Positions 1 through 64,000 of a stretch of DNA of 64,000 nt are shown here, piece by piece. A program made the position numbers and the translations under genes. The DNA lies in the UHGV virus genome UHGV-0084588, one strand, 5' to 3'. Positions within the stretch are counted from its first letter, which is position 1; each line of letters opens with the position of its first letter. The DNA comes from a virus. Below the pieces are notes generated by a model. The model worked only from the letters and a program-made list of their open reading frames with translations. It was not told the origin of the DNA and ran no database searches.

Positions 1-112
1 TTCTGGAAAAACTTGTGTTAACACACAAAGTCTGGCGTAAAGAAGACGCCCCAGAGCACATGTTCATTTTAGAGTACGCTGTCATTCCAAATCAGCCGTT
101 CTTCTAATCTCT

Positions 113-150
113 ACCCCTTACCCTTTACGGAGTAAGGGGTAATTTTATTT
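113..150 (+). terminator. intrinsic terminator upstream of first gene
   Basis: Inverted repeat ACCCCTTAC/GTAAGGGGT followed by AATTTTATTTT. Confidence 0.5.
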
Positions 151-173
151 TCATTCCCTAAAGGAACAGAGAT

Positions 174-653
174 ATGATAAAATTCATTTGGCGTTACCCA
201 ACACGTTTTTGGTTTGTGGTGCTTGAACTGTGTATGGTTCTTGTAGCGGTTACTTTTATCGATGCACCTGCCTCACAGTTGACCATTTTCTGTCTTTTCG
301 TGGCAGTTCCTGTATGGGTTATTGCGAAGGCTATTAAGTTCGCCATGGTGAGTTGGGCGAATTATACGTGTCCGTATAAACCTAGACAAATCATGAACTG
401 GTTAATGTTTATTGAAGAACGTTTACCGGCGCAACGTAAATTACTGGGCTGGTCGTCAATGTTAGATATTGCGCTAGAAACCAATGCAAAGTTCCCCGGC
501 GCGAAAAACCCGTATTTGCTGTTGGCGGTAATTGTTGCGCAACAAAAACTGGTAGGCGATCGTTGGTTGCCAGAAGAAGCGAAAGCGTATATCCGTAAAC
601 ATCCAAAAGCTTTTTACTCGGTAGGTCAATGGCGTAACTTACCACTATTTTAA
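174..653 (+). CDS. hypothetical membrane protein
   Basis: 159-aa ORF with ATG start and hydrophobic N-terminal segments (FWFVVLELCMVLVAV, LTIFCLFVAVPVWVIA). Confidence 0.55.
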   Translation: MIKFIWRYPTRFWFVVLELCMVLVAVTFIDAPASQLTIFCLFVAVPVWVIAKAIKFAMVSWANYTCPYKPRQIMNWLMFIEERLPAQRKLLGWSSMLDIALETNAKFPGAKNPYLLLAVIVAQQKLVGDRWLPEEAKAYIRKHPKAFYSVGQWRNLPLF

Positions 654-706
654 CTTTTTACATAACCCTTAGTTGATTTGAACAAACCTAAAAGAGGACT
701 ATTAAA

Positions 707-1639
707 ATGACTTTTCCATCTGAAGTAATTTACGAACTGGCTAACACTCTACGTCGTCGTTATAGCTACCATATGCTGCAAACCAGCGTAGGTCCAACCG
801 CTGCTTTTCTGCGTAACCATTTCCTAGGCAGCAATCAGTCTTCAATTACGCAGGAAACGATTTTCTCTATCGATCGTACCACCGATATTCTTCCGATTGA
901 CTGTGCAATTGCGGTTCAAAATGGGGATACGTTCAACTTCGCCATGGGAATGCGCCATACAACCGTTACTGTTGACCCAAGCGTGGGGATCGAACATTCT
1001 TTCATGCGTAATCCGTATCCACTGTCGGATAACTGGTTCGTTGTTGTAGAACAAGGCGTGAATAAGTACGAAGTTGTTGCGGCGCACGACGAATCTTTCT
1101 TTGGTTTGGGGGAGATTTCACGTCCCCTGGAAATTGCTCTCGAACTTCGACAGGGTAATATCGGATTAAATGGGGGTGTTGTCTACTTCATCCTGAGCAA
1201 CTGGGCGCATGTGAGCCACGTCCTGAGAAAAGCTGACGCAACGTTCCATGCAACAAAAGTAAGTTACTTCTCCGCTGAGAATAAAGTTCAAGACGAAGAA
1301 GAAACAGTACCTGGCACAGAAGTCGCCGTTTGTGAAAACTACGACGATCTGAAATCTGTACTCGTTAAGCGTGATGTTTTCGAATCGTTAAACCTGGATT
1401 TCCCTGGTGACGAAAATGAAATATCCGTAGCTGATCTGGTAGAAGCATTGTGTCAGAAAGACCAAGCTAACGAAATTAGCGACGAAGAAGCGGAACTCTT
1501 CCAAGTTCAACAACTCGTCAGCAAGGTTATCGGTGGCCAGGAAATCGTTGACACCCTTATGGCTTTACCGCCGAAGAAACGTACTCAAAAGTACATTCGT
1601 GAACTGGTTCTTGACAAGCTGGGCCAAACCAAAAAATAA
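707..1639 (+). CDS. hypothetical protein, paralog of the downstream gene
   Basis: 310-aa ORF; RBS AAGAGGA upstream; N-terminus MTFPSEVIYELANTLRRR and internal GGVVYFILSNWAHV resemble the next ORF. Confidence 0.6.
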   Translation: MTFPSEVIYELANTLRRRYSYHMLQTSVGPTAAFLRNHFLGSNQSSITQETIFSIDRTTDILPIDCAIAVQNGDTFNFAMGMRHTTVTVDPSVGIEHSFMRNPYPLSDNWFVVVEQGVNKYEVVAAHDESFFGLGEISRPLEIALELRQGNIGLNGGVVYFILSNWAHVSHVLRKADATFHATKVSYFSAENKVQDEEETVPGTEVAVCENYDDLKSVLVKRDVFESLNLDFPGDENEISVADLVEALCQKDQANEISDEEAELFQVQQLVSKVIGGQEIVDTLMALPPKKRTQKYIRELVLDKLGQTKK

Positions 1640-1647
1640 TCTAAGAC

Positions 1648-1682
1648 CCCTACTCCTCCGGGAGTAGGGTTAATTCTTTTTC
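1648..1682 (+). terminator. intrinsic terminator
   Basis: CCCTACTCC-tccg-GGAGTAGGG hairpin followed by a T-tract. Confidence 0.6.
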
Positions 1683-1700
1683 CATCTTAGGAGTATTAAA

Positions 1701-2249
1701 ATGTTTCCATCGTCTGAATATTTAACTCATCTGGCTTACGGTATTCGCCGTGGTTCTGTTTTCCGCACACGTTTAAAGGATATAAATTTCCTGGCTAATT
1801 TCTTATATAACCATTTTGGTGATGGAACTAACGTTTACAAAAAGATCACCTCAACACAACTTTATTCCCTTATAGCGGCGTCTGAAATCGTACCTACAGA
1901 TATTTGGCGATTCAAACGTTATAACGGAGATATTACAATCAGTTTTCTTGATCATTCCCCTATTACCGTTGAAATCGCCGATCGTATTGACATTAATAGT
2001 GAAATGTCTGGTTGGAAGATTCTGTTTGATTGTGGCAATCGTTATGCGGTACTTGGCTCCTCTGATGAACGTGACTTCCCATTCGACAGGCCCTACTATT
2101 ACCTTAGCGAAGATGATTTCCCGGATAAAGAATCCAATATCTATTTAAACGGGGATACCGTTTACTTCATTTTTCGTACTTGGAACGACGTTGCTGCTAT
2201 GATTGCTCAAGGCGTCATCGATTACCGTAAGCTAGAAGTCGACATTTAA
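1701..2249 (+). CDS. hypothetical protein, paralog of the upstream gene
   Basis: 182-aa ORF; RBS GGAGTATTAAAATG; N-terminus MFPSSEYLTHLAYGIRRG and GDTVYFIFRTWNDV match the preceding ORF. Confidence 0.6.
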   Translation: MFPSSEYLTHLAYGIRRGSVFRTRLKDINFLANFLYNHFGDGTNVYKKITSTQLYSLIAASEIVPTDIWRFKRYNGDITISFLDHSPITVEIADRIDINSEMSGWKILFDCGNRYAVLGSSDERDFPFDRPYYYLSEDDFPDKESNIYLNGDTVYFIFRTWNDVAAMIAQGVIDYRKLEVDI

Positions 2250-2260
2250 AATAAAAGCTA

Positions 2261-2293
2261 CCCTACTCCTTCTGGAGTAGGGTAATCTTTTTA
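2261..2293. terminator. bidirectional intrinsic terminator between convergent genes
   Basis: CCCTACTCC-ttct-GGAGTAGGG hairpin with T-rich runs on both sides. Confidence 0.55.
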
Positions 2294-2914
2294 GTTAACT
2301 AACCCGTTAGCTTTAAGAATCTCTAACATTTGGTTGTTTAACTCTTTTAATTTTTTGTTTTCTTCTGTCAACGCAGCAACTTTCTCGCCTAACGGAATAG
2401 ACTCACGAATTTTATTTTTTCGTGCCGCTTCCATCTGCAAGTGTTGTTCCTCCGTTACCTTCCCCTCATACTCGAGAGTTGTAATTTCAACTTTCGGTTC
2501 AATCCCCAGAGTATGCGTGAGAATATCTGAAACGTCTTTTGTTATAGACGACACTTTCACGTAATCCGGTACTAGTGCCAAATCTACCACTAACACATTT
2601 CGTTGATACGTGATCCCGGATAAACCTGGGTACGATTCCAGGTAGGTGTCAGGTATGTATACAACTTGACCATCACGAGATTTAAATGTCAAAATCGACG
2701 CACTAACATTCGCATCTGCTAAATATTCTTCACGCCCTAGCCCTGCTGGCTGGTAATACGAATTATAAACGTCGATATTCTGACGTACTAAATCTGGGAA
2801 GGTACGCGATGCCTCTACCGTATAAATGACTGTCTCGGCTAAAGTAAATGGTGTTTTTACTTTAAACAGACCCGTGGTGTTGACTGGTACCTGTAGTGGT
2901 AAACGCGTAGCCAT
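2291..2914 (-). CDS. hypothetical protein
   Basis: 207-aa ORF on the minus strand, directly downstream of the 457-aa ORF. Confidence 0.55.
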   Translation of the reverse strand: MATRLPLQVPVNTTGLFKVKTPFTLAETVIYTVEASRTFPDLVRQNIDVYNSYYQPAGLGREEYLADANVSASILTFKSRDGQVVYIPDTYLESYPGLSGITYQRNVLVVDLALVPDYVKVSSITKDVSDILTHTLGIEPKVEITTLEYEGKVTEEQHLQMEAARKNKIRESIPLGEKVAALTEENKKLKELNNQMLEILKANGLVN

Positions 2915-2917
2915 TCA

Positions 2918-4291
2918 TTACTCCTCGTCTAACTCGCTGTACCATTTCGCTTTCCGAGACAGGATTCGATATTCCACATTATCGTACTCAAATACCCAGA
3001 AATAGTTATCGGGGTCTGCCTCATCGACCAGTTTTACAATGTCTAAGCTGGTTTGATACGGGTGGTATTCTTCCGCAGCAATAAGTGCCTGGAAGAATAA
3101 CGCCAACCATTCGGTCGTTGTTTTCGACATACGTGCAATATCAGGGTTAGTCGTCGCAATTAACGCATAATCCGGGATAGTTTCGTGTAAGGTCGCTTTC
3201 CGCGTATCATTTTCCGGCCCACTGATTACAACACAGTTTAATGATTTATAAACGGTTGGTAAGTCAGTTACATCTGTCGTAGGCTTACTGATCGTTTTAG
3301 TATTTCTTTCTGCTACCGTCAGGTCTGCCCATTCTCCAAACCGACTGATAGCTTTGACCCAGAAATCATATGGAAGGATAGGGGAATAAAGCGCCGCTAC
3401 GTCTTCCTCATTAGGTATTCCACGAATTTTCCATCCAGGAACAATTGTAAATTTCGTGGTAGTGAAAATTTCAGGAAATACCTTTACCCCGACGGGGACA
3501 GTAAAGCTAGAATTAGCGAGAATATGTTCACGCAACGCTTGCTTTATTTTCGTTGGGTTTTTTCCCGCACGGCCGTAAATAATAACCGACATTGGGACAA
3601 CTAGGGTGGACTCGTAGTTTTCTTGATCGTGCCAAGTATAGTAGTTGGTTTGGATAGCGGTGTAAGGAAATCCTGCCATTAACTCATTGATTTTCTTATG
3701 GTGTTCGGTAAGGTTAAACCCTTCCATCGCCTTTTCAACGACTGACTTGGTCGACAAAAATGTGTCGATTGGTGAAATCGGCATCTGCACTTCGATTTCG
3801 AATCCTGTGTAATCTTGATCGAAGTCTTCATCCGAGAACCAAACAATGATCTGATTATCTACATCAGTGTCATCTTGTACTTGATCTGCTGTTGCTTCAT
3901 ATTTCCAGCTCACCCAGCGTGGGAACCAATTACTGTTCGTCTGAATCATCGCACCGGACTGAACGCCAGAAATGGTTGATTGGAATTGGCCTAGTAATAG
4001 GCGCTGGAATTCAAGTTCGTCATTTCTCAGATTCCCCAAGATGGCTTGCTGGTAAATCCATTGAGAAACGGTTAGAATATGATCAGAAAACTCGGCTGGC
4101 ACAACAACCGTCTGTTTTTCTCGTTTAGACGTAAAAGTCACCAATTGTACTTGCAAATTGGTTTTAGTAAACGTCTGTTTACTCTTCGCGTACGAGAGTG
4201 TCAAATCCGACAGCTCGCCCACCGGAGCGGTGACGCCGTCCTGATTGTCAAACAGTGCCGGTATCTGAATAAAACCTTGTAAGTCTAACAT
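2918..4291 (-). CDS. hypothetical protein
   Basis: 457-aa ORF on the minus strand; no recognisable motif. Confidence 0.6.
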   Translation of the reverse strand: MLDLQGFIQIPALFDNQDGVTAPVGELSDLTLSYAKSKQTFTKTNLQVQLVTFTSKREKQTVVVPAEFSDHILTVSQWIYQQAILGNLRNDELEFQRLLLGQFQSTISGVQSGAMIQTNSNWFPRWVSWKYEATADQVQDDTDVDNQIIVWFSDEDFDQDYTGFEIEVQMPISPIDTFLSTKSVVEKAMEGFNLTEHHKKINELMAGFPYTAIQTNYYTWHDQENYESTLVVPMSVIIYGRAGKNPTKIKQALREHILANSSFTVPVGVKVFPEIFTTTKFTIVPGWKIRGIPNEEDVAALYSPILPYDFWVKAISRFGEWADLTVAERNTKTISKPTTDVTDLPTVYKSLNCVVISGPENDTRKATLHETIPDYALIATTNPDIARMSKTTTEWLALFFQALIAAEEYHPYQTSLDIVKLVDEADPDNYFWVFEYDNVEYRILSRKAKWYSELDEE

Positions 4292-4316
4292 AATTAAAAA
4301 TACTCCGAGGTGAGCA

Positions 4317-4820
4317 ATGGGTTCATTTTTTAAAGTGCTTCCGTTCTTCCTTCAGATGTTAATGGAAGCATTTAAACCAGGAGAAGGAGAAAACGTATCA
4401 AGAGCAAGCAAGATAATGACTCTAATCATCACGATCTTGTTGTCGTATTCTGGCTTCGTCTCCTACGCCTATGTACAACAGTTTCACGCGCTCGTTGCAG
4501 TGCAGTCTCATGACACTTATATGTCGCAGTCTTACCAAGAGATGAAACAAGATCGAGATAAACTAAAAGAAGATAATGGGAAGTTATACGACAGACTCTT
4601 CGTTTGCCTCGGCCAGAAACCGCCATATGAAAGCACGTTTAATTCATCGAAAGCGAGCGGTACGACGAAGGATCTGTCCTCGGCAAAACCAGAAACTCCT
4701 GTTAATCCGGCTTCAACACCAGAACAACGTAAAGAGGCTTCGGCGAGACCTGTTGGTAATTTAAACGCGAACAGTTTTCGACAGGAGATCATAAAGACGC
4801 TATCGTCTTCTAAGGAGTGA
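4317..4820 (+). CDS. hypothetical protein with an N-terminal hydrophobic segment
   Basis: 167-aa ORF; RBS GAGGTGAGCAATG; hydrophobic stretch IMTLIITILLSYSGFVSYAYV. Confidence 0.5.
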   Translation: MGSFFKVLPFFLQMLMEAFKPGEGENVSRASKIMTLIITILLSYSGFVSYAYVQQFHALVAVQSHDTYMSQSYQEMKQDRDKLKEDNGKLYDRLFVCLGQKPPYESTFNSSKASGTTKDLSSAKPETPVNPASTPEQRKEASARPVGNLNANSFRQEIIKTLSSSKE

Positions 4821-4823
4821 TTG

Positions 4824-5279
4824 ATGAAAATGCTATTATTCATCATGGTAGTGTTCGTGGGGTTGGTGAGTAATAGCTACGGTGACGAAGTTGAACGTCC
4901 AGCTTATAGGCCACTGGAGCTTCCTCCTGAACCACCAATAATGGTGAATTGGAAAATTGACAAGAATGCAATGCGTGAGTATGTTGCAGATGTCAACACC
5001 TATGCTTATTACGTTTATGTCTACACACGAAATTTAAACCAGCAAGCCGCTAAACGTGGCTGGAGTCCACCAATGTTGGCTCCACTTTGTGAACGCTATG
5101 AGTTACCGAAATTACACGTTGTACCTGAGCGCTTGTCTCTTGATGAGGGTTCTTTAACAGCCCAAGAGATTAGCCGTGATTTATCGCGTAAACTCAATAA
5201 TTTGTTGTGGAATTACCGTTCCGACCGTCAGGCACTGCTCGATTCGTATAACCAATACTTGACATCGTGTTTGTACTGA
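4824..5279 (+). CDS. hypothetical secreted or periplasmic protein
   Basis: ATG 7 nt after GGAG chosen over the TTG in the ORF track; N-terminus MKMLLFIMVVFVGLVSNSYG looks like a signal peptide. Confidence 0.5.
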   Translation: MKMLLFIMVVFVGLVSNSYGDEVERPAYRPLELPPEPPIMVNWKIDKNAMREYVADVNTYAYYVYVYTRNLNQQAAKRGWSPPMLAPLCERYELPKLHVVPERLSLDEGSLTAQEISRDLSRKLNNLLWNYRSDRQALLDSYNQYLTSCLY

Positions 5280-5283
5280 CACT

Positions 5284-5325
5284 CCCTCCTGTACCCTTCG
5301 TGGTACAGGAGGGTCTTTCTTTTTA
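5284..5325 (+). terminator. intrinsic terminator
   Basis: CCCTCCTGTACC-cttcgt-GGTACAGGAGGG hairpin followed by TCTTTCTTTTT. Confidence 0.6.
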
Positions 5326-5368
5326 ACGTTTACGACTATTTTAATGTAGACTAACAGGAGAATTCAAC

Positions 5369-6103
5369 ATGACCTACCCAAAAATTATCACCCCGTACAC
5401 ACCGACGTTGGTTATTGGTGCCGATGTAGAAACCAAATCGTTACGCCCCGATGCTTATCTGTTGAGTGCAGGATTAGTGGCGTTTGACGTCCCTACCTTG
5501 AAAATGGTTGGTTCCTCATACATCCGTATCGATCCTAACGATCCTAAAGCAAAAGCTATTTTCCACGAAGACCCACAAACGGTTGGATGGTGGGAAGGTA
5601 AAGGCGAACCTGAATACGCACCGTCTCGTGAAGCCTATGCGGAAGCATGGGGTGGAACAACAGCATTGCCTGATGCTCTGTGGGCGATGCAAAAATGGCT
5701 CGGGGAGATCACCGCAAAACATGAGTTTGTTATTACCATGCGCGGTCCCGACTTCGATGCGCCGATTTTCATGAACGCTTTCGCACAGTGCGATATTCCG
5801 CCAGGGAAGTTCCGTAAATTTAGTGCGCTGGATAGCGATCGCACCGCAGAGCGTTTAGCCTTTGCGTTTGGTTTCGAACCCGACTTAACGGTAGAGCAAG
5901 TTTATTGGACGCGCGGTAAGCCCGCTTTTGAGCACCACGCAATGTGGGATGCAGCAAAAGAAGCCTACACCACGGCACGTATTTATCACCTCGCTTTGGT
6001 CACCCGCCAATACGGGTTTGAACGCGCCAAAGCCTGTCACGAAGAACTGAAAACTGGCGAGTATGTTGCGCCGCAGATTCGTGATCAATTAACCAGGGAT
6101 TAA
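5369..6103 (+). CDS. DEDDh-type 3'-5' exonuclease (DnaQ/RNase T-like fold)
   Basis: Exo I motif VIGADVET, Exo II GPDFDAPIF, Exo III HHAMWDA in the expected order; RBS ACAGGAGAA. Confidence 0.65.
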   Translation: MTYPKIITPYTPTLVIGADVETKSLRPDAYLLSAGLVAFDVPTLKMVGSSYIRIDPNDPKAKAIFHEDPQTVGWWEGKGEPEYAPSREAYAEAWGGTTALPDALWAMQKWLGEITAKHEFVITMRGPDFDAPIFMNAFAQCDIPPGKFRKFSALDSDRTAERLAFAFGFEPDLTVEQVYWTRGKPAFEHHAMWDAAKEAYTTARIYHLALVTRQYGFERAKACHEELKTGEYVAPQIRDQLTRD

Positions 6104-6105
6104 GA

Positions 6106-7626
6106 ATGAAGAACGTTGATGTTGCAGTAATTTACACGGACGGTAGCCATTTGACCTCCCCGCTCGGTACAGGGGCGGGGATTCATGGATACTTATTTAA
6201 TCGTGAAGCGATTGAGGATGGTCGGGTTTACCGCCATCCCACTATTCCAGAGGGGATTACGACGTCAGGATACCGCCAGATAAACAAGGATGAAAAACTT
6301 CCGCCTTTACCAGAAACCGTGGAGTTTATTGACGGCGTTGTTCCTGTACCAAAAATGTCACACTCCGACGTTGCAGAACTCGTGGCTTTCCTGACCGTCT
6401 TCGAACACGCCCCCTTCGTTGCCAAAAACTACGTTATCTATATCGACGCATCTTACGTTGTCAACACGTATAACGACTGGATCGATGGTTGGGCAGCACG
6501 TGGTTGGCGTCGTGCGGACGGTACACCTATTGCGAATCTGGAATTAATCCAACGGATGTGGGAGGTTAAACATCGCTTAAAGAAAGAAGGGAAAGGTGTT
6601 CGTGTCCTTAAAATTAAAGGCCACTCTGGACGTTATGGAAACGAACGCGCAGACGAGTTAGCGCGGAAAGGCTCAATTATCTCTGCCCGAGGGGAGGGGT
6701 TAGACTATACACCGTATTGGTCAAAAGACGAGCTGCCTGAGGAAGAACAGCAACCGGAAGTTGTTGGTGAGGGTGTCAATTTGTCCGCTTTCCCCGATAT
6801 CTGTGTTACGAAGTTCTGTTACCCGATGGTGAACGAACCCCATCCCACTGTTACAGTTAACGGTAATAAACTTTATTACATGTTCGGTGGAAACCACGCA
6901 AAACAGAAGGACGATATCGTCTTCGTTGGTAAGTACATTCCAGATGCACAATTCTGCGTAATGTTTACCAAAGAACCGTGGGATAACGTATACGAGTTGG
7001 TAAATACCCATTCTGCGAAAGCGTGGGAAGGGGTGCCCCGTTTACGTCAATTTGATCCTATCGCCGTTGTTTTTAACTTATTCGTAAAGCGTAAGAAGTT
7101 CGCAGAAGCCGCTGCTAACGGCATTCCTATCGATCGGATGCATTTTAGCGAAGACAAAAACCTGTGGATGTTTGAAGATCTTTCGATTACACGAATTCTT
7201 CGTCCTGCGCTATTATCTTATCGTTGTATTGCGATTCGTGATGAGCTTGCAGGTTGGTTACGCGATGCCATGGAAGGGAAAAACTCAGTAGTGTTGAATG
7301 ACATTACTGACGTACTTTACGATGAGAAAGGTAAGCCGAAGAAAGACATTTATCGTAACGTAGATAAAGGTTTTGACGTAACCATCCAGATCCCTGGTAG
7401 TAAAAACAAGGTTAAAGCTATCCTTACTCGAGGTATCGACATACCGACGCGTACGGAAATCAACCGTATCAAAGAACCGGAAGGGCGGTTCTACGTGGCT
7501 GTACGTCGTCCAGAACGGCAGTATATCGAATACGCGTTGGTTTATATCGGGGAAAAATATCATGGTTTGTGGTGCGGCTATTATTCAAACAAACGAATAT
7601 TGACGGATAAGGAGCTTGAATGCTGA
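6106..7626 (+). CDS. RNase HI domain fused to a roughly 310-aa C-terminal region of unknown function
   Basis: N-terminal 190 aa carry RNase HI motifs (VAVIYTDGS, SHSDVAELVAF, YIDASYVVNTYNDWIDGWAARGWRRADGTPIAN, KGHSGRYGNERADELARKG) closely matching E. coli RnhA; the rest has no recognisable motif. Confidence 0.7.
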   Translation: MKNVDVAVIYTDGSHLTSPLGTGAGIHGYLFNREAIEDGRVYRHPTIPEGITTSGYRQINKDEKLPPLPETVEFIDGVVPVPKMSHSDVAELVAFLTVFEHAPFVAKNYVIYIDASYVVNTYNDWIDGWAARGWRRADGTPIANLELIQRMWEVKHRLKKEGKGVRVLKIKGHSGRYGNERADELARKGSIISARGEGLDYTPYWSKDELPEEEQQPEVVGEGVNLSAFPDICVTKFCYPMVNEPHPTVTVNGNKLYYMFGGNHAKQKDDIVFVGKYIPDAQFCVMFTKEPWDNVYELVNTHSAKAWEGVPRLRQFDPIAVVFNLFVKRKKFAEAAANGIPIDRMHFSEDKNLWMFEDLSITRILRPALLSYRCIAIRDELAGWLRDAMEGKNSVVLNDITDVLYDEKGKPKKDIYRNVDKGFDVTIQIPGSKNKVKAILTRGIDIPTRTEINRIKEPEGRFYVAVRRPERQYIEYALVYIGEKYHGLWCGYYSNKRILTDKELEC

Positions 7627-8288
7627 TCGTTTATAGTGAGGTCTTGTCAAAAGCCCCTCGGTTTTTACAAACTCACTTTATGTATAACGCACGGCAGTAT
7701 TGGGGCTTTAAAGCCCCTTACTCCGAAGATTGGGAAGTTGTGGAAAAGTTAGCATTTGTGTTTTCTCTTTCGTTGTTGTGGGAGATCATTGCACTATACA
7801 ACGCGGGTTGTGATATCCCTGAGAACGGCTTTTTCCAACAACACCTATTCCAAAAATTCACAGCATCGATAGAAAATCATGAAGTACGCAAGGAGTGTAT
7901 CGGCTACGCAGAGCATTCTGAAGAATTGAGAAAGATTTCCAAATTAGTTATCACGCGGGCATGGGCTGAATTCGAAACTTACCCCGAAAAAATAATTTGG
8001 TTTAATCGTGAACAGTTTATTAAAGAGGCAGTCAGTCAACATCCCGTTCGATTAATCGTGTTAAAGCCGTCCGATCTTGCCTTACGCCGTGTCTATTCGT
8101 TTCCAGAGGAAATCATTTTTTCCGCAGGAACAGCAGATTATGGTATTTTTAAGCAAGGTGATTCTTGGATTCTTCCGCACGACTTAGACCAGTATTTGCT
8201 CAATAGCGATCAAATACATTCGGGTTATGACTCACAGGTGAAGGAGTTTACAGTCGATCCTTTTTTCGCTAAAAATATTCTTAGATAG
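7620..8288 (+). CDS. hypothetical protein
   Basis: 222-aa ORF whose start overlaps the upstream stop; operon-like packing. Confidence 0.5.
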   Translation: MLIVYSEVLSKAPRFLQTHFMYNARQYWGFKAPYSEDWEVVEKLAFVFSLSLLWEIIALYNAGCDIPENGFFQQHLFQKFTASIENHEVRKECIGYAEHSEELRKISKLVITRAWAEFETYPEKIIWFNREQFIKEAVSQHPVRLIVLKPSDLALRRVYSFPEEIIFSAGTADYGIFKQGDSWILPHDLDQYLLNSDQIHSGYDSQVKEFTVDPFFAKNILR

Positions 8289-8302
8289 ATATTATCCAGG
8301 TG
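8284..8302 (+). promoter_or_regulatory. candidate phage promoter motif GATAGATATTATCC-AGGTG
   Basis: 14-nt match to the motif at 62141-62154 and near match at 17398-17411; about 25 nt upstream of the 8325 start codon. Confidence 0.3.
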
Positions 8303-8324
8303 TAACACCATTGGAGTTATTAAA

Positions 8325-9062
8325 ATGCTAAAAGTTTATGTCCCTCAATTACAACGTATCAATCCCTCGTTGTTCGAGGGAATCTTTTATAAAATTTGGC
8401 CACAATACTTCAATGAACATTTGAAGGACCCGAAGTGGTCAACCGCACAAGGAGAATTCTTTTATACCGCACAGACTGCCTGCACAAACGTCTTTACTCG
8501 TTTCATCGCTGAGGTTATTGACGCTGTCAATACCAACCGAAACTTTGACCTTCGTGACGTCGTAATAGATCTCTCTGGGATCTTCGATAACTACGATTGC
8601 GATGATGCTGTGTTCGAACATTTCTCTTCTGAAGATGTCTGGGAGGCCGTTTATCAATGGCTAGAATACTACGTAAACCTTCTGCTCTCTCCAGAGATGT
8701 TAGAAAATTTCAATAAAGCACTCTTTCCCATTTATATCGACTTAATGAACGTTAAGCGGACAAAGAACCTCGTTGGTTTCTGGTTTTCGACCTACGATGC
8801 TGAAAGCAGATTGTGGGAAAAAGAAATGATTGCTTTTGGTATCGAGCGCGGCGATTACGATGAATTATATCGAGGGTATTGGCCCTTCGATCGTCACGAA
8901 AACGGCTATTGCGGCAATCCGTACTTGTGGTCTTTTTATTTCTGTAATCAGACCGGTGTTATTTATCTTGAAGACACTGGTGTGCAAATTCCTAACGGTG
9001 CTGATGTAACATACTGCCAGTTACGTAAAGACCGAGACGACATCATTTATCAGGGCTATTAA
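8325..9062 (+). CDS. hypothetical protein
   Basis: 245-aa ORF; RBS GGAGTTATTAAAATG. Confidence 0.5.
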   Translation: MLKVYVPQLQRINPSLFEGIFYKIWPQYFNEHLKDPKWSTAQGEFFYTAQTACTNVFTRFIAEVIDAVNTNRNFDLRDVVIDLSGIFDNYDCDDAVFEHFSSEDVWEAVYQWLEYYVNLLLSPEMLENFNKALFPIYIDLMNVKRTKNLVGFWFSTYDAESRLWEKEMIAFGIERGDYDELYRGYWPFDRHENGYCGNPYLWSFYFCNQTGVIYLEDTGVQIPNGADVTYCQLRKDRDDIIYQGY

Positions 9063-9063
9063 C

Positions 9064-9606
9064 ATGAAAATACTTATCGATTTCTCACTCAGCGAGTCAC
9101 GGGACAAATTAAACAAGGTGTTAAGTGAAATGCGTAGTCGTGTTGCGTTTGAATTACACGATGCAATAGCAGTGCATGAGAACAAGATTTCTGAAGAACA
9201 CGATGGTGCTGATATTACTATCCTGGATTCAGAAGAGATGGTGAATAACCTCGTTGAGCAGTTAGTGATAAAAATCAGTTCGGCCATGACATACCCGCAT
9301 TTAGTGCAGGTAACTGATCCCGATACCGATATTCGCCTGATTCTTGAGAAAGCCTTTCTACATGCCGCGCATTACTTACAGAATAATGCTCCAGATACCC
9401 TCGACGAAGTGTACGTCGCAATATTGCAGCGCCAATCTTCAACGACGGATATAATAGACACAACATGTTGGAGCGATATTCTTACCAACGAAACGATGTC
9501 CCGTATCCGGGATATTTTCCTTGAGACACTCGGGTTAGTTGAGAAAATCTGTCATGCTGAGCTCATCTACCTATCGTCAAAATACGGACAACCTAAAGGA
9601 GTATAA
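9064..9606 (+). CDS. hypothetical protein
   Basis: 180-aa ORF tightly packed after the upstream gene. Confidence 0.5.
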   Translation: MKILIDFSLSESRDKLNKVLSEMRSRVAFELHDAIAVHENKISEEHDGADITILDSEEMVNNLVEQLVIKISSAMTYPHLVQVTDPDTDIRLILEKAFLHAAHYLQNNAPDTLDEVYVAILQRQSSTTDIIDTTCWSDILTNETMSRIRDIFLETLGLVEKICHAELIYLSSKYGQPKGV

Positions 9607-9608
9607 CC

Positions 9609-10133
9609 GTGGATATTTTAATTCAGCTTCGTAAGAAAACAACCATTGCCACGCCGATAGCGTTAGAGGAGAAAATCTCTGGCGCGGTTGCACGCAAGCT
9701 CTGTGGTGCCCACGGCTTTAGCGACCATCAGGAGCGGGTCGTTACTGCCGCCACATTACACAACTTACGACACACAGTTCATTACTGTTTAGTTGACAAC
9801 GTCACCATCACTCTTGATGATAACGTAAAGGTCGACCAACTGCGACGCGAAATTGTCCACAAGATCGAGTCTTACAATAGACGTTTCGATCGGGCGTGTG
9901 CGCGTTTAACTGATGACGAGGCTCTACGAAAACGTTTGAAACTTGAAATTGAGTATGCGGCGCAACGTTACGGGATTGGCGGTACCGAACCGTGTCTGAC
10001 TGAACAAGAAATCACGTTAGCAATCGAGGTTTATACCACTCTCTGCTGCGTCATCCTAAAAGAGACCAACCACGAAATTACAAAAGCGTTGTTAAACACC
10101 GCAGACAAACTCTCCCCAATTTTAGGACAATAA
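9609..10133 (+). CDS. hypothetical protein
   Basis: 174-aa ORF with GTG start preceded by AAGGAG. Confidence 0.45.
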   Translation: MDILIQLRKKTTIATPIALEEKISGAVARKLCGAHGFSDHQERVVTAATLHNLRHTVHYCLVDNVTITLDDNVKVDQLRREIVHKIESYNRRFDRACARLTDDEALRKRLKLEIEYAAQRYGIGGTEPCLTEQEITLAIEVYTTLCCVILKETNHEITKALLNTADKLSPILGQ

Positions 10134-10134
10134 A

Positions 10135-10620
10135 ATGAACGTAAATGCAATTATCAATCTCTCTAATAGCGACATTGTCCACGAGTTTCTGAACCACTGC
10201 GATCGCACAGAACAGTCTATCCGTAACTTGTTAGCTCCGAAAACAGTGGATGCCATTTGGATAGCTTCACAGGCAGCGGGCGTTATCGTTGCAAGATATC
10301 GCGCGACATTGCTAATGAATCTGGACAATTTCTTCGATCAGCCAGGGCTTATTACATGGACTTCTATCGGGCGTCGGTTTTACGACATCCGTATCGAAAC
10401 CCTACGCTCGATAATTAATGGCTGGCACAACGGGTATATGCCTGACGTAACAGTACCCTACACTGCTCCCGAATGGCGACGCTTTTATAGTCAGATATGG
10501 AGTAATGAAAGCGTTTATCATGAAATAGTGGCACTTATCAGTGCCGACCAAAGCCAACTTGCATACCAGCTATGGGAGTGGCTAAAAGCTAATTATCCTG
10601 ATTACGTCAAAATCGACTAA
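10135..10620 (+). CDS. hypothetical protein
   Basis: 161-aa ORF; start 2 nt after the upstream stop. Confidence 0.5.
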   Translation: MNVNAIINLSNSDIVHEFLNHCDRTEQSIRNLLAPKTVDAIWIASQAAGVIVARYRATLLMNLDNFFDQPGLITWTSIGRRFYDIRIETLRSIINGWHNGYMPDVTVPYTAPEWRRFYSQIWSNESVYHEIVALISADQSQLAYQLWEWLKANYPDYVKID

Positions 10621-10626
10621 CACCCA

Positions 10627-10657
10627 CCCTAGCTTCGGCTAGGGTAACTTTATTTTT
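10627..10657 (+). terminator. intrinsic terminator
   Basis: CCCTAGC-ttcg-GCTAGGG hairpin followed by TAACTTTATTTTT. Confidence 0.5.
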
Positions 10658-10679
10658 AACCATTTTAGGAGAATATGCC

Positions 10680-11606
10680 ATGTATTTGTACAAAAGTAAA
10701 AAAGTAAAAGGTATTAAAGACTGCCTTAGACAAATGGGGAGTCAGCATCTAGAAAATGTCATGGAAGAAAATCAAACAAAAGAAAATCCCGTCTCGAAGT
10801 GGATAAAAAAGAATCGTAAGCATTTAACTAATGCCTTTATACCCTACGACGCTGAGTTAGGCCTCAAAGATCCCCGTTCTCTTCACGCTCAAACATTGGC
10901 AATTGGATGGCTATACGGTGGTGCTTCCTTAATATCCGATCGAGCACTTAGAGAACTTGTTTTCGAGACTGAGATGCCCAGTAAATTCCCTGAAGAGTGG
11001 TTAGACTTTATACCTACTTGGACTGTAGCAATCGATGTAGGTAAAGAAGATGAGACTTTCTTTCTCGGTTATCGAAAAAATAGGAATAGAAGGTTTATTA
11101 TAATCGCTACAAATACTGATTACGGGTTAACAGAAGGCGTTACCACGATCGCCACCTGCTCGTTAGAGATATGTAGTGTTGGAAACGGGCTTGTTGAAAT
11201 CGATTATACGACTGGCGTACAGACCGAACAAGAGAAGACGTTATGGTTATCACTGGCTAAGACCGCCATATCGTTGATATTTCTCTGTACGCTAATCCCG
11301 CCTAATCTCAGAGGGTCTTTCAATGACATTAAGTTCAAAGAAATCAAAAAGAATGGTAGCATAAGTCACGAAATCAAACCTCGTGAACGTGACGTTAAAA
11401 TAGACATCACGCCAGGACAAGTGAAATATCTAAAGGGATTTAACACCGACTTGAAAACCATGGAAGGTATCAAACACGCCAAGGCTGCACATATTCGTCG
11501 CGCACACTGGCGCAGATATTGGGTCGGTCCAAGAGATGGGGAAAGGAAGAGAAAACTTTACTGGATTCCGCCTACATTTGTCCGTGGCTACGTACCCCAC
11601 AATTAA
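10680..11606 (+). CDS. hypothetical protein, paralog family with C-terminal AHIRRAHWRRYW motif
   Basis: 308-aa ORF; RBS TAGGAGAAT; C-terminus KAAHIRRAHWRRYWVGP...WIPPTFVRGY. Confidence 0.55.
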   Translation: MYLYKSKKVKGIKDCLRQMGSQHLENVMEENQTKENPVSKWIKKNRKHLTNAFIPYDAELGLKDPRSLHAQTLAIGWLYGGASLISDRALRELVFETEMPSKFPEEWLDFIPTWTVAIDVGKEDETFFLGYRKNRNRRFIIIATNTDYGLTEGVTTIATCSLEICSVGNGLVEIDYTTGVQTEQEKTLWLSLAKTAISLIFLCTLIPPNLRGSFNDIKFKEIKKNGSISHEIKPRERDVKIDITPGQVKYLKGFNTDLKTMEGIKHAKAAHIRRAHWRRYWVGPRDGERKRKLYWIPPTFVRGYVPHN

Positions 11607-11631
11607 GCTAAAAGTGTTTAGGAGCATTAAA

Positions 11632-12531
11632 ATGATAGCGAATAATAGACTTTACGGGAAAGCGCTAAGACGCATGAGCGAACAGATAGAAAAAGCGCAC
11701 CAAACAATTCACGGATTAGACCAGTGCCGTTTTATTCGGTTCATTAACGAGCATAAACGACAAATACCCGTAACGTTTATGCCAGTTAAAGATCCGACTT
11801 ATCGAGAGTATGGTGTTACAGAACAGATTCCTAGACTGATTAAACAGTCCCTGGGTCTAGGGTGGCAATACGCTGCTGTTGAAATCATCTCGGATGAAGA
11901 ACTGATGGCGCTCTTAGCAAAAACTGAGAGACTAAAAAATATCCCGTACTTCTGGATAGAAACCATCCCTTCATTTACTTTCTCGGTTACCGTAAATCTC
12001 GACGAAAGCCCAATCACGTTATTTATCGGAAGACGTCTTTACGAAGGCGAAGAAGTTCTCTTTGTGATGTCATGCGAAGAACGTGAAGAATCGGTATACA
12101 TGGAGTTTGAGATTTACAAAATCGATAAAAGCGAAGATGATTTCGTCGAGCTAAAACCGCTCCTTACTTCGGTTAAAGAGAATCAACGACTACTCGACGC
12201 CGTCTACATCGGGCTATATCTTTCGTCACGAATTAAACGTACTGAACGTGAGAAGAAAGAATTTCGTGGAAGAACGATTCGTTATGTTCCTGATACAGAG
12301 ATTCGCCCACGTAGTGAAGCAGTCGTTTTAGACGTAAGTCCGGTACAATGGGAAGATATAGAGCAGCAACGCAAGGAAGGACACGAGGTTTGTTTGGCAA
12401 TTTATTGCGCAGCACATATCCGTCGTGCTCATTGGAAGCGTGTATGGTGTGGTAAAATGTCAGAAATGCGCTGGCGCGAATGGCGATGGATAGCGCCAAG
12501 CTACATCTCTGGATTTTATCGTGGGAAATAA
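11632..12531 (+). CDS. hypothetical protein, paralog of the upstream gene
   Basis: ATG at 11632 after TAGGAGCATTAAA preferred over the longer track ORF; C-terminus CAAHIRRAHWKRVWCG...WIAPSYISGFY. Confidence 0.55.
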   Translation: MIANNRLYGKALRRMSEQIEKAHQTIHGLDQCRFIRFINEHKRQIPVTFMPVKDPTYREYGVTEQIPRLIKQSLGLGWQYAAVEIISDEELMALLAKTERLKNIPYFWIETIPSFTFSVTVNLDESPITLFIGRRLYEGEEVLFVMSCEEREESVYMEFEIYKIDKSEDDFVELKPLLTSVKENQRLLDAVYIGLYLSSRIKRTEREKKEFRGRTIRYVPDTEIRPRSEAVVLDVSPVQWEDIEQQRKEGHEVCLAIYCAAHIRRAHWKRVWCGKMSEMRWREWRWIAPSYISGFYRGK

Positions 12532-12539
12532 ATAGTTTA

Positions 12540-12586
12540 CCCCTAGACCGTGTGGTCTAGGGGTAGCTTTACTTTTTTATTTTTTG
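12540..12586. terminator. intrinsic terminator at the end of the plus-strand gene block
   Basis: CCCCTAGACC-gtgt-GGTCTAGGGG hairpin followed by a long T-tract that runs into the 3' end of the minus-strand gene. Confidence 0.55.
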
Positions 12587-13332
12587 TTTGCCTTAAGCGC
12601 TTTTAAGCGTTCGGCAGTAACGTTCAGGCATTCGATTAATTCGTTAACCTGTTTCATGAACAAACCAAACAGCTCCACCCAATCGGAAGCAAAATCTAAC
12701 ATCATCGTCAGTTCTTTTGCTACATTCGGATGAATGTTTTGTTCGGACAAGATTTCTGACGTAGTGCGAATAGACTCGATTGACTTGTCGATGTTTGTCC
12801 GTAGACGTTTTGTGATTTCAACGTTCAGTGCCTTAGCGCGATTGAACGCAACATCAATTTCGGACGCGCTGTGATACGTCTTCTCAATTGGTCGCTGGTC
12901 GATAACGTTGTTAGTGTACGATTTCGCTAACAAGTTAACCAGATCTTTCGGGTTAACGTTACGTAAAGGTATATTAACATTTTTGTAACGGAAACCAATC
13001 GGTAATGACAGTACACCCACATCATGTGTAAGGGCCGAAAGTTGTTTATCGACCGGCAACAGAATACCCGTATAAATGTTTTGCAGTGAACTCCATACGG
13101 ATTCTAAGCGGTTCAAATGATCCATCACGTAGGTATTAAACCCAGGTGGAACGATAACCAACATTCCCGCAAAGTGAAGGAATTTTTCTTGTTGCATCCA
13201 CTTGGAAACGTCCGACATCTCGTCATAAGTGGTTAATGCAATCTCTTGTTGAGGGCCACTAAAGCCTTTCGGTAAGATTGCAGACGCTTTAGCGGCGAAG
13301 CTAGATAACGCTGCAAGTGGATTTACATTCAT
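12577..13332 (-). CDS. hypothetical protein
   Basis: 251-aa ORF; the only minus-strand gene between two plus-strand blocks. Confidence 0.5.
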   Translation of the reverse strand: MNVNPLAALSSFAAKASAILPKGFSGPQQEIALTTYDEMSDVSKWMQQEKFLHFAGMLVIVPPGFNTYVMDHLNRLESVWSSLQNIYTGILLPVDKQLSALTHDVGVLSLPIGFRYKNVNIPLRNVNPKDLVNLLAKSYTNNVIDQRPIEKTYHSASEIDVAFNRAKALNVEITKRLRTNIDKSIESIRTTSEILSEQNIHPNVAKELTMMLDFASDWVELFGLFMKQVNELIECLNVTAERLKALKANKK

Positions 13333-13430
13333 TCTAAAACCTCGGATTATAAGTCAGGGTTACATAGTAAAGTCTTTTTACAGTTCACCCAAACCTTATG
13401 ACCGAGACAATTCCATAAAGGTAAAGCTCG

Positions 13431-13730
13431 ATGAAAATCAAATTACTGACTCGAAACACCACACCGCGTTTAGAACCGGAAATTTATCTGACCCCAGTTA
13501 AAAAAGGTCAGAACGGTAAACCTATTCAAGTTGGAAAAGTCTTGAGCGTAACGTCGTGCCCGAGCGGTAAACGTGTTATGGAACTGGAAATTGACGAGCG
13601 TAACAAACGCCGTTTCGAGTCTATTGAAAACCCTTATCCTGAAAATGTGGAAGAAGTTACTGAGTGGGTAGAGACCTACTTTGAATTCTGGCACAACCGC
13701 CGTCTCCTTCTTCCGACCAAGAATCGTTAA
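13431..13730 (+). CDS. hypothetical protein
   Basis: 99-aa ORF at the start of a plus-strand block. Confidence 0.4.
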   Translation: MKIKLLTRNTTPRLEPEIYLTPVKKGQNGKPIQVGKVLSVTSCPSGKRVMELEIDERNKRRFESIENPYPENVEEVTEWVETYFEFWHNRRLLLPTKNR

Positions 13731-13745
13731 TTATCGGAGCGCTAA

Positions 13746-15242
13746 ATGGCAGGCCCAACTAAACAAGTTATCGGTGAAGTAATTCGTCCACGTTTTAACG
13801 TTTACACCATCATGGATCATGCCTTAGGTAACTACGAAAAAGGTGAAGATGGTTTGTACTACCTTAACGGTGGTTTTGCCCACATCATGGGTTTCGCAGG
13901 TCGCGGTAACACTTTTAAATCCACCTTGTTAGATTTCTGTATTTTCCAAATCCTGCAACGTTATAAAGCAGAGTGGGGTTCTAAGTACGATACAGAAGTG
14001 TCAGCCGCCCTCGATCGTTTAGAAACTGGGTACATCTCTGCCATGAACGCTAACGGTATCGACGACGGAACGTCCGTACTGGAGCTTATCCACGAAGGTC
14101 GATATAACCTGGTCGGTTCTGACGTAATGCCTGGGGAACAGTATTACAGTGATTATATTCGCGATGAAGTTGAAAAACGCTTCAAGCAGTATATGTCTGG
14201 TAAAACCCGCGTAACGCCGTTCCCCGATCCGGTTCGTCGTAAGTTAAAAGAAATCCTGGACCCCTGGCTTTATTCTATCGATTCCCTGTCAGAGTGGCAT
14301 TCCAGTTCGCTGGAAGACAAACACGCAAAAACGGATATTGGGGATTCTGATCAGAACATCCTCAACGCCCACGATGCCCTGCAAAAGTCGAACATGATGA
14401 GCCGCTGGCCGTCTGCGTTTGCACGCGGTGGTTTTTACATGGGCTTCGTGGCACAGATGGCCGATGACTCTGGGAAAGCGATGGCAGGTGGCCGTCAGGC
14501 ACAAAAAGCAAATGCGAAAATTCTTGACGATGCCAACGACGATTTAAAATTCGCAGGTATTCCTCGCCGTCAGCTTAGCTTTTTAACAAACTCTTTTATC
14601 GTCGCGACGAAATCAGGGGAACTGAAGAAAGACCAGAGCTATAACGCGCAGACGGGTGTTAACGAAGAACTTTATCCGACGTCACGCTCTAAGGCGATGA
14701 ATGCTTCGGTAAACGACTTGAAGATTATCACCTTTACTCAGTATCGTGCGAAGGGTGGTCACACTGGTGTGAAATTCCAGATGATCTTCTCTCAGGAAAT
14801 GGGTCTGTTATATCACCTGAGCCTGTGGCACTATTTAAGCGACACACTGAAGAAGTCAGACTTTGGTTTCACGTCAAGCGGTAGTGGCGGCTCCATCAAA
14901 GAACTGGACATTCTACCTGGTGTGAAATTCCAACGCACGACAATCCGTGATATGATTTCTGATAACGCACGCTTACGTCGCGCTTTAGAAATCACGGCGG
15001 CAATCGCGTATATGCAAAACAACTACCATCGTCTTGAAATGAAGTATCATCTCAGCATGGGTGAGATTTACAAACTGATTGACGAGAAGTGGGACTGGAA
15101 TGAAATTCTGGACAACACGGTAGAATACTGGATGTTTAAAGACCAGGAAACCAAAGGCGGTAAACGCACACTGACTGCACGTACTATTCTGGGTATGGCT
15201 GTCGATGGACTAGAACCGAAGTTCCTGACGAAAAAGAAATAA
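13746..15242 (+). CDS. possible RecA/UvsX-family recombinase
   Basis: Non-canonical Walker A-like GRGNTFKST, similar to the UvsX-type motif as I recall it, and Walker B-like LYSIDSLSE; RBS GGAG 8 nt upstream. Confidence 0.4.
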   Translation: MAGPTKQVIGEVIRPRFNVYTIMDHALGNYEKGEDGLYYLNGGFAHIMGFAGRGNTFKSTLLDFCIFQILQRYKAEWGSKYDTEVSAALDRLETGYISAMNANGIDDGTSVLELIHEGRYNLVGSDVMPGEQYYSDYIRDEVEKRFKQYMSGKTRVTPFPDPVRRKLKEILDPWLYSIDSLSEWHSSSLEDKHAKTDIGDSDQNILNAHDALQKSNMMSRWPSAFARGGFYMGFVAQMADDSGKAMAGGRQAQKANAKILDDANDDLKFAGIPRRQLSFLTNSFIVATKSGELKKDQSYNAQTGVNEELYPTSRSKAMNASVNDLKIITFTQYRAKGGHTGVKFQMIFSQEMGLLYHLSLWHYLSDTLKKSDFGFTSSGSGGSIKELDILPGVKFQRTTIRDMISDNARLRRALEITAAIAYMQNNYHRLEMKYHLSMGEIYKLIDEKWDWNEILDNTVEYWMFKDQETKGGKRTLTARTILGMAVDGLEPKFLTKKK

Positions 15243-15286
15243 ATGGGCTCGGGTAGGGATTACCCTACCCGACCTAAGGAGTCATC

Positions 15287-15586
15287 ATGCGTTATCAAAC
15301 GGAGATTGTGGAACGCTTAAGTGAAGGATTGGCAAGTGTTAATTTAGAAACAGCGGCCGAATTTCGTGAAGCCTTCACTCTTCCGTTTCCCGATCTGGAA
15401 TCCTTTTGTTTAAAGGTCGCTGAGTATTACTCGAATCTATTAGTACGTTACGGGTATGCGCCAGTACGTTCCGAACTTCCTGAAAACACGGAAGCTATCA
15501 GCTACTGGATTGACCTGCTTGAAGCAGAAACGTTATCCAATCTACGTAAGGCGGTAGACAATGAAACTCGAACCAGCGCGGCGTAA
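15287..15586 (+). CDS. hypothetical acidic protein
   Basis: 99-aa ORF; RBS TAAGGAG immediately after a hairpin. Confidence 0.4.
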   Translation: MRYQTEIVERLSEGLASVNLETAAEFREAFTLPFPDLESFCLKVAEYYSNLLVRYGYAPVRSELPENTEAISYWIDLLEAETLSNLRKAVDNETRTSAA

Positions 15587-16229
15587 GAAGGCGGAAGCCT
15601 ACGCCTTACAAATCTTAAAGTTGGTAGACCCTTCTGGCATTAATGCCGAAGCCGCGAAGAAAGCCTTCGCACGAATGACCGACGAACAGTTTAACCGACT
15701 TCGTAACGGTTTACCTATTTACAACCCGGTGGGAAGTAAAGTCGAAATTGACCACCTGCGCAATATCGAGGTGTGCAAAATCCTAGGGGTAAACCTGGAG
15801 CAACGGTTGTGGCTAACAGAACCAAAAACAGGTGTTTATCACCGTACTCGTTACCCTCACTTGGTCTTACGCTTGCCTGTCCGTCGTCAGACGCAGATGC
15901 AAGAAAAGAAAATGGCGGTTGCGAAGAACGACAAAGTTCGCGATAAACTCTCCGGTCAAGTTGTCGGTCCTTCCAAAGCATCCGGGGTCTCCTTCCCAGA
16001 AGCATACATCATGTATTCCGATGGTCACGACTGGACACTGAAAGAGTTCTTGTGGGCGCGTGGTGGTAACGACGCACTACAACGTGCTTTCTATCAGTCG
16101 CTGCGCCAAACCGGTAAAGGACGTATCGATTTGCCTGGAGCGGAGCGAACGAGTTCTAAAGCAACACGGACGTGGTCAGCGTACCTCAAAGCGATGCATA
16201 TCGGTAACAACATAGGCCATCCGTCATGA
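15561..16229 (+). CDS. hypothetical protein
   Basis: 222-aa ORF overlapping the upstream gene by 26 nt in another frame. Confidence 0.45.
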   Translation: MKLEPARRKKAEAYALQILKLVDPSGINAEAAKKAFARMTDEQFNRLRNGLPIYNPVGSKVEIDHLRNIEVCKILGVNLEQRLWLTEPKTGVYHRTRYPHLVLRLPVRRQTQMQEKKMAVAKNDKVRDKLSGQVVGPSKASGVSFPEAYIMYSDGHDWTLKEFLWARGGNDALQRAFYQSLRQTGKGRIDLPGAERTSSKATRTWSAYLKAMHIGNNIGHPS

Positions 16230-16948
16230 GATTATCTCGACGTTTCTTAATCGATATTGATACGCTATTTGATACGCGTTTAGGTTGGGTAAAAGCCATT
16301 AAGCCTGAAAGCTTAGCCTTACTAGACTACGATGTTTATCGGCGTCGCTATACAGAAGCATGGGCGGGTGTACTCGGGTTTGAAAAATGGGATGAAGAGT
16401 GGCGGAAGCGGGATAAGCGCGCATTGATTAATGCGCAGCCTACTGAATTATTGGCAACGATGAAAAACGAATTCGAGTGTATGATGCTTGAAATCGAAAT
16501 GCATTCGCCAATTGAAAAACCTACTCTGACCATCAATACATGGCCTTATACGGATTTAACAGGCGAAGAACTTCAAGCCTTTTTGAATCTGTTTCGGATG
16601 TATTACAATAACGTACAAGTCGAATTGGTGTCTTGGTCGTTAGAAGACCTCACACCGGGGAGATTATCATTGGCGTGGGATTGCTGGATAATGTACGATT
16701 GGTTCGAGTGGATTAAGCTTAACGCTTCGCACTTGAAAAAACCGATTCCAAGCTTTACCATCACACACCCTGCCATGCTCACACCAGAATTGACCGGCGT
16801 GTTGGTTGAACAAATCAAACAAGACGGCGTTAACCCGTTTAAGGAACATATCCGGTTTATGGCAGAGTGGGTCGGTGTCGACCCACGGGATGCTGCTTTA
16901 TTTAGTCTTGCTCGTCCTGTTCAGGACGTGCAAACGCCGCCATCATAA
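16226..16948 (+). CDS. hypothetical protein
   Basis: 240-aa ORF with ATGA start-stop overlap to the upstream gene. Confidence 0.5.
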   Translation: MRLSRRFLIDIDTLFDTRLGWVKAIKPESLALLDYDVYRRRYTEAWAGVLGFEKWDEEWRKRDKRALINAQPTELLATMKNEFECMMLEIEMHSPIEKPTLTINTWPYTDLTGEELQAFLNLFRMYYNNVQVELVSWSLEDLTPGRLSLAWDCWIMYDWFEWIKLNASHLKKPIPSFTITHPAMLTPELTGVLVEQIKQDGVNPFKEHIRFMAEWVGVDPRDAALFSLARPVQDVQTPPS

Positions 16949-17366
16949 TGGACTTAACATCGATTTGTTCACCTACTGGTGCCAGCTCCCCTTCTGTTAC
17001 CTCAACATTGGGAATAGCAGGAACGGGGGGCTGGTAGCCCTGGGTTTCTTCGATTTCCTCATCATGACGTCGTATTTTGATATTACCACGTTGCATGAGG
17101 ATGCTATTAAGTGCATTCGCCAAATCTTGGTTAGCTTCGCTGTTTTTCTGTGCAGCGGCGACACGACGTTTGGAAATGATTTGTTTATCAACGTCGTTAA
17201 GCAAAGACCCTAGACGGTCTACCGTTTTCAAGTCTTTGTGTGCTTGTGGATCGTCTAAGATGAGGTTCACAATCCGTACACGGGCTTGTTGCGTTTGGCG
17301 GAGAAGCGATTCTTCGTCGTCCACATCTCCATCAAACGCCTGATATTTCACTTCTTCGTCAGCCAT
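16902..17366 (-). CDS. hypothetical protein with strongly acidic termini
   Basis: 154-aa ORF; RBS GAGGTAG on the minus strand; N-terminus MADEEVKYQAFDGDVDDEE, C-terminus PEQDEQD; 3' end overlaps the convergent upstream gene. Confidence 0.45.
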   Translation of the reverse strand: MADEEVKYQAFDGDVDDEESLLRQTQQARVRIVNLILDDPQAHKDLKTVDRLGSLLNDVDKQIISKRRVAAAQKNSEANQDLANALNSILMQRGNIKIRRHDEEIEETQGYQPPVPAIPNVEVTEGELAPVGEQIDVKSIMMAAFARPEQDEQD

Positions 17367-17397
17367 TCTTACTACCTCAATTTCAAAAAGAAGTCAG

Positions 17398-17420
17398 ACA
17401 GATATTATCTACGTGAGACA
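17398..17420 (+). promoter_or_regulatory. candidate phage promoter motif GACAGATATTATCT-ACGTGAGAC
   Basis: Near match to 8284-8302 and 62141-62163; 18 nt upstream of the 17438 start codon. Confidence 0.3.
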
Positions 17421-17437
17421 TTCTTTAGGAGTGAATT

Positions 17438-17986
17438 ATGTTAACAGGAATAATAACTCGTTTTAAACAACGGTTAGAGAATAATCGTTTAAAAGCCCTC
17501 AGAGAGTCTCTGAAGCAGGAGTTCCATAAGAACACCCACAACCCCTATGTCAGAGTCTTTACCGGCTTACAATTGCTTACGTTGCCTTTAAACATAAATG
17601 AAGAACCCTTTCGCCCCAGCCTTCGTGGCTTCCTCGAATTGCGTGTTAATAACATTGATCTTGTTTATCAACGTTTAGCATTTCTCATTAACGAATACCA
17701 ACGAGCAATTAACAGGAGTTCAATTGAATGGCTACCATTGCCCGATGCTTTAAATAAACGAAACGACTTGGCAGAATACCGATGGCTAGACACTTATTTT
17801 GGGACGTCCAGTCCTGAGGTTGCCGCTTATAAATTGGGTAAATTACTCGCGCTAATTCAACCCTATGAATCGGCGTTCCTTAAACCGGAGTCCGACGAAG
17901 ACAAAGCGTTGGTAAACCAAACAGCGCATTTATTCCGGGAGTTGGAAACACTGATCGAACACTACCTTTTAGAACGCCCTATTTAA
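17438..17986 (+). CDS. hypothetical protein
   Basis: 182-aa ORF; RBS TAGGAGTGAATTATG. Confidence 0.5.
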   Translation: MLTGIITRFKQRLENNRLKALRESLKQEFHKNTHNPYVRVFTGLQLLTLPLNINEEPFRPSLRGFLELRVNNIDLVYQRLAFLINEYQRAINRSSIEWLPLPDALNKRNDLAEYRWLDTYFGTSSPEVAAYKLGKLLALIQPYESAFLKPESDEDKALVNQTAHLFRELETLIEHYLLERPI

Positions 17987-18019
17987 CAAACCAGTAACCC
18001 CTTGTAACAAGGTGATGTG

Positions 18020-18862
18020 ATGGATAGCAAAAAAGTAAGTGTGGTCGTGGACGCTGAAGACGAACGTGCTGGCGGACCACTTCAAACGCTTTATTGGAAT
18101 TATAAAGAATTGATCGGATGGAAGCCTTCGGATTACAAACTCGCCGTCGCCAAACATATTCTGTCTCCAGAATTTAAAACACGTTCAAAAGCAACGATGG
18201 ACGATCGAATACAACGTATCTCCACGAAGCTGAGTTCAGGTAACATCCCTGCACTACCTGTCGATCTTACCTGGCGAGGTTTTACAGAAGGGTTGGTGAT
18301 TACCGGAGTGGAAACACTGCGGATTTGTGTAACCACTTACCGAGGACACTTCAAAACAAAAACCGTATCTGAAGTTACCACACGCGTGCGTGAAGATCTC
18401 GCTCGGGATTTGTTCGAAGATAACGACGAACGACCTAAGGAGTCTGCAACGGCGCAACTGAACCGTTATTTCCAGAACTGTGGTGAGACCGCAAAGATGA
18501 TGGTACATCCGTTATCTCGGTTAACTTGGACTATCTTCGCAAACATGAAAATGAATGCGGATTGGTGGTACCGTCTTTCCACAAACTTCGTTAACGATCC
18601 TGCTAACTGTGAGCAGACGCCGTCGAAACGAAATGATTTGCGGCACAATATGCAGCACAATCTAAGGTTAAAAAAGAAGTTTTCCTGGAAATGGTTTATG
18701 AGGGTACTCAAGGCAATTGATGTTCGTAGCTTCGAAATCCTTTTGACTTTAAGGCGTCAGAAAGACAATAAGATCTACGAAGTTCAGGTCACGGTAAACC
18801 TTGACGAATACCAAATTGGAGACCAGAATGAAAATCGACCAAATAACCAGTCAGATAAATAA
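18020..18862 (+). CDS. hypothetical protein
   Basis: ATG at 18020 preferred over the GTG at 18017; about 280 aa. Confidence 0.5.
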   Translation: MDSKKVSVVVDAEDERAGGPLQTLYWNYKELIGWKPSDYKLAVAKHILSPEFKTRSKATMDDRIQRISTKLSSGNIPALPVDLTWRGFTEGLVITGVETLRICVTTYRGHFKTKTVSEVTTRVREDLARDLFEDNDERPKESATAQLNRYFQNCGETAKMMVHPLSRLTWTIFANMKMNADWWYRLSTNFVNDPANCEQTPSKRNDLRHNMQHNLRLKKKFSWKWFMRVLKAIDVRSFEILLTLRRQKDNKIYEVQVTVNLDEYQIGDQNENRPNNQSDK

Positions 18863-20102
18863 AGGTCAGTCGGCAATCGATAATTCCGTTAATACGGCAA
18901 AGAGCGCCGCAAACCGCGTACAAACAACGGTGGAGAATGCGGAGCGTGGTATTAAGAACACGGTCGATAGCGTCAGCCGACTATCAGACCGCGCTGGTGA
19001 AACTTTCAACAAATTCATTAGCGGCGGCAACGAACTGACCAGCAAAATTGGTAACCTTTTTGGCGGTAGCGATACCGCCAGTGTTGGAGGTAGTAAGACT
19101 GCGGGGAGTTCGGCCTCCGGTGTATCGCCGGGACAAAAGGTTCCCGGTTTTGCATCTAACACCAAAGAAACGCTTCCTGTCCTCGACCCACAAAAGCGTG
19201 ACGTTTCTGAACCCTTTAAGAAAAAGGATGAAGATGGCCTAAAAGCGCTAGACTACCTAAGTCCAGGTGGGATGGGGAAGCTGTTAGGTAAAGGGTGGGA
19301 TAGTATCGGCAGCTTAACCGACTCCGTTTTATCCGGTATCGGTACTGACTTTAACTCGGTGAAAAAACGTCTCGAAGGGACGATGAACATTGCTGGGCAA
19401 CTGGCTAAACTCCCCTCGGAAGTTAGTCAAGAAGTCAACGGGTTTATGTCTGAAGTCAACAGTATGCGTTATCAAATCACCTCGATCGTTGATGACGTAC
19501 AACATACTTTCGACAGCTACAAAGACTTAGACGACTTCTTAGCCATCGATAACCTGATTAACAGCTTTAAAGGCAGCGACAGTTTCTCCACGTTAGACAT
19601 TAATACCTCTTCAGCACTGATTTATGGCCTATCTACCAAACTGAACAGTTATGGTTTACCGGCTAAAATCGAACCGATGCTTCAAGCGATTACCGACACA
19701 CAAGCAAAAGAGGTACTGTACGGCGAGTTGATGATTCAGGCGGCAGCGACAGGTAATCTGGATTCAACGGAATACTATCTGGATAAACTCCAACCAGGAC
19801 AAGGAACCCAGATCGCAACCACCGTTATCCAAAACCTCATGGCTAACCTTCGGGTTGAACCTGGTGTCAGTTTCAAAACGTATGGTACTCGCCTATTAAC
19901 GTTATTTAAAGGATTAGATGCAAAGTGGGACAAAGCGAAGAACATCACGCCGGAGATGACTGAACTTAAACTTTACACCTACGCGGGCGTAAATGCGATT
20001 CAGGCACTACTGACCACTGAGAAACGTAATTACGTGATTGCTGCAGGCAGTGTAAGTTACCAGTCTACCGACAAAATCGTGGAAGACTATTTTGCAATTT
20101 AA
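18828..20102 (+). CDS. hypothetical protein, Ser/Gly/Thr-rich N-terminal region
   Basis: ATG at 18828 after GGAG preferred over the TTG at 18801; no recognisable catalytic motif. Confidence 0.45.
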   Translation: MKIDQITSQINKGQSAIDNSVNTAKSAANRVQTTVENAERGIKNTVDSVSRLSDRAGETFNKFISGGNELTSKIGNLFGGSDTASVGGSKTAGSSASGVSPGQKVPGFASNTKETLPVLDPQKRDVSEPFKKKDEDGLKALDYLSPGGMGKLLGKGWDSIGSLTDSVLSGIGTDFNSVKKRLEGTMNIAGQLAKLPSEVSQEVNGFMSEVNSMRYQITSIVDDVQHTFDSYKDLDDFLAIDNLINSFKGSDSFSTLDINTSSALIYGLSTKLNSYGLPAKIEPMLQAITDTQAKEVLYGELMIQAAATGNLDSTEYYLDKLQPGQGTQIATTVIQNLMANLRVEPGVSFKTYGTRLLTLFKGLDAKWDKAKNITPEMTELKLYTYAGVNAIQALLTTEKRNYVIAAGSVSYQSTDKIVEDYFAI

Positions 20103-20112
20103 GAGGCCGGTT

Positions 20113-20934
20113 ATGTCCGAACCACAATTACTGCGTTCCGTATTAAAGAAGATCAAAAGTCAGAGCGAAGACAATCAAGCATTGGCTTTAACGCTGGGTT
20201 ATCAGCCTGGCCGAAATAATCCTAATACATACGTTAGCGCGTCGAACATTGTGCTTACTCCTGATGAGCGCTTTGTTTATGTCCTATACCTTCGTCGTTT
20301 AGGCTACGTTTGTGCGTTACCCGAAAAACTCCCTTTTACCGACGGTATTAACCATCTTAATCTTTACTCTAACGGTCGTACTACCGTAGGGAAAATGATC
20401 AGTAACTTCTACGCGCAACCTGACGGTGCTAAATTCGACACAATTCACGGTCAGTTTTTAACGTTGGAAGGTTACTATCATTATTTAAGGATCGTAGACT
20501 ATCTGTTCTACAAGGGTTACGGAATAAACGCGTTGGGTCGTTTGGAAACTGAATATCCAGACATTCGTTTATTACGAACCCTGACTGGGGCCGAATGTAT
20601 ACAACGCGGTCGGCGATTAAAGGCGAGTATCTACGGTGGCACGGATTATCGACCTGGCGAGTTTAGCAATTACGCGAACGGTGCATTTCAAAACGCATTA
20701 CTGCGTAAGCTCCGACTCTTGAAGTTTGACGGAAGTTGCTTAGGTAATGTGTTATCGTACTGCCATTCGATGGGACTACCGTTCTTGCATTACTACGTTA
20801 TGAACGGTCGGGTTATTACACCACCCCATTCAGAATGGCTTCCTAATCTGGTGGTTTCTATTGTAGAAAACATCGACTTTAACGACACAACGTTCGACAT
20901 TACGAGCGTCAGTGAAAGTATGGGATTAATCTAA
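20113..20934 (+). CDS. hypothetical protein
   Basis: ATG at 20113 after AAGAGG preferred over the TTG at 20092. Confidence 0.45.
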   Translation: MSEPQLLRSVLKKIKSQSEDNQALALTLGYQPGRNNPNTYVSASNIVLTPDERFVYVLYLRRLGYVCALPEKLPFTDGINHLNLYSNGRTTVGKMISNFYAQPDGAKFDTIHGQFLTLEGYYHYLRIVDYLFYKGYGINALGRLETEYPDIRLLRTLTGAECIQRGRRLKASIYGGTDYRPGEFSNYANGAFQNALLRKLRLLKFDGSCLGNVLSYCHSMGLPFLHYYVMNGRVITPPHSEWLPNLVVSIVENIDFNDTTFDITSVSESMGLI

Positions 20935-21593
20935 TGGGATTATTCGATACCCTTGCGCAATTGGAAAAAGCGCAGGAAGAAGAGGTTATTCGCGTTGCAG
21001 GCGAATCCATTAAACGTGAAGTGGAAAAGGAATATTGCGTTTGGGTAAAACCCACGCAAGCGGGATGGGATTGGCTACACGCACAGTCCACTAAGATGTT
21101 CATGGACATTCTCATGCCGATAGAAGGTGGGCGTCGTCGTATCCGTATTAAAGAAGAAGGTACAGCACAGCTAACGCTTAAGCGTAAATTCCTGGACGGA
21201 AAGGTTGAAGAGAATTCGGATATCGGTATTAGTTCTGCACTCTCTTTTTACAAGGACGGTTATTTGGCTCACCTGGTGAAACGTATCCACTTAGAACCTG
21301 GCGAATTAGCCGATAAAGGCGCTAAGCATTGGGATATTGATATTTTCACTATCACCACCGGTCACCCTGCAATTGAAGTTTCGGCTGACTTTAACGATCT
21401 CCTCACCGAGATGCGTAGTAGTACCAGCGTCGGTGACTGGGTGAAAGTTGAACTGGAAGTCGAGCGTTACGAGATTGCGGATGTGCTGTCTGTAATTCCG
21501 TTTGAGTTTGACGGCCACATTCCGGCTACACCGAAAGATCCTGAAGATCAAGAATATCTTCGCGATTACTGGGATTCAGTTACCCGTATGTAA
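20934..21593 (+). CDS. hypothetical protein
   Basis: 219-aa ORF with TAATG stop-start overlap. Confidence 0.5.
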   Translation: MGLFDTLAQLEKAQEEEVIRVAGESIKREVEKEYCVWVKPTQAGWDWLHAQSTKMFMDILMPIEGGRRRIRIKEEGTAQLTLKRKFLDGKVEENSDIGISSALSFYKDGYLAHLVKRIHLEPGELADKGAKHWDIDIFTITTGHPAIEVSADFNDLLTEMRSSTSVGDWVKVELEVERYEIADVLSVIPFEFDGHIPATPKDPEDQEYLRDYWDSVTRM

Positions 21594-21597
21594 TACC

Positions 21598-21637
21598 TAC
21601 CCTACTCCTAGACAGGAGTAGGGTATTTTCATTTTTT
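21598..21637 (+). terminator. intrinsic terminator
   Basis: TACCCTACTCC-tagaca-GGAGTAGGGTA hairpin followed by TTTTCATTTTTT. Confidence 0.6.
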
Positions 21638-21657
21638 ACCCTAAAGGAGAAATTACC

Positions 21658-22011
21658 ATGCAAGCTCAGTTTTTTAATACACCCAACGGATTCGGTTTTA
21701 GATTCCCTGAATCTGTTATTGAAGTACCCCTCACACGCGGGGTGCTATTAAAACTACGCACCGTTCTTGCCAGCTTCTCAGGAAAGACTGTGGATATTCG
21801 CGTATGGTCAGGCTCGGGAAGTCCTGGTGGTGTTTTGTTTGTCGATTACAATTGGATTAAAAGAACAGGTTTTCCGCTTGTACGAAAAGTTGAAGCTGTA
21901 CACGGATTATCCTTCCACAGTCTACTAGGGGATTTATCGTTTCCTGAAACCGGCGATTATTCTTCTCCTGCGGATGACGAATACCAAATTCATCTTGTTT
22001 TGTTGAAATGA
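21658..22011 (+). CDS. hypothetical protein
   Basis: 117-aa ORF; RBS AAAGGAGAAATTACCATG. Confidence 0.45.
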   Translation: MQAQFFNTPNGFGFRFPESVIEVPLTRGVLLKLRTVLASFSGKTVDIRVWSGSGSPGGVLFVDYNWIKRTGFPLVRKVEAVHGLSFHSLLGDLSFPETGDYSSPADDEYQIHLVLLK

Positions 22012-22071
22012 TTTTTACAGTTGGGAACAGACTTATGTCTCCCAAGACAGCGTTTAAGCGGAGAAACAATT

Positions 22072-22647
22072 ATGCGTGGATATATTCTCGATCTTGCAAT
22101 TTCTGTAGAAGAACTTGTGGAAAAACTCGGCGGTACCGGTCGCGGACTTCATGAGAAGACCAAAAGCATAGCCTATCTTCTCGAACCAAAATACGAACGG
22201 AAACTCCACATGATTGCTTCCGTTCGCAACAAAGCCTCTCACAGGAGAATTCTTCCCGATCGCATAGACGTCTATGAACAAGCTGTGGAAGAAACGAGGC
22301 TCTATTTAGAAGAGCTGATCAGAAAAATTGAAGAACGGAAACGTCGATATGAAGCGGAAATAAATTCGGCGGAAATAAATACTCGCTATCTAACACGTGA
22401 AGAGGCGTGGAGAAGACTAGCAGACGAGATCAGACGCCATGATAATGATGTGGCGCGTATGGAGGAGTATGCCAGGACAACGGGTATAGACCCGGCTACT
22501 ACGAAAGAGAAGAAGAATACAGGCCCGTCTACTACGGAAGAGAAGAAATGGTCTGATTTGACTGTAGTAGAAAAGATAGGTTGGGGTGCCGGTATTGCAA
22601 TCATGGGAGCTGCGGTTGCGTACCTTAAAATAAAGTCTCGTGACTAA
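22072..22647 (+). CDS. hypothetical protein with a C-terminal membrane anchor
   Basis: ATG at 22072 after GGAGAAACAATT preferred over the TTG at 22021; C-terminal hydrophobic segment IGWGAGIAIMGAAVAYL. Confidence 0.4.
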   Translation: MRGYILDLAISVEELVEKLGGTGRGLHEKTKSIAYLLEPKYERKLHMIASVRNKASHRRILPDRIDVYEQAVEETRLYLEELIRKIEERKRRYEAEINSAEINTRYLTREEAWRRLADEIRRHDNDVARMEEYARTTGIDPATTKEKKNTGPSTTEEKKWSDLTVVEKIGWGAGIAIMGAAVAYLKIKSRD

Positions 22648-22661
22648 ATCGGGTATCGGAA

Positions 22662-23207
22662 ATGAAACAAATACAGTTAACTGATCACGTTAATGCGTTT
22701 AAACACTTTCTGGATAACGCGGGTATAAAACCCGGCGAACAGACAGACGCATGGACTGCACGTGTTTATGGAAGTATTGGCAAAGTCTGTGAATCCACGA
22801 CAACACACGACGGGTTGTTTGTTGCTAAAGCAGTGGGCATCGCCTTGTGGGATATTGCTGCTCTAGTTTACGTGATGAATAACGGGGATTTACGTCCCCT
22901 TGAAAAATCGCTACACCGACTACTAGCCATTAAGAAATGGAAAAACGAACATCCTGAGTCAATCGCGGTTACGTTGATGCCAGAAGCGGTACTTGCTATC
23001 AAAGCGGTACGAAGTTGTACCGCTCGCGCACAAATGGAGCGGCGTCTACATCTCGCGACGCTCTTTTATCAATTGGCCAGAATTGTAAAGATGAACGGCC
23101 TAATCTTCGACCGGGTTCTACAGAACGGACGTATAAGTTGGACAGAAGAACTAAGTAGTTCTCCGTTCTATACAAAACTAAAACTTAAAGACATTTTGAA
23201 GGGTTAA
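22662..23207 (+). CDS. hypothetical protein
   Basis: 181-aa ORF. Confidence 0.45.
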   Translation: MKQIQLTDHVNAFKHFLDNAGIKPGEQTDAWTARVYGSIGKVCESTTTHDGLFVAKAVGIALWDIAALVYVMNNGDLRPLEKSLHRLLAIKKWKNEHPESIAVTLMPEAVLAIKAVRSCTARAQMERRLHLATLFYQLARIVKMNGLIFDRVLQNGRISWTEELSSSPFYTKLKLKDILKG

Positions 23208-23208
23208 C

Positions 23209-23517
23209 ATGGAAAACTATTCGGGTTGGGCAATTTCGCAGTGCATTGGCTATTCTTTACGTTCTTTAGTGCGTACACTTTATAACAAAAACTCAGGCGA
23301 AACTATTACACCACAGCTACTGGGCAAATTGGAAGTTGAAGTTAACCACAAATTAAAACAGTTACTCGACAGCCACGTAAGAACAATGCGTTGGGAGTTC
23401 TTGCTACGCGGTAAGAAGCCAACAATTACCGTTGTAGCAGAAGGCAGTGAAATCGTACTGCAGTCCAACGCAGACCTATTTGAAATTTTAACTGAACTCG
23501 AAAAGGACAAAATCTGA
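23209..23517 (+). CDS. hypothetical protein
   Basis: 102-aa ORF immediately upstream of thyA, with an ATGA overlap. Confidence 0.45.
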
Positions 23518-24551
23518 TGAAACAGTATTTAGCGTTAATGCAAGACATTCTGGATAACGGTGTTGTTAAGAAAGACCGCACAGGTGTAGGGACACTTTCT
23601 GTATTCGGCCGTCAACTACGTTTTGACCTGAAAGAAGGTTTCCCATTAGTCACTACGAAAAAGGTTCACCTGAAAAGTATCATTCATGAACTGTTGTGGT
23701 TCTTAAACGGTGACACTAACGTGAAGTACCTGCAAGAGAACGGGGTAAAAATCTGGAATGCATGGAGTGATGAAGAGGGGAACTTAGGGCCAGTTTATGG
23801 TAAACAATGGCGCGAATGGCGCGACTGTAAAGTTGTGGAGTGCCATGACGTAAGACGTACACAACAACTGATGCAGCGGGGTTACAAGTATATTGGGAAT
23901 ATGAAGGAAGATGGTACGACGTATTTGGTTTATGAAAAACCACATGACCAGATCAGCAAAGTTATCCAACAACTTCGTGAAGACCCTGACTCCCGCCGTA
24001 TTATCGTTAGCGCCTGGAATGTAGGTGACCTGGACGATATGGCACTTAATCCATGCCACAACTATTTCCAATTCTACACAACAGAAATGACGTTGCTTGA
24101 ACGACTGGATTGGTACGAAGCAAATGAACCGGAAAAATTTGCGAACGCGCCACTTATTAATCACGAAGATATTGATGATGAAGAACGACTTCATGAAACT
24201 TTAGATCGTGAAGGTATCCCTCGTCGTAAGCTTTCATGTTTTTACATGATGCGCAGCAACGATGTCGCATTAGGAAAACCGTTCAACATCGCGTCATACG
24301 CTCTGTTAACTCATATGGTTGCCCAACAAGTGAATATGGTTCCCGATGAGTTAGTTTATAGTGGGGTCGATGTGCATTTATATCTGAACCACATCGATCA
24401 AATAAAACTCCAGTTGACTCGTGAGCCGTACCCGTTACCTAAATTGGTTATTAAACGTAAACCCGAATCTATCTTCGACTACAAATACGAGGACTTTGAA
24501 GTAGTCGGTTACCAATCACACCCACACATCGCCATGCCTGTCGCGGTGTAA
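23517..24551 (+). CDS. thyA: thymidylate synthase (ThyA type) with two insertions
   Basis: Long stretches match E. coli ThyA ([59 protein letters not shown], catalytic [22 protein letters not shown]); 344 aa versus about 264 because of two inserted segments. Confidence 0.9.
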
Positions 24552-24580
24552 ACTACCACTTAACTAAAAGGAATGATAAA

Positions 24581-25027
24581 ATGTCTAAAACTCATGTTGA
24601 CTATAACATCGTAGTAGAAGAATTATCAAAAGGTTTAACCGATCTGGATTCTAAAGATAATCCGTTTACTGATCGTTATGGTCCCAATGCCTTATCTGAA
24701 TTTCGTACTATCCGCTACGGTACAGGCAGGCAGACAGGACTTACAGACTTCGGTGTCGAGTTAGCTAAGAACCATAAAGGGAAGGTGTTATTCGTTAACC
24801 CAAAAGGGTTCTTAGAGGACGATGTGCTATTCCGTTTGGGTCTCGAAGACTTGCCTGAGAATATCACGCAAATCATTGGTTATCAGATGGGTACAGAAAA
24901 AGAAAAATACAGTCTTGTCATTGTAGACGACGCTGGGGTTTTCTTTAGCATGTTCCGTTACATGAAGTTTTTCCGCTTACTAGCAAACTCAGTAACTAAA
25001 GACGTCGTAATACATTTAATGGGTTAG
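24581..25027 (+). CDS. hypothetical protein
   Basis: 148-aa ORF; RBS AAAGGAATGATAAAATG. Confidence 0.5.
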   Translation: MSKTHVDYNIVVEELSKGLTDLDSKDNPFTDRYGPNALSEFRTIRYGTGRQTGLTDFGVELAKNHKGKVLFVNPKGFLEDDVLFRLGLEDLPENITQIIGYQMGTEKEKYSLVIVDDAGVFFSMFRYMKFFRLLANSVTKDVVIHLMG

Positions 25028-25046
25028 TTGGCGATAAGGAAAAATT

Positions 25047-25220
25047 ATGTTGGGCGATGTTCTTAATTTCACAATATCGTATTTCGAGCCGAAGAAGTTC
25101 CGTACTTTTAACACACGTTATTGTAAAGGGCCGAAAAAAGGGCGTAAACGTTTCCAAGTAATCCAACTTGATTATTCCAAGTTCCTTGAAGCTAACCCAT
25201 TCGAGAAGGAGGAACAATGA
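25047..25220 (+). CDS. small basic hypothetical protein (57 aa)
   Basis: Below the ORF-track cutoff; RBS AAGGAAAAATTATG; stop overlaps the next start (ATGA). Confidence 0.3.
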   Translation: MLGDVLNFTISYFEPKKFRTFNTRYCKGPKKGRKRFQVIQLDYSKFLEANPFEKEEQ

Positions 25221-25399
25221 AGAAGCCATATTTTCATAACCTCAGATTCTTTACAGGTACTCTATATTTTATTGGCTACAACCGCGTACGTAAGGGACCT
25301 GGTAAATCGAAAGTACGCACTGTGCAGTATAAAAAGGCAATGACAGCGTCAGTTCCATTACGGATGGGCCTGCTTCTGTCTCACATCCGCCATCGTTAA
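25217..25399 (+). CDS. small basic hypothetical protein (60 aa)
   Basis: RBS GAAGGAGGAACAATG; translationally coupled to the previous small ORF. Confidence 0.3.
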   Translation: MKKPYFHNLRFFTGTLYFIGYNRVRKGPGKSKVRTVQYKKAMTASVPLRMGLLLSHIRHR

Positions 25400-25441
25400 A
25401 TCAAAACTGCTAACACCTTTGTAAGAAATTTGGGAACTAAA

Positions 25442-25585
25442 ATGACTGAAGAAGTTAAAGTAGAAACCGTTAAAGAAACTGATGAATTTGCAATCCCTGG
25501 CTTAGACCCGGAAGCGACCGTAGAGAAGGGAGCCGACCCGACCACGGAAGACGATAACTGCTCAGGCGGGGCTTGCAAAATTTAA
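25442..25585 (+). CDS. small acidic peptide (47 aa) ending in CSGGACKI
   Basis: Below the ORF-track cutoff; followed immediately by a strong terminator; weak RBS. Confidence 0.25.
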   Translation: MTEEVKVETVKETDEFAIPGLDPEATVEKGADPTTEDDNCSGGACKI

Positions 25586-25593
25586 CAGTTCCT

Positions 25594-25633
25594 GGGGTGC
25601 TTATGTAGCACCCCTAATCCTTATTCTTTTTTT
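25594..25633 (+). terminator. intrinsic terminator
   Basis: GGGGTGC-ttatgta-GCACCCC hairpin followed by a T-rich tract. Confidence 0.55.
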
Positions 25634-25655
25634 GTTTAAACTAATGGAGTTTAAA

Positions 25656-26489
25656 ATGGGCGAACGTTTTGACATCAACACTATTTACAACATCGTAGTT
25701 AATCCTGGTCAGCACCTGGAAGAAGTTAACGCGCAACTGCGCGCTCTGAATGAGAATTCAGTACAGTTCGACGCTATTTACACAATTGGTGTAAACCCTA
25801 GTACCAACCGTATTCGTGTAGAAGGTAAACGCCACACCGGTAATCAAGAACTGGATATTGAAACGATTGTAGCGCCTATTAAGCTTACCGATGCCGTTTA
25901 TAACGGTACGGTAATGCATACAGAATCTGTTCTAGTTTGCACGATCGCAAAATGTGTAAAACTCGTTAAAGGTTGGTCTAAAGAACGTGGTATCCTTGAC
26001 AACGGTAAAGTGGAAACACAAATCACGAAGTTCTTTGAAGAGTTTGGTGAAATCGCAACAGGTATCAGTAAAAACAAACCTGAACTGATCATGGATGGTA
26101 TTGGTGATGCGTTGGTGGTTCTGGTAAACATCATCGAATTAGGGGATGCGTATTCTGGTCACCTTACAGTGGCAGAAGACTGCATCGAGTCTGGTCTACG
26201 CTTAAACGTGGAAGATGTAGCTGAAGTTGAAGAAAATTTAAACAACGCTGGATACCCACATCAACAATACCTTCGCGCTATTGAAAGTTTTGCCACAACC
26301 TTTATGGAAGGTAAAGATCATGGTTTCGATTTCGTTAGCCTGGGTTTAGCCCATCTTGCTCGTATCGCCTTGTATTATAAACTGGATATTCGTCATTGCT
26401 TCTCTTTAGCCTGGCATGAAATCAAAGACCGTAAAGGCTATCTGAACGCCGACGGCATCTTTGTAAAAGAAGCAGACTTGGCGAAATAA
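25656..26489 (+). CDS. possible MazG-like nucleotide pyrophosphohydrolase
   Basis: ATG at 25656 after GGAG preferred over 25632; segment FFEEFGEIATG...LIMDGIGDALVVLVNIIELGD resembles the EExGE...D metal-binding pattern of MazG-type enzymes. Confidence 0.4.
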   Translation: MGERFDINTIYNIVVNPGQHLEEVNAQLRALNENSVQFDAIYTIGVNPSTNRIRVEGKRHTGNQELDIETIVAPIKLTDAVYNGTVMHTESVLVCTIAKCVKLVKGWSKERGILDNGKVETQITKFFEEFGEIATGISKNKPELIMDGIGDALVVLVNIIELGDAYSGHLTVAEDCIESGLRLNVEDVAEVEENLNNAGYPHQQYLRAIESFATTFMEGKDHGFDFVSLGLAHLARIALYYKLDIRHCFSLAWHEIKDRKGYLNADGIFVKEADLAK

Positions 26490-26498
26490 ACAAAAGCA

Positions 26499-26548
26499 CC
26501 TACCTCCGAAAGGAGGTAGGTTAACTTTCTTATTTTTTTCTTTTTTTA
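26499..26548. terminator. bidirectional intrinsic terminator between convergent genes
   Basis: CCTACCTCC-gaaa-GGAGGTAGG hairpin followed by a long T-tract. Confidence 0.6.
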
Positions 26549-27109
26549 AGCGCCTGGAACAATCCCAGAAGAGATATACGTTAAACCGTCAAGTTCGGTG
26601 ACTTTAATCAACTTCGAAATATCCTTACCGTCGGACGGCAGCTCTGTTAAGTACACCTCCAGCCGACCTGTCCACGCCAAAGATCTCCCATTCATGATAA
26701 TGATGGTTTTATCTCTGCTGTCCGGTGCAGCTGTTGGGTTCTCAACTTCGTCGTCGGTAATCTGTAAATTGTACTTGGTGCGAAAAAGCTGTAGTACCTC
26801 AGATACCGTAGCCGCACTAACACCCGCAACAGAAACTACAAAGTCACCTAAGAGGTGCTCTAGATCCAATCGACGATAAATAACATCGATTTTACCAAAC
26901 GTTTTCTGTTCAATAATTCCCTGGACGCTAAGTTGGGTATTTAATCGCGTAAATTGAGTTTCTGGTGTTTCTACCGCAGGAATATGTGACGGTGTGCCAA
27001 AATTCAACTTATCGATTGTAATACCTTTCTCTACCAAACCAGGATTCTTTTTTACTAATAACTCATAAACCAGTTGTTTTCCTGATTTACCTAATAGCGT
27101 ATTAGCCAT
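26546..27109 (-). CDS. hypothetical protein, co-oriented with the giant virion gene
   Basis: 187-aa ORF; last gene of the minus-strand block. Confidence 0.5.
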   Translation of the reverse strand: MANTLLGKSGKQLVYELLVKKNPGLVEKGITIDKLNFGTPSHIPAVETPETQFTRLNTQLSVQGIIEQKTFGKIDVIYRRLDLEHLLGDFVVSVAGVSAATVSEVLQLFRTKYNLQITDDEVENPTAAPDSRDKTIIIMNGRSLAWTGRLEVYLTELPSDGKDISKLIKVTELDGLTYISSGIVPGA

Positions 27110-27125
27110 TATTTCCTCTCAAACA

Positions 27126-29297
27126 TTAACGTGCTTGCGGCAAGAAGATGTTCGCGATCTGGCGTGCTGGAAGCACATCAAACGCAGAGTTGATAAAGCT
27201 GCCTTGTGACCATGCAGATGCCCAGTTCTGTGCCCAAATGCTTCCTTGGATCTTAGCACGCTCTATACCGTTCGTACGCTCGTACAACGTCGCTGCACCC
27301 AAACACGCCATAAACTCACTGAATTTATTATCGTCGTCCCAAACACCGGTGTCTGTAACGATGGGCATATACATCACACGGGACAAATCGCGGATGGTAA
27401 CATTGATATCACAAGACAGTGGAACAGAATCGCCTGGCCGCCAACCTAAACCACCAACACCGAATTGTAAAGACAAAGACGTTACGATAGCATTACGGAA
27501 CGAGAATCGGCCTTGTGAGTAACATTCCAAATAAAACGGATGAGTGAATGATTGTTTACCCGTCGCAATTGGACATACCGCGGCGATCCAAAAGGACAGC
27601 GGCACTAGAATTTCCTGGAAGATATCCAGGTCACTTCCCGACCACGCACGTAAAGGTATTGTCAAGTTAATATCGTCACCCGAGGCATCCGAACTGTCCC
27701 ACACCTCTGGGAAGTCGATGACGGATGAGTTATATAACGACATAATCCCCGTTAAATGAAGCGTATCTGCTAACCCACGCATTACGGACTTAAAGCCTGT
27801 AATTAATGAATCGACCGCGTTGAAGCCGGTTTGCCCGCCAGACAAGTTTACTTCAAGTTGACGAGCTTTTGCCGTCATTGAGTTAACTGTACTAGAAATC
27901 TCCGGCTCTTTTGTGGAGTTAGAGAACGAACGAGAGACGGTGTCCTTCCCATCGATTCTCCAGGTCACCCACTGAGAACCGTTGTAGATTTCGGACAGCG
28001 CCTGTGCTTTAATCCCTTCAATCTGTTCGCCAACCACTTTAACAAAGTCGCCGAAGAACGTCTCCATGGTCGATTCTTTGCCTTTATCCGCCCAGGACTG
28101 TATCGTATTCTGTTGTCCCTCGGTGAGGTTACTCGCATCGGCATTTTCCAAATCCTCATTCATTTTGTTTTGGATTTCTGCCGCCTGCGCCTCTAGGTCG
28201 CTTGCCGTTCCCCCAGTTTGTAACCCTGAACTAAACGCATCGAGAACCCCTTTCTCCAGTTCATCAACGCTGTTAATATCTTTACCCGACGCGTCTTTCG
28301 CCGCATAACCACCGCGTTCGGATGCGGCTAACCGTTCCATGTCTTGCAAAGAAACTTCGTAATTTCTCACATCGTCAGAATACGAAGCTGCGCCATATGT
28401 GCTATCCAAATAGAAATTTCGTATCCGCTCGGCGAGATCATCGTCACTTGAGGACTGCTTACGAAGCTCTTTTAAACGTTGATTCTGATAGTTCGCCAAA
28501 GTTTGATAACGGTTGATCATCTTAAAGACATCGAATTCACCGTCTTTTTTCCAAACCTCCGGCAACGCTTCAAACGCATCGTCGCGCGCTTTTTTGTTTC
28601 CTTTTCCATCGCCGTCTTGACTAACCTGGAAGGTACCTAAGATACCCGTAGGAACCAAACGACGATAAACAAGTTGCGTATTCAAGATGTTCTGTACAGC
28701 ACGCAAATACAGATGCATCGTCGGTTTAACGTAATAATAACGCGACGTTTGTTTATTCAACGCTGCCGCGAGAATGCGTGGAGTAATTAAAATTACCGCA
28801 AAAGCGACAGTACCCACCGTTGCCCATATCGCTGCCGCGCCGATATAACTTGCTATCGTACGGATCATTCCCGGATAGTCACCCGTACGCGCTAAATATG
28901 CTAAGTTGGAATCGTACATATTCGCAAAGAACGCGGCCATGCCCAGATATTTCGGCTTTCCGAAACGGCAATGTACGTAAAACGAATTTTGGTTAATACT
29001 TTCGTAATAATACGTCCCTAAGCGATAAGAAGCGGTTGGCATACCGTTAGCCAACGCCTTTTTCTCCGCCTCACGATTACCGGGTCGTGCAAATGCCCCA
29101 GTTGATGGGGGGTCTGCAAACCACGTAAACTGCGGAGGGCTATTAATCGCTTTACTACCGCCCATGGTCGTATCTTCAAAAGACATCATACCGTTAGAGT
29201 AGCGTCGCAAGGCCAGAAAACGTTCATCTCGGCCTTCCAACTCTCCCTTAAATAGATTTCTGACCCAGCTTGAGTCGTTAGCTGATCTAGCGTCCAC
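27126..29297 (-). CDS. hypothetical protein, possibly virion-associated
   Basis: 723-aa ORF directly downstream of the 2374-aa gene; internal hydrophobic stretch AAAIWATVGTVAFAVILI. Confidence 0.55.
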   Translation of the reverse strand: MDARSANDSSWVRNLFKGELEGRDERFLALRRYSNGMMSFEDTTMGGSKAINSPPQFTWFADPPSTGAFARPGNREAEKKALANGMPTASYRLGTYYYESINQNSFYVHCRFGKPKYLGMAAFFANMYDSNLAYLARTGDYPGMIRTIASYIGAAAIWATVGTVAFAVILITPRILAAALNKQTSRYYYVKPTMHLYLRAVQNILNTQLVYRRLVPTGILGTFQVSQDGDGKGNKKARDDAFEALPEVWKKDGEFDVFKMINRYQTLANYQNQRLKELRKQSSSDDDLAERIRNFYLDSTYGAASYSDDVRNYEVSLQDMERLAASERGGYAAKDASGKDINSVDELEKGVLDAFSSGLQTGGTASDLEAQAAEIQNKMNEDLENADASNLTEGQQNTIQSWADKGKESTMETFFGDFVKVVGEQIEGIKAQALSEIYNGSQWVTWRIDGKDTVSRSFSNSTKEPEISSTVNSMTAKARQLEVNLSGGQTGFNAVDSLITGFKSVMRGLADTLHLTGIMSLYNSSVIDFPEVWDSSDASGDDINLTIPLRAWSGSDLDIFQEILVPLSFWIAAVCPIATGKQSFTHPFYLECYSQGRFSFRNAIVTSLSLQFGVGGLGWRPGDSVPLSCDINVTIRDLSRVMYMPIVTDTGVWDDDNKFSEFMACLGAATLYERTNGIERAKIQGSIWAQNWASAWSQGSFINSAFDVLPARQIANIFLPQAR

Positions 29298-29307
29298 GTT
29301 TTACCTC

Positions 29308-29337
29308 TAAAAAAAACGGGGGTAGTTTCCTACCCCC
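29308..29337 (-). terminator. intrinsic terminator between two co-oriented minus-strand genes
   Basis: On the minus strand, GGGGGTAG-gaaa-CTACCCCC followed by TTTTTTTT. Confidence 0.55.
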
Positions 29338-29345
29338 TGTTGTTA

Positions 29346-32300
29346 TTACGCCGATTTACGACTAACGTCGAGTTGTGGCGCTGGTTGGGTTATTGACACG
29401 TTACGTGACGCCGAACCCGGAGCGGTTGACGCAGGGTTAGCCGGTCCGTTTTGCATAGCCTGTGGTCGCTGACGAAGAATTGTTACAATCTCTTTCAGGT
29501 AGCCCGCAGACTCTTTTGCAACCGCCAGCTGCTGTACGCTGATCGGATCACCGCTGTTCACTGTAGAGCCGGTCTGTGCATCGGACGTTACTGTTGGTGC
29601 AGGGCGGACTGATTTCTCCATCTGCTGTCTAGCACCTTCTTTTACTTTAGCAACATCCTCTTCGGCCAGGCCGTCAGCACGAGCGTTTTGACCCACCGTA
29701 TCTACAACAACTGACGCATCACTCGGTGTAACGTCGCCGCCAGGGCTCGGCACAGCCGGACCACCGCCCGTCGCAGCTTTAATGTCATCGGCCCCCATTG
29801 CACCTTTATCTGCTAAGGCTGCATCACGATTCGCCTCGTTCGCAGCTGGCAGGTTATCTGCCGGGCCTGTGATAGACGGATCGTTAGCAGCGCCCGCAGC
29901 GATGGCTGGGGATGACGGCATTGGCGTTACGCCTGTCGTCAAGTCTTTCACCGATGCCTGATTAGCCGCAATTGCGTTTGTTCCTACTGCACCAATCTTA
30001 CCACCCATGATGTTGAGCACTTCATCCAAACTACGCAATTTTCCATTCTTGTAGAAAATTGTGCTGTTTGCCGCGATTTGATCGGCCGATGCACCACGCG
30101 ATGACGGACCGTTCGGATCACGCTTCCATTCTTGCAGGAATTTCTTACCGCCACCTTGTCCTAAGAAGTGGTAGAGGTAAACTGCTGCACCAGGAGGATC
30201 GATGCCACCTAAATCCTTTCTGGCTTTCTCGATATTGTCACGAATATGGCGGACACCAAGCAGAGTATTCGCCCACGGGTCATACTGGTCGGTTTGCGGG
30301 ATACCGTAACGTCTAGCGTAAGCTTTCATCTGCGCACCCCAGGTATCGTTGATGAACTGGAACAAGCCAGCCGCAGAACTTCCTTTAGCTTTGATGCCGT
30401 ATCTAAGTCCTGATTCTGCTTGTGCCATTCCCAGAGCTAACGCTGGGGGAACACCCATCATCTTCGCTACATCTGTAATCAGTGCCGCAACCGCATTCAG
30501 GTTAGGCTTCAATCCGTCGCCCAACGTTGAAATTGGATACTTAGCCGCTAACGTTTTATAATCACCGTCTTGCATCTCGCCAAGCTTCACACCGAAGTTA
30601 CCGGTACTAAACGCGGCGTAATTCTTAGCTCCCATCTGACCATAAGCACCAGCCAAATCGTTTGGCGTGCCGTAATTCCCACCGTCATTCGCTGCCGGTT
30701 GAAGCAGATCGCGATAAGAGGAGGAAGTATTCATCTGTTGCCGAGGTGGTTGGTCCTTCTCGTCATCGGTCAAGAACATCTGAGTCGCACGATCTTTTCG
30801 CTGCCAGTTCACACGGAAACCAGCAGAAGGCGTAGCACGCAGCGTTTTACGTACTGCCAAATCAGCTTCCTTAGACAGTTCTTTCAGATTCTCTAACTCC
30901 GTCGCAACTGAACCAGCGTCAGTGTTAGCATCACCCCCTAACGGGTTAAACGGTACCTCCCACACCGATTGGCGAATACCCCCTTTCAGGTTGTATGCAC
31001 CACGCATCATCAGTGCGATTTCATACAAGAACCCGCCTGTAACGCGTAGGTCCATCGGATCGGCAGCAGGGACATAACGTTTCACTCCAACCACGTACGT
31101 CATGAAGACAGGTAAGAAGCGGTTATAGAACCAGTTCTTGTACCGATCTTCTTTTGGCCCACCAATAGCGTCAGGTGCAATCACCGCAATCGCACGTTTC
31201 CAGTCTCCTTTATACGTACAACTTTTCACATCAGTGTCTTGCAACACTTGACGTTCTAGGAGCGTATAGAGGTTACGGGTTGTTTGAGTAATGCTCACAG
31301 CACCATAAGCTTTCAACCTTACAGATTCCAAATCACGGAGATCGGTTTCTTTAGGTAAGCTTCTCCAGTCAACTTGAACCTGAACTTGTTCGGTGCCGTC
31401 TTCCCAACCTTCAACCTTTGCAACCTCTTTGTTGCGTTCCGCATCCGCTTGAGCCAACGCTTGGGACGATTCCGCCACAGAAGCAACTTTGTGTCCTTCG
31501 GCCACGCCGCCTGTAGCATTAACATCCTTACGTTTTTCATCACGACGCATGTTAATCGAACGAAGCACGCGTTCTTGTGCTTCAACGACTTCTTCACCTG
31601 ACAAAAACTCGGCCGGGGTAAACGTTACGAAATCCCACGCTTTAGAGAACCAACCTTGGTTAACCTTGCGGGGGTCTTCTAATGCACGGAATGCAGGTGC
31701 GTCTTTCGACATCTTCATTTTGTTAAAGATGTTCAACATGTCTGCTTTCGACACTTTCGCTGGATTACCGACGTCAGCTAACGCGATATCGTTATCCATC
31801 GATTTCAGTGCCGTAATCCAACGTAAGTAAATAGGCACAAAACGTTGTAGCATAAACGCACTAAACGCCAGCATTTCGCCTTTGTCTTCTACGTTAGTAC
31901 CAAACCCTTCGGCCAGTTTCTTCACGTCGTCACCGGACAAACCACGCAGCTGCGCTTGACCGTTCTCTGTATAAGAGATATACGGTTTCAAGTTGTCTTC
32001 TAAATAACGTGCTTTTGCACCGTCGTCGGAAGACCATTCATCGTGGTCTCTAAAACCGTACTGCGCCAATCGCATGTTATCCAGATACTGGGCATTTACA
32101 CGGGTTGCAGTTTTATACGCAAACCAAGACAGCGCAGCGCCTGCAGCGACCAAGCCAATAATCGGCCAGCCAACCGCAGTTACCACTGCAGATGCCGCTG
32201 TCGCGACAGCACTCACCGCAGGGACAGCCAAACGGGTCACAGCAAACTTACCAACGTTCCACAACGCTTTGCCTGCAAATCCAACCGGCTTGAAGATTCC

Positions 32301-35300
32301 CCATTTTGCAACTTTACCTAAGATTGAACCCACTGTGCCCAAAATACTCACAATCGGTCCTACCAACGGCAGTCCTTTAAGGAAATCCATTACCCCACGT
32401 TTACCACCTTTCTTCTCAGCCTCTTTCTTAGCCTTTTCCTCTTCCTTAGAACGACGACGGCGTCGGAAGAACTGGAAGTAATCGCGTTTTTCATCACTGG
32501 CAGGCGGCTTATTGCGTTGGCCGAACTTACTGAACATAGTTCTTAACAAACCATCCGAAGCACCTGCTTTTTCCGCAGAATCACGCATGGTGTTAAACCA
32601 TGACATTTCCTGAAGATTAACCATTCGGTTCAGGCGTTCCAGTAAAGCTGACCCAACGCTACGGGCTTTCTGTTTCCCTTTATTAATCACACGACCAGCG
32701 CTATCCATTACGGTGTCTAAGTCTTCTTTTGCCGCATCGACGATACGTGTTTTAGACACCTTGCCTCTTGCGTAGATGTGTTGACGGTAAAACTCAGCAA
32801 CATCGTCATCGCGTCCTGCTAAACGACTCTCCATTCGATAACGTGTGCCAATATCGAAACGTGGATCACGGAAAGTATCGACCATATCGCTTGCACGACC
32901 ACGGAAACGATCAAACCAACCACGTGCGGCACCGCCCCAACGAGAAAGACGATCGCCTACCGCACCGCGATAACGGGACATTCTGTCACGCATCCGACCA
33001 CGCCAATCCCGGAACCCCTGAAAATGTTCACGGAACCCTTCACGTATGTCTTTAGCACGTTGGAATAATCCTTTAACTGAGCTGGCTCCCGTATTCCGTT
33101 CCATCTGTTCTGTCCAGGTATCATCTTCTGGTTCACCTGGCAATCTCCGGTTAAGGAGTTTGTAGATACGGATTAAGATGTGGTTAGTTTTACGGCCGTT
33201 CGACCATGAGAACACACTAAACCCACCACCAGAACCCCCTTCCTTACGGTTCTGCCACCAACGTGTCAGAGGGTTATCAGAAGCCAACTCTTTGAGCTTC
33301 TCAAACCCGCGTTTTGCATTGTTCCACAAACGTGCTGGCATTCCCGTTACACGGGAAATCATGCTTTGTAAACGGGTTTTCTCTGCGCCCTCTGGAACCT
33401 CATTTAACCACTCACGTGCTTTCTCGAACAACGAAGCCGCTTTAGGTGAAATGAAGCCTAAAAGTTTCTTCGGTAAAGTCACAGCTTTGTTTACCGCCGT
33501 TCCTGCTTTCCCAGAAATGTACTGGAAAAGCGCTTGAACTTTACCGCCTTTGTAGAATCGCAGTTTACCTGCGGCAGCCAAATCAGCAGCAGATAAGATT
33601 AAATTACCCGCTTCATCGACAATATCACGTCCCAGTTTAATATCGTCGAGGGTTTTAAGTTGAATCAGCTTCTCAGTTTTCGGGTCAGCCTGGTAATATT
33701 CCCCAGCTTCTAAACGACTTCCTTGTAATACGACGTTGCCACGTTCATCGTAAATATCACGAACACCTAAAACGCCTTTACCGAAAGCTACAGCAGAATT
33801 CCAACCTGTCGATAGAGTACCTGTTACTAACCCTTTCAGTCGGCTAAATACACCGGGTCCTTCGGAGGAGCCGCCTGAGAATTTCCCACGGATAAAACCA
33901 CCTAAAGCCTGCAGACGATCTTTCCCACGTAGGAACAGATTCTTACCAAAACGCCCTACACCTGAACCGGTATCCCAAAGCACCCCAGCCCAACGGCGTA
34001 ACAAGCCTGTCTCGCCTAGCACAATACGTTTGCGTTTACGACGACGTTTACGACCCGAGTCACTCGAACTTTCAGTTTCGTCACCGTCATCACGACTACC
34101 GCCTAAACTGGCTAGGAGAATACCTTCCTCATCCATGTTCTTAACGTGTTTGAGGATATCTTGCACTGTGCTAGATTCGGGCTGTTTACGTACAGCATCA
34201 ATCAAACGGTCGAATTGCTGTTCCAACCCGGCGTTCGTATCTGGACGACTGCTTAATAGTTCAACAAAGTTAGTGGATTTCTCTCCATAAAGTACCGCAG
34301 CGAGTTGACGTGCGCTTAAACCGCGACCACGACCACCTTTTCCACCGCCACGCACATTGGACAGTTCTTTGTCTTCAAAGCTCGGCTCTGCACCTGCACC
34401 CATCCGACGCAAGTAATCACCCAGCGCAGAACCGTTTTGCAATTTACGCTGAATCTCTTGCTCACGGGTTAACGAACGTCCAGAGCGGGTCTTACCCATC
34501 GACAGGTCATTAAATAACGTATAGGGATCGTTAATGTCCTTATCGACCTCGAAAATGTCTTTCTTCGCATCGTATTTAAAAATACCGGAATCACGAAGTG
34601 CATTCTCGCCGTAAATCACAGACGCAGCATCAACAGTGTCCTGACGTGCGCGAATCGTTGACTGGATAGCGGCGATTTTGTTTGAAATCGCGTTGCTCAA
34701 TTCATGGTGTCCACCAACCAGTTCCGCAGAACGGGCTTCTAAAACACCCTGAATCGCTTCCACAGCGTTTGCGTTCATGTACCGATACATGTGCATCGGG
34801 TCTTTCAATAAAGACCCTACATCGAACGCTTTCCCTTCCGAGGCACGGGATTCGATGTAGTCTGCTAACGCCTGACGTGTTTTCCGATCGAGCGTTTTAT
34901 CTTTATCGATAAAGTCGACTGTATCGTTGATGTAAGTCTGTAAACGTTTACGCTGATCGTCATTAGCAACCGCTTTACGAACACGATTACCAATAACTTT
35001 ACGATCCACCATACCGCGTGTGGTCAGGTCATAAACCTGATCGTGGTGTTCACCATATCCACGACGAATAGATTTGTTAATCTCGGACAGTAACGTCGGA
35101 ATAACTTCAGTGATGCTGAGGTAAGCTTTACGATCGAATTTCGCCGCCGCAGAAAGAGATTCCGCAGAGCGATCGTCTAATGCTAACGTTTCGCGACGTA
35201 GCGGGTTAACCAATCCCAATTCGTGCATTAGTCGAAACAGATCAGCTAACGGGCCGCTTGTTTCTCCTGCTATTGCTGAGTTAGAAATAGACGATAAATT

Positions 35301-36470
35301 TCCAAAACCATACTTCGCCAACTGAAGGCGTTTCATGACTTCTGGATTTTTCTCCAACTCGCCACGAGTCCAGTTTTGTAGACGTTCGATCTGGGGTTGT
35401 AAGAGCCGTTTTGCTAACCAACCACCTGCAAAACCTGCCGCTTTATTACGCGAGTTTGTATTACGACGGTCAGGAGACAACGATGAGCTGTCCGACATGT
35501 CAAAGTCGTCTTCCTGGGCCATCCCTAGAACTTGTTCTAGAATCCCACGACCATCGCTAAAGACGTTCGAGATTTTCTTCTTCGCGTTCTCACGAATCTG
35601 GCTAATGAAATTGTCTGCGTAATGTAAGGGGTTCATCCACTCCGCAGCTTTACGTTTTACATTAGCCCAACGAATTTCAGAAAACTCTTCCTTCGCGTAG
35701 TCTGGCAGTGCTGTGTTCTTAACGATGGCTTCTAATGCCGGTGTATTGCGTGCAAACTCGTCTTGTTTGAGTTTCGCAATATCCTGCAAAGCAAACAATG
35801 TCCGGTATTGCAGCTCTAACTGCTTACGCTGAACATTCAACAACACGCCCCGACTTAAGCTAGTCGTTAAGTTGACGTCTTTTGCAATACCGATTACTGT
35901 CTGGAACAGTGCGTCGGACTTCATGTCCTTAATCGTGTCACGCAAGCGGTCTTCAACCATCCCTTCTTGCGTTTCACGTTGCTGGTCCGCCGTTTGCGGT
36001 GCACCTGAGAACACGCTGTCCAGCTCACGATCCATCAACGCTTGTTTAGGATCGTAATTCCCATAGTCGATTTGATCGTTACGTGCCCACTTGTCGATTT
36101 TCCGTGTTACGGATTCCGGTAAATACCGTTTCAGTGTTGGGCCTAACTGTCTCGCTTGCATCTTAACGACGCGAGACGTCTTTTCAATCTCGTCTTTCGT
36201 ATGGGCCAGAATGTCTTGACCTGCAGCTTTAACGTTTTGATAGCCTTCGTAGGCTTCTGCCGCAGGTTTAGGCATCCCTTTTAAAATAACCTGATCACGT
36301 TTGTTTTCGGGCCAGATAGTCGACAACGCCGACTTACGGGCAGCACGAAATGTGTCCATGACCGGGTTACGCGATTGGTCTTGTTGACGAGGGGGCTCAT
36401 CAAAATCGTCCCAGTCGTCCATGTTATCAAGATCGATTTCATCGAAATCATCTTTACCTTTTTTAGCCAT
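29346..36470 (-). CDS. giant virion protein (2374 aa) with C-terminal lytic transglycosylase domain
   Basis: Acidic N-terminus (DDFDEIDLDNMDDWDDFDE); long hydrophobic Ala/Val/Gly-rich membrane-like region; C-terminal region with AQAESGL, AAGLFQF and YLYHFLGQGG resembling the SLT signature; overall like phiKZ gp181-type proteins. Confidence 0.8.
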   Translation of the reverse strand: MAKKGKDDFDEIDLDNMDDWDDFDEPPRQQDQSRNPVMDTFRAARKSALSTIWPENKRDQVILKGMPKPAAEAYEGYQNVKAAGQDILAHTKDEIEKTSRVVKMQARQLGPTLKRYLPESVTRKIDKWARNDQIDYGNYDPKQALMDRELDSVFSGAPQTADQQRETQEGMVEDRLRDTIKDMKSDALFQTVIGIAKDVNLTTSLSRGVLLNVQRKQLELQYRTLFALQDIAKLKQDEFARNTPALEAIVKNTALPDYAKEEFSEIRWANVKRKAAEWMNPLHYADNFISQIRENAKKKISNVFSDGRGILEQVLGMAQEDDFDMSDSSSLSPDRRNTNSRNKAAGFAGGWLAKRLLQPQIERLQNWTRGELEKNPEVMKRLQLAKYGFGNLSSISNSAIAGETSGPLADLFRLMHELGLVNPLRRETLALDDRSAESLSAAAKFDRKAYLSITEVIPTLLSEINKSIRRGYGEHHDQVYDLTTRGMVDRKVIGNRVRKAVANDDQRKRLQTYINDTVDFIDKDKTLDRKTRQALADYIESRASEGKAFDVGSLLKDPMHMYRYMNANAVEAIQGVLEARSAELVGGHHELSNAISNKIAAIQSTIRARQDTVDAASVIYGENALRDSGIFKYDAKKDIFEVDKDINDPYTLFNDLSMGKTRSGRSLTREQEIQRKLQNGSALGDYLRRMGAGAEPSFEDKELSNVRGGGKGGRGRGLSARQLAAVLYGEKSTNFVELLSSRPDTNAGLEQQFDRLIDAVRKQPESSTVQDILKHVKNMDEEGILLASLGGSRDDGDETESSSDSGRKRRRKRKRIVLGETGLLRRWAGVLWDTGSGVGRFGKNLFLRGKDRLQALGGFIRGKFSGGSSEGPGVFSRLKGLVTGTLSTGWNSAVAFGKGVLGVRDIYDERGNVVLQGSRLEAGEYYQADPKTEKLIQLKTLDDIKLGRDIVDEAGNLILSAADLAAAGKLRFYKGGKVQALFQYISGKAGTAVNKAVTLPKKLLGFISPKAASLFEKAREWLNEVPEGAEKTRLQSMISRVTGMPARLWNNAKRGFEKLKELASDNPLTRWWQNRKEGGSGGGFSVFSWSNGRKTNHILIRIYKLLNRRLPGEPEDDTWTEQMERNTGASSVKGLFQRAKDIREGFREHFQGFRDWRGRMRDRMSRYRGAVGDRLSRWGGAARGWFDRFRGRASDMVDTFRDPRFDIGTRYRMESRLAGRDDDVAEFYRQHIYARGKVSKTRIVDAAKEDLDTVMDSAGRVINKGKQKARSVGSALLERLNRMVNLQEMSWFNTMRDSAEKAGASDGLLRTMFSKFGQRNKPPASDEKRDYFQFFRRRRRSKEEEKAKKEAEKKGGKRGVMDFLKGLPLVGPIVSILGTVGSILGKVAKWGIFKPVGFAGKALWNVGKFAVTRLAVPAVSAVATAASAVVTAVGWPIIGLVAAGAALSWFAYKTATRVNAQYLDNMRLAQYGFRDHDEWSSDDGAKARYLEDNLKPYISYTENGQAQLRGLSGDDVKKLAEGFGTNVEDKGEMLAFSAFMLQRFVPIYLRWITALKSMDNDIALADVGNPAKVSKADMLNIFNKMKMSKDAPAFRALEDPRKVNQGWFSKAWDFVTFTPAEFLSGEEVVEAQERVLRSINMRRDEKRKDVNATGGVAEGHKVASVAESSQALAQADAERNKEVAKVEGWEDGTEQVQVQVDWRSLPKETDLRDLESVRLKAYGAVSITQTTRNLYTLLERQVLQDTDVKSCTYKGDWKRAIAVIAPDAIGGPKEDRYKNWFYNRFLPVFMTYVVGVKRYVPAADPMDLRVTGGFLYEIALMMRGAYNLKGGIRQSVWEVPFNPLGGDANTDAGSVATELENLKELSKEADLAVRKTLRATPSAGFRVNWQRKDRATQMFLTDDEKDQPPRQQMNTSSSYRDLLQPAANDGGNYGTPNDLAGAYGQMGAKNYAAFSTGNFGVKLGEMQDGDYKTLAAKYPISTLGDGLKPNLNAVAALITDVAKMMGVPPALALGMAQAESGLRYGIKAKGSSAAGLFQFINDTWGAQMKAYARRYGIPQTDQYDPWANTLLGVRHIRDNIEKARKDLGGIDPPGAAVYLYHFLGQGGGKKFLQEWKRDPNGPSSRGASADQIAANSTIFYKNGKLRSLDEVLNIMGGKIGAVGTNAIAANQASVKDLTTGVTPMPSSPAIAAGAANDPSITGPADNLPAANEANRDAALADKGAMGADDIKAATGGGPAVPSPGGDVTPSDASVVVDTVGQNARADGLAEEDVAKVKEGARQQMEKSVRPAPTVTSDAQTGSTVNSGDPISVQQLAVAKESAGYLKEIVTILRQRPQAMQNGPANPASTAPGSASRNVSITQPAPQLDVSRKSA

Positions 36471-36499
36471 AACGTTTAATCCGTATCAGGAGATTTAGC

Positions 36500-38119
36500 G
36501 TGAATAAACTTAATTGGGTTGACTTTTATCTGCTCAATGTAAACAAGTCTCTTGTGTCGCGATTACGACCCGTCACGACCACGGATACTTTCCAGGGGTT
36601 AACAAAAAACTTTCACCCCGAAGGTCTTTACTCTACAGAGATTTTTGGACTCACGGGTAGTGAAGCGCGAGACTCTACATTCTCTTATATCGATATTAAA
36701 CTCGATATCATTTCGCCGACAGTGTGTTTGGCGTTATTCCAACTCAAACAACTCTACGAAGAAATTTGTTCTGGAAAACGCTACGCAACGTGGAGCGAAA
36801 AAGAAAAAGATTTCGAACCGGCCTTGCCGGGAGACCCAGGCGCAGATACCGGTTTTAACTTCTTCCTCAGTCACTATAACGATTTAAAACCTAAGCGTAA
36901 CGAGTCCCTACAACGTGACGAAACCGTGGATTTCTTTTTGAAATTCCGCCCCGTCAGTCTTAGTCGATACGTTCTCGTGTTACCCGCGGGTTTACGCGAT
37001 TTAGTAATTCGGCAAGATGGCAGAGAGCAAGAAGAAGAAATCGGTGGGATGTATCGTCGGTTGGTATCTCTCGCCAGGGCAATCCCTGACCGAGCAACCC
37101 GTGTCGAATTAACTAACCCCGTACGCTGGAAACTTCAACAAACCTTCAATGATATCTGGATGTATTTCTTTAACATCCAAGACGGTAAAGGGGGTTTCCA
37201 ACGTCGTAAAGTGACGTCTCGTAAATTAATGAACGGGACACGTAACGTATTGTCCTCGTTCTCGACGGGGTCTAAATGCATGGGTCGTGAAGACGCTATT
37301 CGTCCTACCGACACCAAAATTGGTTTATACCAGGGTTTAAAAGCATTACTCCCTGTTGCGCAGTACCAAATACGTGAACGTTACCTCGGTAACATCCGTG
37401 CTGGTGATGGCAACCTTTACGGCGTAAACACCAAAACCCTTAAACGTGAATTCTTGGAAGTAGGTGGTCGTGTATACGACACCTTTACCACCGACGATGG
37501 GATTGAATCCTTAATCAACCGAATGGAAGCTCGCGAGCTTCGCCATCAGCCGATTATGTTGGATGACACCCACTACATTGCGTTGGTTTACCAAGACACC
37601 AAACATTTTAAGGTGTTCTACGATATTGAAGAACTTCCTAAAACGTTTGACCGAAAATTCGTTCACGGTATGACACTCGTCGAATTGCTTTATTTGTCGG
37701 GCTACGAACTTTGGAACGATTATTTCGGTTTCGTTACACGTTATCCCGTTACAGGCCGAGGCTCGACGTATTCATCGACCATAAGATTGGAGACCACCAC
37801 GTCATCTTTATATTTAAAAGAACTGGAAGATGACTGGGAAACTGAAAAACCCCGAGGGGCTATCAGTTACCCTGACCGGTCGGTTCCTACCTTCGTTGAG
37901 TCTATGGCACCACACCCTTCACGCCTAGGTGGCTTAGGGGGTGACTATGACGGTGATACCGGCTCGTTTAACGCGCCTATGTCCCAGGAAGCGCTCGAGG
38001 AAAACCGGAACTGGATACACTCGAAAAACTACTGGTTCGATTCTGATGGGAACTTTAAAATCAATCCTATCAACAACGTGATTAAACGTGCAACGCAAGC
38101 GTTATTAAAGAACCCATAA
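36500..38119 (+). CDS. multisubunit-type RNA polymerase beta-prime-like subunit, N-terminal half
   Basis: GTG start after [18 protein letters not shown]...MYRRLV parallels bacterial beta-prime VLPVLPPDLRPLV...[29 protein letters not shown] parallels [43 protein letters not shown] parallels the catalytic [20 protein letters not shown]. Confidence 0.75.
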   Translation: [539 protein letters not shown]

Positions 38120-38128
38120 GGCTAAGCA

Positions 38129-41100
38129 ATGCTGCTCATTAAACAGTTTAACCAACGCTTCTCGGTGCGTAAAACCGACGAGTTTGGTAATCCGAGGATT
38201 ATCCCGCTCGAGAAGCTACAGATACCGCGTGGTTCTGTACTCCACGTCATTGATCTCGACCAGGTGGTATTAGCACCGCCTGCAACGCTTGAAATTATTC
38301 AACCGTTAGAAAAACCTGCTCAGGTTCGCCACCACTTTAAATTACCGGAAGACGGTATTAGTGGGCATCCTCGTAACAAGCCTGTACAGGGACAAGAACG
38401 TGCTATCTTTGCCTACCACCGTGCAAACCGTCCGATGCGTCGTCTTACCTCAGACGAACTGGTTCGCAAAGACTTAAAAGTTCTCCTGATCGAGAACTAC
38501 ACGCCGATGTTATCGCACTACTACTATCCTGACACCCAGTTAGCCTGGTACGATAGATTGCGTAACATCCAACTATTGATGATTAACCAGTTCAAATACG
38601 ACACGCAAGAATACATGCGTCAGAACTATTTCGTTATTGAACTGGGTTCGGCATTGCCTTCGTTCCAGAAGTTTCAAACAACCTATAACGACCGTGTTAA
38701 GAGCAAGATTGAGAAGTTCCAGGACTTCAACTTGCTGTGGTTATTAGAATTGTTTGCTTGGGCTTATGGAAAACAATCTGATTCCTTATTCGCGGGAATG
38801 GATTTAACTCAGCTGTCACGAATGAACTTTATCTTCACCCACAACACGGGCTTTACGTCCATGAACATGGGTGTTGTAGAGAAAATGCGTAAGTCTTCCG
38901 GCGGCCGTTTAAGTGACGACCAAATGGCGCGGATGTTCTACCGTACGCTGGTGCGTGTAATGACACAAGCACCGTCTAACGCGTACGAAGCGGAGTTCCT
39001 AACGCCTGAAGGTGACGAACGTGTTTTCCTTAAAGACGTCGAAGAAGAAACCGTTGATGTTGTCGACGACGATGACGTTGTTAATGACGCTGTGGTGGAA
39101 TCCGATAACACCTTCGATGAAAAAGAAGACGTTGTTATTGAAGAACCGAAGGAAGACGTCAAACCGACGACAATTGTTGTCGAGAAAGTCATTCCGCATG
39201 ACGAAATTATTAAACAGGAAGCACAACGCTTAGCTGAAGCGGGCCGCTTAAGTTCTAAAGCATATCAGTTCCTGTCTGAATCGTCTAAACGTTTCGTTCA
39301 GCTGCCTAACCCGTATAACCCGAAAGAAACCTACGGGGAAGCGCTTACTGTTCACGAAAAGGATATCGTCGTTAAAGCTGAACCGAAAAAAGTTCAGCGG
39401 CTTGTTACCGACGAAGGGTGGGCAGAGAACGTCACCGACCAGATGGTGAAACAGTACAACCAGACCATGATGACCAAGGACGTACTGGCGGCGGTCGCCA
39501 GTTCACAACGTTTGGGTCTGGCAGTTCACAACCACACGGTGGAAAAAGAAGTTTCTGTTACAGGGACTATCGAACACCACACTTTACGTGTTCAGCCGGT
39601 CGGCGGTGAACCAACAACCGTTCGCTTCTCCATCCCAGGCTTGACCGAGGACGGTACTTGGGTAGCTAACGGTGTCGAATACACCATGCGTCGACAACGT
39701 GTGGACTTACCGATTCGTAAAGTTGCGCCGGATACAGTCGCGCTGACTACCGCTTACGGTAAAAACTTTGTCCGTCGTAGTGATAAGGTCGCGAACGATT
39801 ACGGTCGTTGGTTAACCAACGCGATTATCACACGTGCTGTTGATCCGACAAACACCGAAGTCACCGATGCACGTTTAGCAAATGTGTTCGATCCTACGCA
39901 ACATCTGCCGCGTCAGTATACGGAGATTGCACGCCGTATTGCCAGCTTTAATGCAAACGGCTATATGTGGAACTTCGACTACAAAGAAGCCGTTAACTTC
40001 TTTAACGACGAGCAGCTCAGAGACGCCGATGCTGCCAAACTTCTGCCGGTGGCGAAACGTCCGCGTAGTGAAACAATCCTGGCAATGGATGACAAATCCA
40101 TGCTTTACGGTGTGAACGGAAACAAAGTTGAGCCAGTGGGAACTATCGCAGAGGTACTGGGCTTTAATAGCCAGAAAGTGCCTCGCGAAATGACCGAGCT
40201 GTCTTTGATGGGTAAATCTTTGTCGCTTGGTTTTATCTTCTCGTTCTATCTTGGACTCCAGGGAATGTTGAAACATTTCGGTATCCAATACGAGTTGGTT
40301 CCTGCAGGTCAACGTGTTGATAAGAATGCCTACGACAGTATTATTCGACTACAAGACTGTAAACTTTTAGTTACTTGCGATAACGATCAACAGAAGATGA
40401 TTCTGCATGGTTTGGATCGCTATCTCAAACACCTGGTTGCTTATACCGAATCAGAAGCAGACCGTGAAGACATTTACCTGAACTTATTACGTGATGCAGA
40501 TGGCCTAACACCACGGTACATCAACGAGCTGAAACAGATGCGGTCCGCGTTTGTTGACGACATGCACGCACGTATCCTCAGGAAAATGGGTGAACCAGAA
40601 ACCTTTATTGGTTTGCTGGAACGTTCTAACGAACTGTTACAAACTGACCACTCTTTACCAGAGATTAACGGCGACGAAATGATGTTCTTAGGAAATCAGA
40701 GGATTGCCTACCACATCTATACCGCGATGGTCAGAGCGATGCGTAACTACAATAACGCACCGGGTAGTAACCGTAAGTTCGAACTGACGCAAGACATGGT
40801 TTGGGGTGCAATTAACTCCGACCCGTCGGTACTTTTGGCACCAGGCGCTAACCCTATTCAGTCGATTAAAGAAAAAGACGTTATTACGATGGGGGGTACA
40901 GGCGGTCGTAATCGTAAAACGATGGTCTACCACACGCGTGAATTCCAACCCAGTGATATCGGGATAGTCTCGGGTAACACCGTAGATAACGGGGACGTAG
41001 GTATTACTGCTTTCGTCACCAATAACCCACGTTTTGACACCGTTGACGGTACTACGTTTAAACGTGAAGAGAAAACCCCGAAACCAAGCGACACCCTTTC

Positions 41101-42295
41101 GTTTATTGACGGGTTAGTACCAGATACGTTAATGGACGACGCAAAGCGTCAAAACTTCGTTGGGATTCAGTTAGGTTCTGCCACCAGTTGTATTGGGGCA
41201 ACCACAACCCCGTATCGTACTGAACAGGAGAAATTCGTCGCACACCGTACTTCGGTGAAACATGCACGCGTTATTGATAAAGCAGGTAAGATTACTGGTC
41301 TGTCGAAAGACCACATTGAAATTACGTACGAAGATGGAAGTAAAGAAGCCTTTCCTCTAGGGCGCTGGTTCGGCCCCCACGAAGGTACCTTCTATCCGCA
41401 CACCTTGGTAACACGCTGGAAAGCCGGTGATAAGCTCCCGGCCGGAGCAGTGATTACGTACAACGAGCAACACTTTGAACCTGATATTTACGATCCTACT
41501 CAGGTTTCCTGGAAAAACGGGGTACTGGCTACCGTTGCTTTATTAGAAGCTGAAGAAGTTATCGAAGACTCCAATGCAATTTCTGAACGGTTCGCGAAGA
41601 AAATGGTGGGGCAGGTAACAAAGCTGAAAGAAGTGACGATTAACAGCAACCAGATGCTTCTGGAAATCGTGAATGAAGGAGACCACGTAGACGTCGATAC
41701 AATCCTATGCACGTTTACTGACGACTTGACAGGCGATATGAGTGCCTTTAGTCAGGAAGCAGCCGCAACGTTGCAAAGTTTAAGTTCGTACGCACCTCGT
41801 GCAGGGGTACGTGGTATCGTGGATAAGATCGAAGTGGTGTATCACGGTGAAACCGAAGACATGACACCAAGCCTTGCTGAACTGGTGCGTAAATACGACA
41901 GAATTCGTCGTAAAGCCGCTTTGGCAGTTGGGCGAGGTGATCCGGTTTCAGGCAGTGTAAACGGCGACTACCGTGTCGAAGGTGTACCATTAGCCTTTAA
42001 CTCACTTTGTGTTCGATTCTTTATTACACACGACGTTGAGATGGCCGCTGCGGATAAGATGGTTATTGCTAACCAGCTAAAAACCACCGTACAAGAAGTC
42101 ATGTACGGCGACAACAAAACAGAGGATGGTGATGACCTGGACGTGTTGTTCGGTCGTGATTCTGTCGATGCGCGTATCGTAGGTTCAATCCAACGTATCG
42201 GTACCGCGAATGCTGTAGGTGAACAAGCCGGGATTCTCATCGGGCGTATACTCGATGGGGAAGCTGTGCCTGATTTACCCGCGACACTTAAATAA
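38129..42295 (+). CDS. multisubunit-type RNA polymerase beta-like subunit
   Basis: C-terminal third shows beta-like blocks in order: HTREFQPSDIGIV...FVTNNPRFDT, WKAGDKLPAGAVI, EDSNAISERF (compare EDSILVSERV), PRAGVRGIVDKIEVVYHG (compare PNGVSGTVIDVQVFTRDG), AADKM (compare PGDKMAGRHGNKG); N-terminal two-thirds not assignable. Confidence 0.55.
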   Translation: MLLIKQFNQRFSVRKTDEFGNPRIIPLEKLQIPRGSVLHVIDLDQVVLAPPATLEIIQPLEKPAQVRHHFKLPEDGISGHPRNKPVQGQERAIFAYHRANRPMRRLTSDELVRKDLKVLLIENYTPMLSHYYYPDTQLAWYDRLRNIQLLMINQFKYDTQEYMRQNYFVIELGSALPSFQKFQTTYNDRVKSKIEKFQDFNLLWLLELFAWAYGKQSDSLFAGMDLTQLSRMNFIFTHNTGFTSMNMGVVEKMRKSSGGRLSDDQMARMFYRTLVRVMTQAPSNAYEAEFLTPEGDERVFLKDVEEETVDVVDDDDVVNDAVVESDNTFDEKEDVVIEEPKEDVKPTTIVVEKVIPHDEIIKQEAQRLAEAGRLSSKAYQFLSESSKRFVQLPNPYNPKETYGEALTVHEKDIVVKAEPKKVQRLVTDEGWAENVTDQMVKQYNQTMMTKDVLAAVASSQRLGLAVHNHTVEKEVSVTGTIEHHTLRVQPVGGEPTTVRFSIPGLTEDGTWVANGVEYTMRRQRVDLPIRKVAPDTVALTTAYGKNFVRRSDKVANDYGRWLTNAIITRAVDPTNTEVTDARLANVFDPTQHLPRQYTEIARRIASFNANGYMWNFDYKEAVNFFNDEQLRDADAAKLLPVAKRPRSETILAMDDKSMLYGVNGNKVEPVGTIAEVLGFNSQKVPREMTELSLMGKSLSLGFIFSFYLGLQGMLKHFGIQYELVPAGQRVDKNAYDSIIRLQDCKLLVTCDNDQQKMILHGLDRYLKHLVAYTESEADREDIYLNLLRDADGLTPRYINELKQMRSAFVDDMHARILRKMGEPETFIGLLERSNELLQTDHSLPEINGDEMMFLGNQRIAYHIYTAMVRAMRNYNNAPGSNRKFELTQDMVWGAINSDPSVLLAPGANPIQSIKEKDVITMGGTGGRNRKTMVYHTREFQPSDIGIVSGNTVDNGDVGITAFVTNNPRFDTVDGTTFKREEKTPKPSDTLSFIDGLVPDTLMDDAKRQNFVGIQLGSATSCIGATTTPYRTEQEKFVAHRTSVKHARVIDKAGKITGLSKDHIEITYEDGSKEAFPLGRWFGPHEGTFYPHTLVTRWKAGDKLPAGAVITYNEQHFEPDIYDPTQVSWKNGVLATVALLEAEEVIEDSNAISERFAKKMVGQVTKLKEVTINSNQMLLEIVNEGDHVDVDTILCTFTDDLTGDMSAFSQEAAATLQSLSSYAPRAGVRGIVDKIEVVYHGETEDMTPSLAELVRKYDRIRRKAALAVGRGDPVSGSVNGDYRVEGVPLAFNSLCVRFFITHDVEMAAADKMVIANQLKTTVQEVMYGDNKTEDGDDLDVLFGRDSVDARIVGSIQRIGTANAVGEQAGILIGRILDGEAVPDLPATLK

Positions 42296-42342
42296 TCTCG
42301 AGGGGTGGGTCGCTCCCACCCTGATAAACTCCGGAGAAGAGA

Positions 42343-42636
42343 ATGTCTATTCTAGATAAAATCAAACAGCGGCACGGTATTCCGACTGGGAAAAATATTA
42401 CCCAGCAAAACGTGGAGGGATACAGTCCCATTCAACGTACCAACTACGTGTCTTTAGGTAATACCGTTGAATTAGCAACGGAGATTGTACATGGACTGAT
42501 TCGCGGTAACTCAGGAATGTCTGACCGTATCGGTGATCAGAAACTGCTGAAACGTGATATCGCAGATCTGGTGGGCGCGCGTTTGTACGCGATGCTTCAG
42601 GCGAACATCAGCACGAATAAAGAGGTTAAACAATGA
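42343..42636 (+). CDS. hypothetical protein
   Basis: 97-aa ORF; RBS GGAGAAGAGAATG right after a hairpin. Confidence 0.45.
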   Translation: MSILDKIKQRHGIPTGKNITQQNVEGYSPIQRTNYVSLGNTVELATEIVHGLIRGNSGMSDRIGDQKLLKRDIADLVGARLYAMLQANISTNKEVKQ

Positions 42637-44093
42637 TCAGTTTATACTCGCTGAATGCGGTTACTAACGCCATGAAACTGTGCAAACAGCATAATGTTCA
42701 GCTTGGCACAGACGTTGACTCTCCGGTTGATTTACTCAACCGTGCGGTCGACCCTACGCGCGTTTTCGATACCACAATCACCGACGAACAGTTCTTCCAG
42801 GAACTGCCTGCGATTACGCAGCTTAAACGTCCTGTAGACGGTACGGCAGAAGCTTCGATTATTCGTGACGGCGCTGTTGAAGTTGAAGCACTGCGTGTTG
42901 ACGATCACGAAACCACGCTATTCGAACTGAAGAACATGGCCATTCAGCGTTGTAACGGGATGCTAGACTTTGCCCGTAACGTTGTTCAACCGTTTGTACA
43001 GTTGGTTATCCAGAATAACACGATTGAAGATGTCAAACCGTTGGTCGAAGACTGGAACCTGATTCCAGTAGGTATCGATCCGTGTGTAGATTCCCCGGTT
43101 GTCCAGGCGCTGATTCAAGAAATCGCCAACCCGATGGGTAACGGTACAACTTACGACCCGATCAAGTTCGATGTACCGGCCAACATCGAGATTCCGGAAA
43201 CAGGTGTAAAAGCGTACGATGAACTGGTACGTAAATTACTGAACGATCTGAATCTCAGCATGTACGACGCAGCAAAACTGCTGCTGGCAGGTAACTACAC
43301 CGTACCTGTTGCAGATAAAGCACCAGAGATGGTAAAAGAACGTGTTCTGGTACTGCTGTTGTCTTCGTTCTTCATTGAACGTCCGTGGCCTGACTCAGGT
43401 GTTGACGCTCTGAAATGGAAGGCGGAAATGGGTCGTGCCTATTACACGTCTATCGGCTGGGTATACGGTTTCGAAAAAGCGGTGGCTAACCGTGTCGCCA
43501 CAGGTAACATCGTTTACTCCTACGATACCAGCGAGAAAAACGTTTATATCTGTCAGGAAACGATGGACGACTACCTGGAAAAAGGCGGTATCGTTGAAGC
43601 CCTGTTGGGTGCCATTTACCTGATGGATGAAGGCGACTATAACGTTTCTGCACGTGTTGCGTCTCTGCTGGAGAACCAGAAAGCCTACGTTGAGGCTTAC
43701 AACCGTCGTGCAATTATCGTTCAAAAACGAAACGAACTCGATTGGGTAAGTCGTAACCGCCAGGCACTGAAAAATGCGTTCTCGATTGCAATCGACCAGC
43801 TCGACCAGGGCTACCTGACTGTTGGCGAACTGACGCGTACTCGCGAAGAAGTCAAGCAGGTTGTTATGGGCTTTTGTGATGATTTCTTTGTCAACGCAGA
43901 CGAAGACATTACGTTGTTTATCATCCGGACTGCATGTAACTCCGTATTCTGCGCCTACGAAATTGATCCGCTAATGCGTGCGATTCACACGGCGATGATT
44001 GAGAACACCGACCCGGCAGAAGCCGCAACCAGTTGGATGATTGACTATGTACTGAACTGGATTGCAGGTTCAGTATTCGTCGATAAACTTTAA
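42633..44093 (+). CDS. hypothetical protein
   Basis: 486-aa ORF with ATGA overlap to the upstream gene. Confidence 0.55.
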   Translation: MISLYSLNAVTNAMKLCKQHNVQLGTDVDSPVDLLNRAVDPTRVFDTTITDEQFFQELPAITQLKRPVDGTAEASIIRDGAVEVEALRVDDHETTLFELKNMAIQRCNGMLDFARNVVQPFVQLVIQNNTIEDVKPLVEDWNLIPVGIDPCVDSPVVQALIQEIANPMGNGTTYDPIKFDVPANIEIPETGVKAYDELVRKLLNDLNLSMYDAAKLLLAGNYTVPVADKAPEMVKERVLVLLLSSFFIERPWPDSGVDALKWKAEMGRAYYTSIGWVYGFEKAVANRVATGNIVYSYDTSEKNVYICQETMDDYLEKGGIVEALLGAIYLMDEGDYNVSARVASLLENQKAYVEAYNRRAIIVQKRNELDWVSRNRQALKNAFSIAIDQLDQGYLTVGELTRTREEVKQVVMGFCDDFFVNADEDITLFIIRTACNSVFCAYEIDPLMRAIHTAMIENTDPAEAATSWMIDYVLNWIAGSVFVDKL

Positions 44094-44105
44094 CGCGCTT
44101 AGGAG

Positions 44106-44840
44106 GTGATCGTGAGTGCGATTGAAACAGCCCGTCGTGACCCTACTAAGGTTCATGCGGACTTGGTAAATAACGGCACGGTCACCACTACCAAAGGGGG
44201 ATGTTTCATTTACATCCCCGTTGGGTTTGTGGCGAAGGAGTTGGCGGTTATTTCTTCTACGGTAACAATTGTAGGGATCTTTGCGATTTCTACCGACCGT
44301 AAAACATATGGGGTGTCCAGCGTTACAACGCTTATGGAAATTACCCCAACGGCGTTTGAAGAGATCGACGTCTTTGGCGTTCCTTATTACGAATTTCGTT
44401 TTGATCCCGGTACAGTGGTTTTCCCCAACCGCAATTTACAGGTGTTGTCTCACCCTATTTACAACATTGCGTCGTATATTTACGACTTTGGTAATCGTCC
44501 TTTCTGGTTTACTGCAGCGGATGATGCTGAACTCTTGGCACCTGATAAAGTCAAGAAATGGAACGGTTTTACTGTATTTGCCGATCAGATTACCGCTGAC
44601 GTTTACGCAGCACACACGCAGCGTAAAGTAGGTGATCCGAGAACGTTCTTCCGTTACACGCTGAAGAAAGATAGCGATCTTAACAACCCTGTGCAGTTTA
44701 TTCCGTTGCGCAGTGGTTCACTTAACAAAACGTCGAGACTGGCGAAACTTGCGGACGTAGAACTTAAACGTGGTATTCGTTCCGCGTTACAGGTTGACCC
44801 GGTGCGTGCCGAACCGCTCGAAGATTTGTTTATGAGGTAA
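44106..44840 (+). CDS. hypothetical protein
   Basis: ORF after RBS TAGGAGG; start may be the second GTG at 44112. Confidence 0.5.
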   Translation: MIVSAIETARRDPTKVHADLVNNGTVTTTKGGCFIYIPVGFVAKELAVISSTVTIVGIFAISTDRKTYGVSSVTTLMEITPTAFEEIDVFGVPYYEFRFDPGTVVFPNRNLQVLSHPIYNIASYIYDFGNRPFWFTAADDAELLAPDKVKKWNGFTVFADQITADVYAAHTQRKVGDPRTFFRYTLKKDSDLNNPVQFIPLRSGSLNKTSRLAKLADVELKRGIRSALQVDPVRAEPLEDLFMR

Positions 44841-44871
44841 TCCTACCTTTTACTTTTACTCGGGGAAAACA

Positions 44872-45675
44872 ATGGACAATTTAACACTGCGTTACAACTG
44901 TGTAGCGTTAGCCGGTGTTAACGCTCCAGCCACACTGGAGAAAGACGCGGATGGTTATTACCGCGTACTGTTGGGTGCTTTGAATATCTTTAACTCGGAA
45001 GGGATTTTTTACGCCTATAACGAGTCTAAACACGTATTCGAACGCTCGAATATTTTTATGCGTAAAGTGAAAGCAGGGAATCTGTTCGGGGAAGAAGATC
45101 ACCCGGCACCAGAGCCTGGCATGACCGAAGCGCAGTGGATCGATCGCAACGAGTGGATTGAGACGAAAAATGTCTGTATGCACATTCGTGAAGTTGAGGT
45201 GATTCCAACCGACCAAACCTGTAACGGGTTGCCGGTTATGGAAATCTGGGGCTGGGTTAAGCCGAACCGTGAACGTGGTCCGTACTTAGCAGAAGCGCTC
45301 GAAAACCCACACCAGAACGTATGTTTCTCTCTGCGCGCAATCGTACGTGAAGGCTATGTAGGTGGTGTGAAAACACGTCGCTTAGATCGCCTGGTGACGT
45401 TCGACTGGGTTATCGAAGACGGATTGCAGATTTGTAATAAATACTCTGCAATTCAACGCGGTAGCAAAGTGGCGCAAGAATCCACTCGTGTACTGCTGGA
45501 CCGTCGTGTTTCTCTCCAGGCGCTGGAGGACATTCTGCGAAATCCTAACACTACGTCTGCTATCGCGACAGAATCTCGTCGTGGTGAAGTTCGTGCGTTA
45601 GCGCAGGAGTACCTGGCCATCGCTAATAAGAAAACTAACCTACGTGTTATGGGTTTAGGTAACGGGAAGTGGTAA
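44872..45675 (+). CDS. hypothetical protein, possibly a prohead protease
   Basis: 267-aa ORF; weak resemblance only (EEDHP and later FSLRAIV...DRLVTFDWVIEDG) to the His/Ser pattern of caudoviral prohead proteases. Confidence 0.45.
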   Translation: MDNLTLRYNCVALAGVNAPATLEKDADGYYRVLLGALNIFNSEGIFYAYNESKHVFERSNIFMRKVKAGNLFGEEDHPAPEPGMTEAQWIDRNEWIETKNVCMHIREVEVIPTDQTCNGLPVMEIWGWVKPNRERGPYLAEALENPHQNVCFSLRAIVREGYVGGVKTRRLDRLVTFDWVIEDGLQICNKYSAIQRGSKVAQESTRVLLDRRVSLQALEDILRNPNTTSAIATESRRGEVRALAQEYLAIANKKTNLRVMGLGNGKW

Positions 45676-46314
45676 ATGGCTGATACTATTGAACCTTCGT
45701 TGGTGAAGTGGTTAGAGCAACAACTGCCACGCACCGCAAAGAAAGTTTCTTTGAAAAAGTTAGATAGTGCCCCGTTACATATCAGCGATCGAAAGATTCC
45801 GGTTTTCACACCTCGGATTCCTTATAGCGTTTACAGTGACGAAGACAAAACGGTGCCCCGTATTTGCTGTTCTGTCGATTTAGAACGTTGTCTGCGTGGT
45901 GTTCGTCGTTACTTTACACCTGCGGAAACCGCAAACGTTGTGCCGCGTTTTTATCTGTATGGGTTCGACGAACGTGATGTCGTGCAGCCCTCGATAGAAC
46001 TGTCGGCTGAACCCTACCGCGCTAATGAAGTGTGGATTGTTCCTCACCGCTTATCAAACTGGGAAATTAAACCTAGTATGGTTGGTGAGCTGCGTTTAGT
46101 TCGATTAGCAAATAACGGATACACTCACACGTTAGCAGTAGCGCTTAACCAAGACGTTCGTTTGAATACTAACCAGCTATTAAAAAGTGGTTCATTCTAC
46201 GAACTTACTGTAACGTGTAGTGAACGGGAACCTCAGATTACGATTTCTGATGCAAAAGAAATCTCTCGGGGTATTTTTGACGCTGCGTTAAACGAATACA
46301 CTGTAACTCCATAA
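45676..46314 (+). CDS. hypothetical protein
   Basis: 212-aa ORF starting right at the upstream stop. Confidence 0.5.
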   Translation: MADTIEPSLVKWLEQQLPRTAKKVSLKKLDSAPLHISDRKIPVFTPRIPYSVYSDEDKTVPRICCSVDLERCLRGVRRYFTPAETANVVPRFYLYGFDERDVVQPSIELSAEPYRANEVWIVPHRLSNWEIKPSMVGELRLVRLANNGYTHTLAVALNQDVRLNTNQLLKSGSFYELTVTCSEREPQITISDAKEISRGIFDAALNEYTVTP

Positions 46315-46363
46315 TCGCCCAGTTCATGGTCTGCAACCCGAATTTGTCGATTGTGAGGGAAGC

Positions 46364-46663
46364 ATGAAAGTGGTTAACATTGCCATACCTCCGACTTTGC
46401 AAACTTTAACGCCTGAGGAATTGAAAGCACTAACAATCTATGCCGTTCAAGAACGCGCTGGAAAGGAAGTGCTTTCTTCGATACTCGCTGAACGTTTTGA
46501 CACCAAACGTAAAGTCAACAACATTGTCGCAGGTATTTCACAACAAGATATCGCGAAATTTTATTGCGATGTACGTCAAGCCGGTACCGAAATCGATTTT
46601 ACACGTACTTACCTCTTGTTAACTGAACCGTTTCGGTTCATTCTTTCGATTAAGCAGTCCTAA
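46364..46663 (+). CDS. hypothetical protein
   Basis: 99-aa ORF. Confidence 0.4.
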   Translation: MKVVNIAIPPTLQTLTPEELKALTIYAVQERAGKEVLSSILAERFDTKRKVNNIVAGISQQDIAKFYCDVRQAGTEIDFTRTYLLLTEPFRFILSIKQS

Positions 46664-46729
46664 TTTTTTATTTTTACGATTTCTACCGTTATTGTGTCGG
46701 AGGAACTTCTACAAAAAGGATAATCAAAA

Positions 46730-47281
46730 ATGTTCAATTTAGATAGTGACGGCGTATTCGCAAGTTGGCGCAAATACGTGCTGACTCACCACTTTCAAGG
46801 AATGTCCATACAAGAATTTCATGGAATGCCGGAATTGCGCCGCCGTGCACTAGTCCGGGAAATGTATTTAAAAGACCCGGATCTTTTCTATAAACTAGAC
46901 CCTATACCCGAGGCCGAAAAAATCCTCGAAACGGTAGAAAGTCTGGGGGAATGTTGGGCGATATTAACGTCGGGTTCGGAAGACCATTTCGATCACGACC
47001 GTGTTGTTGAGTGTAAAAAATTATTCTTCGAGAAACACTTTGGTGTGCCTGGTCACAAAGTTATCGTAACTACAAACTCTGCGGAAAAAGCGACTTACGC
47101 TGATAAAGGGAGATTGTTAGTGGATGACTATGGCCGGAATTGCCGTGAGTGGGTGTTAAAGAACGGGACCGCGATTTATACGCGAACGGATGAACCTGAC
47201 GTCGAAGCAGTTTGTCGGCAGCTCAGAACATTCGCAGAAAATCCCTTCGAATACTCAGGTCAGATTTTGTGCGTGCAGTAA
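46730..47281 (+). CDS. possible HAD-family 5'(3')-deoxyribonucleotidase
   Basis: N-terminal MFNLDSDGVFASW matches the DxDGV motif I of HAD nucleotidases; later LLVDDYGRN is DD-motif-like. Confidence 0.5.
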   Translation: MFNLDSDGVFASWRKYVLTHHFQGMSIQEFHGMPELRRRALVREMYLKDPDLFYKLDPIPEAEKILETVESLGECWAILTSGSEDHFDHDRVVECKKLFFEKHFGVPGHKVIVTTNSAEKATYADKGRLLVDDYGRNCREWVLKNGTAIYTRTDEPDVEAVCRQLRTFAENPFEYSGQILCVQ

Positions 47282-47290
47282 AACCTTTCG

Positions 47291-47330
47291 GCTAGTCTAT
47301 TCGATGAATAGACTAGCCCACCTTTATTTT
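47291..47330 (+). terminator. intrinsic terminator
   Basis: GGCTAGTCTATTC-gatg-AATAGACTAGCC hairpin followed by CACCTTTATTTT. Confidence 0.55.
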
Positions 47331-47350
47331 AACCGTATTGAAAATTATCT

Positions 47351-47375
47351 TAGATATATTTTACTTAGGTGAGCG
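47351..47375 (+). promoter_or_regulatory. candidate phage promoter, variant motif TAGATATATTTTAC-TTAGGTGAG
   Basis: Looser relative of the GATAGATATTATCC-GTGAGA motif; lies between a terminator and the 47426 start. Confidence 0.25.
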
Positions 47376-47425
47376 TTGTAGAATTACACGCTATTCGACT
47401 GTTTAACCTAAAGGAGTATTAAAAA

Positions 47426-47815
47426 ATGAAAAACGAATTATTTAAAGACCCGTTTGTTGTATTAATGATTTCTACTCGTGCAGTCATGCGTCCAGATGAC
47501 CTGGAACGATTAATTACAGATGAAACTTATCTGTGCGAGCAGCGTGACAAACTACTGAACAAAGAATGTCCTTGCGAAAGTATTGGACGTCTAGTGGCTA
47601 TTTTCCGTAACCCCGAGTGGCGTAGAAGTAATGAATTGTCTGATATCTTGAGTGTTTCGCTTGCGAAATTGGCGATGTTGTTCTCCCTCGATAAAGACCT
47701 CAAACAATGTCTTTCTACGTCAGAGCGCATCGAACTGTTTGAAGGTATTCGAGAATCAGTTAAACAAATTAATGCCATCAGAAACAATTGGGTGTTTTCT
47801 AGCGTAGGTAGCTAA
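47426..47815 (+). CDS. hypothetical protein, first of a tandem paralog pair
   Basis: 129-aa ORF; shares DPF(V/T)...NPEWRR / SPKWRE segments with the next ORF. Confidence 0.45.
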   Translation: MKNELFKDPFVVLMISTRAVMRPDDLERLITDETYLCEQRDKLLNKECPCESIGRLVAIFRNPEWRRSNELSDILSVSLAKLAMLFSLDKDLKQCLSTSERIELFEGIRESVKQINAIRNNWVFSSVGS

Positions 47816-47816
47816 A

Positions 47817-48206
47817 ATGGAATGGTCAAAAGAACTTATTGATATTTGTCGTGACCCTTTTACCTTATGGATTCTGTGTAGCTTACGTCGCGATGATAGA
47901 TTCTATACTTTCGTAACAGACCCTCAAGCTCTTGAGCTCCATGTAAAACGCGTTGAGGCGCATTTAGAAGCGTTAAAAGAGGAAAGTAATACCATTGGAC
48001 CTAAAGATGCATTTCTGTGCCGTATGGCGTCTCCTAAGTGGCGTGAAGCGCATCAGCTAAAAGCATCTACGCTCCCGGATATGGTGCAAGAACTTGCAAG
48101 GGCAATAAGCACCGACCATATCCTTTATCGAAACATTATCCAAGAACCTGACGATTGGAAAAACCATCGTATTCTGTTGGCACGCTGTCAGTTCACATTC
48201 TCTTAA
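47817..48206 (+). CDS. hypothetical protein, second of a tandem paralog pair
   Basis: 129-aa ORF of identical length starting 1 nt after the upstream stop. Confidence 0.45.
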   Translation: MEWSKELIDICRDPFTLWILCSLRRDDRFYTFVTDPQALELHVKRVEAHLEALKEESNTIGPKDAFLCRMASPKWREAHQLKASTLPDMVQELARAISTDHILYRNIIQEPDDWKNHRILLARCQFTFS

Positions 48207-48227
48207 TCGACTTGTAAGGTATTATCA

Positions 48228-48899
48228 ATGGAAGCTACTGAAATTAATAAATTCTGGGAACGTGTACTTAGCCACTTCCGCGATTTCTATCGCTATACCG
48301 ATAGCGCACACCGACTAGACCACATTCTTTCTGTGAAGTCGAACGCTGTTCGTATCGCTTACCTGTTGAATGAAACACAGCACTTAAAGAATGTTCTGGT
48401 TGCCGTAGCAGCACACGACATTTTCTCCACACCTGCTGACCGTGCTTCTCACCACATCAAAGCATTCAATTACGTGCTTGATTCTGCACCTATCCTCAGA
48501 CGTCGCTTTAAACTTAGTTCCGACGATGTAACCGAGGTAGCGTATGCAGTATTAGAACATCGGAGTTCCCACAAAGGTGGTTATAATTCCATTGTTTCTG
48601 AAATTGTCGCTGCCGCCGATCGTGGTATCCCTACCATCGAAGAAGTTAAAAATTACATGCACCGCTCTTACTTATACGCACGTGACCATGGAAAATCCGT
48701 TACCGATTCAAAGTTCCATGCAATCAGTCACGTGCAAAATAAGTTCGGTCGTAATGGCAAATCTCGTGTTCCTGATTGGTATAACGCATTGTTTGCGAAA
48801 GAAATCTTGGAACGCCAAGAGTACGTTGAAATGCTCGACTTAGCGTATTTCACCGACGAAATCATCACTGGCTTAGAAAGCCGTCTTCAACAACAGTAA
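48228..48899 (+). CDS. possible HD-domain phosphohydrolase
   Basis: H...HD...H...D pattern: SAHRLDHILSV, VAAHDIFS, VLEHR, AAADRG. Confidence 0.5.
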   Translation: MEATEINKFWERVLSHFRDFYRYTDSAHRLDHILSVKSNAVRIAYLLNETQHLKNVLVAVAAHDIFSTPADRASHHIKAFNYVLDSAPILRRRFKLSSDDVTEVAYAVLEHRSSHKGGYNSIVSEIVAAADRGIPTIEEVKNYMHRSYLYARDHGKSVTDSKFHAISHVQNKFGRNGKSRVPDWYNALFAKEILERQEYVEMLDLAYFTDEIITGLESRLQQQ

Positions 48900-48918
48900 A
48901 CCTTAAGGAATAAATCAA

Positions 48919-49401
48919 ATGGCACAAGTAATGTCTACTAAAGAACTGGCTGCAATGATCGATGCGCTGGAAACTCCAGCAATGGCTCTTGACGAAAGCG
49001 CTCTGCTTAACGCAGACCCGTTAATCAAAATCTACGAAGAATCACTTCCGGTCATCAAAGTGAACGACACCGATTATCGTCTGACGCTACAAGATGCGGA
49101 TGCGGTTCGCCAACACGATGCAAACTTCCTGGAAGTCTACGGTAAGGTTGCGTCAGAACTTATCGTTGAGAAAGCGAAAGCAGACGACGAACTGGTCGCA
49201 CTAGACCTTACCACGAATATTGGTAACGCGTCGTTCTCTACGGTGTTCTCACGTCCAACTGGGGAAACAGTAGGGGCGTCTGAATGGGCAGCTTCTATCG
49301 GCTTTGGTTACGGTGTACCTAAGTCAAAAGAGCTGGAAGGGAAAATGCGCAAAGTGTTTGCCGATGCGATGATGGCGGGCGATGACGAAGACGACGAATA
49401 A
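48919..49401 (+). CDS. hypothetical protein with acidic C-terminus
   Basis: 160-aa ORF followed by a terminator; C-terminal GDDEDDE. Confidence 0.5.
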   Translation: MAQVMSTKELAAMIDALETPAMALDESALLNADPLIKIYEESLPVIKVNDTDYRLTLQDADAVRQHDANFLEVYGKVASELIVEKAKADDELVALDLTTNIGNASFSTVFSRPTGETVGASEWAASIGFGYGVPKSKELEGKMRKVFADAMMAGDDEDDE

Positions 49402-49419
49402 GATCGGCATCATTTCAGG

Positions 49420-49445
49420 AGCCCGACTATATCGGGCTTTTGTTC
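49420..49445 (+). terminator. intrinsic terminator
   Basis: AGCCCGA-ctatat-TCGGGCT hairpin followed by TTTTGTT. Confidence 0.45.
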
Positions 49446-49561
49446 CTGAAGAGAAAATCAATCCTACGAAATGGCAACAACCTCTTTCTCGGAAGCCAGG
49501 ACCACCTAGACCGATCGATGGTCTGGTTTACCTGAGCCACCGACGGAGAAAATAAAATCTA

Positions 49562-49593
49562 GGGCGGTCTTATGACCGCCTTATTTTTTTTTG
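49562..49593 (+). terminator. intrinsic terminator
   Basis: GGCGGTC-ttat-GACCGCC hairpin followed by TTATTTTTTTTT. Confidence 0.6.
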
Positions 49594-49611
49594 ATTTCAG
49601 GAGATAAAACA

Positions 49612-50169
49612 ATGCAAAACTTATTCGATGGTTATCCCATGGCTCAAGAAAAGCCGAATACAGAACGGGCTGTCGCGCTTCCTAACGTCATGAACCGTAC
49701 AGAAGTCATTAGTCATCTTAACCAGATCGGTGAAATCTTTACGTTGTCTATGCAAGCCACTTTAGGTGATGCGTTTCCACACATTGCGGGCTGGCCTGCT
49801 GAAACGATCCCACACACTATCAACGGCTACCAGCGTTTCTTAACCGAAATACGTAGCAGTTCTGTCGGTAATGTCGTCGCCGGTTACGTTATCCGTTTCA
49901 AACAACTCTTACGGATTGAGTTCGGTGAAGATGTATTAGAAGCTTTGGAATCTGAATTGGTTAGCTTGCACAACAACGAAATTATACGTAACGAAAAAGG
50001 AAATGGCGACACAGAACTAACACTGTGGCGTGTTGCTTATCCCAGCGACACCACCAACACGCCACCCACCACGTTCGATTTACTCTCTACGTTCCTGCTG
50101 TTAATGCAGATGAAAAACTTAATTATTCGTTCTTCTGCCCGTAAACAACTGGCGCAAGAAGAAAAATAA
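49612..50169 (+). CDS. hypothetical protein
   Basis: ATG at 49612 after CAGGAGATAAAACA preferred over the TTG at 49591. Confidence 0.5.
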   Translation: MQNLFDGYPMAQEKPNTERAVALPNVMNRTEVISHLNQIGEIFTLSMQATLGDAFPHIAGWPAETIPHTINGYQRFLTEIRSSSVGNVVAGYVIRFKQLLRIEFGEDVLEALESELVSLHNNEIIRNEKGNGDTELTLWRVAYPSDTTNTPPTTFDLLSTFLLLMQMKNLIIRSSARKQLAQEEK

Positions 50170-50173
50170 AAGC

Positions 50174-50214
50174 TACCTACCTCCATGACGGAGGTAGGTA
50201 AACTTATTTTTTTT
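50174..50214. terminator. bidirectional intrinsic terminator between convergent genes
   Basis: CTACCTACCTCC-atgac-GGAGGTAGGTA hairpin with T-rich runs on both sides. Confidence 0.6.
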
Positions 50215-50217
50215 TGC

Positions 50218-51093
50218 TTAACGAAGCTGATTTGCCATCTGTTCGTCGGACACAGAACGATAACCGCCAGCCGTAGCATCGACGTCTGGGTTGATACCGT
50301 TGGTCTGTTGAGACGGAGTAAGCCACAGTTTGCGTTCGTAAGGACGCAGACCGTAAAGCTTCATGCGCTCCAGTTCTTTCTGAGCTGCCTGCATCGGGCC
50401 CCAACCTGTCCATTGCTGGGAGGTGAAGGTGATGGACAGTTCGTTGGTCTGAGGACCGGTGTTCGGGTCACGTTCACCGATATCCTGACCGTTAGATTCA
50501 GGAGCCATGTTCGTCAGCCACCAAGCGTTCTGCGGTTTACGCTGATACGCATCCGGTTCGAAATACAGCACGGTCATGCTGTACATATCCGGCAGGTGAT
50601 CTGGCACGTTCGGGTTGATTGCCGCCAGACCAGGGTGGCCTGTGTGCGGATCACAAACACCGTAAACCAACCACGCCCAGAGCATGTTCTGATACACTTT
50701 ACCCAGTTTATCCGGGGTAGTGTGTGTAACAGAAGACAGTGCTTCCGTTACCAGACCAGCTTCGTACTGAACGCGGTTGTTACGTCCCTGCTGGGTCTGT
50801 ACGTACTCAGCACTCAGGGATTTGTCCAGACCGGTAATCGTGGTGTGAACCTCGATGAACGATTTGATTGCCTGACGCCACAGTTGTGGGTTCGGCATGT
50901 AATCAACCCAACGAGGGAATTCCATCACACGTGCGATTACGTTACGACGCAGACGGTGGGCGTTGGTAACGAACTTACCAACCTGGCCGACCGGACCGTT
51001 TTGACCAGACGAGAAGGGGTTAACCATATCGTACTGGCCACCATCGACGTGGAGGCCCTGGTCAGGTAAAATCATGCGTTCTTTGATAGACAT
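50218..51093 (-). CDS. hypothetical structural protein, possibly tail tube
   Basis: 291-aa ORF directly downstream of the 685-aa ORF; functional guess rests on size and order only. Confidence 0.45.
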   Translation of the reverse strand: MSIKERMILPDQGLHVDGGQYDMVNPFSSGQNGPVGQVGKFVTNAHRLRRNVIARVMEFPRWVDYMPNPQLWRQAIKSFIEVHTTITGLDKSLSAEYVQTQQGRNNRVQYEAGLVTEALSSVTHTTPDKLGKVYQNMLWAWLVYGVCDPHTGHPGLAAINPNVPDHLPDMYSMTVLYFEPDAYQRKPQNAWWLTNMAPESNGQDIGERDPNTGPQTNELSITFTSQQWTGWGPMQAAQKELERMKLYGLRPYERKLWLTPSQQTNGINPDVDATAGGYRSVSDEQMANQLR

Positions 51094-51096
51094 CTA

Positions 51097-53154
51097 TTAG
51101 ACCTCCGTACTGTTGCGACGATAAACTTTGATCGTCGTGTTGAACTGCGACAACAGTACACCGCCTTCAGCTTTAATATCCAGCGTGATAGAGTAGCCGT
51201 TGGCTTTATCGTCCGCTGTCATATACGCACTCGGGGTAATGTCGGCAATATTATCCAGGCGACCTTCCAAACGCTCGGTGATTTTGTTTTCAATCATTTT
51301 CGCGCGTTCGTCGTCCGTCATACGGCTTTCACCGGACATATCTGCCCAAACCTGATCACTGACGCGATAAACGTAAGTCAGGATAAAGTTAAACAGTGCA
51401 TTGTTCAGCACTGAACGCTCTTCGCTATAGATGGACTGGATAGCTGGGATGAACAAACGATAGTAGTCGCGGGAACGTGCGGTAACCAGGGACACATCCC
51501 AGTCGGATGCGTAAACCTCATTACCTTTCCACGGCATACTCAGATCGTACAGATCTTCGATGATCGTCTCTTCACCACGGCTGAAACGATACGCCGGTTT
51601 TGCACGTCCTTCACCGGAACCGAGATACTTCGAGAAGAAGTTCGCAATGCTATAACACATCGGAACCGGTTTCTTGTAGCTCGAGTTACGGATGAATGCA
51701 GACTGGCCAGTAATCATACCACGGCACGCTGGGGTACCGTAATAGGACGACTCAGGCACAGACGTAATCATTTCGATCAGCGCTGTCTTCACGTTCTCTT
51801 CGGTTTGTAGGTCATTACGACCTTCGTTATAAACGTGAGTACAGAGTGTCAGGAACGTGTTGCGAGAACGACCAATGAAATTGGTCAGCACTTTCTTGGT
51901 ATCCATGCTAAAGCCGGAGTCCCAGAAACAGCCTAACGAATATTTCAGTTCGTTATCGTAACGGACTTTACCGCCGTCCGGGAACTGGCTCATCTCACGA
52001 CGCACAAGTTTGTCGTAAGCATCATTACCCATCGTCCCGTCACTACCGCCCTGCAGATAGTGAATGTTAGAAGCAGAAAAGACAACTTTACCCACTTCAT
52101 CAGATGGGCTAACTTGCAGACCATCGTACATTTGACCGGTTAAATCCAGACCGCCGAAGATATCAACCATATACGGATCGGTGATCGCTGGTTTCGCATT
52201 CTGAATTTTAGACTGTGCCAGTTTCAGAACAGTTTCCAGGTTTTCACGGTAAATGTAGAACTCTTCGAAAGGACCGTAGTCCGGCAGACCGCCGATGTCT
52301 GGCATCGTCTGACGATAGGCATCTGGAACAACGACTTCGAAGTCCAGTTGGGTAGCCATCGGCTGATAGTATGCATCGGGCTTGAAGCTAACATTGATGC
52401 TGCTAAGACCTTTAAGGGTCTTCCAAATTACCGGCGATGTAACCCCTGCTAAGGTTTCAAACCATTGCAGTGCGTACATACGTCCACCTACGTTGGTCTG
52501 ATAAGCAGACGCGATAGATGGGCTGGATTTTTCGTTCAGCGGAACCAGTTTAAAACCGAAACCGTTGACATCAGCACCCGCGTACGGGCCTTTAATGTCG
52601 AAGATCGGATAGAGCTTTGATTTCGTGCTGCTGGTTTCGTCGGTCATTGTCCCTTCAGTAACCACACCTTTTTTCAGGGTGCTTACATCTTCGACAACTT
52701 GCAGACGGAAAACCACTTTCAAGCCATCAACGTCTTCTTTCTTCTTCGGCTTACCATTACTTTCGTACTGGATAATGCCGTTCACACGCTCGTATGAAGG
52801 AACTTTGGTTTCGAGGACGTCAGCCACCAGACGGATAGCTGCGGTTTTCGCATCATCCGGTACCAGACGCTGATACATACACTCGTTACCATTGGCATTA
52901 AACATCGCCTGGAAGGGTGTGTTGAACGTCGCGTAATCGCCACGCAGGTCGAACAAATCACGACCAAGCAGAGACAATGCATTATCCCCGGATAACGGGA
53001 ACGCCTCGTCGTCTACCCCGCGTGATGCAAAGGTGAAGATCAGCGGCTTATGAATCGGATCACCCGTGGGGGTCCGGACAAGCTCAGGGACAGAGTTATC
53101 CTGCCACCCTTGCTTGTTATTCAATGGCGCGCCGTTTCGTGGAATAAAACTCAT
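51097..53154 (-). CDS. hypothetical structural protein, possibly tail sheath
   Basis: 685-aa ORF followed by a roughly 290-aa ORF, the usual sheath-then-tube arrangement; no diagnostic motif. Confidence 0.45.
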   Translation of the reverse strand: MSFIPRNGAPLNNKQGWQDNSVPELVRTPTGDPIHKPLIFTFASRGVDDEAFPLSGDNALSLLGRDLFDLRGDYATFNTPFQAMFNANGNECMYQRLVPDDAKTAAIRLVADVLETKVPSYERVNGIIQYESNGKPKKKEDVDGLKVVFRLQVVEDVSTLKKGVVTEGTMTDETSSTKSKLYPIFDIKGPYAGADVNGFGFKLVPLNEKSSPSIASAYQTNVGGRMYALQWFETLAGVTSPVIWKTLKGLSSINVSFKPDAYYQPMATQLDFEVVVPDAYRQTMPDIGGLPDYGPFEEFYIYRENLETVLKLAQSKIQNAKPAITDPYMVDIFGGLDLTGQMYDGLQVSPSDEVGKVVFSASNIHYLQGGSDGTMGNDAYDKLVRREMSQFPDGGKVRYDNELKYSLGCFWDSGFSMDTKKVLTNFIGRSRNTFLTLCTHVYNEGRNDLQTEENVKTALIEMITSVPESSYYGTPACRGMITGQSAFIRNSSYKKPVPMCYSIANFFSKYLGSGEGRAKPAYRFSRGEETIIEDLYDLSMPWKGNEVYASDWDVSLVTARSRDYYRLFIPAIQSIYSEERSVLNNALFNFILTYVYRVSDQVWADMSGESRMTDDERAKMIENKITERLEGRLDNIADITPSAYMTADDKANGYSITLDIKAEGGVLLSQFNTTIKVYRRNSTEV

Positions 53155-53216
53155 GGAACGTCTCCATATTCAGTCTTTAAGACCTTGAAAAAGGGTCATA
53201 CTAAGGTATCATACTC

Positions 53217-54125
53217 ATGGCACTCAAAAACGCTTACAACGGTACTCCGTTTAATACCATAGACCTTACCCGCTTACACGCGGATTTGGAACTGGCGCGT
53301 AAAGTCAATCAGACCGTTGCACAGTCTGACGAAGTACATTACGTTATCGAAACCGCCGATGTAAAACCGTTCCCGTTACCGATCGTCATCGGTGATGACG
53401 TGTACGTTGACGCACGAACATTCACTACGCTCGACAAAAACGGCGTACTGAAAATCCGTAACCCCATTGAGCACCAATTACGTCTCGACGAAGCACGTTG
53501 GGAATTAGTGTGGAAACGGAACAATGATAAGCTCGGTACATTAATGTCACGTATGTCTTATCACCATGAGATCTTCAGCAGGTGGATTAGCGATGCAATT
53601 GAACACACCTACGCACTTGCTCCATATCAAAGCGGTCAAGTCAAGGCACTCGCTGCCCTGTTTTCCGTAGGACAGTTCTACAACAACTTCGAAGATGAAG
53701 TTAAAATGTTAAGAATGCAGCAGCAGTTAGAGCGTGAACTTCGCCTCGGACCACAGATTTTTGAAACCGTTACCGGAAACACAGAGTTCCTGTTCCCACG
53801 CAATATCGGTGAATTCGTCGAGATGGTAAAAGCTGCAGACATTACCGCACGCTTAAAAGATCTCAGCGTAGTAAGTTTGCAAGGTATGCTGGCAACGAGC
53901 TTGGGTAGTTTTATTAGCTACGATCGTCAACTTGTTACCAGCGCTATCGAATACCCGCCGTCTCTCTTTGTTATTACCCGCACTTGCTTAGAGAACGTGG
54001 TATTCAACCGCTCCCGTTTAGGTGGGCTAATTAAGAAATGTGACGTGGCAAAACGTAAAGACGCTTTTATCATGGCATACGACACATTACTTAACCAAAA
54101 CACCAAACCGATAAACAACCAGTAA
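53217..54125 (+). CDS. hypothetical protein
   Basis: 302-aa ORF transcribed divergently from the 685-aa gene. Confidence 0.5.
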   Translation: MALKNAYNGTPFNTIDLTRLHADLELARKVNQTVAQSDEVHYVIETADVKPFPLPIVIGDDVYVDARTFTTLDKNGVLKIRNPIEHQLRLDEARWELVWKRNNDKLGTLMSRMSYHHEIFSRWISDAIEHTYALAPYQSGQVKALAALFSVGQFYNNFEDEVKMLRMQQQLERELRLGPQIFETVTGNTEFLFPRNIGEFVEMVKAADITARLKDLSVVSLQGMLATSLGSFISYDRQLVTSAIEYPPSLFVITRTCLENVVFNRSRLGGLIKKCDVAKRKDAFIMAYDTLLNQNTKPINNQ

Positions 54126-54135
54126 GAGGTCCACT

Positions 54136-56652
54136 ATGGAGAACTGGCTGGTCGCCCACGCCATCCAAAAAGCGTGGCAGCGTCCATATCTCGACGGGGT
54201 GCTCAACATCGCACCCTTCCGTCTTTCACCCAAGACCGGGGCGATCGGCTTTTTCAAACACGGTCGGATTCCGGTCGCTTTACCGAAAGAAAATTCGTGG
54301 TGGCACGCCTATGCGGTGGATAAACTTCATGTAAACTGGGGGAATTTTGCTATTCCCCTAAACCGTTGGAAGAAACTTTCCACCTGCGTAAACGGTTTTA
54401 GCACCTGGATACAAGTCTATAACGAAAACGGAACGACAATTCCTTCCGAATACGTTTATTTCTACCGTAACAGTGCAGGAATGGTTTACATGGCTATTCC
54501 GCAATCCGATCGGTATGCCTGGTTGGACAACGATCCCTGTTACCTGCGAATTTATCCTGGTTACAGCGGGGGTGAGAACGCACCGTACATCAACCCAACA
54601 ACGGTTGAGTTTTATTCACCGCCGAATCGGGAACAAGTTCAAAAAGTTATTGACCGGTTCAACTACCTGAAACAACAAAACAAAGGGTATGTTGAGTTCT
54701 GGTTAAACGGAGAACTGGTTGATTCTCCAAAACCTGCGGATATTAAAACGTGGGACGATATCGACATTCGCGTCGATGGTCGTGTTCGCCGTGTTGTAGA
54801 ATTTCGCTGCGGCGACTTACAAACGTTTATGTCCAAACTGGATAGCAAACGAAAATACTTGCTCCATATTCCGAAAAAAGATGGCATCTGGATTTTTAAC
54901 AACGATGCAGAAATCCAGCTTTACTGGAAAGGCCGGGGGCGTTATTACCATCGGCACCGACACCAGGCACTGCGTCAGCTAACATGGAACGATTTATCAA
55001 TCCCGACTGAACGTATTGCAAAATACCGCAACGTTTTTAGTGGCTCAATCACCGACCTGGACGATTTGATCATCAGGCTGATTATTCGCGACGACTATCT
55101 GGATATTGCGCCGTTGTTTAACTCGGCACACATACACGATTTATACCGATTATCAGATGACCTGATTATCGACGCGATGATCGGCGCGAATGCAAACGTA
55201 ACGGAGTGGCAAGCCGCTAATCTGGAACAAGCTGCTTTTAACCGACTAGCAGCTGCTAAGCTTGAGAATATTACGCGTGATTTGTGTACTGATGCCTACG
55301 GTTACAATGCTGTAAGTCGTTATGCTGCCGACACCCCTCAGCGACTTACGCTAACGGAGGGAGGATACCGCGCTACCCTACCTGCGTTACTGGCAACCAA
55401 CTCGACCGTGTACGAGTATGACGGTGACGGACTGCTGTTAGAAGCACATCAAAACCGTGGTTATGACGTTTACCAAGCACGCAACCCTAACACCAGAATT
55501 ATCGAAGCAATTGAAGGTGATAAAGACGAGGCAGTAACTATCGTTGATAACGCCGATGATTTCGAAATTCAGGAAGGCCAAAACGTTAACTTGTGGTTGC
55601 GTAAAGTTATCGATGATATCCCACGGGACGAATATCTGAAGGCAGTAGAAGGGACGGATTACACCCGTGAAGGTAATAACATTACCTGGACTGTGGACCG
55701 TACCCGTCGTCATCCTACGGTGATTTACGACGATCGCCATCTGTATTTCGAAATTGATGTGGCGGTCAGAGAAGGGGAGATTCGTATTCCTATTCTGGCC
55801 CGAAACCAAGAAGGTAATCGACGCACTCTGTGGATTCCGATGGAAACTGTTGAAGTGTGGTTAAACGGACACCCTCTGGTACACGGCATCGATTATCACG
55901 TCATTTGGCCAGAAATCGTTGTAGTCTGCAAAGCTTGGATGAGCGATTCTGATGAGAACCACATCGCGGTGCGTTGTCGTGGTGTCACTGGTGAACTTCG
56001 TGTTCCGAAACACGGTTTCGTCTCAAGCGGGCTGTTATCAAATAACAACCAATTCGATTGTCGTGACGACAAAGTTATTCGTGTCGTTGCTGGCGGTTCC
56101 TTGCTATTACGTGACGAGGTAGTGTTCCGCGAAGACAACACTGTGGGTGTCAATATTGTTGATGACGGTTATCCCTATTCTGTCGACGACCCTACAATAC
56201 CATTGCGTACGCTGGTAACGGGGAACACGTATGCACTCAGGGACGCAGCTCGTGACCTGGATAGTCGTGTAGAAAACTACATGACTAACTGGTTCCCGAC
56301 ACCACCCCCACAGAATCCTGTGCCGTTGCCGCACCTGTATCACCTTTATTCGCCTACGCTGAATAAAATCCTGTGGGACTACTTACGGGGTGTTCTCACC
56401 CTAGTGGAAGACGACCCAGATTATCGTATCTCAACAACACAGTTGGACGAAATTATGGAGCGGTATAAAGACCTGCTTCCTTTCGACCCCGCGTATATCG
56501 GTTACGATAAAGCGTTTGTCAAACTCCATCCGCATGTGAAATACCAAACCGTGGAAGTTAACGAACTCGGGTTCGCGTTTTTGGATCGCGTTAACGAGCG
56601 GTATCTGAATGGTGAAGTTCAGCTGAACCAGTATCTGAAAATCAAGGGTTAA
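54136..56652 (+). CDS. hypothetical protein, likely structural
   Basis: 838-aa ORF in a block ending with terminase; no recognisable motif. Confidence 0.55.
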   Translation: MENWLVAHAIQKAWQRPYLDGVLNIAPFRLSPKTGAIGFFKHGRIPVALPKENSWWHAYAVDKLHVNWGNFAIPLNRWKKLSTCVNGFSTWIQVYNENGTTIPSEYVYFYRNSAGMVYMAIPQSDRYAWLDNDPCYLRIYPGYSGGENAPYINPTTVEFYSPPNREQVQKVIDRFNYLKQQNKGYVEFWLNGELVDSPKPADIKTWDDIDIRVDGRVRRVVEFRCGDLQTFMSKLDSKRKYLLHIPKKDGIWIFNNDAEIQLYWKGRGRYYHRHRHQALRQLTWNDLSIPTERIAKYRNVFSGSITDLDDLIIRLIIRDDYLDIAPLFNSAHIHDLYRLSDDLIIDAMIGANANVTEWQAANLEQAAFNRLAAAKLENITRDLCTDAYGYNAVSRYAADTPQRLTLTEGGYRATLPALLATNSTVYEYDGDGLLLEAHQNRGYDVYQARNPNTRIIEAIEGDKDEAVTIVDNADDFEIQEGQNVNLWLRKVIDDIPRDEYLKAVEGTDYTREGNNITWTVDRTRRHPTVIYDDRHLYFEIDVAVREGEIRIPILARNQEGNRRTLWIPMETVEVWLNGHPLVHGIDYHVIWPEIVVVCKAWMSDSDENHIAVRCRGVTGELRVPKHGFVSSGLLSNNNQFDCRDDKVIRVVAGGSLLLRDEVVFREDNTVGVNIVDDGYPYSVDDPTIPLRTLVTGNTYALRDAARDLDSRVENYMTNWFPTPPPQNPVPLPHLYHLYSPTLNKILWDYLRGVLTLVEDDPDYRISTTQLDEIMERYKDLLPFDPAYIGYDKAFVKLHPHVKYQTVEVNELGFAFLDRVNERYLNGEVQLNQYLKIKG

Positions 56653-56654
56653 TC

Positions 56655-58295
56655 ATGGCCTTAACAACCGACATTATTAATAAGGATCGCGGGTTTCGTG
56701 TATGGCGTCCTGAAGAACTCTATGCGCCGGAACGTCAAACCGGATACGTACCGAACCCGAAAGATCTGATCGTTAACGATATCACCTCTGGTTTCGATAT
56801 CGTCGTAAGCGTTAACTACTCCAAACCGTCGTGGGAAACCGAACCATGGGGTGGCGTGGGTGTGGCTAATCAGGACGGCCGTCTAAACGGCCACTACCCA
56901 CTGCGTAGCGATAAATATCGTGTCTACGTGGATTCTACGAAACTCCCGGCAACAATGGTGTTGGATAACGCACTCACCTTTGAAGGGCCGGATGTGGACG
57001 GGGTGCGCATTTTCCGAGGCAGTAAAGTTGACGACAGTGCTGAAATACTTTCCGGCTACTACAAAGACGGTAAATTAAAATACACTTACTTACCAGTCCA
57101 GACGATTTCTGTCGAGGGTGCTGAGCGTGTCGTTAAACAAACGTTACCTGGTGCTTGCTTGGCTGAGGTCGAAAACGGTGAAGAGTGTATGTTCGCGGTT
57201 TACTCCGACGTCGGTAACGTGGTGCAAATCGGTCACGCGCACATCATCAAAACGAACCTGGTAATGCCGCAAGAAACGCCAGCTCGTACTGTGTTGGGTA
57301 TTAAGTTGGTGTCGCCGTTCTTGGTAGACAACGACGGCACCACACTGACGCTACCGATCAACATGCCAATCGAGTCCATACCGCTCTGGTGTGACGTTGT
57401 TTACAGCGATGGCACAAAACGACTACCTATCGATCAGGCTCGTGTGAAATTCAACGGATTACGTAACGCAGGTTCACACGACACGTTCTACATCGCTTCT
57501 AACTCAGGTAACACCCTACCTTGTGTACTGAGCTACAAGTTATCCAGAGGCGAAACTTACGGAGGTACCGATGTCGTAGGTGACACCATTGTGAAAAACT
57601 ATACGGCGGTAACGGAACAGGTCGACGGTGCCTACAGCATGAAACTTTTCGTTGTGCCGAGATGGCTGGATGCCACACGTGGCTATCGTCTGGACTTCTT
57701 GCTGTACAACCTGACACGCGGTAAGGTTTACGATGCAACGGCGCACGTTAACTACACCACGGGCACGACCTTCGATCCGTTACTGATGGGTGTTAAACAA
57801 CGCCTTAATGTTCAGGTCGATATTAGTAAGGTAGACAGCAAATTCCGTGCGTTTATTCAGTCTCAGTCATTCGCCATTACGCTTGTAAACCCAGGTAACG
57901 AACTGAACTCGAACTTCATTCTGGAATACTTACCAGACGGTTTGAAGTATGGAGAAAACGTGTGGGCGGAGTTTAAATACTCCAACGTCAATTATTCTGA
58001 AATCGACGTCAGTAACAAAGTGGCCTCTAAGGCAGAATGGTTGAAGCTGTTGTACGAACCGATTTATCCGTTGTACGATCGTCGTAATGAGTCTGAACCG
58101 CCCGAACCAACACACTTCGAAATCCACGTCGGGGGTAAAGTTTACACCTATAGCGTAGACGAGTGGTTGGATAAAAAGGTTATAGACTACCGCGTACCAC
58201 TGGACGCTCCGCTGGTGATTCGTTGGATACGTCGCACACCAACAGATACATTAAACTTAGCTGCGTCGCCAATGCTGGCGCACCACATCGAATAA
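56655..58295 (+). CDS. hypothetical protein, likely structural
   Basis: 546-aa ORF starting 2 nt after the upstream stop. Confidence 0.55.
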   Translation: MALTTDIINKDRGFRVWRPEELYAPERQTGYVPNPKDLIVNDITSGFDIVVSVNYSKPSWETEPWGGVGVANQDGRLNGHYPLRSDKYRVYVDSTKLPATMVLDNALTFEGPDVDGVRIFRGSKVDDSAEILSGYYKDGKLKYTYLPVQTISVEGAERVVKQTLPGACLAEVENGEECMFAVYSDVGNVVQIGHAHIIKTNLVMPQETPARTVLGIKLVSPFLVDNDGTTLTLPINMPIESIPLWCDVVYSDGTKRLPIDQARVKFNGLRNAGSHDTFYIASNSGNTLPCVLSYKLSRGETYGGTDVVGDTIVKNYTAVTEQVDGAYSMKLFVVPRWLDATRGYRLDFLLYNLTRGKVYDATAHVNYTTGTTFDPLLMGVKQRLNVQVDISKVDSKFRAFIQSQSFAITLVNPGNELNSNFILEYLPDGLKYGENVWAEFKYSNVNYSEIDVSNKVASKAEWLKLLYEPIYPLYDRRNESEPPEPTHFEIHVGGKVYTYSVDEWLDKKVIDYRVPLDAPLVIRWIRRTPTDTLNLAASPMLAHHIE

Positions 58296-58341
58296 ATATA
58301 ACAAGCCTCCTACCCGAAAGGGTAGGAGGCGAGGAGTCTGT

Positions 58342-60450
58342 ATGATACTACGAGAATCGGATTGGCGTTATTATCCGGGCGCAATTGTGGATGATAAAAC
58401 CACAAACAAATCGTTTATCAAATTTGCAAATATCCTAAAAAAGCTGGGCGTGAAGCACTGGTATATTCACCTCGCCTTACATAACCCCTTACTGCAAGGG
58501 GTCGATCCTTTTGACGAAAACCTAACGGACGAACAGAAGGCATATATCACTATCGAATGTGCTGAAAACCCTTGGTACTGGTTTCGAGAGTGTGTCAGGG
58601 TACCTGCGGACGGTATGAAATACGGCTCACCGTTCCGTATCGACCGTGGTAACTTTTCGATGTATTGGATTTTCTTCAACAACATCGACGCCGCCGTCGA
58701 ATTCCTCCGTCAGCACGGTAAAACCGTCGGGATGAGCGGATTGTTGTTGTGGCTAATTCGGTTTCTGGAAAACTCTCGTACGATTCTTATCACAAAAGGT
58801 CCGGCACTGCGTGAAGAAACCATTAACAAACTTAAGCAACTGCGTAACGGTCTACCCTCGTACTTGTGGCCAGCGCATCCAGACGATCCAGATAACCGCG
58901 AAACCTTTGCGTGTTTAGCCCAGGGTAACAAACTGATTACGGGTATTGGTCAAAACGACCCAGAATCGGCTAACGGTATCGGTCGTGGACTTACTGCCGG
59001 TCGTCTGTTCTCGGACGAAGGACCCTTTACCAAAAACGTACACCACATTCTACCAGCAGCACTAGCATCCGGTACAGCGGCACGTCGTATTAACGAAGCG
59101 GAAGGTGTCCCTTACGGTAACGTATTCGCAACAACTCCGGGTGACTTAGCGACAGAAGAAGGCAAGTACATGTACGAGCTGATGACGTCGGGGATTATGT
59201 GGGATGAGCGCTATATCGACATTCCAACCCGTAAACAGCTCATTGATATCATCCGTTCTAACTCCACGGCAGAAGTTCCACGTATCATGTTCTACGTGAA
59301 ATACAACCACCGTCAGCTCGGTACCAGCGATGAGCAGTTAGCGGCAATGATTGCGAACGCCAAAGGTACCCCTGACCAGATCCGTCGTGACTTCGGTGGG
59401 GAATGGACGACCGGTGGTCTGAACAAGCCGTTCTCAGCGGAAGATGCAGATCGTATGAATGCTTCCCGTATGCGTGCTGTGTTTAAAGATATTTCACCAC
59501 AAAACTACGTTACCGACTGGTACTACACCGAAGAGGAGATGATGACGAAGCTCAAAGACCGACACGTCATCGGGTTGGATACCTCTGAGGCTGTGGGTCG
59601 AGACGCGATCGCCATGTCTATTGTTAACTCTGTGACTGCAGAGTATGCAGGTAAATTAACCGTTAACGAATCTAACGTTATCTCTTTCGCGATTCATTTA
59701 GCGGATTTTATGGTGCGATATCCTAACACGGTACTAATCCTGGAACGACGGTCTACTGGCTCGTCTGTGGCTGATGCGATTATCCTGCAGTTACAGACTC
59801 GTGTCACGGACTTACATCGTCGTTTATTTGTGAGAATCACCCAGGACTACTCACGTACGGATGATCTCTACAAAGAGTATCACCGTGGACCTATTGGTAA
59901 CGCTGAGAAGTTCTGGAATAAATTCCGTAAATATATCGGTTTCTCAACCGACCAGGAAAAACGTCGTAAACTGTACGGTGAGGTATTCACCACAGCGTTG
60001 CGCTTATCCGCGGATAAACTCCGTTGCGGAGAACTCATCGACCAGATACTTAACCTCGTGGAGAAAAATGGTCGTATTGACCACAAGGCTTCAGGTCATG
60101 ACGATCTCGTGATTTCTTGGTTACTTGCGATGTGGTTATTGCTGCTTGGGAATAACCTGGGGCATTATGAAATCAACAACAGTCGATTGATGATGCGCAA
60201 TCGTAATTTAGTCGAAAATCGCGAAGGGGTGGATGAAGAGTTACAACTCGAGGAGGAGGCGCGACAGCAGGAACTGATGGGGGAAATTGAGCGTCTTGTG
60301 CGAACCACAAACGGGTTATTAGACCCGGTTCAAGCAATGGCTGCTCGTAACCGTCTCCAGTCCCTCATTGCTCAACTTAACACTGATACACAAAACGTGG
60401 CGTCAATGGAAAGCTTGAGAGAGCTTATCCAACGCCAGAGGATGAAGTGA
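58342..60450 (+). CDS. terminase large subunit
   Basis: Walker A-like LRQHGKTVG near residue 120, comparable to the T4 gp17-type motif; size 702 aa; RBS GAGGAG. Confidence 0.6.
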   Translation: MILRESDWRYYPGAIVDDKTTNKSFIKFANILKKLGVKHWYIHLALHNPLLQGVDPFDENLTDEQKAYITIECAENPWYWFRECVRVPADGMKYGSPFRIDRGNFSMYWIFFNNIDAAVEFLRQHGKTVGMSGLLLWLIRFLENSRTILITKGPALREETINKLKQLRNGLPSYLWPAHPDDPDNRETFACLAQGNKLITGIGQNDPESANGIGRGLTAGRLFSDEGPFTKNVHHILPAALASGTAARRINEAEGVPYGNVFATTPGDLATEEGKYMYELMTSGIMWDERYIDIPTRKQLIDIIRSNSTAEVPRIMFYVKYNHRQLGTSDEQLAAMIANAKGTPDQIRRDFGGEWTTGGLNKPFSAEDADRMNASRMRAVFKDISPQNYVTDWYYTEEEMMTKLKDRHVIGLDTSEAVGRDAIAMSIVNSVTAEYAGKLTVNESNVISFAIHLADFMVRYPNTVLILERRSTGSSVADAIILQLQTRVTDLHRRLFVRITQDYSRTDDLYKEYHRGPIGNAEKFWNKFRKYIGFSTDQEKRRKLYGEVFTTALRLSADKLRCGELIDQILNLVEKNGRIDHKASGHDDLVISWLLAMWLLLLGNNLGHYEINNSRLMMRNRNLVENREGVDEELQLEEEARQQELMGEIERLVRTTNGLLDPVQAMAARNRLQSLIAQLNTDTQNVASMESLRELIQRQRMK

Positions 60451-60686
60451 TGGCTCCAATTTACTATTTACTTGTGTTCTTTTCGTGGATAGCGACGTAT
60501 AAAATGATCCGCGAGAGTTATCAAGCGATAAAACAATACGGACGCTCGCAAGGTATTCCCTTACGAAAAACACAGTATGTGCAGGCATTGGCGGTATTTG
60601 GCCTGATGGTAGCAGGTACATCAGCCACCTATGCGATAAACATGGTCTATTCTATACACCTTGTGGTAATGTCAGGGCCCCATTGA
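60447..60686 (+). CDS. small hypothetical membrane protein
   Basis: 79-aa ORF with ATGA overlap to terminase; two hydrophobic segments. Confidence 0.35.
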   Translation: MMAPIYYLLVFFSWIATYKMIRESYQAIKQYGRSQGIPLRKTQYVQALAVFGLMVAGTSATYAINMVYSIHLVVMSGPH

Positions 60687-60701
60687 ACCCAACTAAATAA
60701 A

Positions 60702-60748
60702 CTAGCCAGTAACCCGTTAGGGTTACTGGCTAACTCTTTTTTATTTCT
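60702..60748. terminator. bidirectional intrinsic terminator between convergent genes
   Basis: TAGCCAGTAACCC-gtta-GGGTTACTGGCTA hairpin followed by CTCTTTTTTATTTC. Confidence 0.6.
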
Positions 60749-62117
60749 GTAACGACCGGATTAAGAAATATAACAACAACGCATTACGCAAAGCTGCTAA
60801 CGCGGATTCGTGTCGGATGTGTGTTTCCTTCGCCGCTAATTTCTCAATTCTCGACCGTAAGGATAACACATACGGGTTCGGTGATTTCGATGCTTGATAC
60901 AACGCACGCATACGCTGCAACACCGTGACCGCATCATTGAAGTTGATACGGTTGGTAACAATCTCATCAAAAGCATGTGAGAGCGTATCCTCCATAATGC
61001 TATTGATTTCATCACGCTTCTTACCAATCGGCAAACTGGCGATATAAGTCAGCAGCGTTTTCAGCGCGGCAGGAGATGCTTTGGGTACCATTTCAAGCAC
61101 CACACGAGCCAACTCTTCCTTGTACAGATTGTTAATGTCGTAAGACGCATCAAACAGATTCTGCTTTGCGATCTCTAATGCACCGACTTTATCACGGATA
61201 ACAGACTGCCCATCTAACTCGATACGCGCGGATTGACTAACCACGCGACTATTCTCACGACGTACACGATCGAGCACCGCGTAGTAATCTTTCACGGTTT
61301 GCTTAGTACGTGTATTTAAATCGGTGATATAACGCAGTACCAAGTCAGGGGTGTCAAAGCGTTTTACAGCATCGTAGTTCGGGTATTCGGGCGAGCAGAA
61401 ATACGTCGAACGTTCGGCCATGTGCAATCCCCAGTTACCCAAACGACGAATATCGAATTTCATTGAGAGCATCGAATACGCCGCTTCTGCAGCAGGGAGA
61501 TCAACCGGTTTCGGAAAGAAGTGATAGTAAATACTCGAGTAGAATTTAAACTGGAGTATCGTCACCAAGTCAATTGCTGCAGCATGGATTTCTTTGTCAC
61601 CGAATTTCGGAATCATCAAGTGTAGTAAATACACAATCGTGAGGTTGTAGGTGTCGCCAGCAACCTGCCAGTCGGTATTAATCGACTGGGACTCTTTAAT
61701 CAGTTCTGACAGGTAATCTTCGTCAACGTTAATAACTTCATCGAACAGGCGATTACGGTCTGAATCGAAAAAGCGGATGCTCTGCACCCCGAGCAAGTTA
61801 GAACCTAACCACTCCACATTACCTTCGCGAGAAAGCACGCCGCTCACATAGTGACGAATTTTAGACGCCAGCTTTCGGTCTACAGTTAGCTGTTTGAATA
61901 CAGTGTCGAACGCTTTACGTAAACTGTCGTCACGACGGGCTTCGTGAGCGACACCCAGTCCCATCGGGACGTAGCCACCAAAACCGTAGTCGTAGTACAA
62001 ACCCGATGAGGTTTCCGCGTCATCGAAGAACGGATCACGGCCGAACGATTCCTGAGCGACGCGAGTTCCAGCTTTCTGGTAGCAGCCGGATGTAAAATCA
62101 TAAACCAGTTCAGCCAT
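60741..62117 (-). CDS. hypothetical protein
   Basis: 458-aa ORF on the minus strand. Confidence 0.55.
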   Translation of the reverse strand: MAELVYDFTSGCYQKAGTRVAQESFGRDPFFDDAETSSGLYYDYGFGGYVPMGLGVAHEARRDDSLRKAFDTVFKQLTVDRKLASKIRHYVSGVLSREGNVEWLGSNLLGVQSIRFFDSDRNRLFDEVINVDEDYLSELIKESQSINTDWQVAGDTYNLTIVYLLHLMIPKFGDKEIHAAAIDLVTILQFKFYSSIYYHFFPKPVDLPAAEAAYSMLSMKFDIRRLGNWGLHMAERSTYFCSPEYPNYDAVKRFDTPDLVLRYITDLNTRTKQTVKDYYAVLDRVRRENSRVVSQSARIELDGQSVIRDKVGALEIAKQNLFDASYDINNLYKEELARVVLEMVPKASPAALKTLLTYIASLPIGKKRDEINSIMEDTLSHAFDEIVTNRINFNDAVTVLQRMRALYQASKSPNPYVLSLRSRIEKLAAKETHIRHESALAALRNALLLYFLIRSLQK

Positions 62118-62140
62118 TAGTGAACCTCGAAATAATTACG

Positions 62141-62163
62141 GATAGATATTATCCTAGTGAGAG
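62141..62163 (+). promoter_or_regulatory. candidate phage promoter motif GATAGATATTATCC-TAGTGAGAG
   Basis: Shares a 14-nt core with 8284-8297; 28 nt upstream of the 62191 start, in a divergent intergenic region. Confidence 0.3.
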
Positions 62164-62190
62164 TCTTATTCTACCTAAAGGAGTTTTAAA

Positions 62191-63315
62191 ATGAGAAATT
62201 ACTTACGTAAACCCGTTTGGCACAGAATGCTGCGCGAAGGTACCATCGACCGAAATCAAAACGTCAAAATGTGGGTTCTTCCACACGGTGTAATTTGTGA
62301 TTTGGTTCGTGTCGGGGGTATGGACATCTTGCGCAACGGTACCTACGACGCGGTCAATTCGTTTCTTGCACGCGAACTGGCAGAGGCAGGTTTACATGGC
62401 GAAATTCTGTTTTACACAACACGCGTCATTCCCCAAACGTTGTCGAAATGGCTAACGTATTGGTTATCAGGCGATCCTGATGCATCGGACCCAGAACTCA
62501 ACTCAGTAACGATTACAACGTTGGGACAATACCCAACTAAACCGCTGCCGTTTCAGGTAAACGTGGTAGAACCTTTAATCGTAAAAGCAGGTGATGTGTT
62601 CGATACGATTAAAGCTAAATCCAGAAACCAAGCGGTTTCACAGTTCCTCGTAGAAACTGAAAATGAAGTGTTTCGCCTGGAACCCGTCCGTAAAACAGAT
62701 GCCACATTACTGGCAGTGACTGATTACGGAGTTGTGTGTCGTTCTACAGAAGGTCACACTTTCCTGTGTACGATTTTGTCCCGTCGTATACAAGCCCAGT
62801 TGGCGCACTACAAACTGGGATTGGGAGACATCATCGGTACTACGCTACGCATCGAATACACGATGTATACCGAAGGCAACAGGTTGTGTAACTACAAGTC
62901 ACCTATCGCCTATCGAGCACTGGCGTTAGACAGTCTCGGTGATTGGGTTTCAACGACATACGATGGGCCTTCACCGTTTAAAACAATCCCGACACAACGG
63001 CCTGCGTTGTTGACGGTTACTCGTTGCAATCGCGCTGAAATCTACGAGGAAAACGGGGTGATTTATGGCTTAGAACGTGAGACAGGATTAACGCTGTTTC
63101 GTTTCCGACGAGGTCCAGAATACGGACGTTACGCTGCCGTTTTCGAACGGGAAGGGGAACAAGAAACCTGGCTTTTCGATTCCGATTTCTCGGTTGATGT
63201 CATCGACCCCGAGGGGTTTATTGCTTCAGTCGGAAATCAGGTGTTCTACGCCACCGGTTACAGTTTGGTCGATGTGAAACTGTACTATCCGTCAAAAGAA
63301 CTGACGACTCTGTAA
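62191..63315 (+). CDS. hypothetical protein
   Basis: 374-aa ORF; RBS AAAGGAGTTTTAAAATG. Confidence 0.55.
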   Translation: MRNYLRKPVWHRMLREGTIDRNQNVKMWVLPHGVICDLVRVGGMDILRNGTYDAVNSFLARELAEAGLHGEILFYTTRVIPQTLSKWLTYWLSGDPDASDPELNSVTITTLGQYPTKPLPFQVNVVEPLIVKAGDVFDTIKAKSRNQAVSQFLVETENEVFRLEPVRKTDATLLAVTDYGVVCRSTEGHTFLCTILSRRIQAQLAHYKLGLGDIIGTTLRIEYTMYTEGNRLCNYKSPIAYRALALDSLGDWVSTTYDGPSPFKTIPTQRPALLTVTRCNRAEIYEENGVIYGLERETGLTLFRFRRGPEYGRYAAVFEREGEQETWLFDSDFSVDVIDPEGFIASVGNQVFYATGYSLVDVKLYYPSKELTTL

Positions 63316-63325
63316 AAAATATTCT

Positions 63326-63360
63326 GGGGAGACTTCGGTCTCCCCCGTTTTATTTTTTTT
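63326..63360 (+). terminator. intrinsic terminator
   Basis: GGGGAGAC-ttcg-GTCTCCCC hairpin followed by GTTTTATTTTTTTT. Confidence 0.6.
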
Positions 63361-64000
63361 GCCCAAAAATCAAAAACGCGCTGAGAGCGATTCTAACGCA
63401 TTTTTCTTTCCAGGTGGTACGTTCGTACTCCTCACCCACGTTCATCTCGCCATAGCGCTTCCCACGAAGAATTTGAGGGTGTTTTGATTGTGGGTTTTGA
63501 ATTTATTTTCGCTCAACGCCATGAAACCGCGATTTTGCCGTTCGAACTGTCACGTCAACCCCCATCCCTGAGCAGGTCAAAAACCCACCCCATCGTAAAA
63601 CGCTCTAGAACGCGTTCTGACACAAAAAACGCCTCAAGGGGTACACTTGGGTACCCGAACCCCGTTCAACTCGTTACAAAGCGATTGAGAGCGTCTGAGG
63701 GGCATTCCCCACGACCAATTCCACACCACCATCTGGTCGGCGGACCGGCCGCCGCGACGATCAAAAAAACATTCACGCTTCGCGTACTAGGGGATCAGTT
63801 GGATTGATCAACTTACTGAATCTTCACACACTGAAGATTCAGGTTGAGTAGTTTTCTAGCTTTGGTTTTTTGATCTTTTAAATTTTTTAATACTCTTCGA
63901 GAGACACTAAGTCTCTCGAATCGATCTTAAATTTTTAACTCTCTCAAAAATCTGATCTCAAGATCTCTTCCTTATACGCGTGCGTACGCACGCGCGTATA
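63361..64000. other. palindrome-rich non-coding region (candidate origin, terminus or regulatory hub)
   Basis: No credible ORF; perfect inverted repeats at 63607-63618, 63818-63840, 63897-63919 and 63977-63994, plus AT-rich runs. Confidence 0.4.

Follow-up and report, generated by a model that had tools for sequence, protein, structure and literature searches.

Putative early promoters read by the virion RNA polymerase in a jumbo phage of the SPN3US-like branch

Introduction

Near-identical AT-rich motifs lie shortly upstream of start codons in virus genome UHGV-0084588, which raises the question of whether they are promoters and, if so, which RNA polymerase reads them. The stretch of this genome that was analysed, referred to here as the window, is 64,000 nt long. 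A reading of it made from the sequence alone (the sequence-only reading) had pointed to the short AT-rich TATATTAC-like early promoters of phiKZ-like phages, which are read by the phage polymerase, and had proposed that the elements in the window may be analogous. Motifs of this kind were reportedly predicted by Lavysh et al. 2016 (Virology) for all jumbo phages that encode an RNAP (PMC7598289). The early promoters of phiKZ are reportedly vRNAP-dependent, as described by Ceyssens et al. 2014.

An AT-rich motif of about 10 nt, highly conserved and particular to each phage, is centred near -10 upstream of the early operons of every jumbo phage that encodes an RNAP, and wherever transcripts were profiled this motif was found to be the early promoter (PMC7598289). 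The phiKZ early promoters were refined in further studies (PMC8244752, PMC10914365); the motif was termed the 'extended -10 box' and was located at the primary start site of PHIKZ054 (PMC8244752). Transcription of both phiKZ and phiR1-37 starts 6 nt downstream of the early element (PMC5312081, PMC7598289). The AR9 early promoters share the consensus AAATATATATTAT-(6N)-G(+1) and are transcribed without new protein synthesis, hence by the injected vRNAP, a polymerase not yet purified as of 2017 (PMC5312081). A deviation from the AR9 consensus in a single base abolished promoter activity (PMC5312081), and a sequence match is therefore no guarantee of activity at each individual site. The g057 variant of AR9, with A to C in ATATTAT, is inactive.

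Results

Four copies of one element in the window

The near-identical motifs quoted in the sequence-only reading were all present. The coordinates 8284-8302 (GATAGATATTATCCAGGTG) and 62141-62163 (GATAGATATTATCCTAGTGAGAG) were correct, whereas the second copy (GACAGATATTATCTACGTGAGAC), which had been placed at 17398-17420, is located one base away at 17397-17419. The looser relative assigned to 47351-47375 was found at 47352-47375 (AGATATATTTTACTTAGGTGAGCG). The four sites, described with the class designations defined below, are as follows:

8268..8305, + strand: predicted promoter, site 1, class A; core GATAGATATTATCC at 8284-8297; 31.9 bits; orthologous sites in relatives
17381..17418, + strand: predicted promoter, site 2, class A; core GACAGATATTATCT at 17397-17410; 40.0 bits; conserved in relatives
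62125..62162, + strand: predicted promoter, site 3, class A; core GATAGATATTATCC at 62141-62154; 38.1 bits; orthologues in relatives
47337..47374, + strand: predicted promoter, site 4, class B, TTAC type; core GATATATTTTAC at 47353-47364; 34.6 bits; orthologues in relatives

The degenerate 14-mer GAYAGATATTATCY matched the window exactly three times (8284, 17397 and 62141, always on the + strand) vs no match in 100 dinucleotide-preserving shuffles of the window. Allowing two mismatches revealed no further site in the window. The sequence GATATTAT was found three times on either strand, in all three cases in an upstream region. Scanning IMG/VR with the 14-mer AGATAGATATTATC proved to be poorly specific, since it returned more than 120 mostly unrelated contigs with one match each.

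The bit scores come from a weight matrix of 38 columns (consensus AnTcnAAaAaaTTTCAGATAGATATTATCTnnGtGAga), which was built from 22 SPN3US sites only, so that the window is independent of the training set. This matrix found exactly four matches in the window, at 17400 (40.0 bits), 62144 (38.1), 47356 (34.6) and 8287 (31.9), vs a maximum of 15.9 bits in 200 Markov shuffles. The next-best scores in the window (12.7 bits or less) were reverse-strand echoes of the partly palindromic core, which generally amount to 9-13 bits. The 22-site profile carries 1.0-1.5 bits per position across AGATATTAT. All four window sites, and almost every SPN3US site, have a conserved G (1.4 bits) 6 nt 3' of ATTA(T/C). 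The TTT(C)AG block and the A-tract upstream are conserved both in the SPN3US profile and in phiKZ; the window sites keep the A-tract, but their TTT is weaker (TTCTTAG, AAGTCAG, ATTACGG and TATCTTAG). The layout of the element can thus be written as A-tract, TTTCAGAT, (A/T)ATATTA(T/C), six bases and G, with the core GATATTATC at three sites and ATATTTTAC at one.

Position relative to genes and terminators

The copies are not scattered at random inside coding regions, an outcome which the sequence-only reading had named as speaking against its proposal. Coding sequence makes up 95.9% of the window, and all four copies lie in the 4.1% that is intergenic, on the + strand and in the same orientation as the next gene. 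At the three strong sites, 22, 18 and 27 nt separate the quoted motif from the ATG, close to the 18 to 30 nt claimed, and the core-to-ATG distance at the four sites is 38-70 nt.

Site 1 has an upstream A-tract and overlaps the upstream gene by the stop codon only; its predicted +1 is G 8302, which would give a leader of 23 nt in front of an operon beginning with ATG 8325. Sites 2 and 3 are located in divergent gaps. The 71-nt gap at site 2 separates the gene at 16902-17366 (-) from ATG 17438 (+) (predicted +1 G 17415, leader 23 nt), and the 73-nt gap at site 3 separates the gene at 60741-62117 (-) from ATG 62191 (+) (predicted +1 G 62159, leader 32 nt). The unit downstream of site 3 is a single gene with a terminator (63326-63345) at its end. 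Site 4 lies directly 3' of a terminator hairpin (47290-47318), and its predicted +1, G 47371, would give a leader of 55 nt to the operon starting with ATG 47426. The hairpin belongs to the following feature:

47290..47328, + strand: intrinsic-terminator-like hairpin, GGCTAGTCTATT-cgatg-AATAGACTAGCC plus T-rich tail, closing the unit upstream of site 4

The stem pairing of this hairpin survives base changes in the orthologues. Both the terminator before site 4 and the single gene with its own terminator after site 3 count in favour of promoters at these positions. Pfam scans of 20 proteins encoded around the four sites provided no informative annotation, and PHROGs assigned 'unknown function' families only.

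Phage lineage and virion RNA polymerase genes

The 685-aa protein encoded at 51097-53154 (-) matches the Pfam family phiKZ_gp29PR, and an 838-aa structural protein shows 76-77% identity to its counterparts in Salmonella phage SPN3US and relatives. The region 176-240 kb of the SPN3US genome is collinear with the window, with a mean protein identity of about 60% (local tblastn). No phage record exceeds about 75% nucleotide identity to the window, not even in its most conserved part, the structural block, and megablast of window positions 7000-12000 against phage records gave no match. Judged from these sequence comparisons, the phage is a separate lineage within the SPN3US-like branch of phiKZ-type jumbo phages, without a close sequenced relative. 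Homologues of four SPN3US vRNAP subunits (77-86% amino-acid identity) are encoded in the window, with subunit assignments according to PMC5105663:

15561..16229, + strand: vRNAP subunit gene, gp218 homologue (beta C-terminal part), 82.8% identity
36500-38119, + strand: vRNAP subunit gene, gp240 homologue (beta' N-terminal part), 85.8% (tblastn)
38129-42295, + strand: vRNAP subunit gene, gp241 homologue (beta N-terminal part), 76.7% (tblastn)
44106-44840, + strand: vRNAP subunit gene, gp244 homologue (beta' C-terminal part), 86.1% identity

The gp240 and gp241 homologues (36500..42295) align to SPN3US 212357-218188 (tblastn). The proteins gp218, gp240, gp241 and gp244 of SPN3US were found to be virion-associated by mass spectrometry (PMC5105663), and by homology the window phage would package its vRNAP as well. 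The presence of the four subunit genes counts in favour of promoters read by vRNAP.

In front of the vRNAP, tail sheath, terminase and other structural genes of the window, the SPN3US matrix gave no match. There was no match between 17400 and 47356, so that the motif is absent upstream of the gp240 and gp241 homologues. No nvRNAP gene is present in the window, and the link between the motif and early genes consequently rests on orthology with SPN3US.

Conservation in related phages

Orthologous gaps with the motif were found in seven phages: SPN3US, SPAsTU, pEa_SNUABM_29, phiEaH2, Parshik, Kwan and EarlPhillipIV. These relatives represent six genera, and their identity in one conserved protein is as low as 56%. 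SPN3US has the motif at all four orthologous intergenic positions. The orthologues of sites 3 and 4 are present in SPN3US, SPAsTU, pEa_SNUABM_29 and phiEaH2, those of sites 1 and 2 in SPN3US, Parshik, Kwan and EarlPhillipIV.

Mean pairwise identity was 0.85-0.97 in the 13-nt core and 0.75-0.96 from the core to +1 vs 0.37-0.69 in the remaining intergenic columns. The core of the site 1 orthologues reached 0.91 vs 0.37 in the flanks, and the motif of the site 4 orthologues 0.96. The only conserved blocks in the gap alignments were the motif and the ribosome-binding site. As nothing else is conserved in the divergent gaps, the motif is the sole conserved candidate, provided that a + strand promoter lies inside these gaps.

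Distribution of the motif in the SPN3US genome

The whole SPN3US genome contains 24 sites scoring above 30 bits, and all of them lie on the + strand. Although the genome is 95% coding, 22 of the 24 are outside ORFs according to our own ORF call, and one of the remaining two (7394) is also intergenic according to the RefSeq annotation. The distance from a site to the start codon is up to 276 nt. The motif heads all three nvRNAP operons (gp22-23, gp34-35 and gp76-77):

15618 and 15711, + strand: motif sites before gp22-gp23
28973, + strand: motif site before gp34-gp35
72490 and 72688, + strand: motif sites before gp76-gp77

Both gp35 and gp77 are nvRNAP subunits (PMC5105663). It also heads operons in which genes for DNA polymerase, DNA helicase and dihydrofolate reductase are found. 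Most of the virion structural genes and three of the vRNAP genes are located in two blocks, 114-162 kb and 192-223 kb, and the matrix scan found no site in either. Since nvRNAP is unable to make its own first transcripts, this distribution fits an early promoter read by vRNAP.

Two classes of sites and their leaders

The sites can be divided into two classes. The three strong window sites fall into class A, in which the core is GATATTATC and the leader is short and unstructured. Class B, represented in the window by site 4, has the core TAT(A/T)TTAC-YTAGGT. All 11 class B leaders, folded singly, form a hairpin from the predicted +1 or +2, and the mean leader dG is -6.7 kcal/mol in class B (n=11) vs -1.5 kcal/mol in class A (n=13). 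The sequence of the class B stems varies while the pairing is kept (e.g. AGCGTT/AACGCT vs AGATTA/TAATCT). RNAalifold detected no consensus structure in a MAFFT alignment of the class B leaders, which can be ascribed to differing loop lengths and a poor alignment. The leader of site 4 contains two features:

47372-47392, + strand: 5'-terminal stem-loop AGCGTTGTAGAATTACACGCT
47393-47406, + strand: box ATTCGACTGTTTAA, about 10 nt 5' of the Shine-Dalgarno sequence

The class B hairpin is usually followed by a single-stranded box, AATCGACYATTA, located about 10-15 nt 5' of the Shine-Dalgarno sequence. In SPN3US this box recurs ahead of Shine-Dalgarno sequences, including those of some genes without a promoter.

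A hairpin that starts at the predicted +1 is what would be expected of a 5'-terminal stem-loop, which supports the assignment of these sites as promoters. It is conceivable, although we consider it rather doubtful, that the two classes are functionally distinct and that class B marks a post-transcriptionally controlled subset of early mRNAs. Such control could work by stabilising these mRNAs, by translating them selectively or through a phage or ribosome-associated factor that recognizes them. We have met no description of such a split for jumbo phages.

Discussion

The four elements in the window are very probably early promoters of an SPN3US-like (phiKZ-type) jumbo phage which are read by vRNAP; their start sites, early timing and polymerase are assigned here by homology. 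The multisubunit vRNAP, injected with the DNA, would recognize an element consisting of the A-tract, a TTTCAG/TCAG-AT block and the (A/T)ATATTA(T/C) core near -10. Six weakly conserved bases would follow the core, and then a G as +1, usually continued by AGA. Transcription would start at 8302, 17415, 47371 and 62159 on the + strand, and the transcripts would run through operons of non-virion genes to hairpin terminators, for example:

10626-45: hairpin terminator
21598-625: hairpin terminator
49563-80: hairpin terminator
63326-45: hairpin terminator

The cores in the window are AT-rich elements of about 10 nt of the TATATTAC / ATATATTAT type, as in the early promoters of phiKZ-related phages. 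They also share with vRNAP promoters the G located 6 nt downstream, which is here a feature of the sequence, and the A-/T-rich segment upstream of about -19. Location at the head of operons, in intergenic regions and co-oriented with the genes was found for 4/4 sites in the window, and in SPN3US 24/24 sites are on the + strand and 22/24 intergenic. The presence of the motif before early genes together with its absence before virion genes was observed in SPN3US; for the window, the positive half of this statement follows from orthology. Searchable literature yielded no mapped transcript 5' ends, transcription timing or polymerase assays for SPN3US-like phages.

Alternatively, the elements could be promoters of the host sigma-70 RNA polymerase, in which TATTAT would serve as the -10 and the upstream A-tract would act like an UP element; many virulent phages have early promoters that the host enzyme reads. 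TATTAT agrees with TATAAT at five of six positions and is thus a fair -10 hexamer, the region upstream of the core is A/T-rich, and a relaxed scan found weak '-35' hexamers 16-18 nt from TATTAT at sites 1 and 2. However, these candidates match only three of six positions, there are none at sites 3 and 4, and a standard consensus scan found no sigma-70-type site at site 2, so the statement in the sequence-only reading that the motifs lack the sigma-70 -35/-10 layout was borne out. The -35 positions carry almost no information in the 22-site profile. Strong conservation is found in CAGATAG immediately 5' of the hexamer, in the C/T that follows it and in the G located 6 nt downstream, none of which is a determinant for sigma-70. 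Moreover, the class B hexamers TATTAC/TTTTAC are without the critical final T of the -10. Promoters of the same architecture are transcribed independently of the host polymerase in phiKZ and AR9, the phages in which this was demonstrated (PMC5312081, PMC7598289). We therefore regard a role of the host polymerase at these sites as quite unlikely. Recognition by nvRNAP as middle-class promoters, or by both phage polymerases and not by vRNAP specifically, seems unlikely too. The genes downstream in the window might belong to a temporal class other than the early one, and phiKZ genes such as PHIKZ054 have both early and middle promoters (PMC8244752). But the first transcription of the SPN3US nvRNAP operons, all three of which are headed by the motif, cannot need nvRNAP. 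The nvRNAP motifs are also different, with TATG at +1 in phiKZ late promoters, TACT at about -22 after an A-repeat in phiKZ middle promoters and AACA-(6N)-TA/G in AR9 late promoters (PMC7598289, PMC8244752). Measured from the conserved G, none of these elements is conserved where it would be expected, and the TACT within class B cores is found at about -8 instead of -22. The sequence match is with the early promoter class.

The elements might also not be promoters at all but sites for a phage DNA-binding regulator or RNA signals in 5' untranslated regions. The dyad symmetry of the core (GATA-T-TATC or AGATA-N5-TATCT), which produces the reverse-strand echoes of 9-13 bits, would suit an operator, and the closeness to ribosome-binding sites would suit an RNA signal. 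Nevertheless, every copy (24/24 in SPN3US, 4/4 in the window) lies on the strand of the downstream gene, and the conserved flanks are asymmetric, with TTTCAG upstream and (6N)-GAGA downstream, an asymmetry not required of a symmetric operator. A translation signal would typically not vary as much in its distance to the start codon as these elements do (38-70 nt in the window, up to 276 nt in SPN3US), and a search of the whole window against Rfam at gathering thresholds found no match. The divergent gaps would need a + strand promoter, and they contain no other conserved candidate. Taken together, a function unrelated to transcription initiation is highly improbable, while an operator overlapping the promoter is possible.

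Assignment of the elements as vRNAP-read early promoters provides a working transcription map, i.e. four predicted early starts with their operons, for an otherwise unannotated phage. Apart from the four operons, the blocks of virion genes must use other promoters. The elements are of an already known kind, found here in a phage without a close sequenced relative, and for specialists the main result is expected and not surprising. The pattern TTT-AGAT-N-TATATTA-Y-(6N)-G is common to the clades of phiKZ and SPN3US, between which conserved proteins share only about 25-35% identity, and the core with its 6-nt spacing is found in AR9 as well, which points to strongly conserved promoter recognition by the virion polymerase. 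The consensus can be used for annotating early operons in SPN3US-like Salmonella and Erwinia phages developed for biocontrol.

Several other types of phage promoter do not fit the conserved positions of the element. On sequence grounds, this applies to the early, middle (MotA box) and late (TATAAATA) promoters of the T4 type, the promoters of T7-type single-subunit polymerases and the hairpin promoters of N4.

Among the related phages, the consensus in Seoulvirus, Erskinevirus, Machinavirus, Wellingtonvirus and Derbicusvirus (SPN3US and its Erwinia/Salmonella relatives) is identical to that in the window. The element is the same in kind, and it stands without annotation in the sequence records of these phages; no paper giving a consensus for the SPN3US clade was found in searchable literature.

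The comparison with phiKZ agrees with what the sequence-only reading had stated and proposed. The TATATTAC-like motif was confirmed in the first 90 kb of the phiKZ genome, from which we derived about 13 intergenic sites on the + strand with the pattern aAAAAnnTTTrAGATcTATATTAC-(6N)-G, including those before PHIKZ054, PHIKZ068 and the nvRNAP gene PHIKZ071. The proposed analogy is supported by the phiKZ-type lineage of the phage and by the shared promoter architecture, and the window elements are sequence homologues of the phiKZ early promoters. The order of parts is alike (A-tract, TTTrAGAT, one base, TATATTAC, six bases and G), as is the position on the + strand in intergenic regions at the heads of operons. 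Site 4 of the window and the SPN3US class B sites carry TAT(A/T)TTAC-YTAGGT-G, and one subclass includes TATATTAC itself. The phiKZ sequence TTTCAGATTTATATTACTAAGGTG (before PHIKZ058.1) and the SPN3US class B sequence TTTCAGATATATATTACTTAGGTG are identical at 22 of 24 positions. The SPN3US matrix scored three phiKZ sites at 22-25 bits, which is about the top of the null distribution only (95th percentile 13.8, maximum 23.3 in 100 shuffles). In contrast to phiKZ, the core at three of the four window sites is the variant GATAGATATTATC, which ends in TTAT and not in TTAC, and the initial transcript, G followed by A/T-rich sequence in phiKZ, is usually GAGA in the window and SPN3US. The promoter positions are not orthologous between the clades; for example, there is no site before PHIKZ033, and the motif is absent from the PHIKZ032-PHIKZ033 gap, which corresponds to the position of site 3. 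The phiKZ starts were mapped experimentally, whereas those in the window are predicted from sequence.

The likeness to AR9 lies in the ATATTAT core and in the exact 6-nt spacing to the conserved G, and the window sequence AGATAGATATTAT is identical to AR9 at 11 of 13 core positions. The upstream part differs, being AAATAT in AR9 and TTTCAGATAG in the window, and AR9 is a distant relative with uracil-containing DNA and no phage nucleus. With the -10 and extended -10 promoters of sigma-70, the element shares an AT-rich hexamer, TATTAT, about 7 nt 5' of the start. In contrast to these, the window element has neither a -35 nor a TG extension, its conserved bases extend beyond the hexamer, and class B is without the final T.

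Leaders of the predicted TTAC-type promoters

Those predicted early promoters whose core ends in TTAC are followed, in the window, in SPN3US and in three further sequences (L006-L008), by a 5'-terminal stem-loop that starts at the predicted +1 position. The pairing of the stem is kept even where the stem sequences differ, and the mean folding energy of these leaders is -6.7 kcal/mol, in contrast to -1.5 kcal/mol for the leaders of the TTAT class. A conserved single-stranded box, AATCGACYATTA, is present in most of the TTAC-type leaders, about 10-15 nt 5' of the Shine-Dalgarno sequence. The AATCGAC(T/C)ATT box was also found about 15 nt 5' of the Shine-Dalgarno sequence of SPN3US genes without a promoter copy, which associates it with translation-initiation regions and not with the promoter itself.

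TTAC-type leaders and promoter-less boxes
Window 47372-47406, leader with stem-loop and box region
SPN3US 4431, 56298, 65417, 94243, 113990, 165691 and 223281, leaders
L006 5116, L007 5288 and L008 5723, leaders
SPN3US 57146, 167592 and 224197 (pieces L002, L004 and L005), box without promoter copy

Stabilization of the mRNA and a signal for translation are both possible roles of the leader elements. An extended ribosome-binding context, CCTAAAGGAG, is repeated in upstream regions of the window (e.g. 47413-47422 and 62173-62182), and four of the five window occurrences of its 8-mer CCTAAAGG, both strands included, lie in such regions.

Predicted promoter positions and gene annotation

A strong copy of the promoter motif (38.4 bits with the SPN3US-derived matrix) at SPN3US 25230 (L001) is located within the annotated gene 23886-25493, 276 nt upstream of the next start codon, and is possibly an internal early promoter. 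In Erwinia phage EarlPhillipIV, gp204 is annotated with a start codon (10677) that lies within the promoter core ATATGTTATC (L011 10675-10690). Translation probably begins instead some 20 nt further downstream, at the ATG in GTGCATGGGG. The mRNA would then be leaderless or have a very short leader, so that the annotated start is likely to be an error.

No motif copy was found in four gaps of the window that separate divergent virion or late genes (4292-4316, 13333-13430, 36471-36499 and 53155-53216). One of these gaps comprises only 29 nt. The promoters of these genes must differ and lie partly within coding sequence; they are presumably of the type read by the non-virion RNA polymerase.

Two long ORFs of the window overlap antisense, 50185-51069 (+) and 50218-51093 (-). 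For the latter there is a homologue in phiKZ, and its identity to the SPN3US virion structural protein is 89%. The 66% conservation of the former is only a by-product, and it is probably not a gene.

Terminator-like hairpins

The window contains a family of G+C-rich terminator-like hairpins with related stems (CCCTACTCC/GGAGTAGGG, CCTACCTCC/GGAGGTAGG and CCTCCTACCC/GGGTAGGAGG).

G+C-rich terminator-like hairpins in the window
1648-1669
2259-2284
12538-12565
21598-21625
26498-21
29318-37
50174-50200
58305-30
60703-32

Several are located where two genes converge, have a run of T on either strand, and thus look bidirectional. Another hairpin, TCCCTCG-ttgtt-CGAGGGA followed by atcttttata (8363-8381), lies 38 nt into the first gene after promoter site 1; it could be due to chance or, by analogy, could act as a premature terminator as described for phiKZ leaders. 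The hairpin family itself is reminiscent of a conserved motif that has been reported for terminators of phiKZ (PMC10914365).

Follow-up and report, generated by a model that had tools for sequence, protein, structure and literature searches.

A tandem pair of AcrVA2/FinQ-family genes in a phiKZ-like jumbo phage: candidate silencers with a shared C-terminal module and divergent putative recognition parts

Two neighbouring phage genes, at positions 10,680 to 12,531 of the 64,000-nt stretch of the virus genome UHGV-0084588 that we analysed (hereafter the window), encode proteins of roughly 300 residues that carry the same arginine- and tryptophan-rich block at their C-termini, and the question they raise is what a pair of proteins alike at one end and dissimilar over most of their length might do for the virus. 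A preliminary description, made from the sequence alone, read the block as a functional module, such as a nucleic-acid- or protein-binding tail, attached to variable N-terminal domains, and recognised the motif from no described family. The window also encodes phiKZ-type split RNA polymerase beta-like subunits, a tail sheath, a terminase and virion proteins, and belongs to a phiKZ-like jumbo phage whose relatives include SPN3US and the nucleus-forming phage Asesino.

Both genes were found side by side on the + strand, and the peptides quoted from them in that description are exact. ORF1 (10,680–11,606) encodes a protein of 308 aa and is preceded by an AGGAG ribosome-binding site (10,667–10,671, + strand) that lies 8 nt 5' of its ATG, while ORF2 (11,632–12,531) encodes a protein of 299 aa and has its own AGGAG at 11,620–11,624 (+ strand), 7 nt 5' of the ATG at 11,632. 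The longest frame that includes ORF2 begins at 11,536, where it overlaps ORF1. However, the true start is almost certainly 11,632, given the position of the AGGAG, the 25 nt that separate this ATG from the ORF1 stop codon, and the 100% identity over 299 aa, from 11,632 onward, of an independently called database protein (P0004). A terminator-like GC hairpin followed by a T-run (10,626–10,645, + strand), identified by a hairpin scan and in the sequence, closes the preceding gene block just 5' of ORF1, and the same scan placed a bidirectional terminator-like hairpin of 13 pairs (12,537–12,566) between ORF2 and a convergent gene of 251 aa. Bounded by these two hairpins, the two genes appear to form a unit of their own.

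Comparison of the two proteins revealed that the C-terminal block is the best conserved part of them, but not the only part they share. Identity between ORF1 and ORF2 is 17% over residues 1–65, 21% over 66–214, 24% over 215–265 and 46% over 266–304, the last of these being the segment that holds the block (ORF1 codons 266–304, 11,475–11,591; ORF2 codons 257–295, 12,400–12,516; both on the + strand). By itself the block aligns with 18 of 36 residues identical (E = 7e-13), and the similarity noticed in the preliminary description is thus significant, far beyond chance. The further claim, that the rest of the two proteins has diverged, holds as a matter of degree; nevertheless, a BLASTP alignment of ORF1 residues 40–304 with ORF2 reached E = 3e-20, and with the block removed ORF1 residues 40–132 still aligned with ORF2 at E = 7e-12. 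Both ORFs also match phrog_6160, a PHROG family of unassigned function, over nearly their full length (E = 9e-38 and 3e-18). Judged by sequence, the two are full-length paralogs and not relatives through their tails only. A six-frame scan of the window identified no third in-frame copy of the motif. That the resemblance is one of chance or composition, or that the ORFs are not genes, draws on the overall identity of only 24% and nothing further, and we regard it as barely conceivable in view of the E-value of the long alignment, the good ribosome-binding sites, and the thousands of homologous clusters, the dN/dS values and the confident fold prediction that are given below.

Precomputed annotation places both genes in a described family. 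The Pfam label PF26125 'AcrVA2-like' (E ≤ 1e-5) is attached to P0004 and to P0001, a protein 90% identical to ORF1, as well as to both tandem genes of four related contigs (L003–L006). A local Pfam scan of both ORFs returned nothing significant, and because 10 of 10 typical members of the AcrVA2-like family were equally blank, the Pfam copy used evidently does not include the PF26125 model. Searches of both ORFs against NCBIfam and PADLOC likewise produced no significant match, and we took the weak matches to AAA_19 (E = 0.088) and Csx19 (E = 0.008) to be noise.

Profile searches led to the same family. A profile of 8 sequences drawn from the jumbo-phage clade only had AcrVA2 (7CI1/7CI2) as its sole match in the PDB (E = 0.003), aligned on the motif, where the AcrVA2 segment reads ...PHIRRGHWHGYWQG...RVRWQPAVFV. 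Word-indexed protein searches recovered just 3–6 relatives, even when a profile was used, whereas an exhaustive HMM search from the window's clade recovered 2,709 clusters (representatives at 50% identity) at E ≤ 1e-3, of which 714 reach E ≤ 1e-10; the majority are of 300–350 aa and match from approximately residue 50–75 to the C-terminus. A 145-sequence profile seeded from the same clade matches residues 8–319 of the 323 in 7ci1_A at E = 6.4e-47, with an identity between the window proteins and AcrVA2 outside the motif of 11–18%. We therefore have very little doubt that ORF1 and ORF2 are members of the AcrVA2/FinQ family. The tail motif is a known signature of this family and hence is not new; the earlier view that it belongs to no described family was wrong, as it falls within PF26125, for which the crystal structures 7CI1 and 7CI2 are available. 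The preliminary description had named a match to a common known domain as grounds for rejecting its reading; the domain matched is indeed known, but the AcrVA2-like family is not a common one.

Structure prediction gave a compatible picture. In the AF2 model built from a deep alignment, a helical N-terminal part and an alpha/beta middle domain are followed by a low-confidence linker (approximately residues 250–270) and a four-strand C-terminal module, whose predicted strands span residues 271–273, 276–282, 290–296 and 299–301 in ORF1 numbering. This model superseded one from a 7-sequence alignment that was poor (pLDDT 60), yet already pointed to AcrVA2. The model agrees with the published layout of AcrVA2, which comprises three domains, the C-terminal one being loosely attached and flexible. 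Foldseek returned a moderate TM of 0.45 against AcrVA2, a value that probably reflects a differing orientation of the domains, and on the strength of the model the window's family members are predicted to have the AcrVA2 fold. AcrVA2 aside, no known relative of this fold was found, and neither the whole protein nor the C-terminal module exhibited structural similarity to known RNase or toxin folds (RelE-like, HEPN and others). The notion of a module joined to a variable front accordingly needs some adjustment: it fits the AcrVA2/FinQ architecture and the pattern of recombination described below, but the fronts are divergent homologues with the same fold throughout rather than unrelated domains.

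What is known of AcrVA2 gives these conserved positions a possible meaning. According to a preprint, the target mRNA of AcrVA2 is lost in a translation-dependent manner directed by the polypeptide that the mRNA encodes; the substitutions H286A, R288A and H291A abolish this effect while Cas12a binding is retained, and W79A and D89A cause a partial loss of function (Marino et al., bioRxiv 10.1101/2022.11.29.518452). The same work reports that approximately 1,800 orthologues, the plasmid fertility inhibitor FinQ among them, keep a C-terminal HxR motif but diverge on the N-terminal side, and that most of these orthologues lie on mobile elements, 'megaphages' included, in hosts without Cas12a. All five of the AcrVA2 residues defined by mutagenesis are kept in both paralogs. 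Allowing for an offset of +1 in the PDB chain, H286/R288/H291 align with H271/R273/H276 of ORF1 and H262/R264/H267 of ORF2, in each case within the peptide HIRRAHW (11,490–11,510 in ORF1 and 12,415–12,435 in ORF2, both + strand). Further upstream, W79 and D89 align with W77 (10,908–10,910) and D87 of ORF1 and with W78 (at 11,863) and D88 (at 11,893) of ORF2, the spacing of 10 residues being identical. H271, R273 and H276 are the only invariant columns among the 145 sequences; W77 is kept in 141 and D87 in 104 of them, and the columns conserved at 90% or more include W77, P104, P112, W277, W281, G283, W295 and P298. One position departs from the family: where 132 of the 145 sequences have the 'HWH' histidine, ORF1 has R, ORF2 has K, and Asesino and EC001 have Q or C. 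If this histidine matters, the jumbo-phage clade may work differently.

The five retained residues, together with the family and fold shared with AcrVA2, could be taken to mean that the pair, like AcrVA2, are genuine anti-CRISPRs directed at Cas12a. We consider this reading highly improbable. The hosts of the phage's relatives are Erwinia, Salmonella, E. coli and probably Enterobacter, none of which, to our knowledge, carries type V-A systems. Asesino is nucleus-forming, and a phage nucleus reportedly keeps CRISPR-Cas from degrading phage DNA. The putative recognition regions fall within the part of the window proteins that has so low an identity to AcrVA2, and the hosts of most family members have no Cas12a (Marino et al., bioRxiv 10.1101/2022.11.29.518452). 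Cas12a is a very unlikely target of this pair on three counts: the host range, the relatives that form a nucleus, and how little the recognition part resembles that of AcrVA2.

The terms used for the two ends of these proteins need qualification. The Cas12a peptide co-crystallised with AcrVA2 in 7CI2 contacts E98, D129 and D195, a contact that is dispensable for inhibition in vivo (Marino et al., bioRxiv 10.1101/2022.11.29.518452), while the AcrVA2 binding site for the N-terminal LSKT segment of Cas12a is a predicted one. E98, D129 and D195 fall in the segment that aligns with the variable region of the window proteins, and it is by analogy with this peptide site, dispensable as it is in vivo, that we refer to that region as the putative recognition part. 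Similarly, 'effector module' is used here for the C-terminal module as a genetic label.

An alternative that carries more weight is that the block serves as a tail for general binding to RNA, DNA or ribosomes, and that the proteins act in some other way, for example by FinQ-like premature transcription termination and polarity or in control of the phage's own expression, with no nascent-chain-directed mRNA decay. The last 45 aa are very rich in basic and aromatic residues (12 K+R and 3 W in ORF1; 10 K+R and 5 W in ORF2), the neighbouring genes encode nucleic-acid enzymes (a PHROG scan identified an exonuclease, an RNase H-family protein and a UvsX-like recombinase on the flanks of the pair), and FinQ is reported to reduce F transfer-gene mRNA. 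However, the invariant residues are two histidines and one arginine rather than a general basic patch, and the finding that mutation of the AcrVA2 His/Arg residues abolishes the effect but spares target binding suggests a specific active or docking site. SPN3US lacks the gene altogether, so it is not needed for the basic gene-expression programme of such a phage. On balance we regard a general binding tail as possible but rather unlikely, and favour protein-directed silencing of the AcrVA2/FinQ type.

The absence from SPN3US is part of a wider variation in copy number, with no copy at this site in SPN3US, one in EC001 and Asesino, and two in the window. The nearest cultured relatives of the window's phage are jumbo phages of approximately 240 kb that infect Erwinia (Asesino, ChrisDB and the pEa_SNUABM series), Salmonella and E. 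coli (the SPN3US species), to which the AcrVA2-like gene has an identity of only 21–32%. Since a megablast search with 3.5 kb against 50,697 phage records gave no match, there is no close cultured relative among them. Asesino is an experimentally shown nucleus-forming chimallivirus whose UvsX, gp238, localises to the phage nucleus (Asesino paper); the window gene at 13,746–15,242 is the orthologue of gp238, and gp235, the AcrVA2-like protein of Asesino, is not mentioned in that paper. A single copy stands at the syntenic position, between a block of small genes and the convergent 251-aa gene, in both Asesino (gp235) and EC001 (MGA_211), and a hairpin analogous to that at 10,626–10,645 also stands 5' of the gene in EC001. 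Against these two single-copy genes ORF1 scores 125 and 117 bits and ORF2 83 and 88 bits, on which basis ORF1 is the orthologue of the single copy, and ORF2 is a second, faster-diverging paralog that was added in the window's clade. The tandem arrangement is restricted to that clade, which comprises four Logan contigs (L003–L006), four IMG/VR contigs (L009–L012, one of them with 99% identity to ORF1) and a circular 222-kb Enterobacter ludwigii 'plasmid'. The latter was the sole match of a tblastn search of plasmids with ORF1, and is evidently a related jumbo-phage genome.

In all of Asesino, EC001, the window and the E. ludwigii episome the gene is found in synteny, next to RNase H and the UvsX-like recombinase, and this would be in keeping with a core role for it in structure, replication or recombination. 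Three observations make such a role very improbable. First, the gene is cleanly present or absent between phages that are otherwise nearly the same: EC001 and SPN3US are 97–98.6% identical on both sides of a clean indel of approximately 987 bp, which holds the AcrVA2-like gene with its upstream hairpin and ribosome-binding site and is missing from SPN3US, and the gene is thus dispensable and has been gained or lost as a cassette. Second, it is far more divergent than its neighbours, with 29–31% identity between the window and Asesino or EC001, as opposed to 72–82% for the 251-aa gene and UvsX. Third, PHROG provides no structural or replication annotation for it. The pair is situated among replication and recombination genes, without an obvious anti-defence island, and the PHROG scan of its neighbours identified no adjoining acrVA1 or aca-type gene.

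Variation between close relatives is concentrated in the front of ORF1. Between L003 and the E. ludwigii phage, the DNA is approximately 97–99% identical across 11 kb except in codons 1 to approximately 215 of the ORF1 homologue. The exchanged stretch, equivalent to approximately 10,660–11,320 of the window, has a DNA identity of 53–87%, whereas the 3' third of the gene, which encodes the linker and motif module, is 95–98% identical. At the protein level, the identities of the four successive regions are 75%, 52%, 96% and 100%, and the most variable, recombining part corresponds to codons 66–214 of ORF1 (10,875–11,321, + strand), the first part of the middle alpha/beta domain. With a dS of 1.16 across the exchanged stretch and of 0.21 in the 3' third, the front two-thirds of the gene seem to have been replaced by an old allele through recombination, and not altered by local hypermutation. 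In the swapped patch the window and L003 are 85–97% identical, closer than they are in the flanks. ORF2 of the window is just 64% identical to that of L003, as compared with 85–97% for the neighbouring genes. The dN/dS values (NG86) of 0.09–0.26, with dS saturated for ORF2, indicate that both genes are under purifying selection and hence functional, and provide no gene-wide signal of positive selection by this measure. Recombination of old alleles accounts for the divergence better than rapid evolution in situ would.

Taken as a whole, these data are in our judgement somewhat better explained than not by two silencers of the AcrVA2/FinQ type that share a C-terminal module, differ in their recognition parts and act on targets other than Cas12a. 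Counting against this reading are the low identity to AcrVA2 outside the motif, the moderate Foldseek TM, the replaced 'HWH' histidine, the location of the pair among replication and recombination genes, and the fact that the mechanism of AcrVA2 is described in a preprint. In each protein, recognition of one particular polypeptide, probably a host or rival-element protein at the nascent-chain stage, would fall to the helical N-terminal part and the middle alpha/beta domain, whereupon the flexible four-strand C-terminal module with its invariant H-x-R-x-x-H-W motif would cause the mRNA of that protein to be lost during translation. The effector step might consist of ribosome-associated cleavage, or of stalling followed by polarity. 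Because the effector module is common to ORF1 and ORF2, yet identity elsewhere is only 17–24%, the two paralogs may silence two different targets, and recombination between phages would exchange the recognition part while leaving the effector module constant. For the effector step, the ribosome-dependent mRNA endonucleases RelE, YoeB and HigB and the HEPN RNases offer a mechanistic analogy only, in that a putative His/Arg active site is associated with translation-dependent loss of mRNA (Marino et al., bioRxiv 10.1101/2022.11.29.518452).

Comparison with known systems shows where the pair stands within its family. AcrVA2 resembles the window proteins in its family, its size of approximately 300–320 aa, its domain layout, and the equivalents of W79, D89, H286, R288 and H291. 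However, it is encoded by a Moraxella prophage and not by a lytic Enterobacterales jumbo phage related to Asesino, and the window proteins differ from it in occurring as a tandem pair, in the replacement of the 'HWH' histidine by R or K, in their low identity to it outside the motif, and in the implausibility of Cas12a as their target. FinQ, from IncI/F-like plasmids of E. coli, is homologous to AcrVA2, keeping the C-terminal HxR motif although its N-terminus has diverged, and it lowers F transfer-gene mRNA (Marino et al., bioRxiv 10.1101/2022.11.29.518452). It would be alike in applying one effector module to a non-CRISPR target so as to lower the mRNA of a rival element, although it is plasmid-borne and acts on the transfer genes of F. 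A tblastn search of 72,556 plasmids with ORF1 and the family consensus gave no match to an IncI or F-like plasmid of E. coli. The single-copy orthologues in phrog_6160 (Asesino gp235, EC001 MGA_211, and those of ChrisDB and the pEa_SNUABM series) match over their full length and share the synteny, but are present in one copy each and are all annotated as 'hypothetical protein'. The family-consensus search likewise identified AcrVA2-like members in 30 plasmid records, spread over diverse plasmids, and in 32 phage records, all of them annotated as hypothetical. AcrVA2-like proteins in huge phages receive a one-sentence mention by Al-Shayeb et al. (2020), the only literature we found on AcrVA2-like genes in jumbo phages or chimalliviruses, and we found no link to chimalliviruses.

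To date, AcrVA2 is the sole protein from a bacterial system reported to remove a specific mRNA through recognition of the protein that it encodes. Its family is very large, at approximately 2,700 clusters here and approximately 1,800 orthologues in the preprint, and almost none of its members is found beside Cas12a. The AcrVA2-like assignment corrects the annotation of genes now listed without exception as 'hypothetical protein'. What is new here is modest, namely the tandem pair, the polymorphism of zero, one or two copies, and the natural swap of the putative recognition part, but it makes targets other than Cas12a experimentally approachable. EC001 and SPN3US provide a presence/absence pair in nearly identical, culturable phages; the tandem genes combine a common effector motif with different recognition parts; and the swap affects the recognition part alone between genomes that are 97–99% identical.

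More tentatively, and with somewhat less than even confidence, we suggest that the pair could form a retargetable silencing toolkit of a nucleus-forming phage, in which two cytoplasmic proteins would each be guided by the nascent chain of a different non-Cas12a protein, of host defence or of a rival element, to remove its mRNA, and in which specificities would be renewed by exchange of the recognition cassette beside a fixed effector module. The nucleus-forming relatives transcribe inside the phage nucleus and translate outside it, and a mechanism that relies on the coupling of transcription to translation, such as stalling and polarity, could therefore spare the messages of the phage. If this is true, the first targets of the family other than Cas12a would be directly within reach through the EC001/SPN3US pair and through the cassette exchange that distinguishes L003 from the E. 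ludwigii phage.

At the position directly after the C-terminal H-x-R-x-x-H-W motif of the AcrVA2-like proteins, histidine is the family consensus, forming an 'HWH' sequence in 132 of the 145 relatives aligned. The tandem paralogs carry arginine (ORF1, residue 278, window 11511-11513) and lysine (ORF2, residue 269) at this site, and the single-copy proteins of Asesino and EC001 carry glutamine or cysteine. Replacement of this histidine is specific to the clade, and it adjoins the essential motif residues. The longest frame of ORF2 adds 96 nt at its 5' end (window 11536-11631) and overlaps ORF1 by 71 nt; we rejected the start at 11536 as an ORF-calling artefact, the start with ribosome-binding-site support being 11632.

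The C-terminal AcrVA2-type motif is also found outside the SPN3US/Asesino group, in the jumbo phages RisingSun of Erwinia (MF459646.1, 129022-129123) and SA002 of Salmonella (MN445183.1, 68209-68307). The RisingSun stretch falls under a gene annotated as a 'putative mycothiosynthase', a label that is probably a misannotation. PF26125 was reported for no family member by our local Pfam-A hmmscan, yet it is present in precomputed annotations; a blank local result is therefore no evidence against membership of a Pfam family with a newer accession.

Two further records carry the tandem pair. The first, NZ_CP134650.1, is deposited as 'plasmid unnamed1' of Enterobacter ludwigii 51A:C, a circular, non-mobilizable molecule of 222,441 bp whose synteny with the window extends from the genes for the exonuclease and RNase H past UvsX, at 58-97% amino acid identity. 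This record is evidently a jumbo-phage genome that was assembled with the bacterial isolate, and it suggests that the host genus of the window's phage is Enterobacter. The second, the 225,000-bp viral contig IMGVR_UViG_3300029126_000001, is 99% identical to ORF1 but differs from ORF2 by one or more substitutions (CSAH where the window has CAAH); as a near-identical genome, it could give the window's complete genome context.

Three small genes of unknown function in the window, at 7620-8288, 9064-9606 and 17438-17986, diverge much more strongly than their neighbours from the counterparts in the E. ludwigii record and a Logan contig that also bears the pair (58%, 59-60% and 69% amino acid identity, respectively, with neighbours at 85-97%). 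They are candidates for additional accessory genes of the same block, either mosaic or rapidly evolving. The largest ORF in the window (2,374 aa; 29346-36470, minus strand) is flanked by split RNA-polymerase beta-like genes and by a 723-aa protein assigned to phrog_3181 (function unknown), which has a weaker match to a virion structural protein family.

The AcrVA2-like gene is absent from SPN3US (JN641803, site 186719-186782). By comparison, EC001 has a clean insertion of approximately 987 bp (5749-6735) that carries the gene together with its own hairpin and ribosome-binding site, between flanks that are 97-98.6% identical in the two phages, which belong to one species. As both are culturable, EC001 and SPN3US constitute a natural with/without pair for the AcrVA2-like gene.

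What the first reader, a model, noticed from the sequence alone, without database searches (positions are those of the whole stretch)
23517..24551. Host-like thymidylate synthase carrying two insertions
The protein aligns by eye almost residue for residue with E. coli ThyA across the N-terminus, the catalytic-cysteine segment and the C-terminal third, with the cysteine (PCH) and the Arg/Asp motif (RSNDVALG) retained. It carries two inserted segments: about 34 aa after GKQWREW, at the small-domain position where some TS enzymes are known to carry inserts, and about 45 aa ([50 protein letters not shown]) before the Arg/Asp motif. The high similarity suggests recent acquisition from an enterobacterial host; the inserts could be phage-specific interaction surfaces.
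Basis: partly seen in the sequence, partly recalled or inferred. Interest (0 to 1): 0.5.

Follow-up and report, generated by a model that had tools for sequence, protein, structure and literature searches.

The report
Jumbo-phage thymidylate synthase with family inserts
This is an intact thymidylate synthase gene of a giant nucleus-forming-type phage, and its two extra segments are old, conserved features shared with related phage enzymes (one also with a solved Burkholderia enzyme), so the gene is ordinary and was not recently taken from the host.

Summary
ORF 23517-24551 (+) encodes a 344-aa ThyA. It is colinear with E. coli ThyA in three blocks, with about 68% identity over 257 aligned residues. 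It carries a net +34 aa at residues 103-142 and +46 aa at residues 190-236.

- **Inserts are inherited, not new.** Both occur in SPN3US, Goslar, Erwinia jumbo phages and a phiKZ-like phage. The 201phi2-1 enzyme is the best viral fold match.
- **Widespread in databases.** 117 of the 150 best 50%-identity cluster representatives carry an insert at the second site.
- **Insert 1 is not phage-specific.** It aligns without gaps to the solved Burkholderia thailandensis enzyme (PDB 3v8h).
- **Insert 2 is unsolved.** It has a conserved motif (E-R … L-D … P-x-R) and no counterpart in any solved structure.
- **Both inserts look functional.** AlphaFold2 folds them confidently (pLDDT 96.6), and both are under purifying selection (dN/dS 0.07 and 0.03).
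- **No recent host capture.** Synonymous sites against E. coli thyA are near saturation, and core identity to Paenibacillus, Erwinia and E. coli is flat at 60-65%.

Catalytic residues are kept, except that Gln165 is Met. What the inserts do was not tested. The gene is an ordinary enzyme with a modest structural curiosity.

The parts
23517..24551 (+). thyA: 344-aa ThyA-type thymidylate synthase (stop codon included)
23515..23519 (+). TGATG overlap: the stop codon of the upstream ORF (23209-23517) overlaps the thyA start codon, which suggests translational coupling
   Evidence: Read directly from the sequence. Coupling is an inference.
23823..23942 (+). Insert 1 (aa 103-142) in the small domain. 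Predicted as strand 101-108, helix 112-120, strand 124-131 and strand 134-143.
24054..24056 (+). Codon of the catalytic cysteine C180 (E. coli C146) in the P-C-H motif
   Evidence: Sequence. Invariant in alignments A1-A3.
24084..24224 (+). Insert 2 (aa 190-236), an acidic excursion of three helices (193-203, 205-210, 222-231) from the hairpin that joins the two interface strands
   Evidence: Alignment break. AF2 pLDDT 94-98, except the loop 211-220 at about 71. Family motif with R196 at 90%, E195 at 76%, D230 at 69%, P235 at 96% and R237 at 64% across 99 sequences; net charge -11. No PDB chain covers it. dN/dS 0.027.
24249..24251 (+). Codon of M245, the position of E. coli Gln165, a residue that lines the dUMP pocket. 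It is Met in all 143 close variants.
   Evidence: In the wider family this position is Q 68%, M 18%, I 8%.

Best explanation
The gene encodes a working ThyA-type thymidylate synthase of a Seoul-like (SPN3US-related) jumbo phage. Phages of this kind are found as persistent ~222-kb elements in enterobacterial isolates.

**Chemistry (inferred from conserved residues and fold).** The enzyme is a homodimer. C180 attacks C6 of dUMP, methylene-tetrahydrofolate donates the carbon and the hydride, and the products are dTMP and dihydrofolate.

**Origin of the inserts (shown).** The two extra segments are not recent additions. They are inherited, folded modules typical of the TS of phiKZ-like/chimallivirus phages and many uncultured phages.
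- Insert 1 is a strand-helix-strand-strand unit in the small domain. It is also present in Burkholderia-type cellular ThyA.
- Insert 2 is an acidic three-helix excursion. It leaves the hairpin between the two central strands of the dimer-interface sheet, far from the catalytic cysteine along those strands.

**What the inserts do (inferred, not shown).** Neither insert replaces a catalytic element. I think they most likely act as surface modules that tune dimer stability or inter-subunit communication, or that dock partner proteins of phage nucleotide metabolism in the cytoplasm. My estimates are about 0.35 for partner docking and about 0.35 for dimer or allosteric tuning, with the rest unknown.
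For: **Identity as a TS.**
- Pfam and NCBIfam matches are above the curated cut-offs.
- R21, E58, W80, W83, Y94, R126/R127, C146, H147, R166, S167, D169, N177, D205, H207, Y209 and the C-terminal residue position are all kept.

**Inserts are inherited.**
- Both are present in SPN3US, Goslar, Caitlin, phiEaH2, SPAsTU and Parshik and in the phiKZ-like phage KEN51.
- The 201phi2-1 TS is the best BFVD fold match, with query-normalised TM-score 0.92.
- Of 150 cluster representatives, 117 have at least 10 aa at the insert-2 site and 107 at the insert-1 site. The motifs are shared.

**Inserts are functional protein.**
- AF2 gives pLDDT 96.6 and pTM 0.94.
- dN/dS is 0.068 and 0.027.
- 143 variants keep both inserts.

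**The two inserts are independent modules.** Co-occurrence is 85 observed against about 83 expected. ChrisDB and LucasX have insert 2 without insert 1. Burkholderia TS has insert 1 without insert 2.

**Context.**
- A MazG-like nucleotide pyrophosphatase lies nearby.
- SPN3US-like phages encode DHFR, TS and dTMP kinase (PMC6614189).
- TS-GFP is excluded from the phage nucleus in the PhiPA3 system (PMC9067925).
- Insertions in human TS have been linked to substrate-binding cooperativity (PMC9536839).
Against: - No activity, oligomer state or binding partner was tested.
- I could not obtain model coordinates. The position of the inserts relative to the partner subunit and the active sites therefore rests on strand topology, not on measured distances.
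- Gln165, which is conserved in canonical TS and lines the dUMP pocket, is Met here. D81 is Asn. The kinetic consequences are unknown.
- The phage-only distribution of insert 2 rests on a few contexts and on unannotated metagenomic proteins.
Confidence: 0.85

Rival explanations
1. thyA was captured recently from an enterobacterial host, and the two inserts then arose in this phage as new, phage-specific interaction surfaces.
For: - The core is colinear with E. coli ThyA and 67.7% identical to it.
- An 80-nt patch (24421-24500) is 82.5% identical to E. coli thyA.
- The SPN3US, SPAsTU and ChrisDB cores lean towards Enterobacterales ThyA at 74-79%.
Against: - Third-codon-position identity to E. 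coli thyA is 38.5%. Only 43% of codons for identical residues are the same. GC has shifted to the phage value.
- The window protein is equally similar (60-65%) to Paenibacillus, Bacteroidota and Enterobacterales ThyA, and closer (about 70%) to phage enzymes.
- Both inserts are homologous to those of phiKZ-like and other phage TS. Insert 1 is also homologous to a Burkholderia TS insert.
Confidence: 0.04
2. Mosaic origin. A host-like (Enterobacterales-type) core was combined by recombination with insert modules from an older phage TS. This would explain why some relatives have cores up to 79% identical to E. coli ThyA while sharing inserts with enzymes whose cores are only about 50% identical.
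For: - SPAsTU, ChrisDB and SPN3US show a taxonomic gradient of core identity: Enterobacterales 74-79%, then other Gammaproteobacteria, then Firmicutes at 65-68%. Their core identity to the insert-2-bearing LucasX enzyme is only 52-55%.
- Codon identity to E. coli thyA is locally raised at residues 308-327.
Against: - Rate differences alone could produce the pattern, with phage enzymes such as LucasX, phiKZ-like and this window's clade evolving faster.
- The neighbour-joining tree was unresolved and had no support values.
- No recombination breakpoint was shown.
- The window protein itself shows no leaning towards Enterobacterales.
Confidence: 0.15
3. The enzyme is not a dTMP synthase. It would instead be a TS-fold pyrimidine hydroxymethylase or another base-modifying enzyme, and the unusual Met at the Gln165 position would reflect changed chemistry.
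For: - Q165M is fixed in the clade, and M, I or L are frequent at this position in the insert-bearing family.
- Jumbo phages do use TS-superfamily enzymes to make modified bases (PMC7824862).
Against: - N177 (uracil specificity), W80, W83, L143, Y94, E58, H147 and a C-terminus of E. coli length (…PVAV) are all kept.
- NCBIfam TS equivalog cut-offs are passed.
- SPN3US, phiEaH2, Parshik and other close relatives keep Gln at this position.
- Related phages encode DHFR, which is needed only if dihydrofolate is produced.
Confidence: 0.04
4. The extra segments are non-protein or self-removing elements (a small intron, an intein or a read-through artefact) and not part of the mature enzyme.
For: TS genes of phages are classic homes of introns and homing endonucleases. 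phiKZ-like and RisingSun TS genes are split by endonuclease genes.
Against: - The inserts are in frame, only 40 and 47 codons long, and lack intein termini.
- No Rfam intron family matches in 23000-25200.
- Both are under strong purifying selection at the protein level.
- Both fold confidently as part of the domain.
- Insert 1 is seen in a crystal structure of a homologue.
Confidence: 0.01

Closest known systems
E. coli ThyA (264 aa; PDB 2TSC, 1TYS and many others)
   Same: Colinear core with 67.7% identity over 257 residues. The catalytic and ligand-binding residues and the C-terminus are the same. Foldseek target-normalised TM-score is 0.96.
   Different: It lacks both inserts. It has Gln165, Asp81 and Cys168 where the window protein has Met, Asn and Asn. 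Synonymous sites are near saturation, so there is no recent shared ancestry.
TS of cultured chimalliviruses: SPN3US gp229, Goslar gp141, Erwinia phages Caitlin, Parshik and phiEaH2, Salmonella phage SPAsTU
   Same: Full-length colinearity at 58-65% identity (core 64-70% in the profile-based alignment; 69-75% in alignment A1). Both inserts are at the same sites with similar lengths. The genomic neighbourhood is syntenic with SPN3US.
   Different: Insert sequences are only 20-38% identical between genera. Most relatives keep the LYQRS motif, where this clade has YMMRS and Goslar has LLARS.
TS of phiKZ-like phages (KEN51, Phikzvirus) and 201phi2-1 (BFVD B3FJL1, 457 aa)
   Same: Homologous inserts at both sites. 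In insert 2, the KEN51 enzyme reads TRELTLEERYDW…LGVPKRALSC where the window protein reads [12 protein letters not shown]…[10 protein letters not shown]. The 201phi2-1 model matches with query-normalised TM-score 0.92.
   Different: These enzymes carry a third insert of about 110 aa near E. coli residue 85. The KEN51 gene is split by a homing-endonuclease gene. Core identity is only about 47-50%.
Burkholderia thailandensis thymidylate synthase (PDB 3v8h; NCBIfam NF010393 / PRK13821 type)
   Different: It is a cellular enzyme with no 46-aa insert 2 and 39% identity. The window protein scores 228.6 against a cut-off of 576 for NF010393, so it is not a member of that family.
Known insertion sites in other TS enzymes: human TS loops 115-126 and 146-153, the Lactobacillus casei 50-aa small-domain insert, and the surface inserts of phage T4 Td
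   Same: Insertions cluster in the small domain, where insert 1 lies. In human TS they have been linked to substrate-binding cooperativity (PMC9536839). From my own knowledge, not checked here: the T4 Td inserts were proposed as contacts within the T4 dNTP-synthesising complex, and L. casei TS has a 50-aa insert.
   Different: None of these enzymes has an insert at the hairpin between E. coli Y153 and V154.

Membership tests
ThyA-type thymidylate synthase (Pfam PF00303; NCBIfam TIGR03284, NF002499, NF002497) | Full-length profile match above the curated cut-offs | tested here: met
   PF00303: 370 bits against a cut-off of 24.3, covering profile positions 1-266. NF002499: 409.9 against 405. NF002497: 395.1 against 327. 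TIGR03284: 339.1 against 108.
ThyA-type thymidylate synthase | Catalytic Cys in P-C-H, plus the phosphate-binding arginines (R21, R166, R126'/R127') and S167 | tested here: met
   C180, H181, R21, R246, R160/R161 and S247 are present and invariant among relatives.
ThyA-type thymidylate synthase | Uracil-specifying Asn177 and the general acid/base network (E58, Y94, H147, D169, H207, Y209) | tested here: met
   All are present.
ThyA-type thymidylate synthase | Conserved Gln165 next to Arg166 (L-Y-Q-R-S) | tested here: not met
   The residue is Met245 (Y-M-M-R-S), fixed in 143 of 143 close variants. In the insert-bearing family the position is Q 68%, M 18%, I 8%. It is not a catalytic residue. 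From memory: substitutions at the human equivalent Q214 are tolerated. I did not verify this (searches found nothing).
ThyA-type thymidylate synthase | C-terminal residue at the canonical position, needed to close the active site for hydride transfer | tested here: met
   The protein ends …MPVAV, aligned residue for residue with E. coli …APVAI.
ThyA-type thymidylate synthase | TS fold | tested here: met
ThyA-type thymidylate synthase | Obligate homodimer; makes dTMP and dihydrofolate | not testable with these tools
   This needs a multimer model or structure and an enzyme assay.
Insert-bearing phage TS (chimallivirus type; an informal group defined here) | Insert of about 36-50 aa between E. 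coli Y153 and V154, with the motif T-x-E-[LM]-[ST]-x-x-E-R … L-D-x-x-x-[VI]-P-x-R-x-L-S | tested here: met
   The window protein reads TTEMTLLER…[12 protein letters not shown]. Column frequencies are and alignments.
Insert-bearing phage TS (chimallivirus type; an informal group defined here) | Small-domain insert of about 34 aa with W-x-D-x-[KR]-x-[VI] … G-[YF] … K-x-x-D-Q-I | tested here: met
   This feature is optional in the group, as ChrisDB and LucasX lack it.
Burkholderia-type ThyA (NCBIfam NF010393 / PRK13821) | Whole-protein score above the curated cut-off | tested here: not met
   228.6 bits against a cut-off of 576. The protein shares insert 1 only.
dCMP / dUMP hydroxymethylases of the TS superfamily | Asp in place of Asn177 (cytosine-specific enzymes); closer fold and sequence match to the hydroxymethylases than to TS | tested here: not met
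Intein or group I intron inserted in a TS gene | Intein: more than about 130 aa with Cys/Ser/Thr at the N-terminal junction and His-Asn plus a nucleophile at the C-terminal junction. Intron: a structured RNA that interrupts the reading frame. | tested here: not met
   The inserts are 40 and 47 aa, in frame and without such termini. There is no Rfam intron hit. Both are under purifying selection as protein.

The most novel reading that the evidence does not exclude
Insert 2 may be a distinct functional module that has not been described: an acidic three-helix excursion with a near-invariant Arg (R196), Pro (P235) and Asp (D230). It grows out of the hairpin joining the two central strands of the TS dimer-interface sheet.

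It is present in more than 100 sequence clusters at 50% identity, apparently all from phages, and in no solved structure. It is under purifying selection at least as strong as that on the catalytic core.

The module could either reach across to the partner subunit, which would change inter-subunit communication, or dock a phage partner such as DHFR, dCMP deaminase, ribonucleotide reductase or a MazG-like enzyme in a cytoplasmic dNTP factory of nucleus-forming phages.
Probability: 0.3. Interest if true: 0.45.

Novelty: new member of a known kind. Interest (0 to 1): 0.22.

Why it matters
As an enzyme this is routine. Many jumbo phages make their own dTMP, and identical proteins are already deposited and named thymidylate synthase.

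The useful results are corrections. The 'host-like' look reflects how conserved bacterial ThyA is, not a recent gene capture. The inserts are lineage markers of phiKZ-like/chimallivirus TS, not novelties of this phage.

The residual interest is structural. One of the best-studied enzymes in biochemistry has a large, conserved insert at a site (the interface hairpin) where no solved structure has one. It occurs in a phage family whose nucleotide metabolism is kept in the cytoplasm, separate from DNA replication inside a protein nucleus. If the module mediates assembly or allostery, it would be a handle on how these phages organise dNTP supply.

Tried and rejected
- **Megablast of the gene against phages:** no hit. 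Only protein-level searches were informative.
- **Structure job with alignment A2:** I rebuilt the alignment as A3.
- **Foldseek afdb50 library:** not installed. I therefore have no UniProt-wide taxonomy for insert-bearing TS.
- **Model coordinates:** not exposed. I could not measure distances from the inserts to the active site, to each other or to the dimer axis. Statements about position rest on strand topology.
- **First MAFFT run of 159 sequences:** timed out. I replaced it with hmmalign to a core profile.
- **Neighbour-joining tree:** poorly resolved and without support values. I do not rely on it.
- **Insert 2 alone against PDB, and both inserts alone against PHROGs:** no matches.
- **Profile search of the 5.8-billion-protein database:** swamped by near-identical persistent-phage variants, so it gave little new diversity.
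- **Genome-contig scan:** it used peptide patterns from this protein. It returned only 264-aa cellular ThyA, and it is biased by those patterns.
- **tblastn for DHFR in the window, with an E. coli FolA sequence typed from memory:** nothing found.
- **Literature searches for the inserts, Gln165 and Q214:** no description of these inserts was found.
- **Pfam scan of the very large inserts and N-terminal extensions in other family members:** only one weak endonuclease-domain hit.

Full report
**1. The observation**

The window has one long ORF at 23517-24551 on the + strand, 344 aa. Its ATG overlaps the stop codon of the upstream ORF as TGATG. Pfam's thymidylate synthase model matches from end to end (E = 7e-111).

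Against solved structures, the protein aligns to E. coli TS (264 aa) in three colinear blocks:
- residues 1-102 to E. coli 1-102
- residues 143-189 to E. coli 109-155
- residues 237-344 to E. coli 157-264

The protein therefore carries 40 residues (103-142) where E. coli has six, and 47 residues (190-236) where E. coli has one. The net gains are +34 and +46, and 264 + 80 = 344. Over the 257 aligned positions identity is 67.7%.

**2. The inserts are real protein**

- 143 distinct variants at least 92% identical, from independent assemblies, keep the same length and both inserts.
- I compared the gene with its homologue on an E. coli 'plasmid' record (L001, 87% nucleotide identity in the gene). 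Nei-Gojobori dN/dS is 0.07 for the core, 0.068 for insert 1 and 0.027 for insert 2.
- No Rfam family, introns included, matches in 23000-25200.
- The segments are far too short for inteins.
- AlphaFold2 with a 108-sequence alignment gives pLDDT 96.6 and pTM 0.94. Insert 1 is modelled as strand 101-108, helix 112-120, strand 124-131 and strand 134-143. Insert 2 is modelled as helices 193-203, 205-210 and 222-231, with one softer loop (about 71) at 211-220.

**3. What the element is**

The closest cultured relatives of the protein are the TS of SPN3US-like Salmonella phages, Goslar, and the Erwinia jumbo phages. They are 58-65% identical at 100% coverage.

At the DNA level, only short stretches of the 24-kb neighbourhood match these phages, at about 73% identity. 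At about 81% identity, 86-90% of it matches two records deposited as circular plasmids of 221.9 and 222.4 kb, from E. coli and Enterobacter ludwigii. Near-identical proteins sit on 220-226-kb contigs of Salmonella, Shigella and E. coli isolates.

A preprint describes this phenomenon as 'Seoul-like' persistent virulent jumbo phages, which encode chimallin, in bacterial assemblies (10.1101/2024.12.31.630880).

Gene order around thyA is syntenic with SPN3US gp221-238. Neighbouring genes include a MazG-like pyrophosphatase and virion proteins.

**4. The inserts are family traits, not novelties of this phage**

An alignment with SPN3US, Goslar, Caitlin, phiEaH2, SPAsTU and Parshik shows both inserts at the same positions in all of them. 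In that alignment the core is 69-75% identical to the window protein, while the insert columns are only 20-38% identical.

More distant phages show the same pattern:
- A phiKZ-like phage (KEN51) has homologous inserts at both sites. In insert 2 it reads TRELTLEERYDW…LGVPKRALSC where the window protein reads [12 protein letters not shown]…[10 protein letters not shown].
- ChrisDB and Xanthomonas phage LucasX have insert 2 but not insert 1.

The best match among predicted viral structures is the 201phi2-1 TS (query-normalised TM-score 0.92).

I ran an exhaustive HMMER search of 1.84 billion cluster representatives. Among the 150 best hits:
- 117 have at least 10 extra residues at the insert-2 site, most commonly 36-44.
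- 107 have extra residues at the insert-1 site.
- 54 have extra residues at a third site near E. coli residue 85.

This list is biased towards insert-bearing proteins, because the query carries the inserts. It still shows a large and diverse family.

Insert 2 has a family motif. R196 is conserved at 90%, E195 at 76%, D230 at 69%, P235 at 96% and R237 at 64%. It is usually acidic, with a median net charge of -4 and -11 in the window protein.

The two inserts occur independently of each other. Co-occurrence is 85 observed against about 83 expected.

The contexts I could inspect for other insert-2 enzymes are phage-like.

**5. Insert 1 is already represented in a solved structure**

The window protein is not a member of that cellular family (NF010393: 228.6 bits against a cut-off of 576). 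It simply shares the module.

This site is also where human TS has a short insertion (residues 146-153; PMC9536839). From memory, L. casei TS has its 50-residue insert there too.

No solved chain covers insert 2. Every PDB alignment breaks there, and the segment alone finds nothing.

**6. Is the gene host-like, and was it acquired recently?**

'Host-like' is true only in the sense of 'canonical bacterial ThyA-like'.
- Nucleotide identity to E. coli thyA over the aligned blocks is 63%. Third positions are 38.5% identical. Only 43% of codons for identical residues are the same.
- GC is 43% (window average 46%), against 51% for E. coli thyA.
- Core identity of the window protein to ThyA of Paenibacillus, Brevibacillus, Bacteroidota, Erwinia, Mixta, Shewanella and E. 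coli is flat at 60-65%. The phage enzymes are closer, at about 70%.
- All 80 cellular loci returned by the genome scan are 264-aa genes without inserts.

A recent capture from an enterobacterial host is therefore not supported.

One point deserves note. Some relatives (SPAsTU, ChrisDB, SPN3US) do lean towards Enterobacterales (74-79%), yet they share insert 2 with enzymes whose cores are only about 50% identical. This could reflect unequal evolutionary rates, or old recombination between host-type and phage-type genes. I could not decide between these. My neighbour-joining tree was unresolved.

**7. How it most likely works**

*Shown.* Every residue known to bind dUMP or to act in catalysis is present: R21, E58, W80, W83, Y94, R126/R127, C146, H147, R166, S167, D169, N177, D205, H207 and Y209. 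The C-terminus has the E. coli length. The NCBIfam equivalog cut-offs are passed. The fold matches TS much better than it matches the hydroxymethylases.

*Inferred.*
- The enzyme is a dimer that makes dTMP and dihydrofolate.
- It would act in the cytoplasm. TS-GFP is excluded from the phage nucleus in the PhiPA3 system (PMC9067925), although I did not check which TS was tagged in that experiment.
- It would work alongside the DHFR and dTMP kinase reported for SPN3US-like phages (PMC6614189).

*Unusual.* Gln165, which lines the dUMP pocket, is Met in all 143 clade members. D81 is Asn. Met, Ile or Leu at the Gln165 position are common in the insert-bearing family, so the change is probably tolerated. 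Its kinetic effect is unknown.

*Position of insert 2.* It leaves the hairpin between the strands that carry E. coli F149 and L163. The human equivalents, L198 and L212, lie on the dimer-interface sheet (PMC9536839). Along those strands it is about nine residues from C146 and R166, at the far end of the sheet from the active site.

*My best guess, unproven.* The inserts are surface modules that tune dimer behaviour or dock partners. The same paper argues that the insertions of human TS introduce binding cooperativity, which is a precedent for the first option. The proposal made for T4 Td's inserts (from memory) is a precedent for the second.

**8. Verdict**

This is a real, correctly described feature in an ordinary enzyme. 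It is a new member of the chimallivirus-type TS group. Identical proteins are already deposited and named thymidylate synthase.

The recent-acquisition reading is wrong, and the interaction-surface idea is untested. The one thing worth a structural biologist's attention is insert 2, a conserved module at a site where no solved TS has an insertion.

Noticed in passing
whole window; L001 (NZ_CP173450.1) and NZ_CP134650.1: The window belongs to a jumbo phage distantly related to SPN3US. Its relatives at about 81% nucleotide identity are deposited as circular 'plasmids' of about 222 kb in E. coli and Enterobacter ludwigii. More than 140 TS variants lie on 220-226-kb contigs of Salmonella, Shigella and E. 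coli isolates. This matches the 'persistent virulent jumbo phages' (Seoul-like cluster) of bioRxiv 10.1101/2024.12.31.630880.
   Followed up: partly
window 22662-23207 and 23209-23517: The gene just upstream of thyA corresponds to one 289-aa protein in SPN3US (gp228, phrog_10269). Here it is two ORFs of 181 and 102 aa, separated by a +1 frame change. The same split is annotated in the E. coli 'plasmid' relative. It is therefore either a genuine split or a programmed frameshift, and not a sequencing error. phrog_10269 has a weak link to MazG-like proteins.
   Followed up: partly
window 25632-26489: A 285-aa MazG-like nucleotide pyrophosphohydrolase (phrog_7855, E = 9e-69) lies about 1 kb downstream of thyA. 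This suggests a small nucleotide-metabolism cluster. The 148-aa ORF between the two genes (24581-25027) matches only an unknown-function family (phrog_2586).
   Followed up: no
window 24421-24500: An 80-nt patch is 82.5% identical to E. coli chromosomal thyA. It encodes the [19 protein letters not shown] stretch. Codon identity at identical residues is raised here (76% in residues 308-327, against 43% overall). This may be chance, codon bias or an old conversion tract.
   Followed up: partly
L011 (Pseudomonas phage KEN51) 201-2664; Erwinia phages RisingSun and Joad (hits H61-H63): In phiKZ-like phages the TS gene is split directly after …LSCQLYQR by a homing-endonuclease gene. In RisingSun and Joad it is split by a GIY-YIG endonuclease gene. 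The window gene is uninterrupted.
   Followed up: no
proteins P0121-P0270 (cluster representatives): Other family members carry very large in-frame additions. These include 130-272 aa at the insert-1 site (one with an I-HmuI NUMOD-like endonuclease domain, P0169), about 200 aa near E. coli residue 85 (P0121, P0202), N-terminal extensions of about 140 aa with no Pfam match (P0124, P0153, P0208), and Cys-rich variants of insert 2 (P0262, P0228).
   Followed up: partly
window 29346-36470 (- strand): A 2374-aa ORF. Its homologue in the E. coli 'plasmid' relative is annotated as a transglycosylase SLT domain-containing protein. It is probably a giant virion or ejection protein.
   Followed up: no
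window 23784-24194 (- strand): A 136-aa antisense ORF lies entirely inside thyA and spans both inserts. Given the strong purifying selection on the thyA frame, it is most likely spurious.
   Followed up: no

Follow-up and report, generated by a model that had tools for sequence, protein, structure and literature searches.

A giant SPN3US gp239/phiKZ gp181-type tail protein with a lytic transglycosylase domain and a hydrophobic hairpin in an uncultured jumbo phage

The largest gene in a 64,000-nt stretch of the virus genome UHGV-0084588 (the window) encodes a protein of 2374 aa. It is probably the gp239/gp181-type giant tail protein of a chimallivirus-type, SPN3US-like jumbo myophage. This tape-measure-like component would lie inside the tail, be expelled upon infection, cut peptidoglycan, and insert a hydrophobic hairpin into a host membrane. 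Judged by its sequence, the protein is a full-length ortholog of SPN3US gp239 and a homolog of phiKZ gp181. The family is already known, and the finding is thus real but ordinary. It places the largest gene of an uncultured SPN3US-like phage in an experimentally characterized family and corrects a widespread 'tail fiber' label, and is otherwise routine annotation.

The ORF begins with ATG, and the runner-up in the window encodes only 1388 aa, which bears out an earlier sequence-only reading of this DNA that had named it the largest gene. The gene and its neighbors are arranged as follows.

26546..27109, minus strand: gene for a 187-aa DUF7941 tail protein, the SPN3US gp237 ortholog, which ends the minus-strand tail block
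27126..29297, minus strand: downstream gene for a 723-aa protein, the SPN3US gp238 ortholog and a phiKZ gp182 homolog
29318..29337, minus strand: terminator-like G+C-rich hairpin with a T-run, 9 nt beyond the stop codon of the 2374-aa gene
29346-29348, minus strand: stop codon of the 2374-aa gene
29346..36470, minus strand: complete gene for the putative tail lysin/tape-measure-like protein (2374 aa, 262 kDa, pI 9.4)
36471..36499, no strand: divergent intergenic spacer of 29 nt, equal in length to that of SPN3US
36500-38119 and 38129-42295, plus strand: virion RNAP (vRNAP) subunit genes

The spacer is exactly the 29 bp that had been counted between this gene and a divergent RNAP gene. The gene at 36500 encodes a beta-type vRNAP subunit (phrog_2986, E 7e-234) with 86% identity to SPN3US gp240. 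On the other side, the phiKZ counterpart of the downstream gene product, gp182, is the hexamer that forms the spacer ring of the baseplate, located between tube initiator and hub (PMC13250141). Neither Rfam nor tRNA scans of the window gave a match, and sigma-70 promoter-like sites were rarer than in shuffled sequence, a scan that is uninformative for a phage with its own RNAPs.

A near-identity DNA search of phage genomes returned a single 140-nt match at 76% and no close sequenced isolate, and protein searches were therefore used. The protein aligned over 100% of its length with SPN3US gp239 and a protein of Erwinia phage Asesino at 59.5-59.9% identity. SPN3US gp239 (YP_009153533; 59.8% identity, 2372 versus 2374 aa) shares the position of the hydrophobic hairpin, the SLT domain, and the C-terminal motif, and its gene has the same flanking genes and 29-nt divergent spacer. 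About 40% of the residues nevertheless differ, whereas the neighboring vRNAP subunits are better conserved (86% and 77%). Identity above 61% was reached only in Logan read-archive assemblies, which held 96-99% identical proteins in three clusters. PHROG 3201 (phrog_3201) matched the full length at 2088 bits, and NCBIfam had no family for the protein.

The likeness to phiKZ gp181 proposed in the sequence-only reading proved to be whole-length homology. A profile of the family matched gp181 at E 2.4e-97 across the N-terminus, the repeat module, the hydrophobic region, and the C-terminus, although a pairwise search aligned this 2237-aa 'tail-associated endolysin' at only ~24% identity over about half the length. 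Homology within the family thus covers the full ~2200-2500 aa and extends beyond the lytic domain. Synteny is also conserved. In both SPN3US and phiKZ, the gp239/gp181 gene diverges from vRNAP subunit genes (gp180 in phiKZ) and is followed by gp238/gp182 and gp237 homologs. The window has this family context, with the vRNAP genes on one side and the baseplate spacer gene on the other, and a near-identical metagenomic contig carries the full gene order of the window. The divergence from vRNAP is kept in phage Goslar, where a gene of comparable size lies downstream.

That the product is a virion protein, as had been claimed, is experimentally established by mass spectrometry for the 60%-identical ortholog SPN3US gp239. 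Its PSM counts were 521/595/594 for virions but 0/4/4 for heads without tails (PMC10052503 Table S2), or 570 versus 2.7 spectra for whole and tailless particles, with a normalized ratio of 0.0066 (PMC10052503). In the same table, gp238 and gp237 are classed as 'Tail' and gp240 and gp241 as 'Head' (PMC10052503 Table S2), and a tail location of gp239 is also given in PMC5105663. The term 'ejection protein' used in the sequence-only reading does not fit: in this phage group it usually denotes head-packaged cargo, whereas the ortholog is a tail protein called 'tape measure' in the literature. The phiKZ gene, orf181, is essential.

From the N-terminus to the C-terminus, the protein could be divided into the following parts, all on the minus strand.

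36381..36470: conserved acidic N-terminus, aa 1-30, MAKK..DDFD..D.DDWDDFDEPP
32388..36470: N-terminal ~1360 aa, mostly helical, candidate ruler or tube-lumen part
34023..34058: polybasic run, aa 805-816 (RKRRRKRKR), within a Gly-rich segment with predicted disorder
33531..33758: small beta-rich module, aa ~905-980, with the tandem motif RDI[YV]DexGNvvL..L.aG..Y
32115..32387: hydrophobic region, aa 1362-1452, with 2-3 predicted membrane-spanning helices
31656..32108: middle helical domain 1, aa 1455-1605, one of the most strongly conserved stretches in the sequence
30876..31361: middle helical domain 2, aa 1704-1865 (AlphaFold2 pLDDT ~88)
30636..30833: linker, aa ~1880-1945, disordered (pLDDT 25-30) and poorly conserved (13% conservation), before the lytic domain
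29988..30491: SLT/family-23 lytic transglycosylase domain, aa 1994-2161
29349..29975: acidic Ala/Pro/Gly-rich C-terminal tail, aa 2166-2374

The lytic domain lies where a C-terminal SLT-family domain had been recognized, and the three motifs on which that recognition was based, AQAESGL (aa 2016-2022, nt 30405-30425), AAGLFQF (aa 2033-2039, nt 30354-30374), and YLYHFLGQGG (aa 2098-2107, nt 30150-30179), all fall within 30150-30460. Pfam SLT (PF01464) matched aa 1999-2085 at 30.8 bits against a gathering threshold of 21.3, and the domain has the lysozyme-like all-alpha fold. Glu2019-Ser2020 aligned with Glu115-Ser116 of phiKZ gp144 (profile E 2e-41); Glu2019 is the catalytic residue (codon 30414-30416), in the E-S motif that closes the first core helix, and Tyr2098 is equivalent to gp144 Tyr197. 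By these residues, the SLT domain is intact and catalytically equipped. Enzymes of this class cut MurNAc-GlcNAc bonds and produce 1,6-anhydroMurNAc; within the family, muralytic activity has been measured only for the lytic domain of phiKZ gp181 (Briers 2008, as summarized in PMC5380687). The enzyme gp144 (PDB 3bkh) is itself a lytic transglycosylase, acting as endolysin and neck 'wedge', but is a 260-aa stand-alone protein with an N-terminal peptidoglycan-binding domain, and it is located at the neck of the virion (PMC13250141), unlike the tail-type gp239 family. When the family profile was compared with all PDB sequences, only SLT-type enzymes were found; the phiKZ gp181 sequence itself is absent from the PDB. 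Among 32 homologs, at least 90% have the catalytic Glu, and the exceptions have a GH19 domain instead. The lytic domain is exchangeable in the family: it is SLT in this protein, GH19 in Goslar, and glucosaminidase together with VanY in more distant members. The linker that precedes it is a candidate tether or processing site.

A long hydrophobic stretch, previously placed at approximately 32100-32400, was located at nt 32115-32387 (aa ~1362-1452). Within it, a basic amphipathic loop (AKWGIFKP...) connects a helix (1366-1387) to a hydrophobic stretch of 38 aa (1414-1451), which contains an invariant GWP motif with its invariant Pro. In the whole protein, Kyte-Doolittle (KD) 19-residue windows of at least 1.6 are confined to these two segments, with a peak of 2.0. 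In nearly all of 113 homologs, a hydrophobic stretch occupies the corresponding position, at about 55-62% of the length, and its presence is therefore not due to chance, although the region is much weaker in phiKZ gp181 (maximum KD 1.25). An exhaustive search likewise returned 414 clusters, nearly all of proteins of 2100-2800 aa, in which the match lay at the same relative position. The hairpin would insert into a host membrane. In middle helical domain 2, which lies between the hairpin and the linker, W1780, R1784, F1785, L1786, and P1787 are invariant.

The N-terminal ~1360 aa matched no Pfam family and no known fold. Nor did anything meaningful emerge when aa 1-1200, aa 1455-1957, and aa 2171-2374 were scanned against Pfam, even at E<=10. 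The acidic character attributed to the N-terminus was confirmed, with a net charge of -6 over residues 1-100. A D/E-rich motif at aa 7-25 is conserved, and D15 and P26 do not vary among the 32 homologs. The suggestion of coiled-coil-like regions held in part. AlphaFold2 predicted 64% helix for aa 1-1200, at low confidence (mean pLDDT 57), whereas in a crude heptad scan, which used a home-made score instead of COILS or MARCOIL, no window exceeded the shuffled controls, and no canonical coiled coil was detected. A stretch at aa ~350-690 is modeled as confidently folded. The beta-rich module has AlphaFold2 strands at pLDDT ~70, and its tandem motif occurs in more copies in phiKZ gp181 and the Goslar homolog, as judged by repeated profile matches.

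We propose the following mode of action. A few copies of the protein, probably three or six, would sit in the tail tube and dock by their C-terminal motif in the baseplate hub/spacer, and the long, mostly helical N-terminal ~1360 residues would extend up the tube lumen, so that the protein could serve as an assembly scaffold or 'tape measure'. Once the sheath has contracted and the spike is lost, the C-terminal third would exit first. The SLT domain, on its ~65-residue flexible tether, would then cut glycan strands locally, and the hydrophobic hairpin would enter a host membrane and may help to form or anchor a conduit for DNA and head cargo.

Several observations bear on the placement in the tube. 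The next gene encodes a gp182-type spacer, and the end of the C-terminal tail has a conserved amphipathic helix (~2318-2340) and a terminal motif, TQPxPxLxVxRK, with R2371 invariant, so that docking of the C-terminus in the hub is plausible. By analogy with the C-termini of T5 pb2 and the 80alpha TMP (PMC10038345), the C-terminal tail is a candidate anchor to the hub. In phiKZ, the tube has 43 rings of 37.7 Å and a lumen ~68 Å in width (PMC13250141), and by a volume estimate six whole copies would fit at ~32% occupancy. The SPN3US and phiKZ groups both name gp239/gp181 the tape measure, and no other candidate has been reported in these phages; in GenBank, SPN3US gp239 is a 'tail fiber protein'. 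Tape measures are a functional class rather than one homologous family, with an expected length of ~1.5 Å per residue. At 2237 aa for a tube of ~1620 Å, the phiKZ protein is about twice such a ruler. A comparison of phiKZ (43 rings, 2237 aa, ~1290 aa before the hairpin) with Goslar (46 rings, 2252 aa, ~1250 aa before the hairpin) showed no proportionality of total or pre-hairpin length to ring number, a weak test with only two phages. For this reason, tape-measure function is put forward as a proposal rather than claimed as shown. Neither gp181 nor a tape measure appears in the text of the 2026 cryo-EM papers, the phiKZ atlas and the Goslar study.

A functional parallel is phage T5 pb2, a tape measure with fusogenic and muralytic activities. 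It has, in the order proposed here, a long helical ruler, ~46-90 hydrophobic residues, a muralytic domain, and a hub-docking C-terminus (PMC10038345). Its hydrophobic residues are compatible with transmembrane helices, and it is expelled upon receptor binding and has been proposed to form a membrane channel (PMC10038345). The two proteins nevertheless lack detectable sequence homology. T5 pb2 has 1219 aa and belongs to a siphophage; its muralytic domain is a metallopeptidase, not SLT, and cleavage of the protein occurs after R1127. The T5 tail has neither contractile sheath nor spike.

A tail component need not be a lumenal ruler. The protein could be a surface-exposed or needle-associated lysin in or beneath the outer baseplate that digests the wall from outside the tube, an arrangement we consider unlikely. 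It would account for the lack of scaling between length and ring number and for the fact that much of the 2374-aa protein consists of folded domains rather than simple coiled coil. It also agrees with the older listing of phiKZ gp181 in reviews as a 'needle-like cell-puncturing device' (PMC5380687), and much of the peripheral baseplate of phiKZ and Goslar is still unmodeled. However, the phiKZ spike, tip, and hub are already assigned to gp164, gp163.1, and gp101 (PMC13250141), on which ground a spike reading was also rejected, and the conserved 90-residue hydrophobic region would need shielding on the virion surface. In addition, the gene adjoins that for the central spacer ring in phages with no other reported tape-measure candidate, and absence from symmetrized maps is common for lumenal tape measures, as for T5 pb2 (PMC10038345). 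Location in the tail also bears on a very improbable alternative, a T7 gp16-type ejection protein packaged in the head, namely an internal core protein with an SLT domain that is ejected before the DNA and builds a trans-envelope channel. An SLT domain and hydrophobic segments in a very large protein, a gene that abuts those for head-packaged vRNAP subunits, and matches of podophage 'internal virion proteins' to the SLT region would suit it, but the SPN3US ortholog is nearly absent from tailless DNA-filled heads, which retain the vRNAP subunits. The likeness to gp16-type proteins is, moreover, confined to the SLT domain: podophage internal virion proteins and transglycosylase PHROGs matched only aa ~1985-2260, and in T7 gp16, which is located in the head, the SLT domain is N-terminal.

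Most database records, including PHROG 3201 and many GenBank entries, call the protein a 'tail fiber protein', a label we found unsupported and a function to which we give almost no credence. Annotation is all that speaks for it. The Pfam scan and both AlphaFold2 models were free of fiber, beta-helix, and receptor-binding domains, and fold searches gave only lysozyme-like or generic helical matches. An internal hydrophobic hairpin and a lytic domain are present instead, the phiKZ tail fibers are assigned to gp131 paralogs, and the SPN3US and phiKZ groups do not use the label.

The gp239/gp181 family deserves attention as the largest protein of these virions, essential in phiKZ and absent from both cryo-EM texts, and for its hydrophobic hairpin and conserved domains that span ~500 residues. 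In jumbo phages that form a nucleus, the genome is first enclosed after injection in a membrane-bound compartment, the 'EPI vesicle', which derives from the host inner membrane. The hairpin and the two helical domains (aa 1362-1865) might be a phage-supplied membrane part that inserts into the inner membrane at the tube tip and organizes or pinches off this vesicle; we regard this as a doubtful, speculative reading. The literature searched contains no link between gp181 and either the EPI vesicle or injected proteins, nor does it exclude such a role. If this reading is true, the function of the protein would extend beyond ruler and lysin. SPN3US has an amber-mutant genetic system, in which the domain map, Glu2019, the GWP motif of the hairpin, and the terminal R2371 motif offer targets for mutagenesis.

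As the sequence-only reading had reported, the largest open reading frame in the window, 29346..36470 (-), encodes 2374 aa; it begins with ATG, and its product has a mass of 262 kDa and a pI of 9.4. Both ends of the protein are acidic, comprising aa 1-30, as that reading had noted for the N-terminus, and the last 209 residues (pI 4.7). The claimed 29-bp separation from a divergent RNA polymerase gene was also correct: the start lies 29 nt from the gene at 36500, which with the next gene encodes the beta-type subunits of the virion RNA polymerase (vRNAP).

No close sequenced phage was found by searching at the DNA level. A protein search identified clear counterparts in Salmonella phage SPN3US and Erwinia phage Asesino (identity 59.5-59.9%, length coverage 100%), weaker full-length matches in many Erwinia jumbo phages, and Pseudomonas phage phiKZ gp181 (~24% identity over about half the length). 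PHROG 3201 matched end to end (2088 bits). A profile built from 32 homologs matched phiKZ gp181 (E 2.4e-97) in segments covering the N-terminus, the repeated beta motif, the hydrophobic region, and the entire C-terminal third, and it matched Goslar_00232 (E 1e-92). Sequences 96-99% identical were found only in read-archive assemblies. The protein is a new member of an already known family, with 60% identity to its nearest isolate. Gene order is also retained. The SPN3US and phiKZ counterparts are transcribed divergently from the vRNAP subunit genes and have the same pair of tail genes downstream; in Goslar the divergence from the vRNAP genes is kept, and a near-identical metagenomic contig has the full gene order of the window. 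These data bear out the earlier comparison with phiKZ gp181.

Counterparts of the neighboring genes in SPN3US
27126-29297 (-), 723 aa: gp238, 63% identity
26546-27109 (-), 187 aa: gp237, 55% identity
539-aa vRNAP gene: gp240, 86% identity
1388-aa vRNAP gene: gp241, 77% identity

Across 29346-42295, the giant tail protein is far less conserved with respect to SPN3US (60%) than are the adjoining vRNAP subunits (86% and 77%).

The SPN3US ortholog, gp239 (259 kDa), has been named the tail tape measure protein (PMC10052503, PMC5105663, PMC5694885). It is abundant in wild-type virions (521/595/594 peptide-spectrum matches) and nearly absent from tailless heads (0/4/4); gp238 and gp237 show the same loss, whereas the neighboring vRNAP subunits are retained in the head (PMC10052503 Table S2). 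Of the earlier label of a membrane-inserting "ejection protein," the assignment to the virion is supported through the SPN3US ortholog, and a head ejection protein is contradicted by the SPN3US proteomics (PMC10052503). The earlier interpretation is supported with the refinement that the protein belongs to the tail and not among head "ejection" proteins. A tail fiber is likewise contradicted, as neither structure models nor fold searches gave a fiber-type domain. In phiKZ, transposon insertions were absent over the 6,714 bp of orf181, and muralytic activity was measured for the C-terminal domain of gp181 (Briers et al. 2008, as summarized in PMC5380687). The older idea that gp181 is itself the needle has been superseded, with spike, tip, and hub assigned to gp164, gp163.1, and gp101, respectively (PMC13250141). 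Neither gp181 nor a tape measure is mentioned in the text of the phiKZ atlas (PMC13250141) or the Goslar structure.

Segments of the 2374-aa protein
aa 36-420: very long predicted helices (AlphaFold2, low overall confidence)
aa ~350-690: confidently folded region (AlphaFold2)
aa ~690-900: disordered Gly-rich and polybasic stretches (AlphaFold2)
aa 905-980 (window ~33531-33758): small beta module of a tandem motif (AlphaFold2)
aa 1455-1605: helical domain, confident prediction (pLDDT 85-90)
aa 1704-1865: helical domain, confident prediction (pLDDT 85-90)
aa ~1880-1945: disordered linker, hardly conserved
aa 1994-2161: SLT domain, Pfam score above threshold
aa 2166-2374: acidic, low-complexity tail

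No Pfam family was found in aa 1-1361. AlphaFold2 with 44 homologs predicted 64% helix for this N-terminal part, at low overall confidence (mean pLDDT 57). The coiled-coil-like regions proposed earlier were not recovered, in that a crude heptad scan found no canonical coiled coil. The tandem beta motif, RDI[YV]DE.GN..L....L.AG..Y, occurs in two copies; phiKZ gp181 and the Goslar homolog have more, and an additional copy of ~80 aa, missing here, is present in many homologs of 2450 aa.

The hydrophobic stretch expected near 32100-32400 was located at aa ~1362-1452 (nt 32115-32387). Within it lie the only 19-residue Kyte-Doolittle windows in the whole protein scoring at least 1.6 (1366-1387 and 1414-1451; peak 2.0). 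A hydrophobic helix is followed by a basic amphipathic loop and a 38-residue hydrophobic stretch with an invariant GWP, and both flanks carry basic residues. Nearly all of 113 homologs have a hydrophobic region at the equivalent position, and an exhaustive search with aa 1340-1900 returned 414 clusters, almost all of them 2100-2800 aa long and matched at the same relative position. The two helical domains that follow hold some of the best-conserved residues of the protein, and neither matched a known fold in a fold search. A more novel but improbable reading is that the hairpin and these middle domains help to build the membrane-bound vesicle seen early in infection by these phages, a role on which the searchable literature is silent.

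The proposed SLT-family transglycosylase domain was confirmed by Pfam and by similarity to the stand-alone lytic transglycosylase phiKZ gp144 (E 1e-18), its closest structural relative, with Glu2019 aligned to the catalytic Glu115 and Tyr2098 to Tyr197. What gp144 Tyr197 does was reportedly described by Fokine et al. in 2008. The motifs AQAESGL, AAGLFQF, and YLYHFLGQGG (aa 2016-2022, 2033-2039, and 2098-2107), placed earlier at ~30150-30460, all fall within nt 30150-30425. At the end of the acidic tail, a conserved amphipathic helix precedes the terminal motif TQPxPxLxVxRK, whose Arg is invariant. In phiKZ virions, six copies of gp144 serve as a structural "wedge" in the neck, lying between whisker, terminator, and sheath (PDB 9xps / PMC13250141).

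Other family members carry different enzymes. Goslar_00232 (locus L005 418-7176) is annotated "putative chitinase" (COG3179), and homolog P0041 has GH19 at the position of the lytic domain; GH19 is also assigned to P0042, P0044, and P0045 by precomputed Pfam. P0110 has glucosaminidase and VanY, and other distant homologs (P0087 among those examined) have extra CHAP or VanY domains. The lytic module of the gp181/gp239 family is an exchangeable cassette, SLT in most members and GH19/chitinase-like in Goslar and one metagenomic clade, a family-level point worth recording.

The protein is orthologous to a tail-located, essential protein; its hydrophobic hairpin is conserved, its lytic-transglycosylase domain is, judged from sequence, intact, and its gene adjoins that of the baseplate spacer. 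The downstream 723-aa protein had no Pfam family and is homologous to phiKZ gp182 (E 3e-35), so that 27126-29297 (-) can be annotated as a baseplate spacer. As a spacer, phiKZ gp182 forms a hexameric ring that separates the tube initiator gp88 from the hub gp101 (2026 phiKZ structural atlas, PMC13250141), recently shown to be a 24-stranded beta-barrel. The closest worked-out analog of the giant protein is T5 pb2, a ruler that also has two transmembrane helices in a hydrophobic stretch of 46 residues, a cleavage site, and a muralytic domain, and whose C-terminus is held in the hub cup (PMC10038345). In the mechanism favored here, the giant protein would occupy the lumen of the tube, its C-terminus anchored in the hub/spacer, and would be the first to leave after contraction; the tethered SLT domain would open murein locally, and the hairpin would enter a host membrane and form or anchor a DNA conduit.

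A protein this large could fit in the lumen: with the phiKZ tube figures (lumen ~68 Å, 43 rings of 37.73 Å; PMC13250141), six full copies would fill ~32% of it by volume. That the protein is instead a lysin of the tail or baseplate, and not the lumenal ruler, seems unlikely to us, and we keep this reading in consideration because of three points. Protein length does not follow ring number in the two phages compared, phiKZ (43 tube rings, 2237 aa, ~1290 aa before the hairpin) and Goslar (46 rings, 2252 aa, ~1250 aa before it); the whole protein is ~2 times the length needed for a ruler at 1.5 Å per residue; and the hydrophobic region of phiKZ gp181 is weak (maximum Kyte-Doolittle value 1.25). 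We therefore describe the studied protein as tape-measure-like by analogy, not by proof.

Several observations were made on other tail genes and on local sequence. The 187-aa product of 26546-27109 (-) carries DUF7941 (E 2e-22), and mass spectrometry places its SPN3US ortholog gp237 in the tail (PMC10052503 Table S2). Beside the sheath gene (51097-53154), two ORFs of ~290 aa overlap on opposite strands, 50185-51069 (+) and 50218-51093 (-). The latter alone could be matched to a family (phrog_3185, virion structural protein); its product is likely the tube, and the former is a shadow ORF. A strong terminator-like hairpin at 29318-29337 (-), with an 8-bp G+C-rich stem and a T-run, lies 9 nt past the stop of the 2374-aa gene and ahead of the next tail gene, and a second, bidirectional hairpin (26498-26521) marks the end of the minus-strand tail block. 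The divergent spacer (36471-36499) has a counterpart of exactly 29 nt in SPN3US; extending the comparison 12 nt into each gene gives 37 identities over 53 positions. Both ribosome-binding elements are accommodated within this spacer, so the promoters of both divergent genes must lie in the opposite coding sequence.
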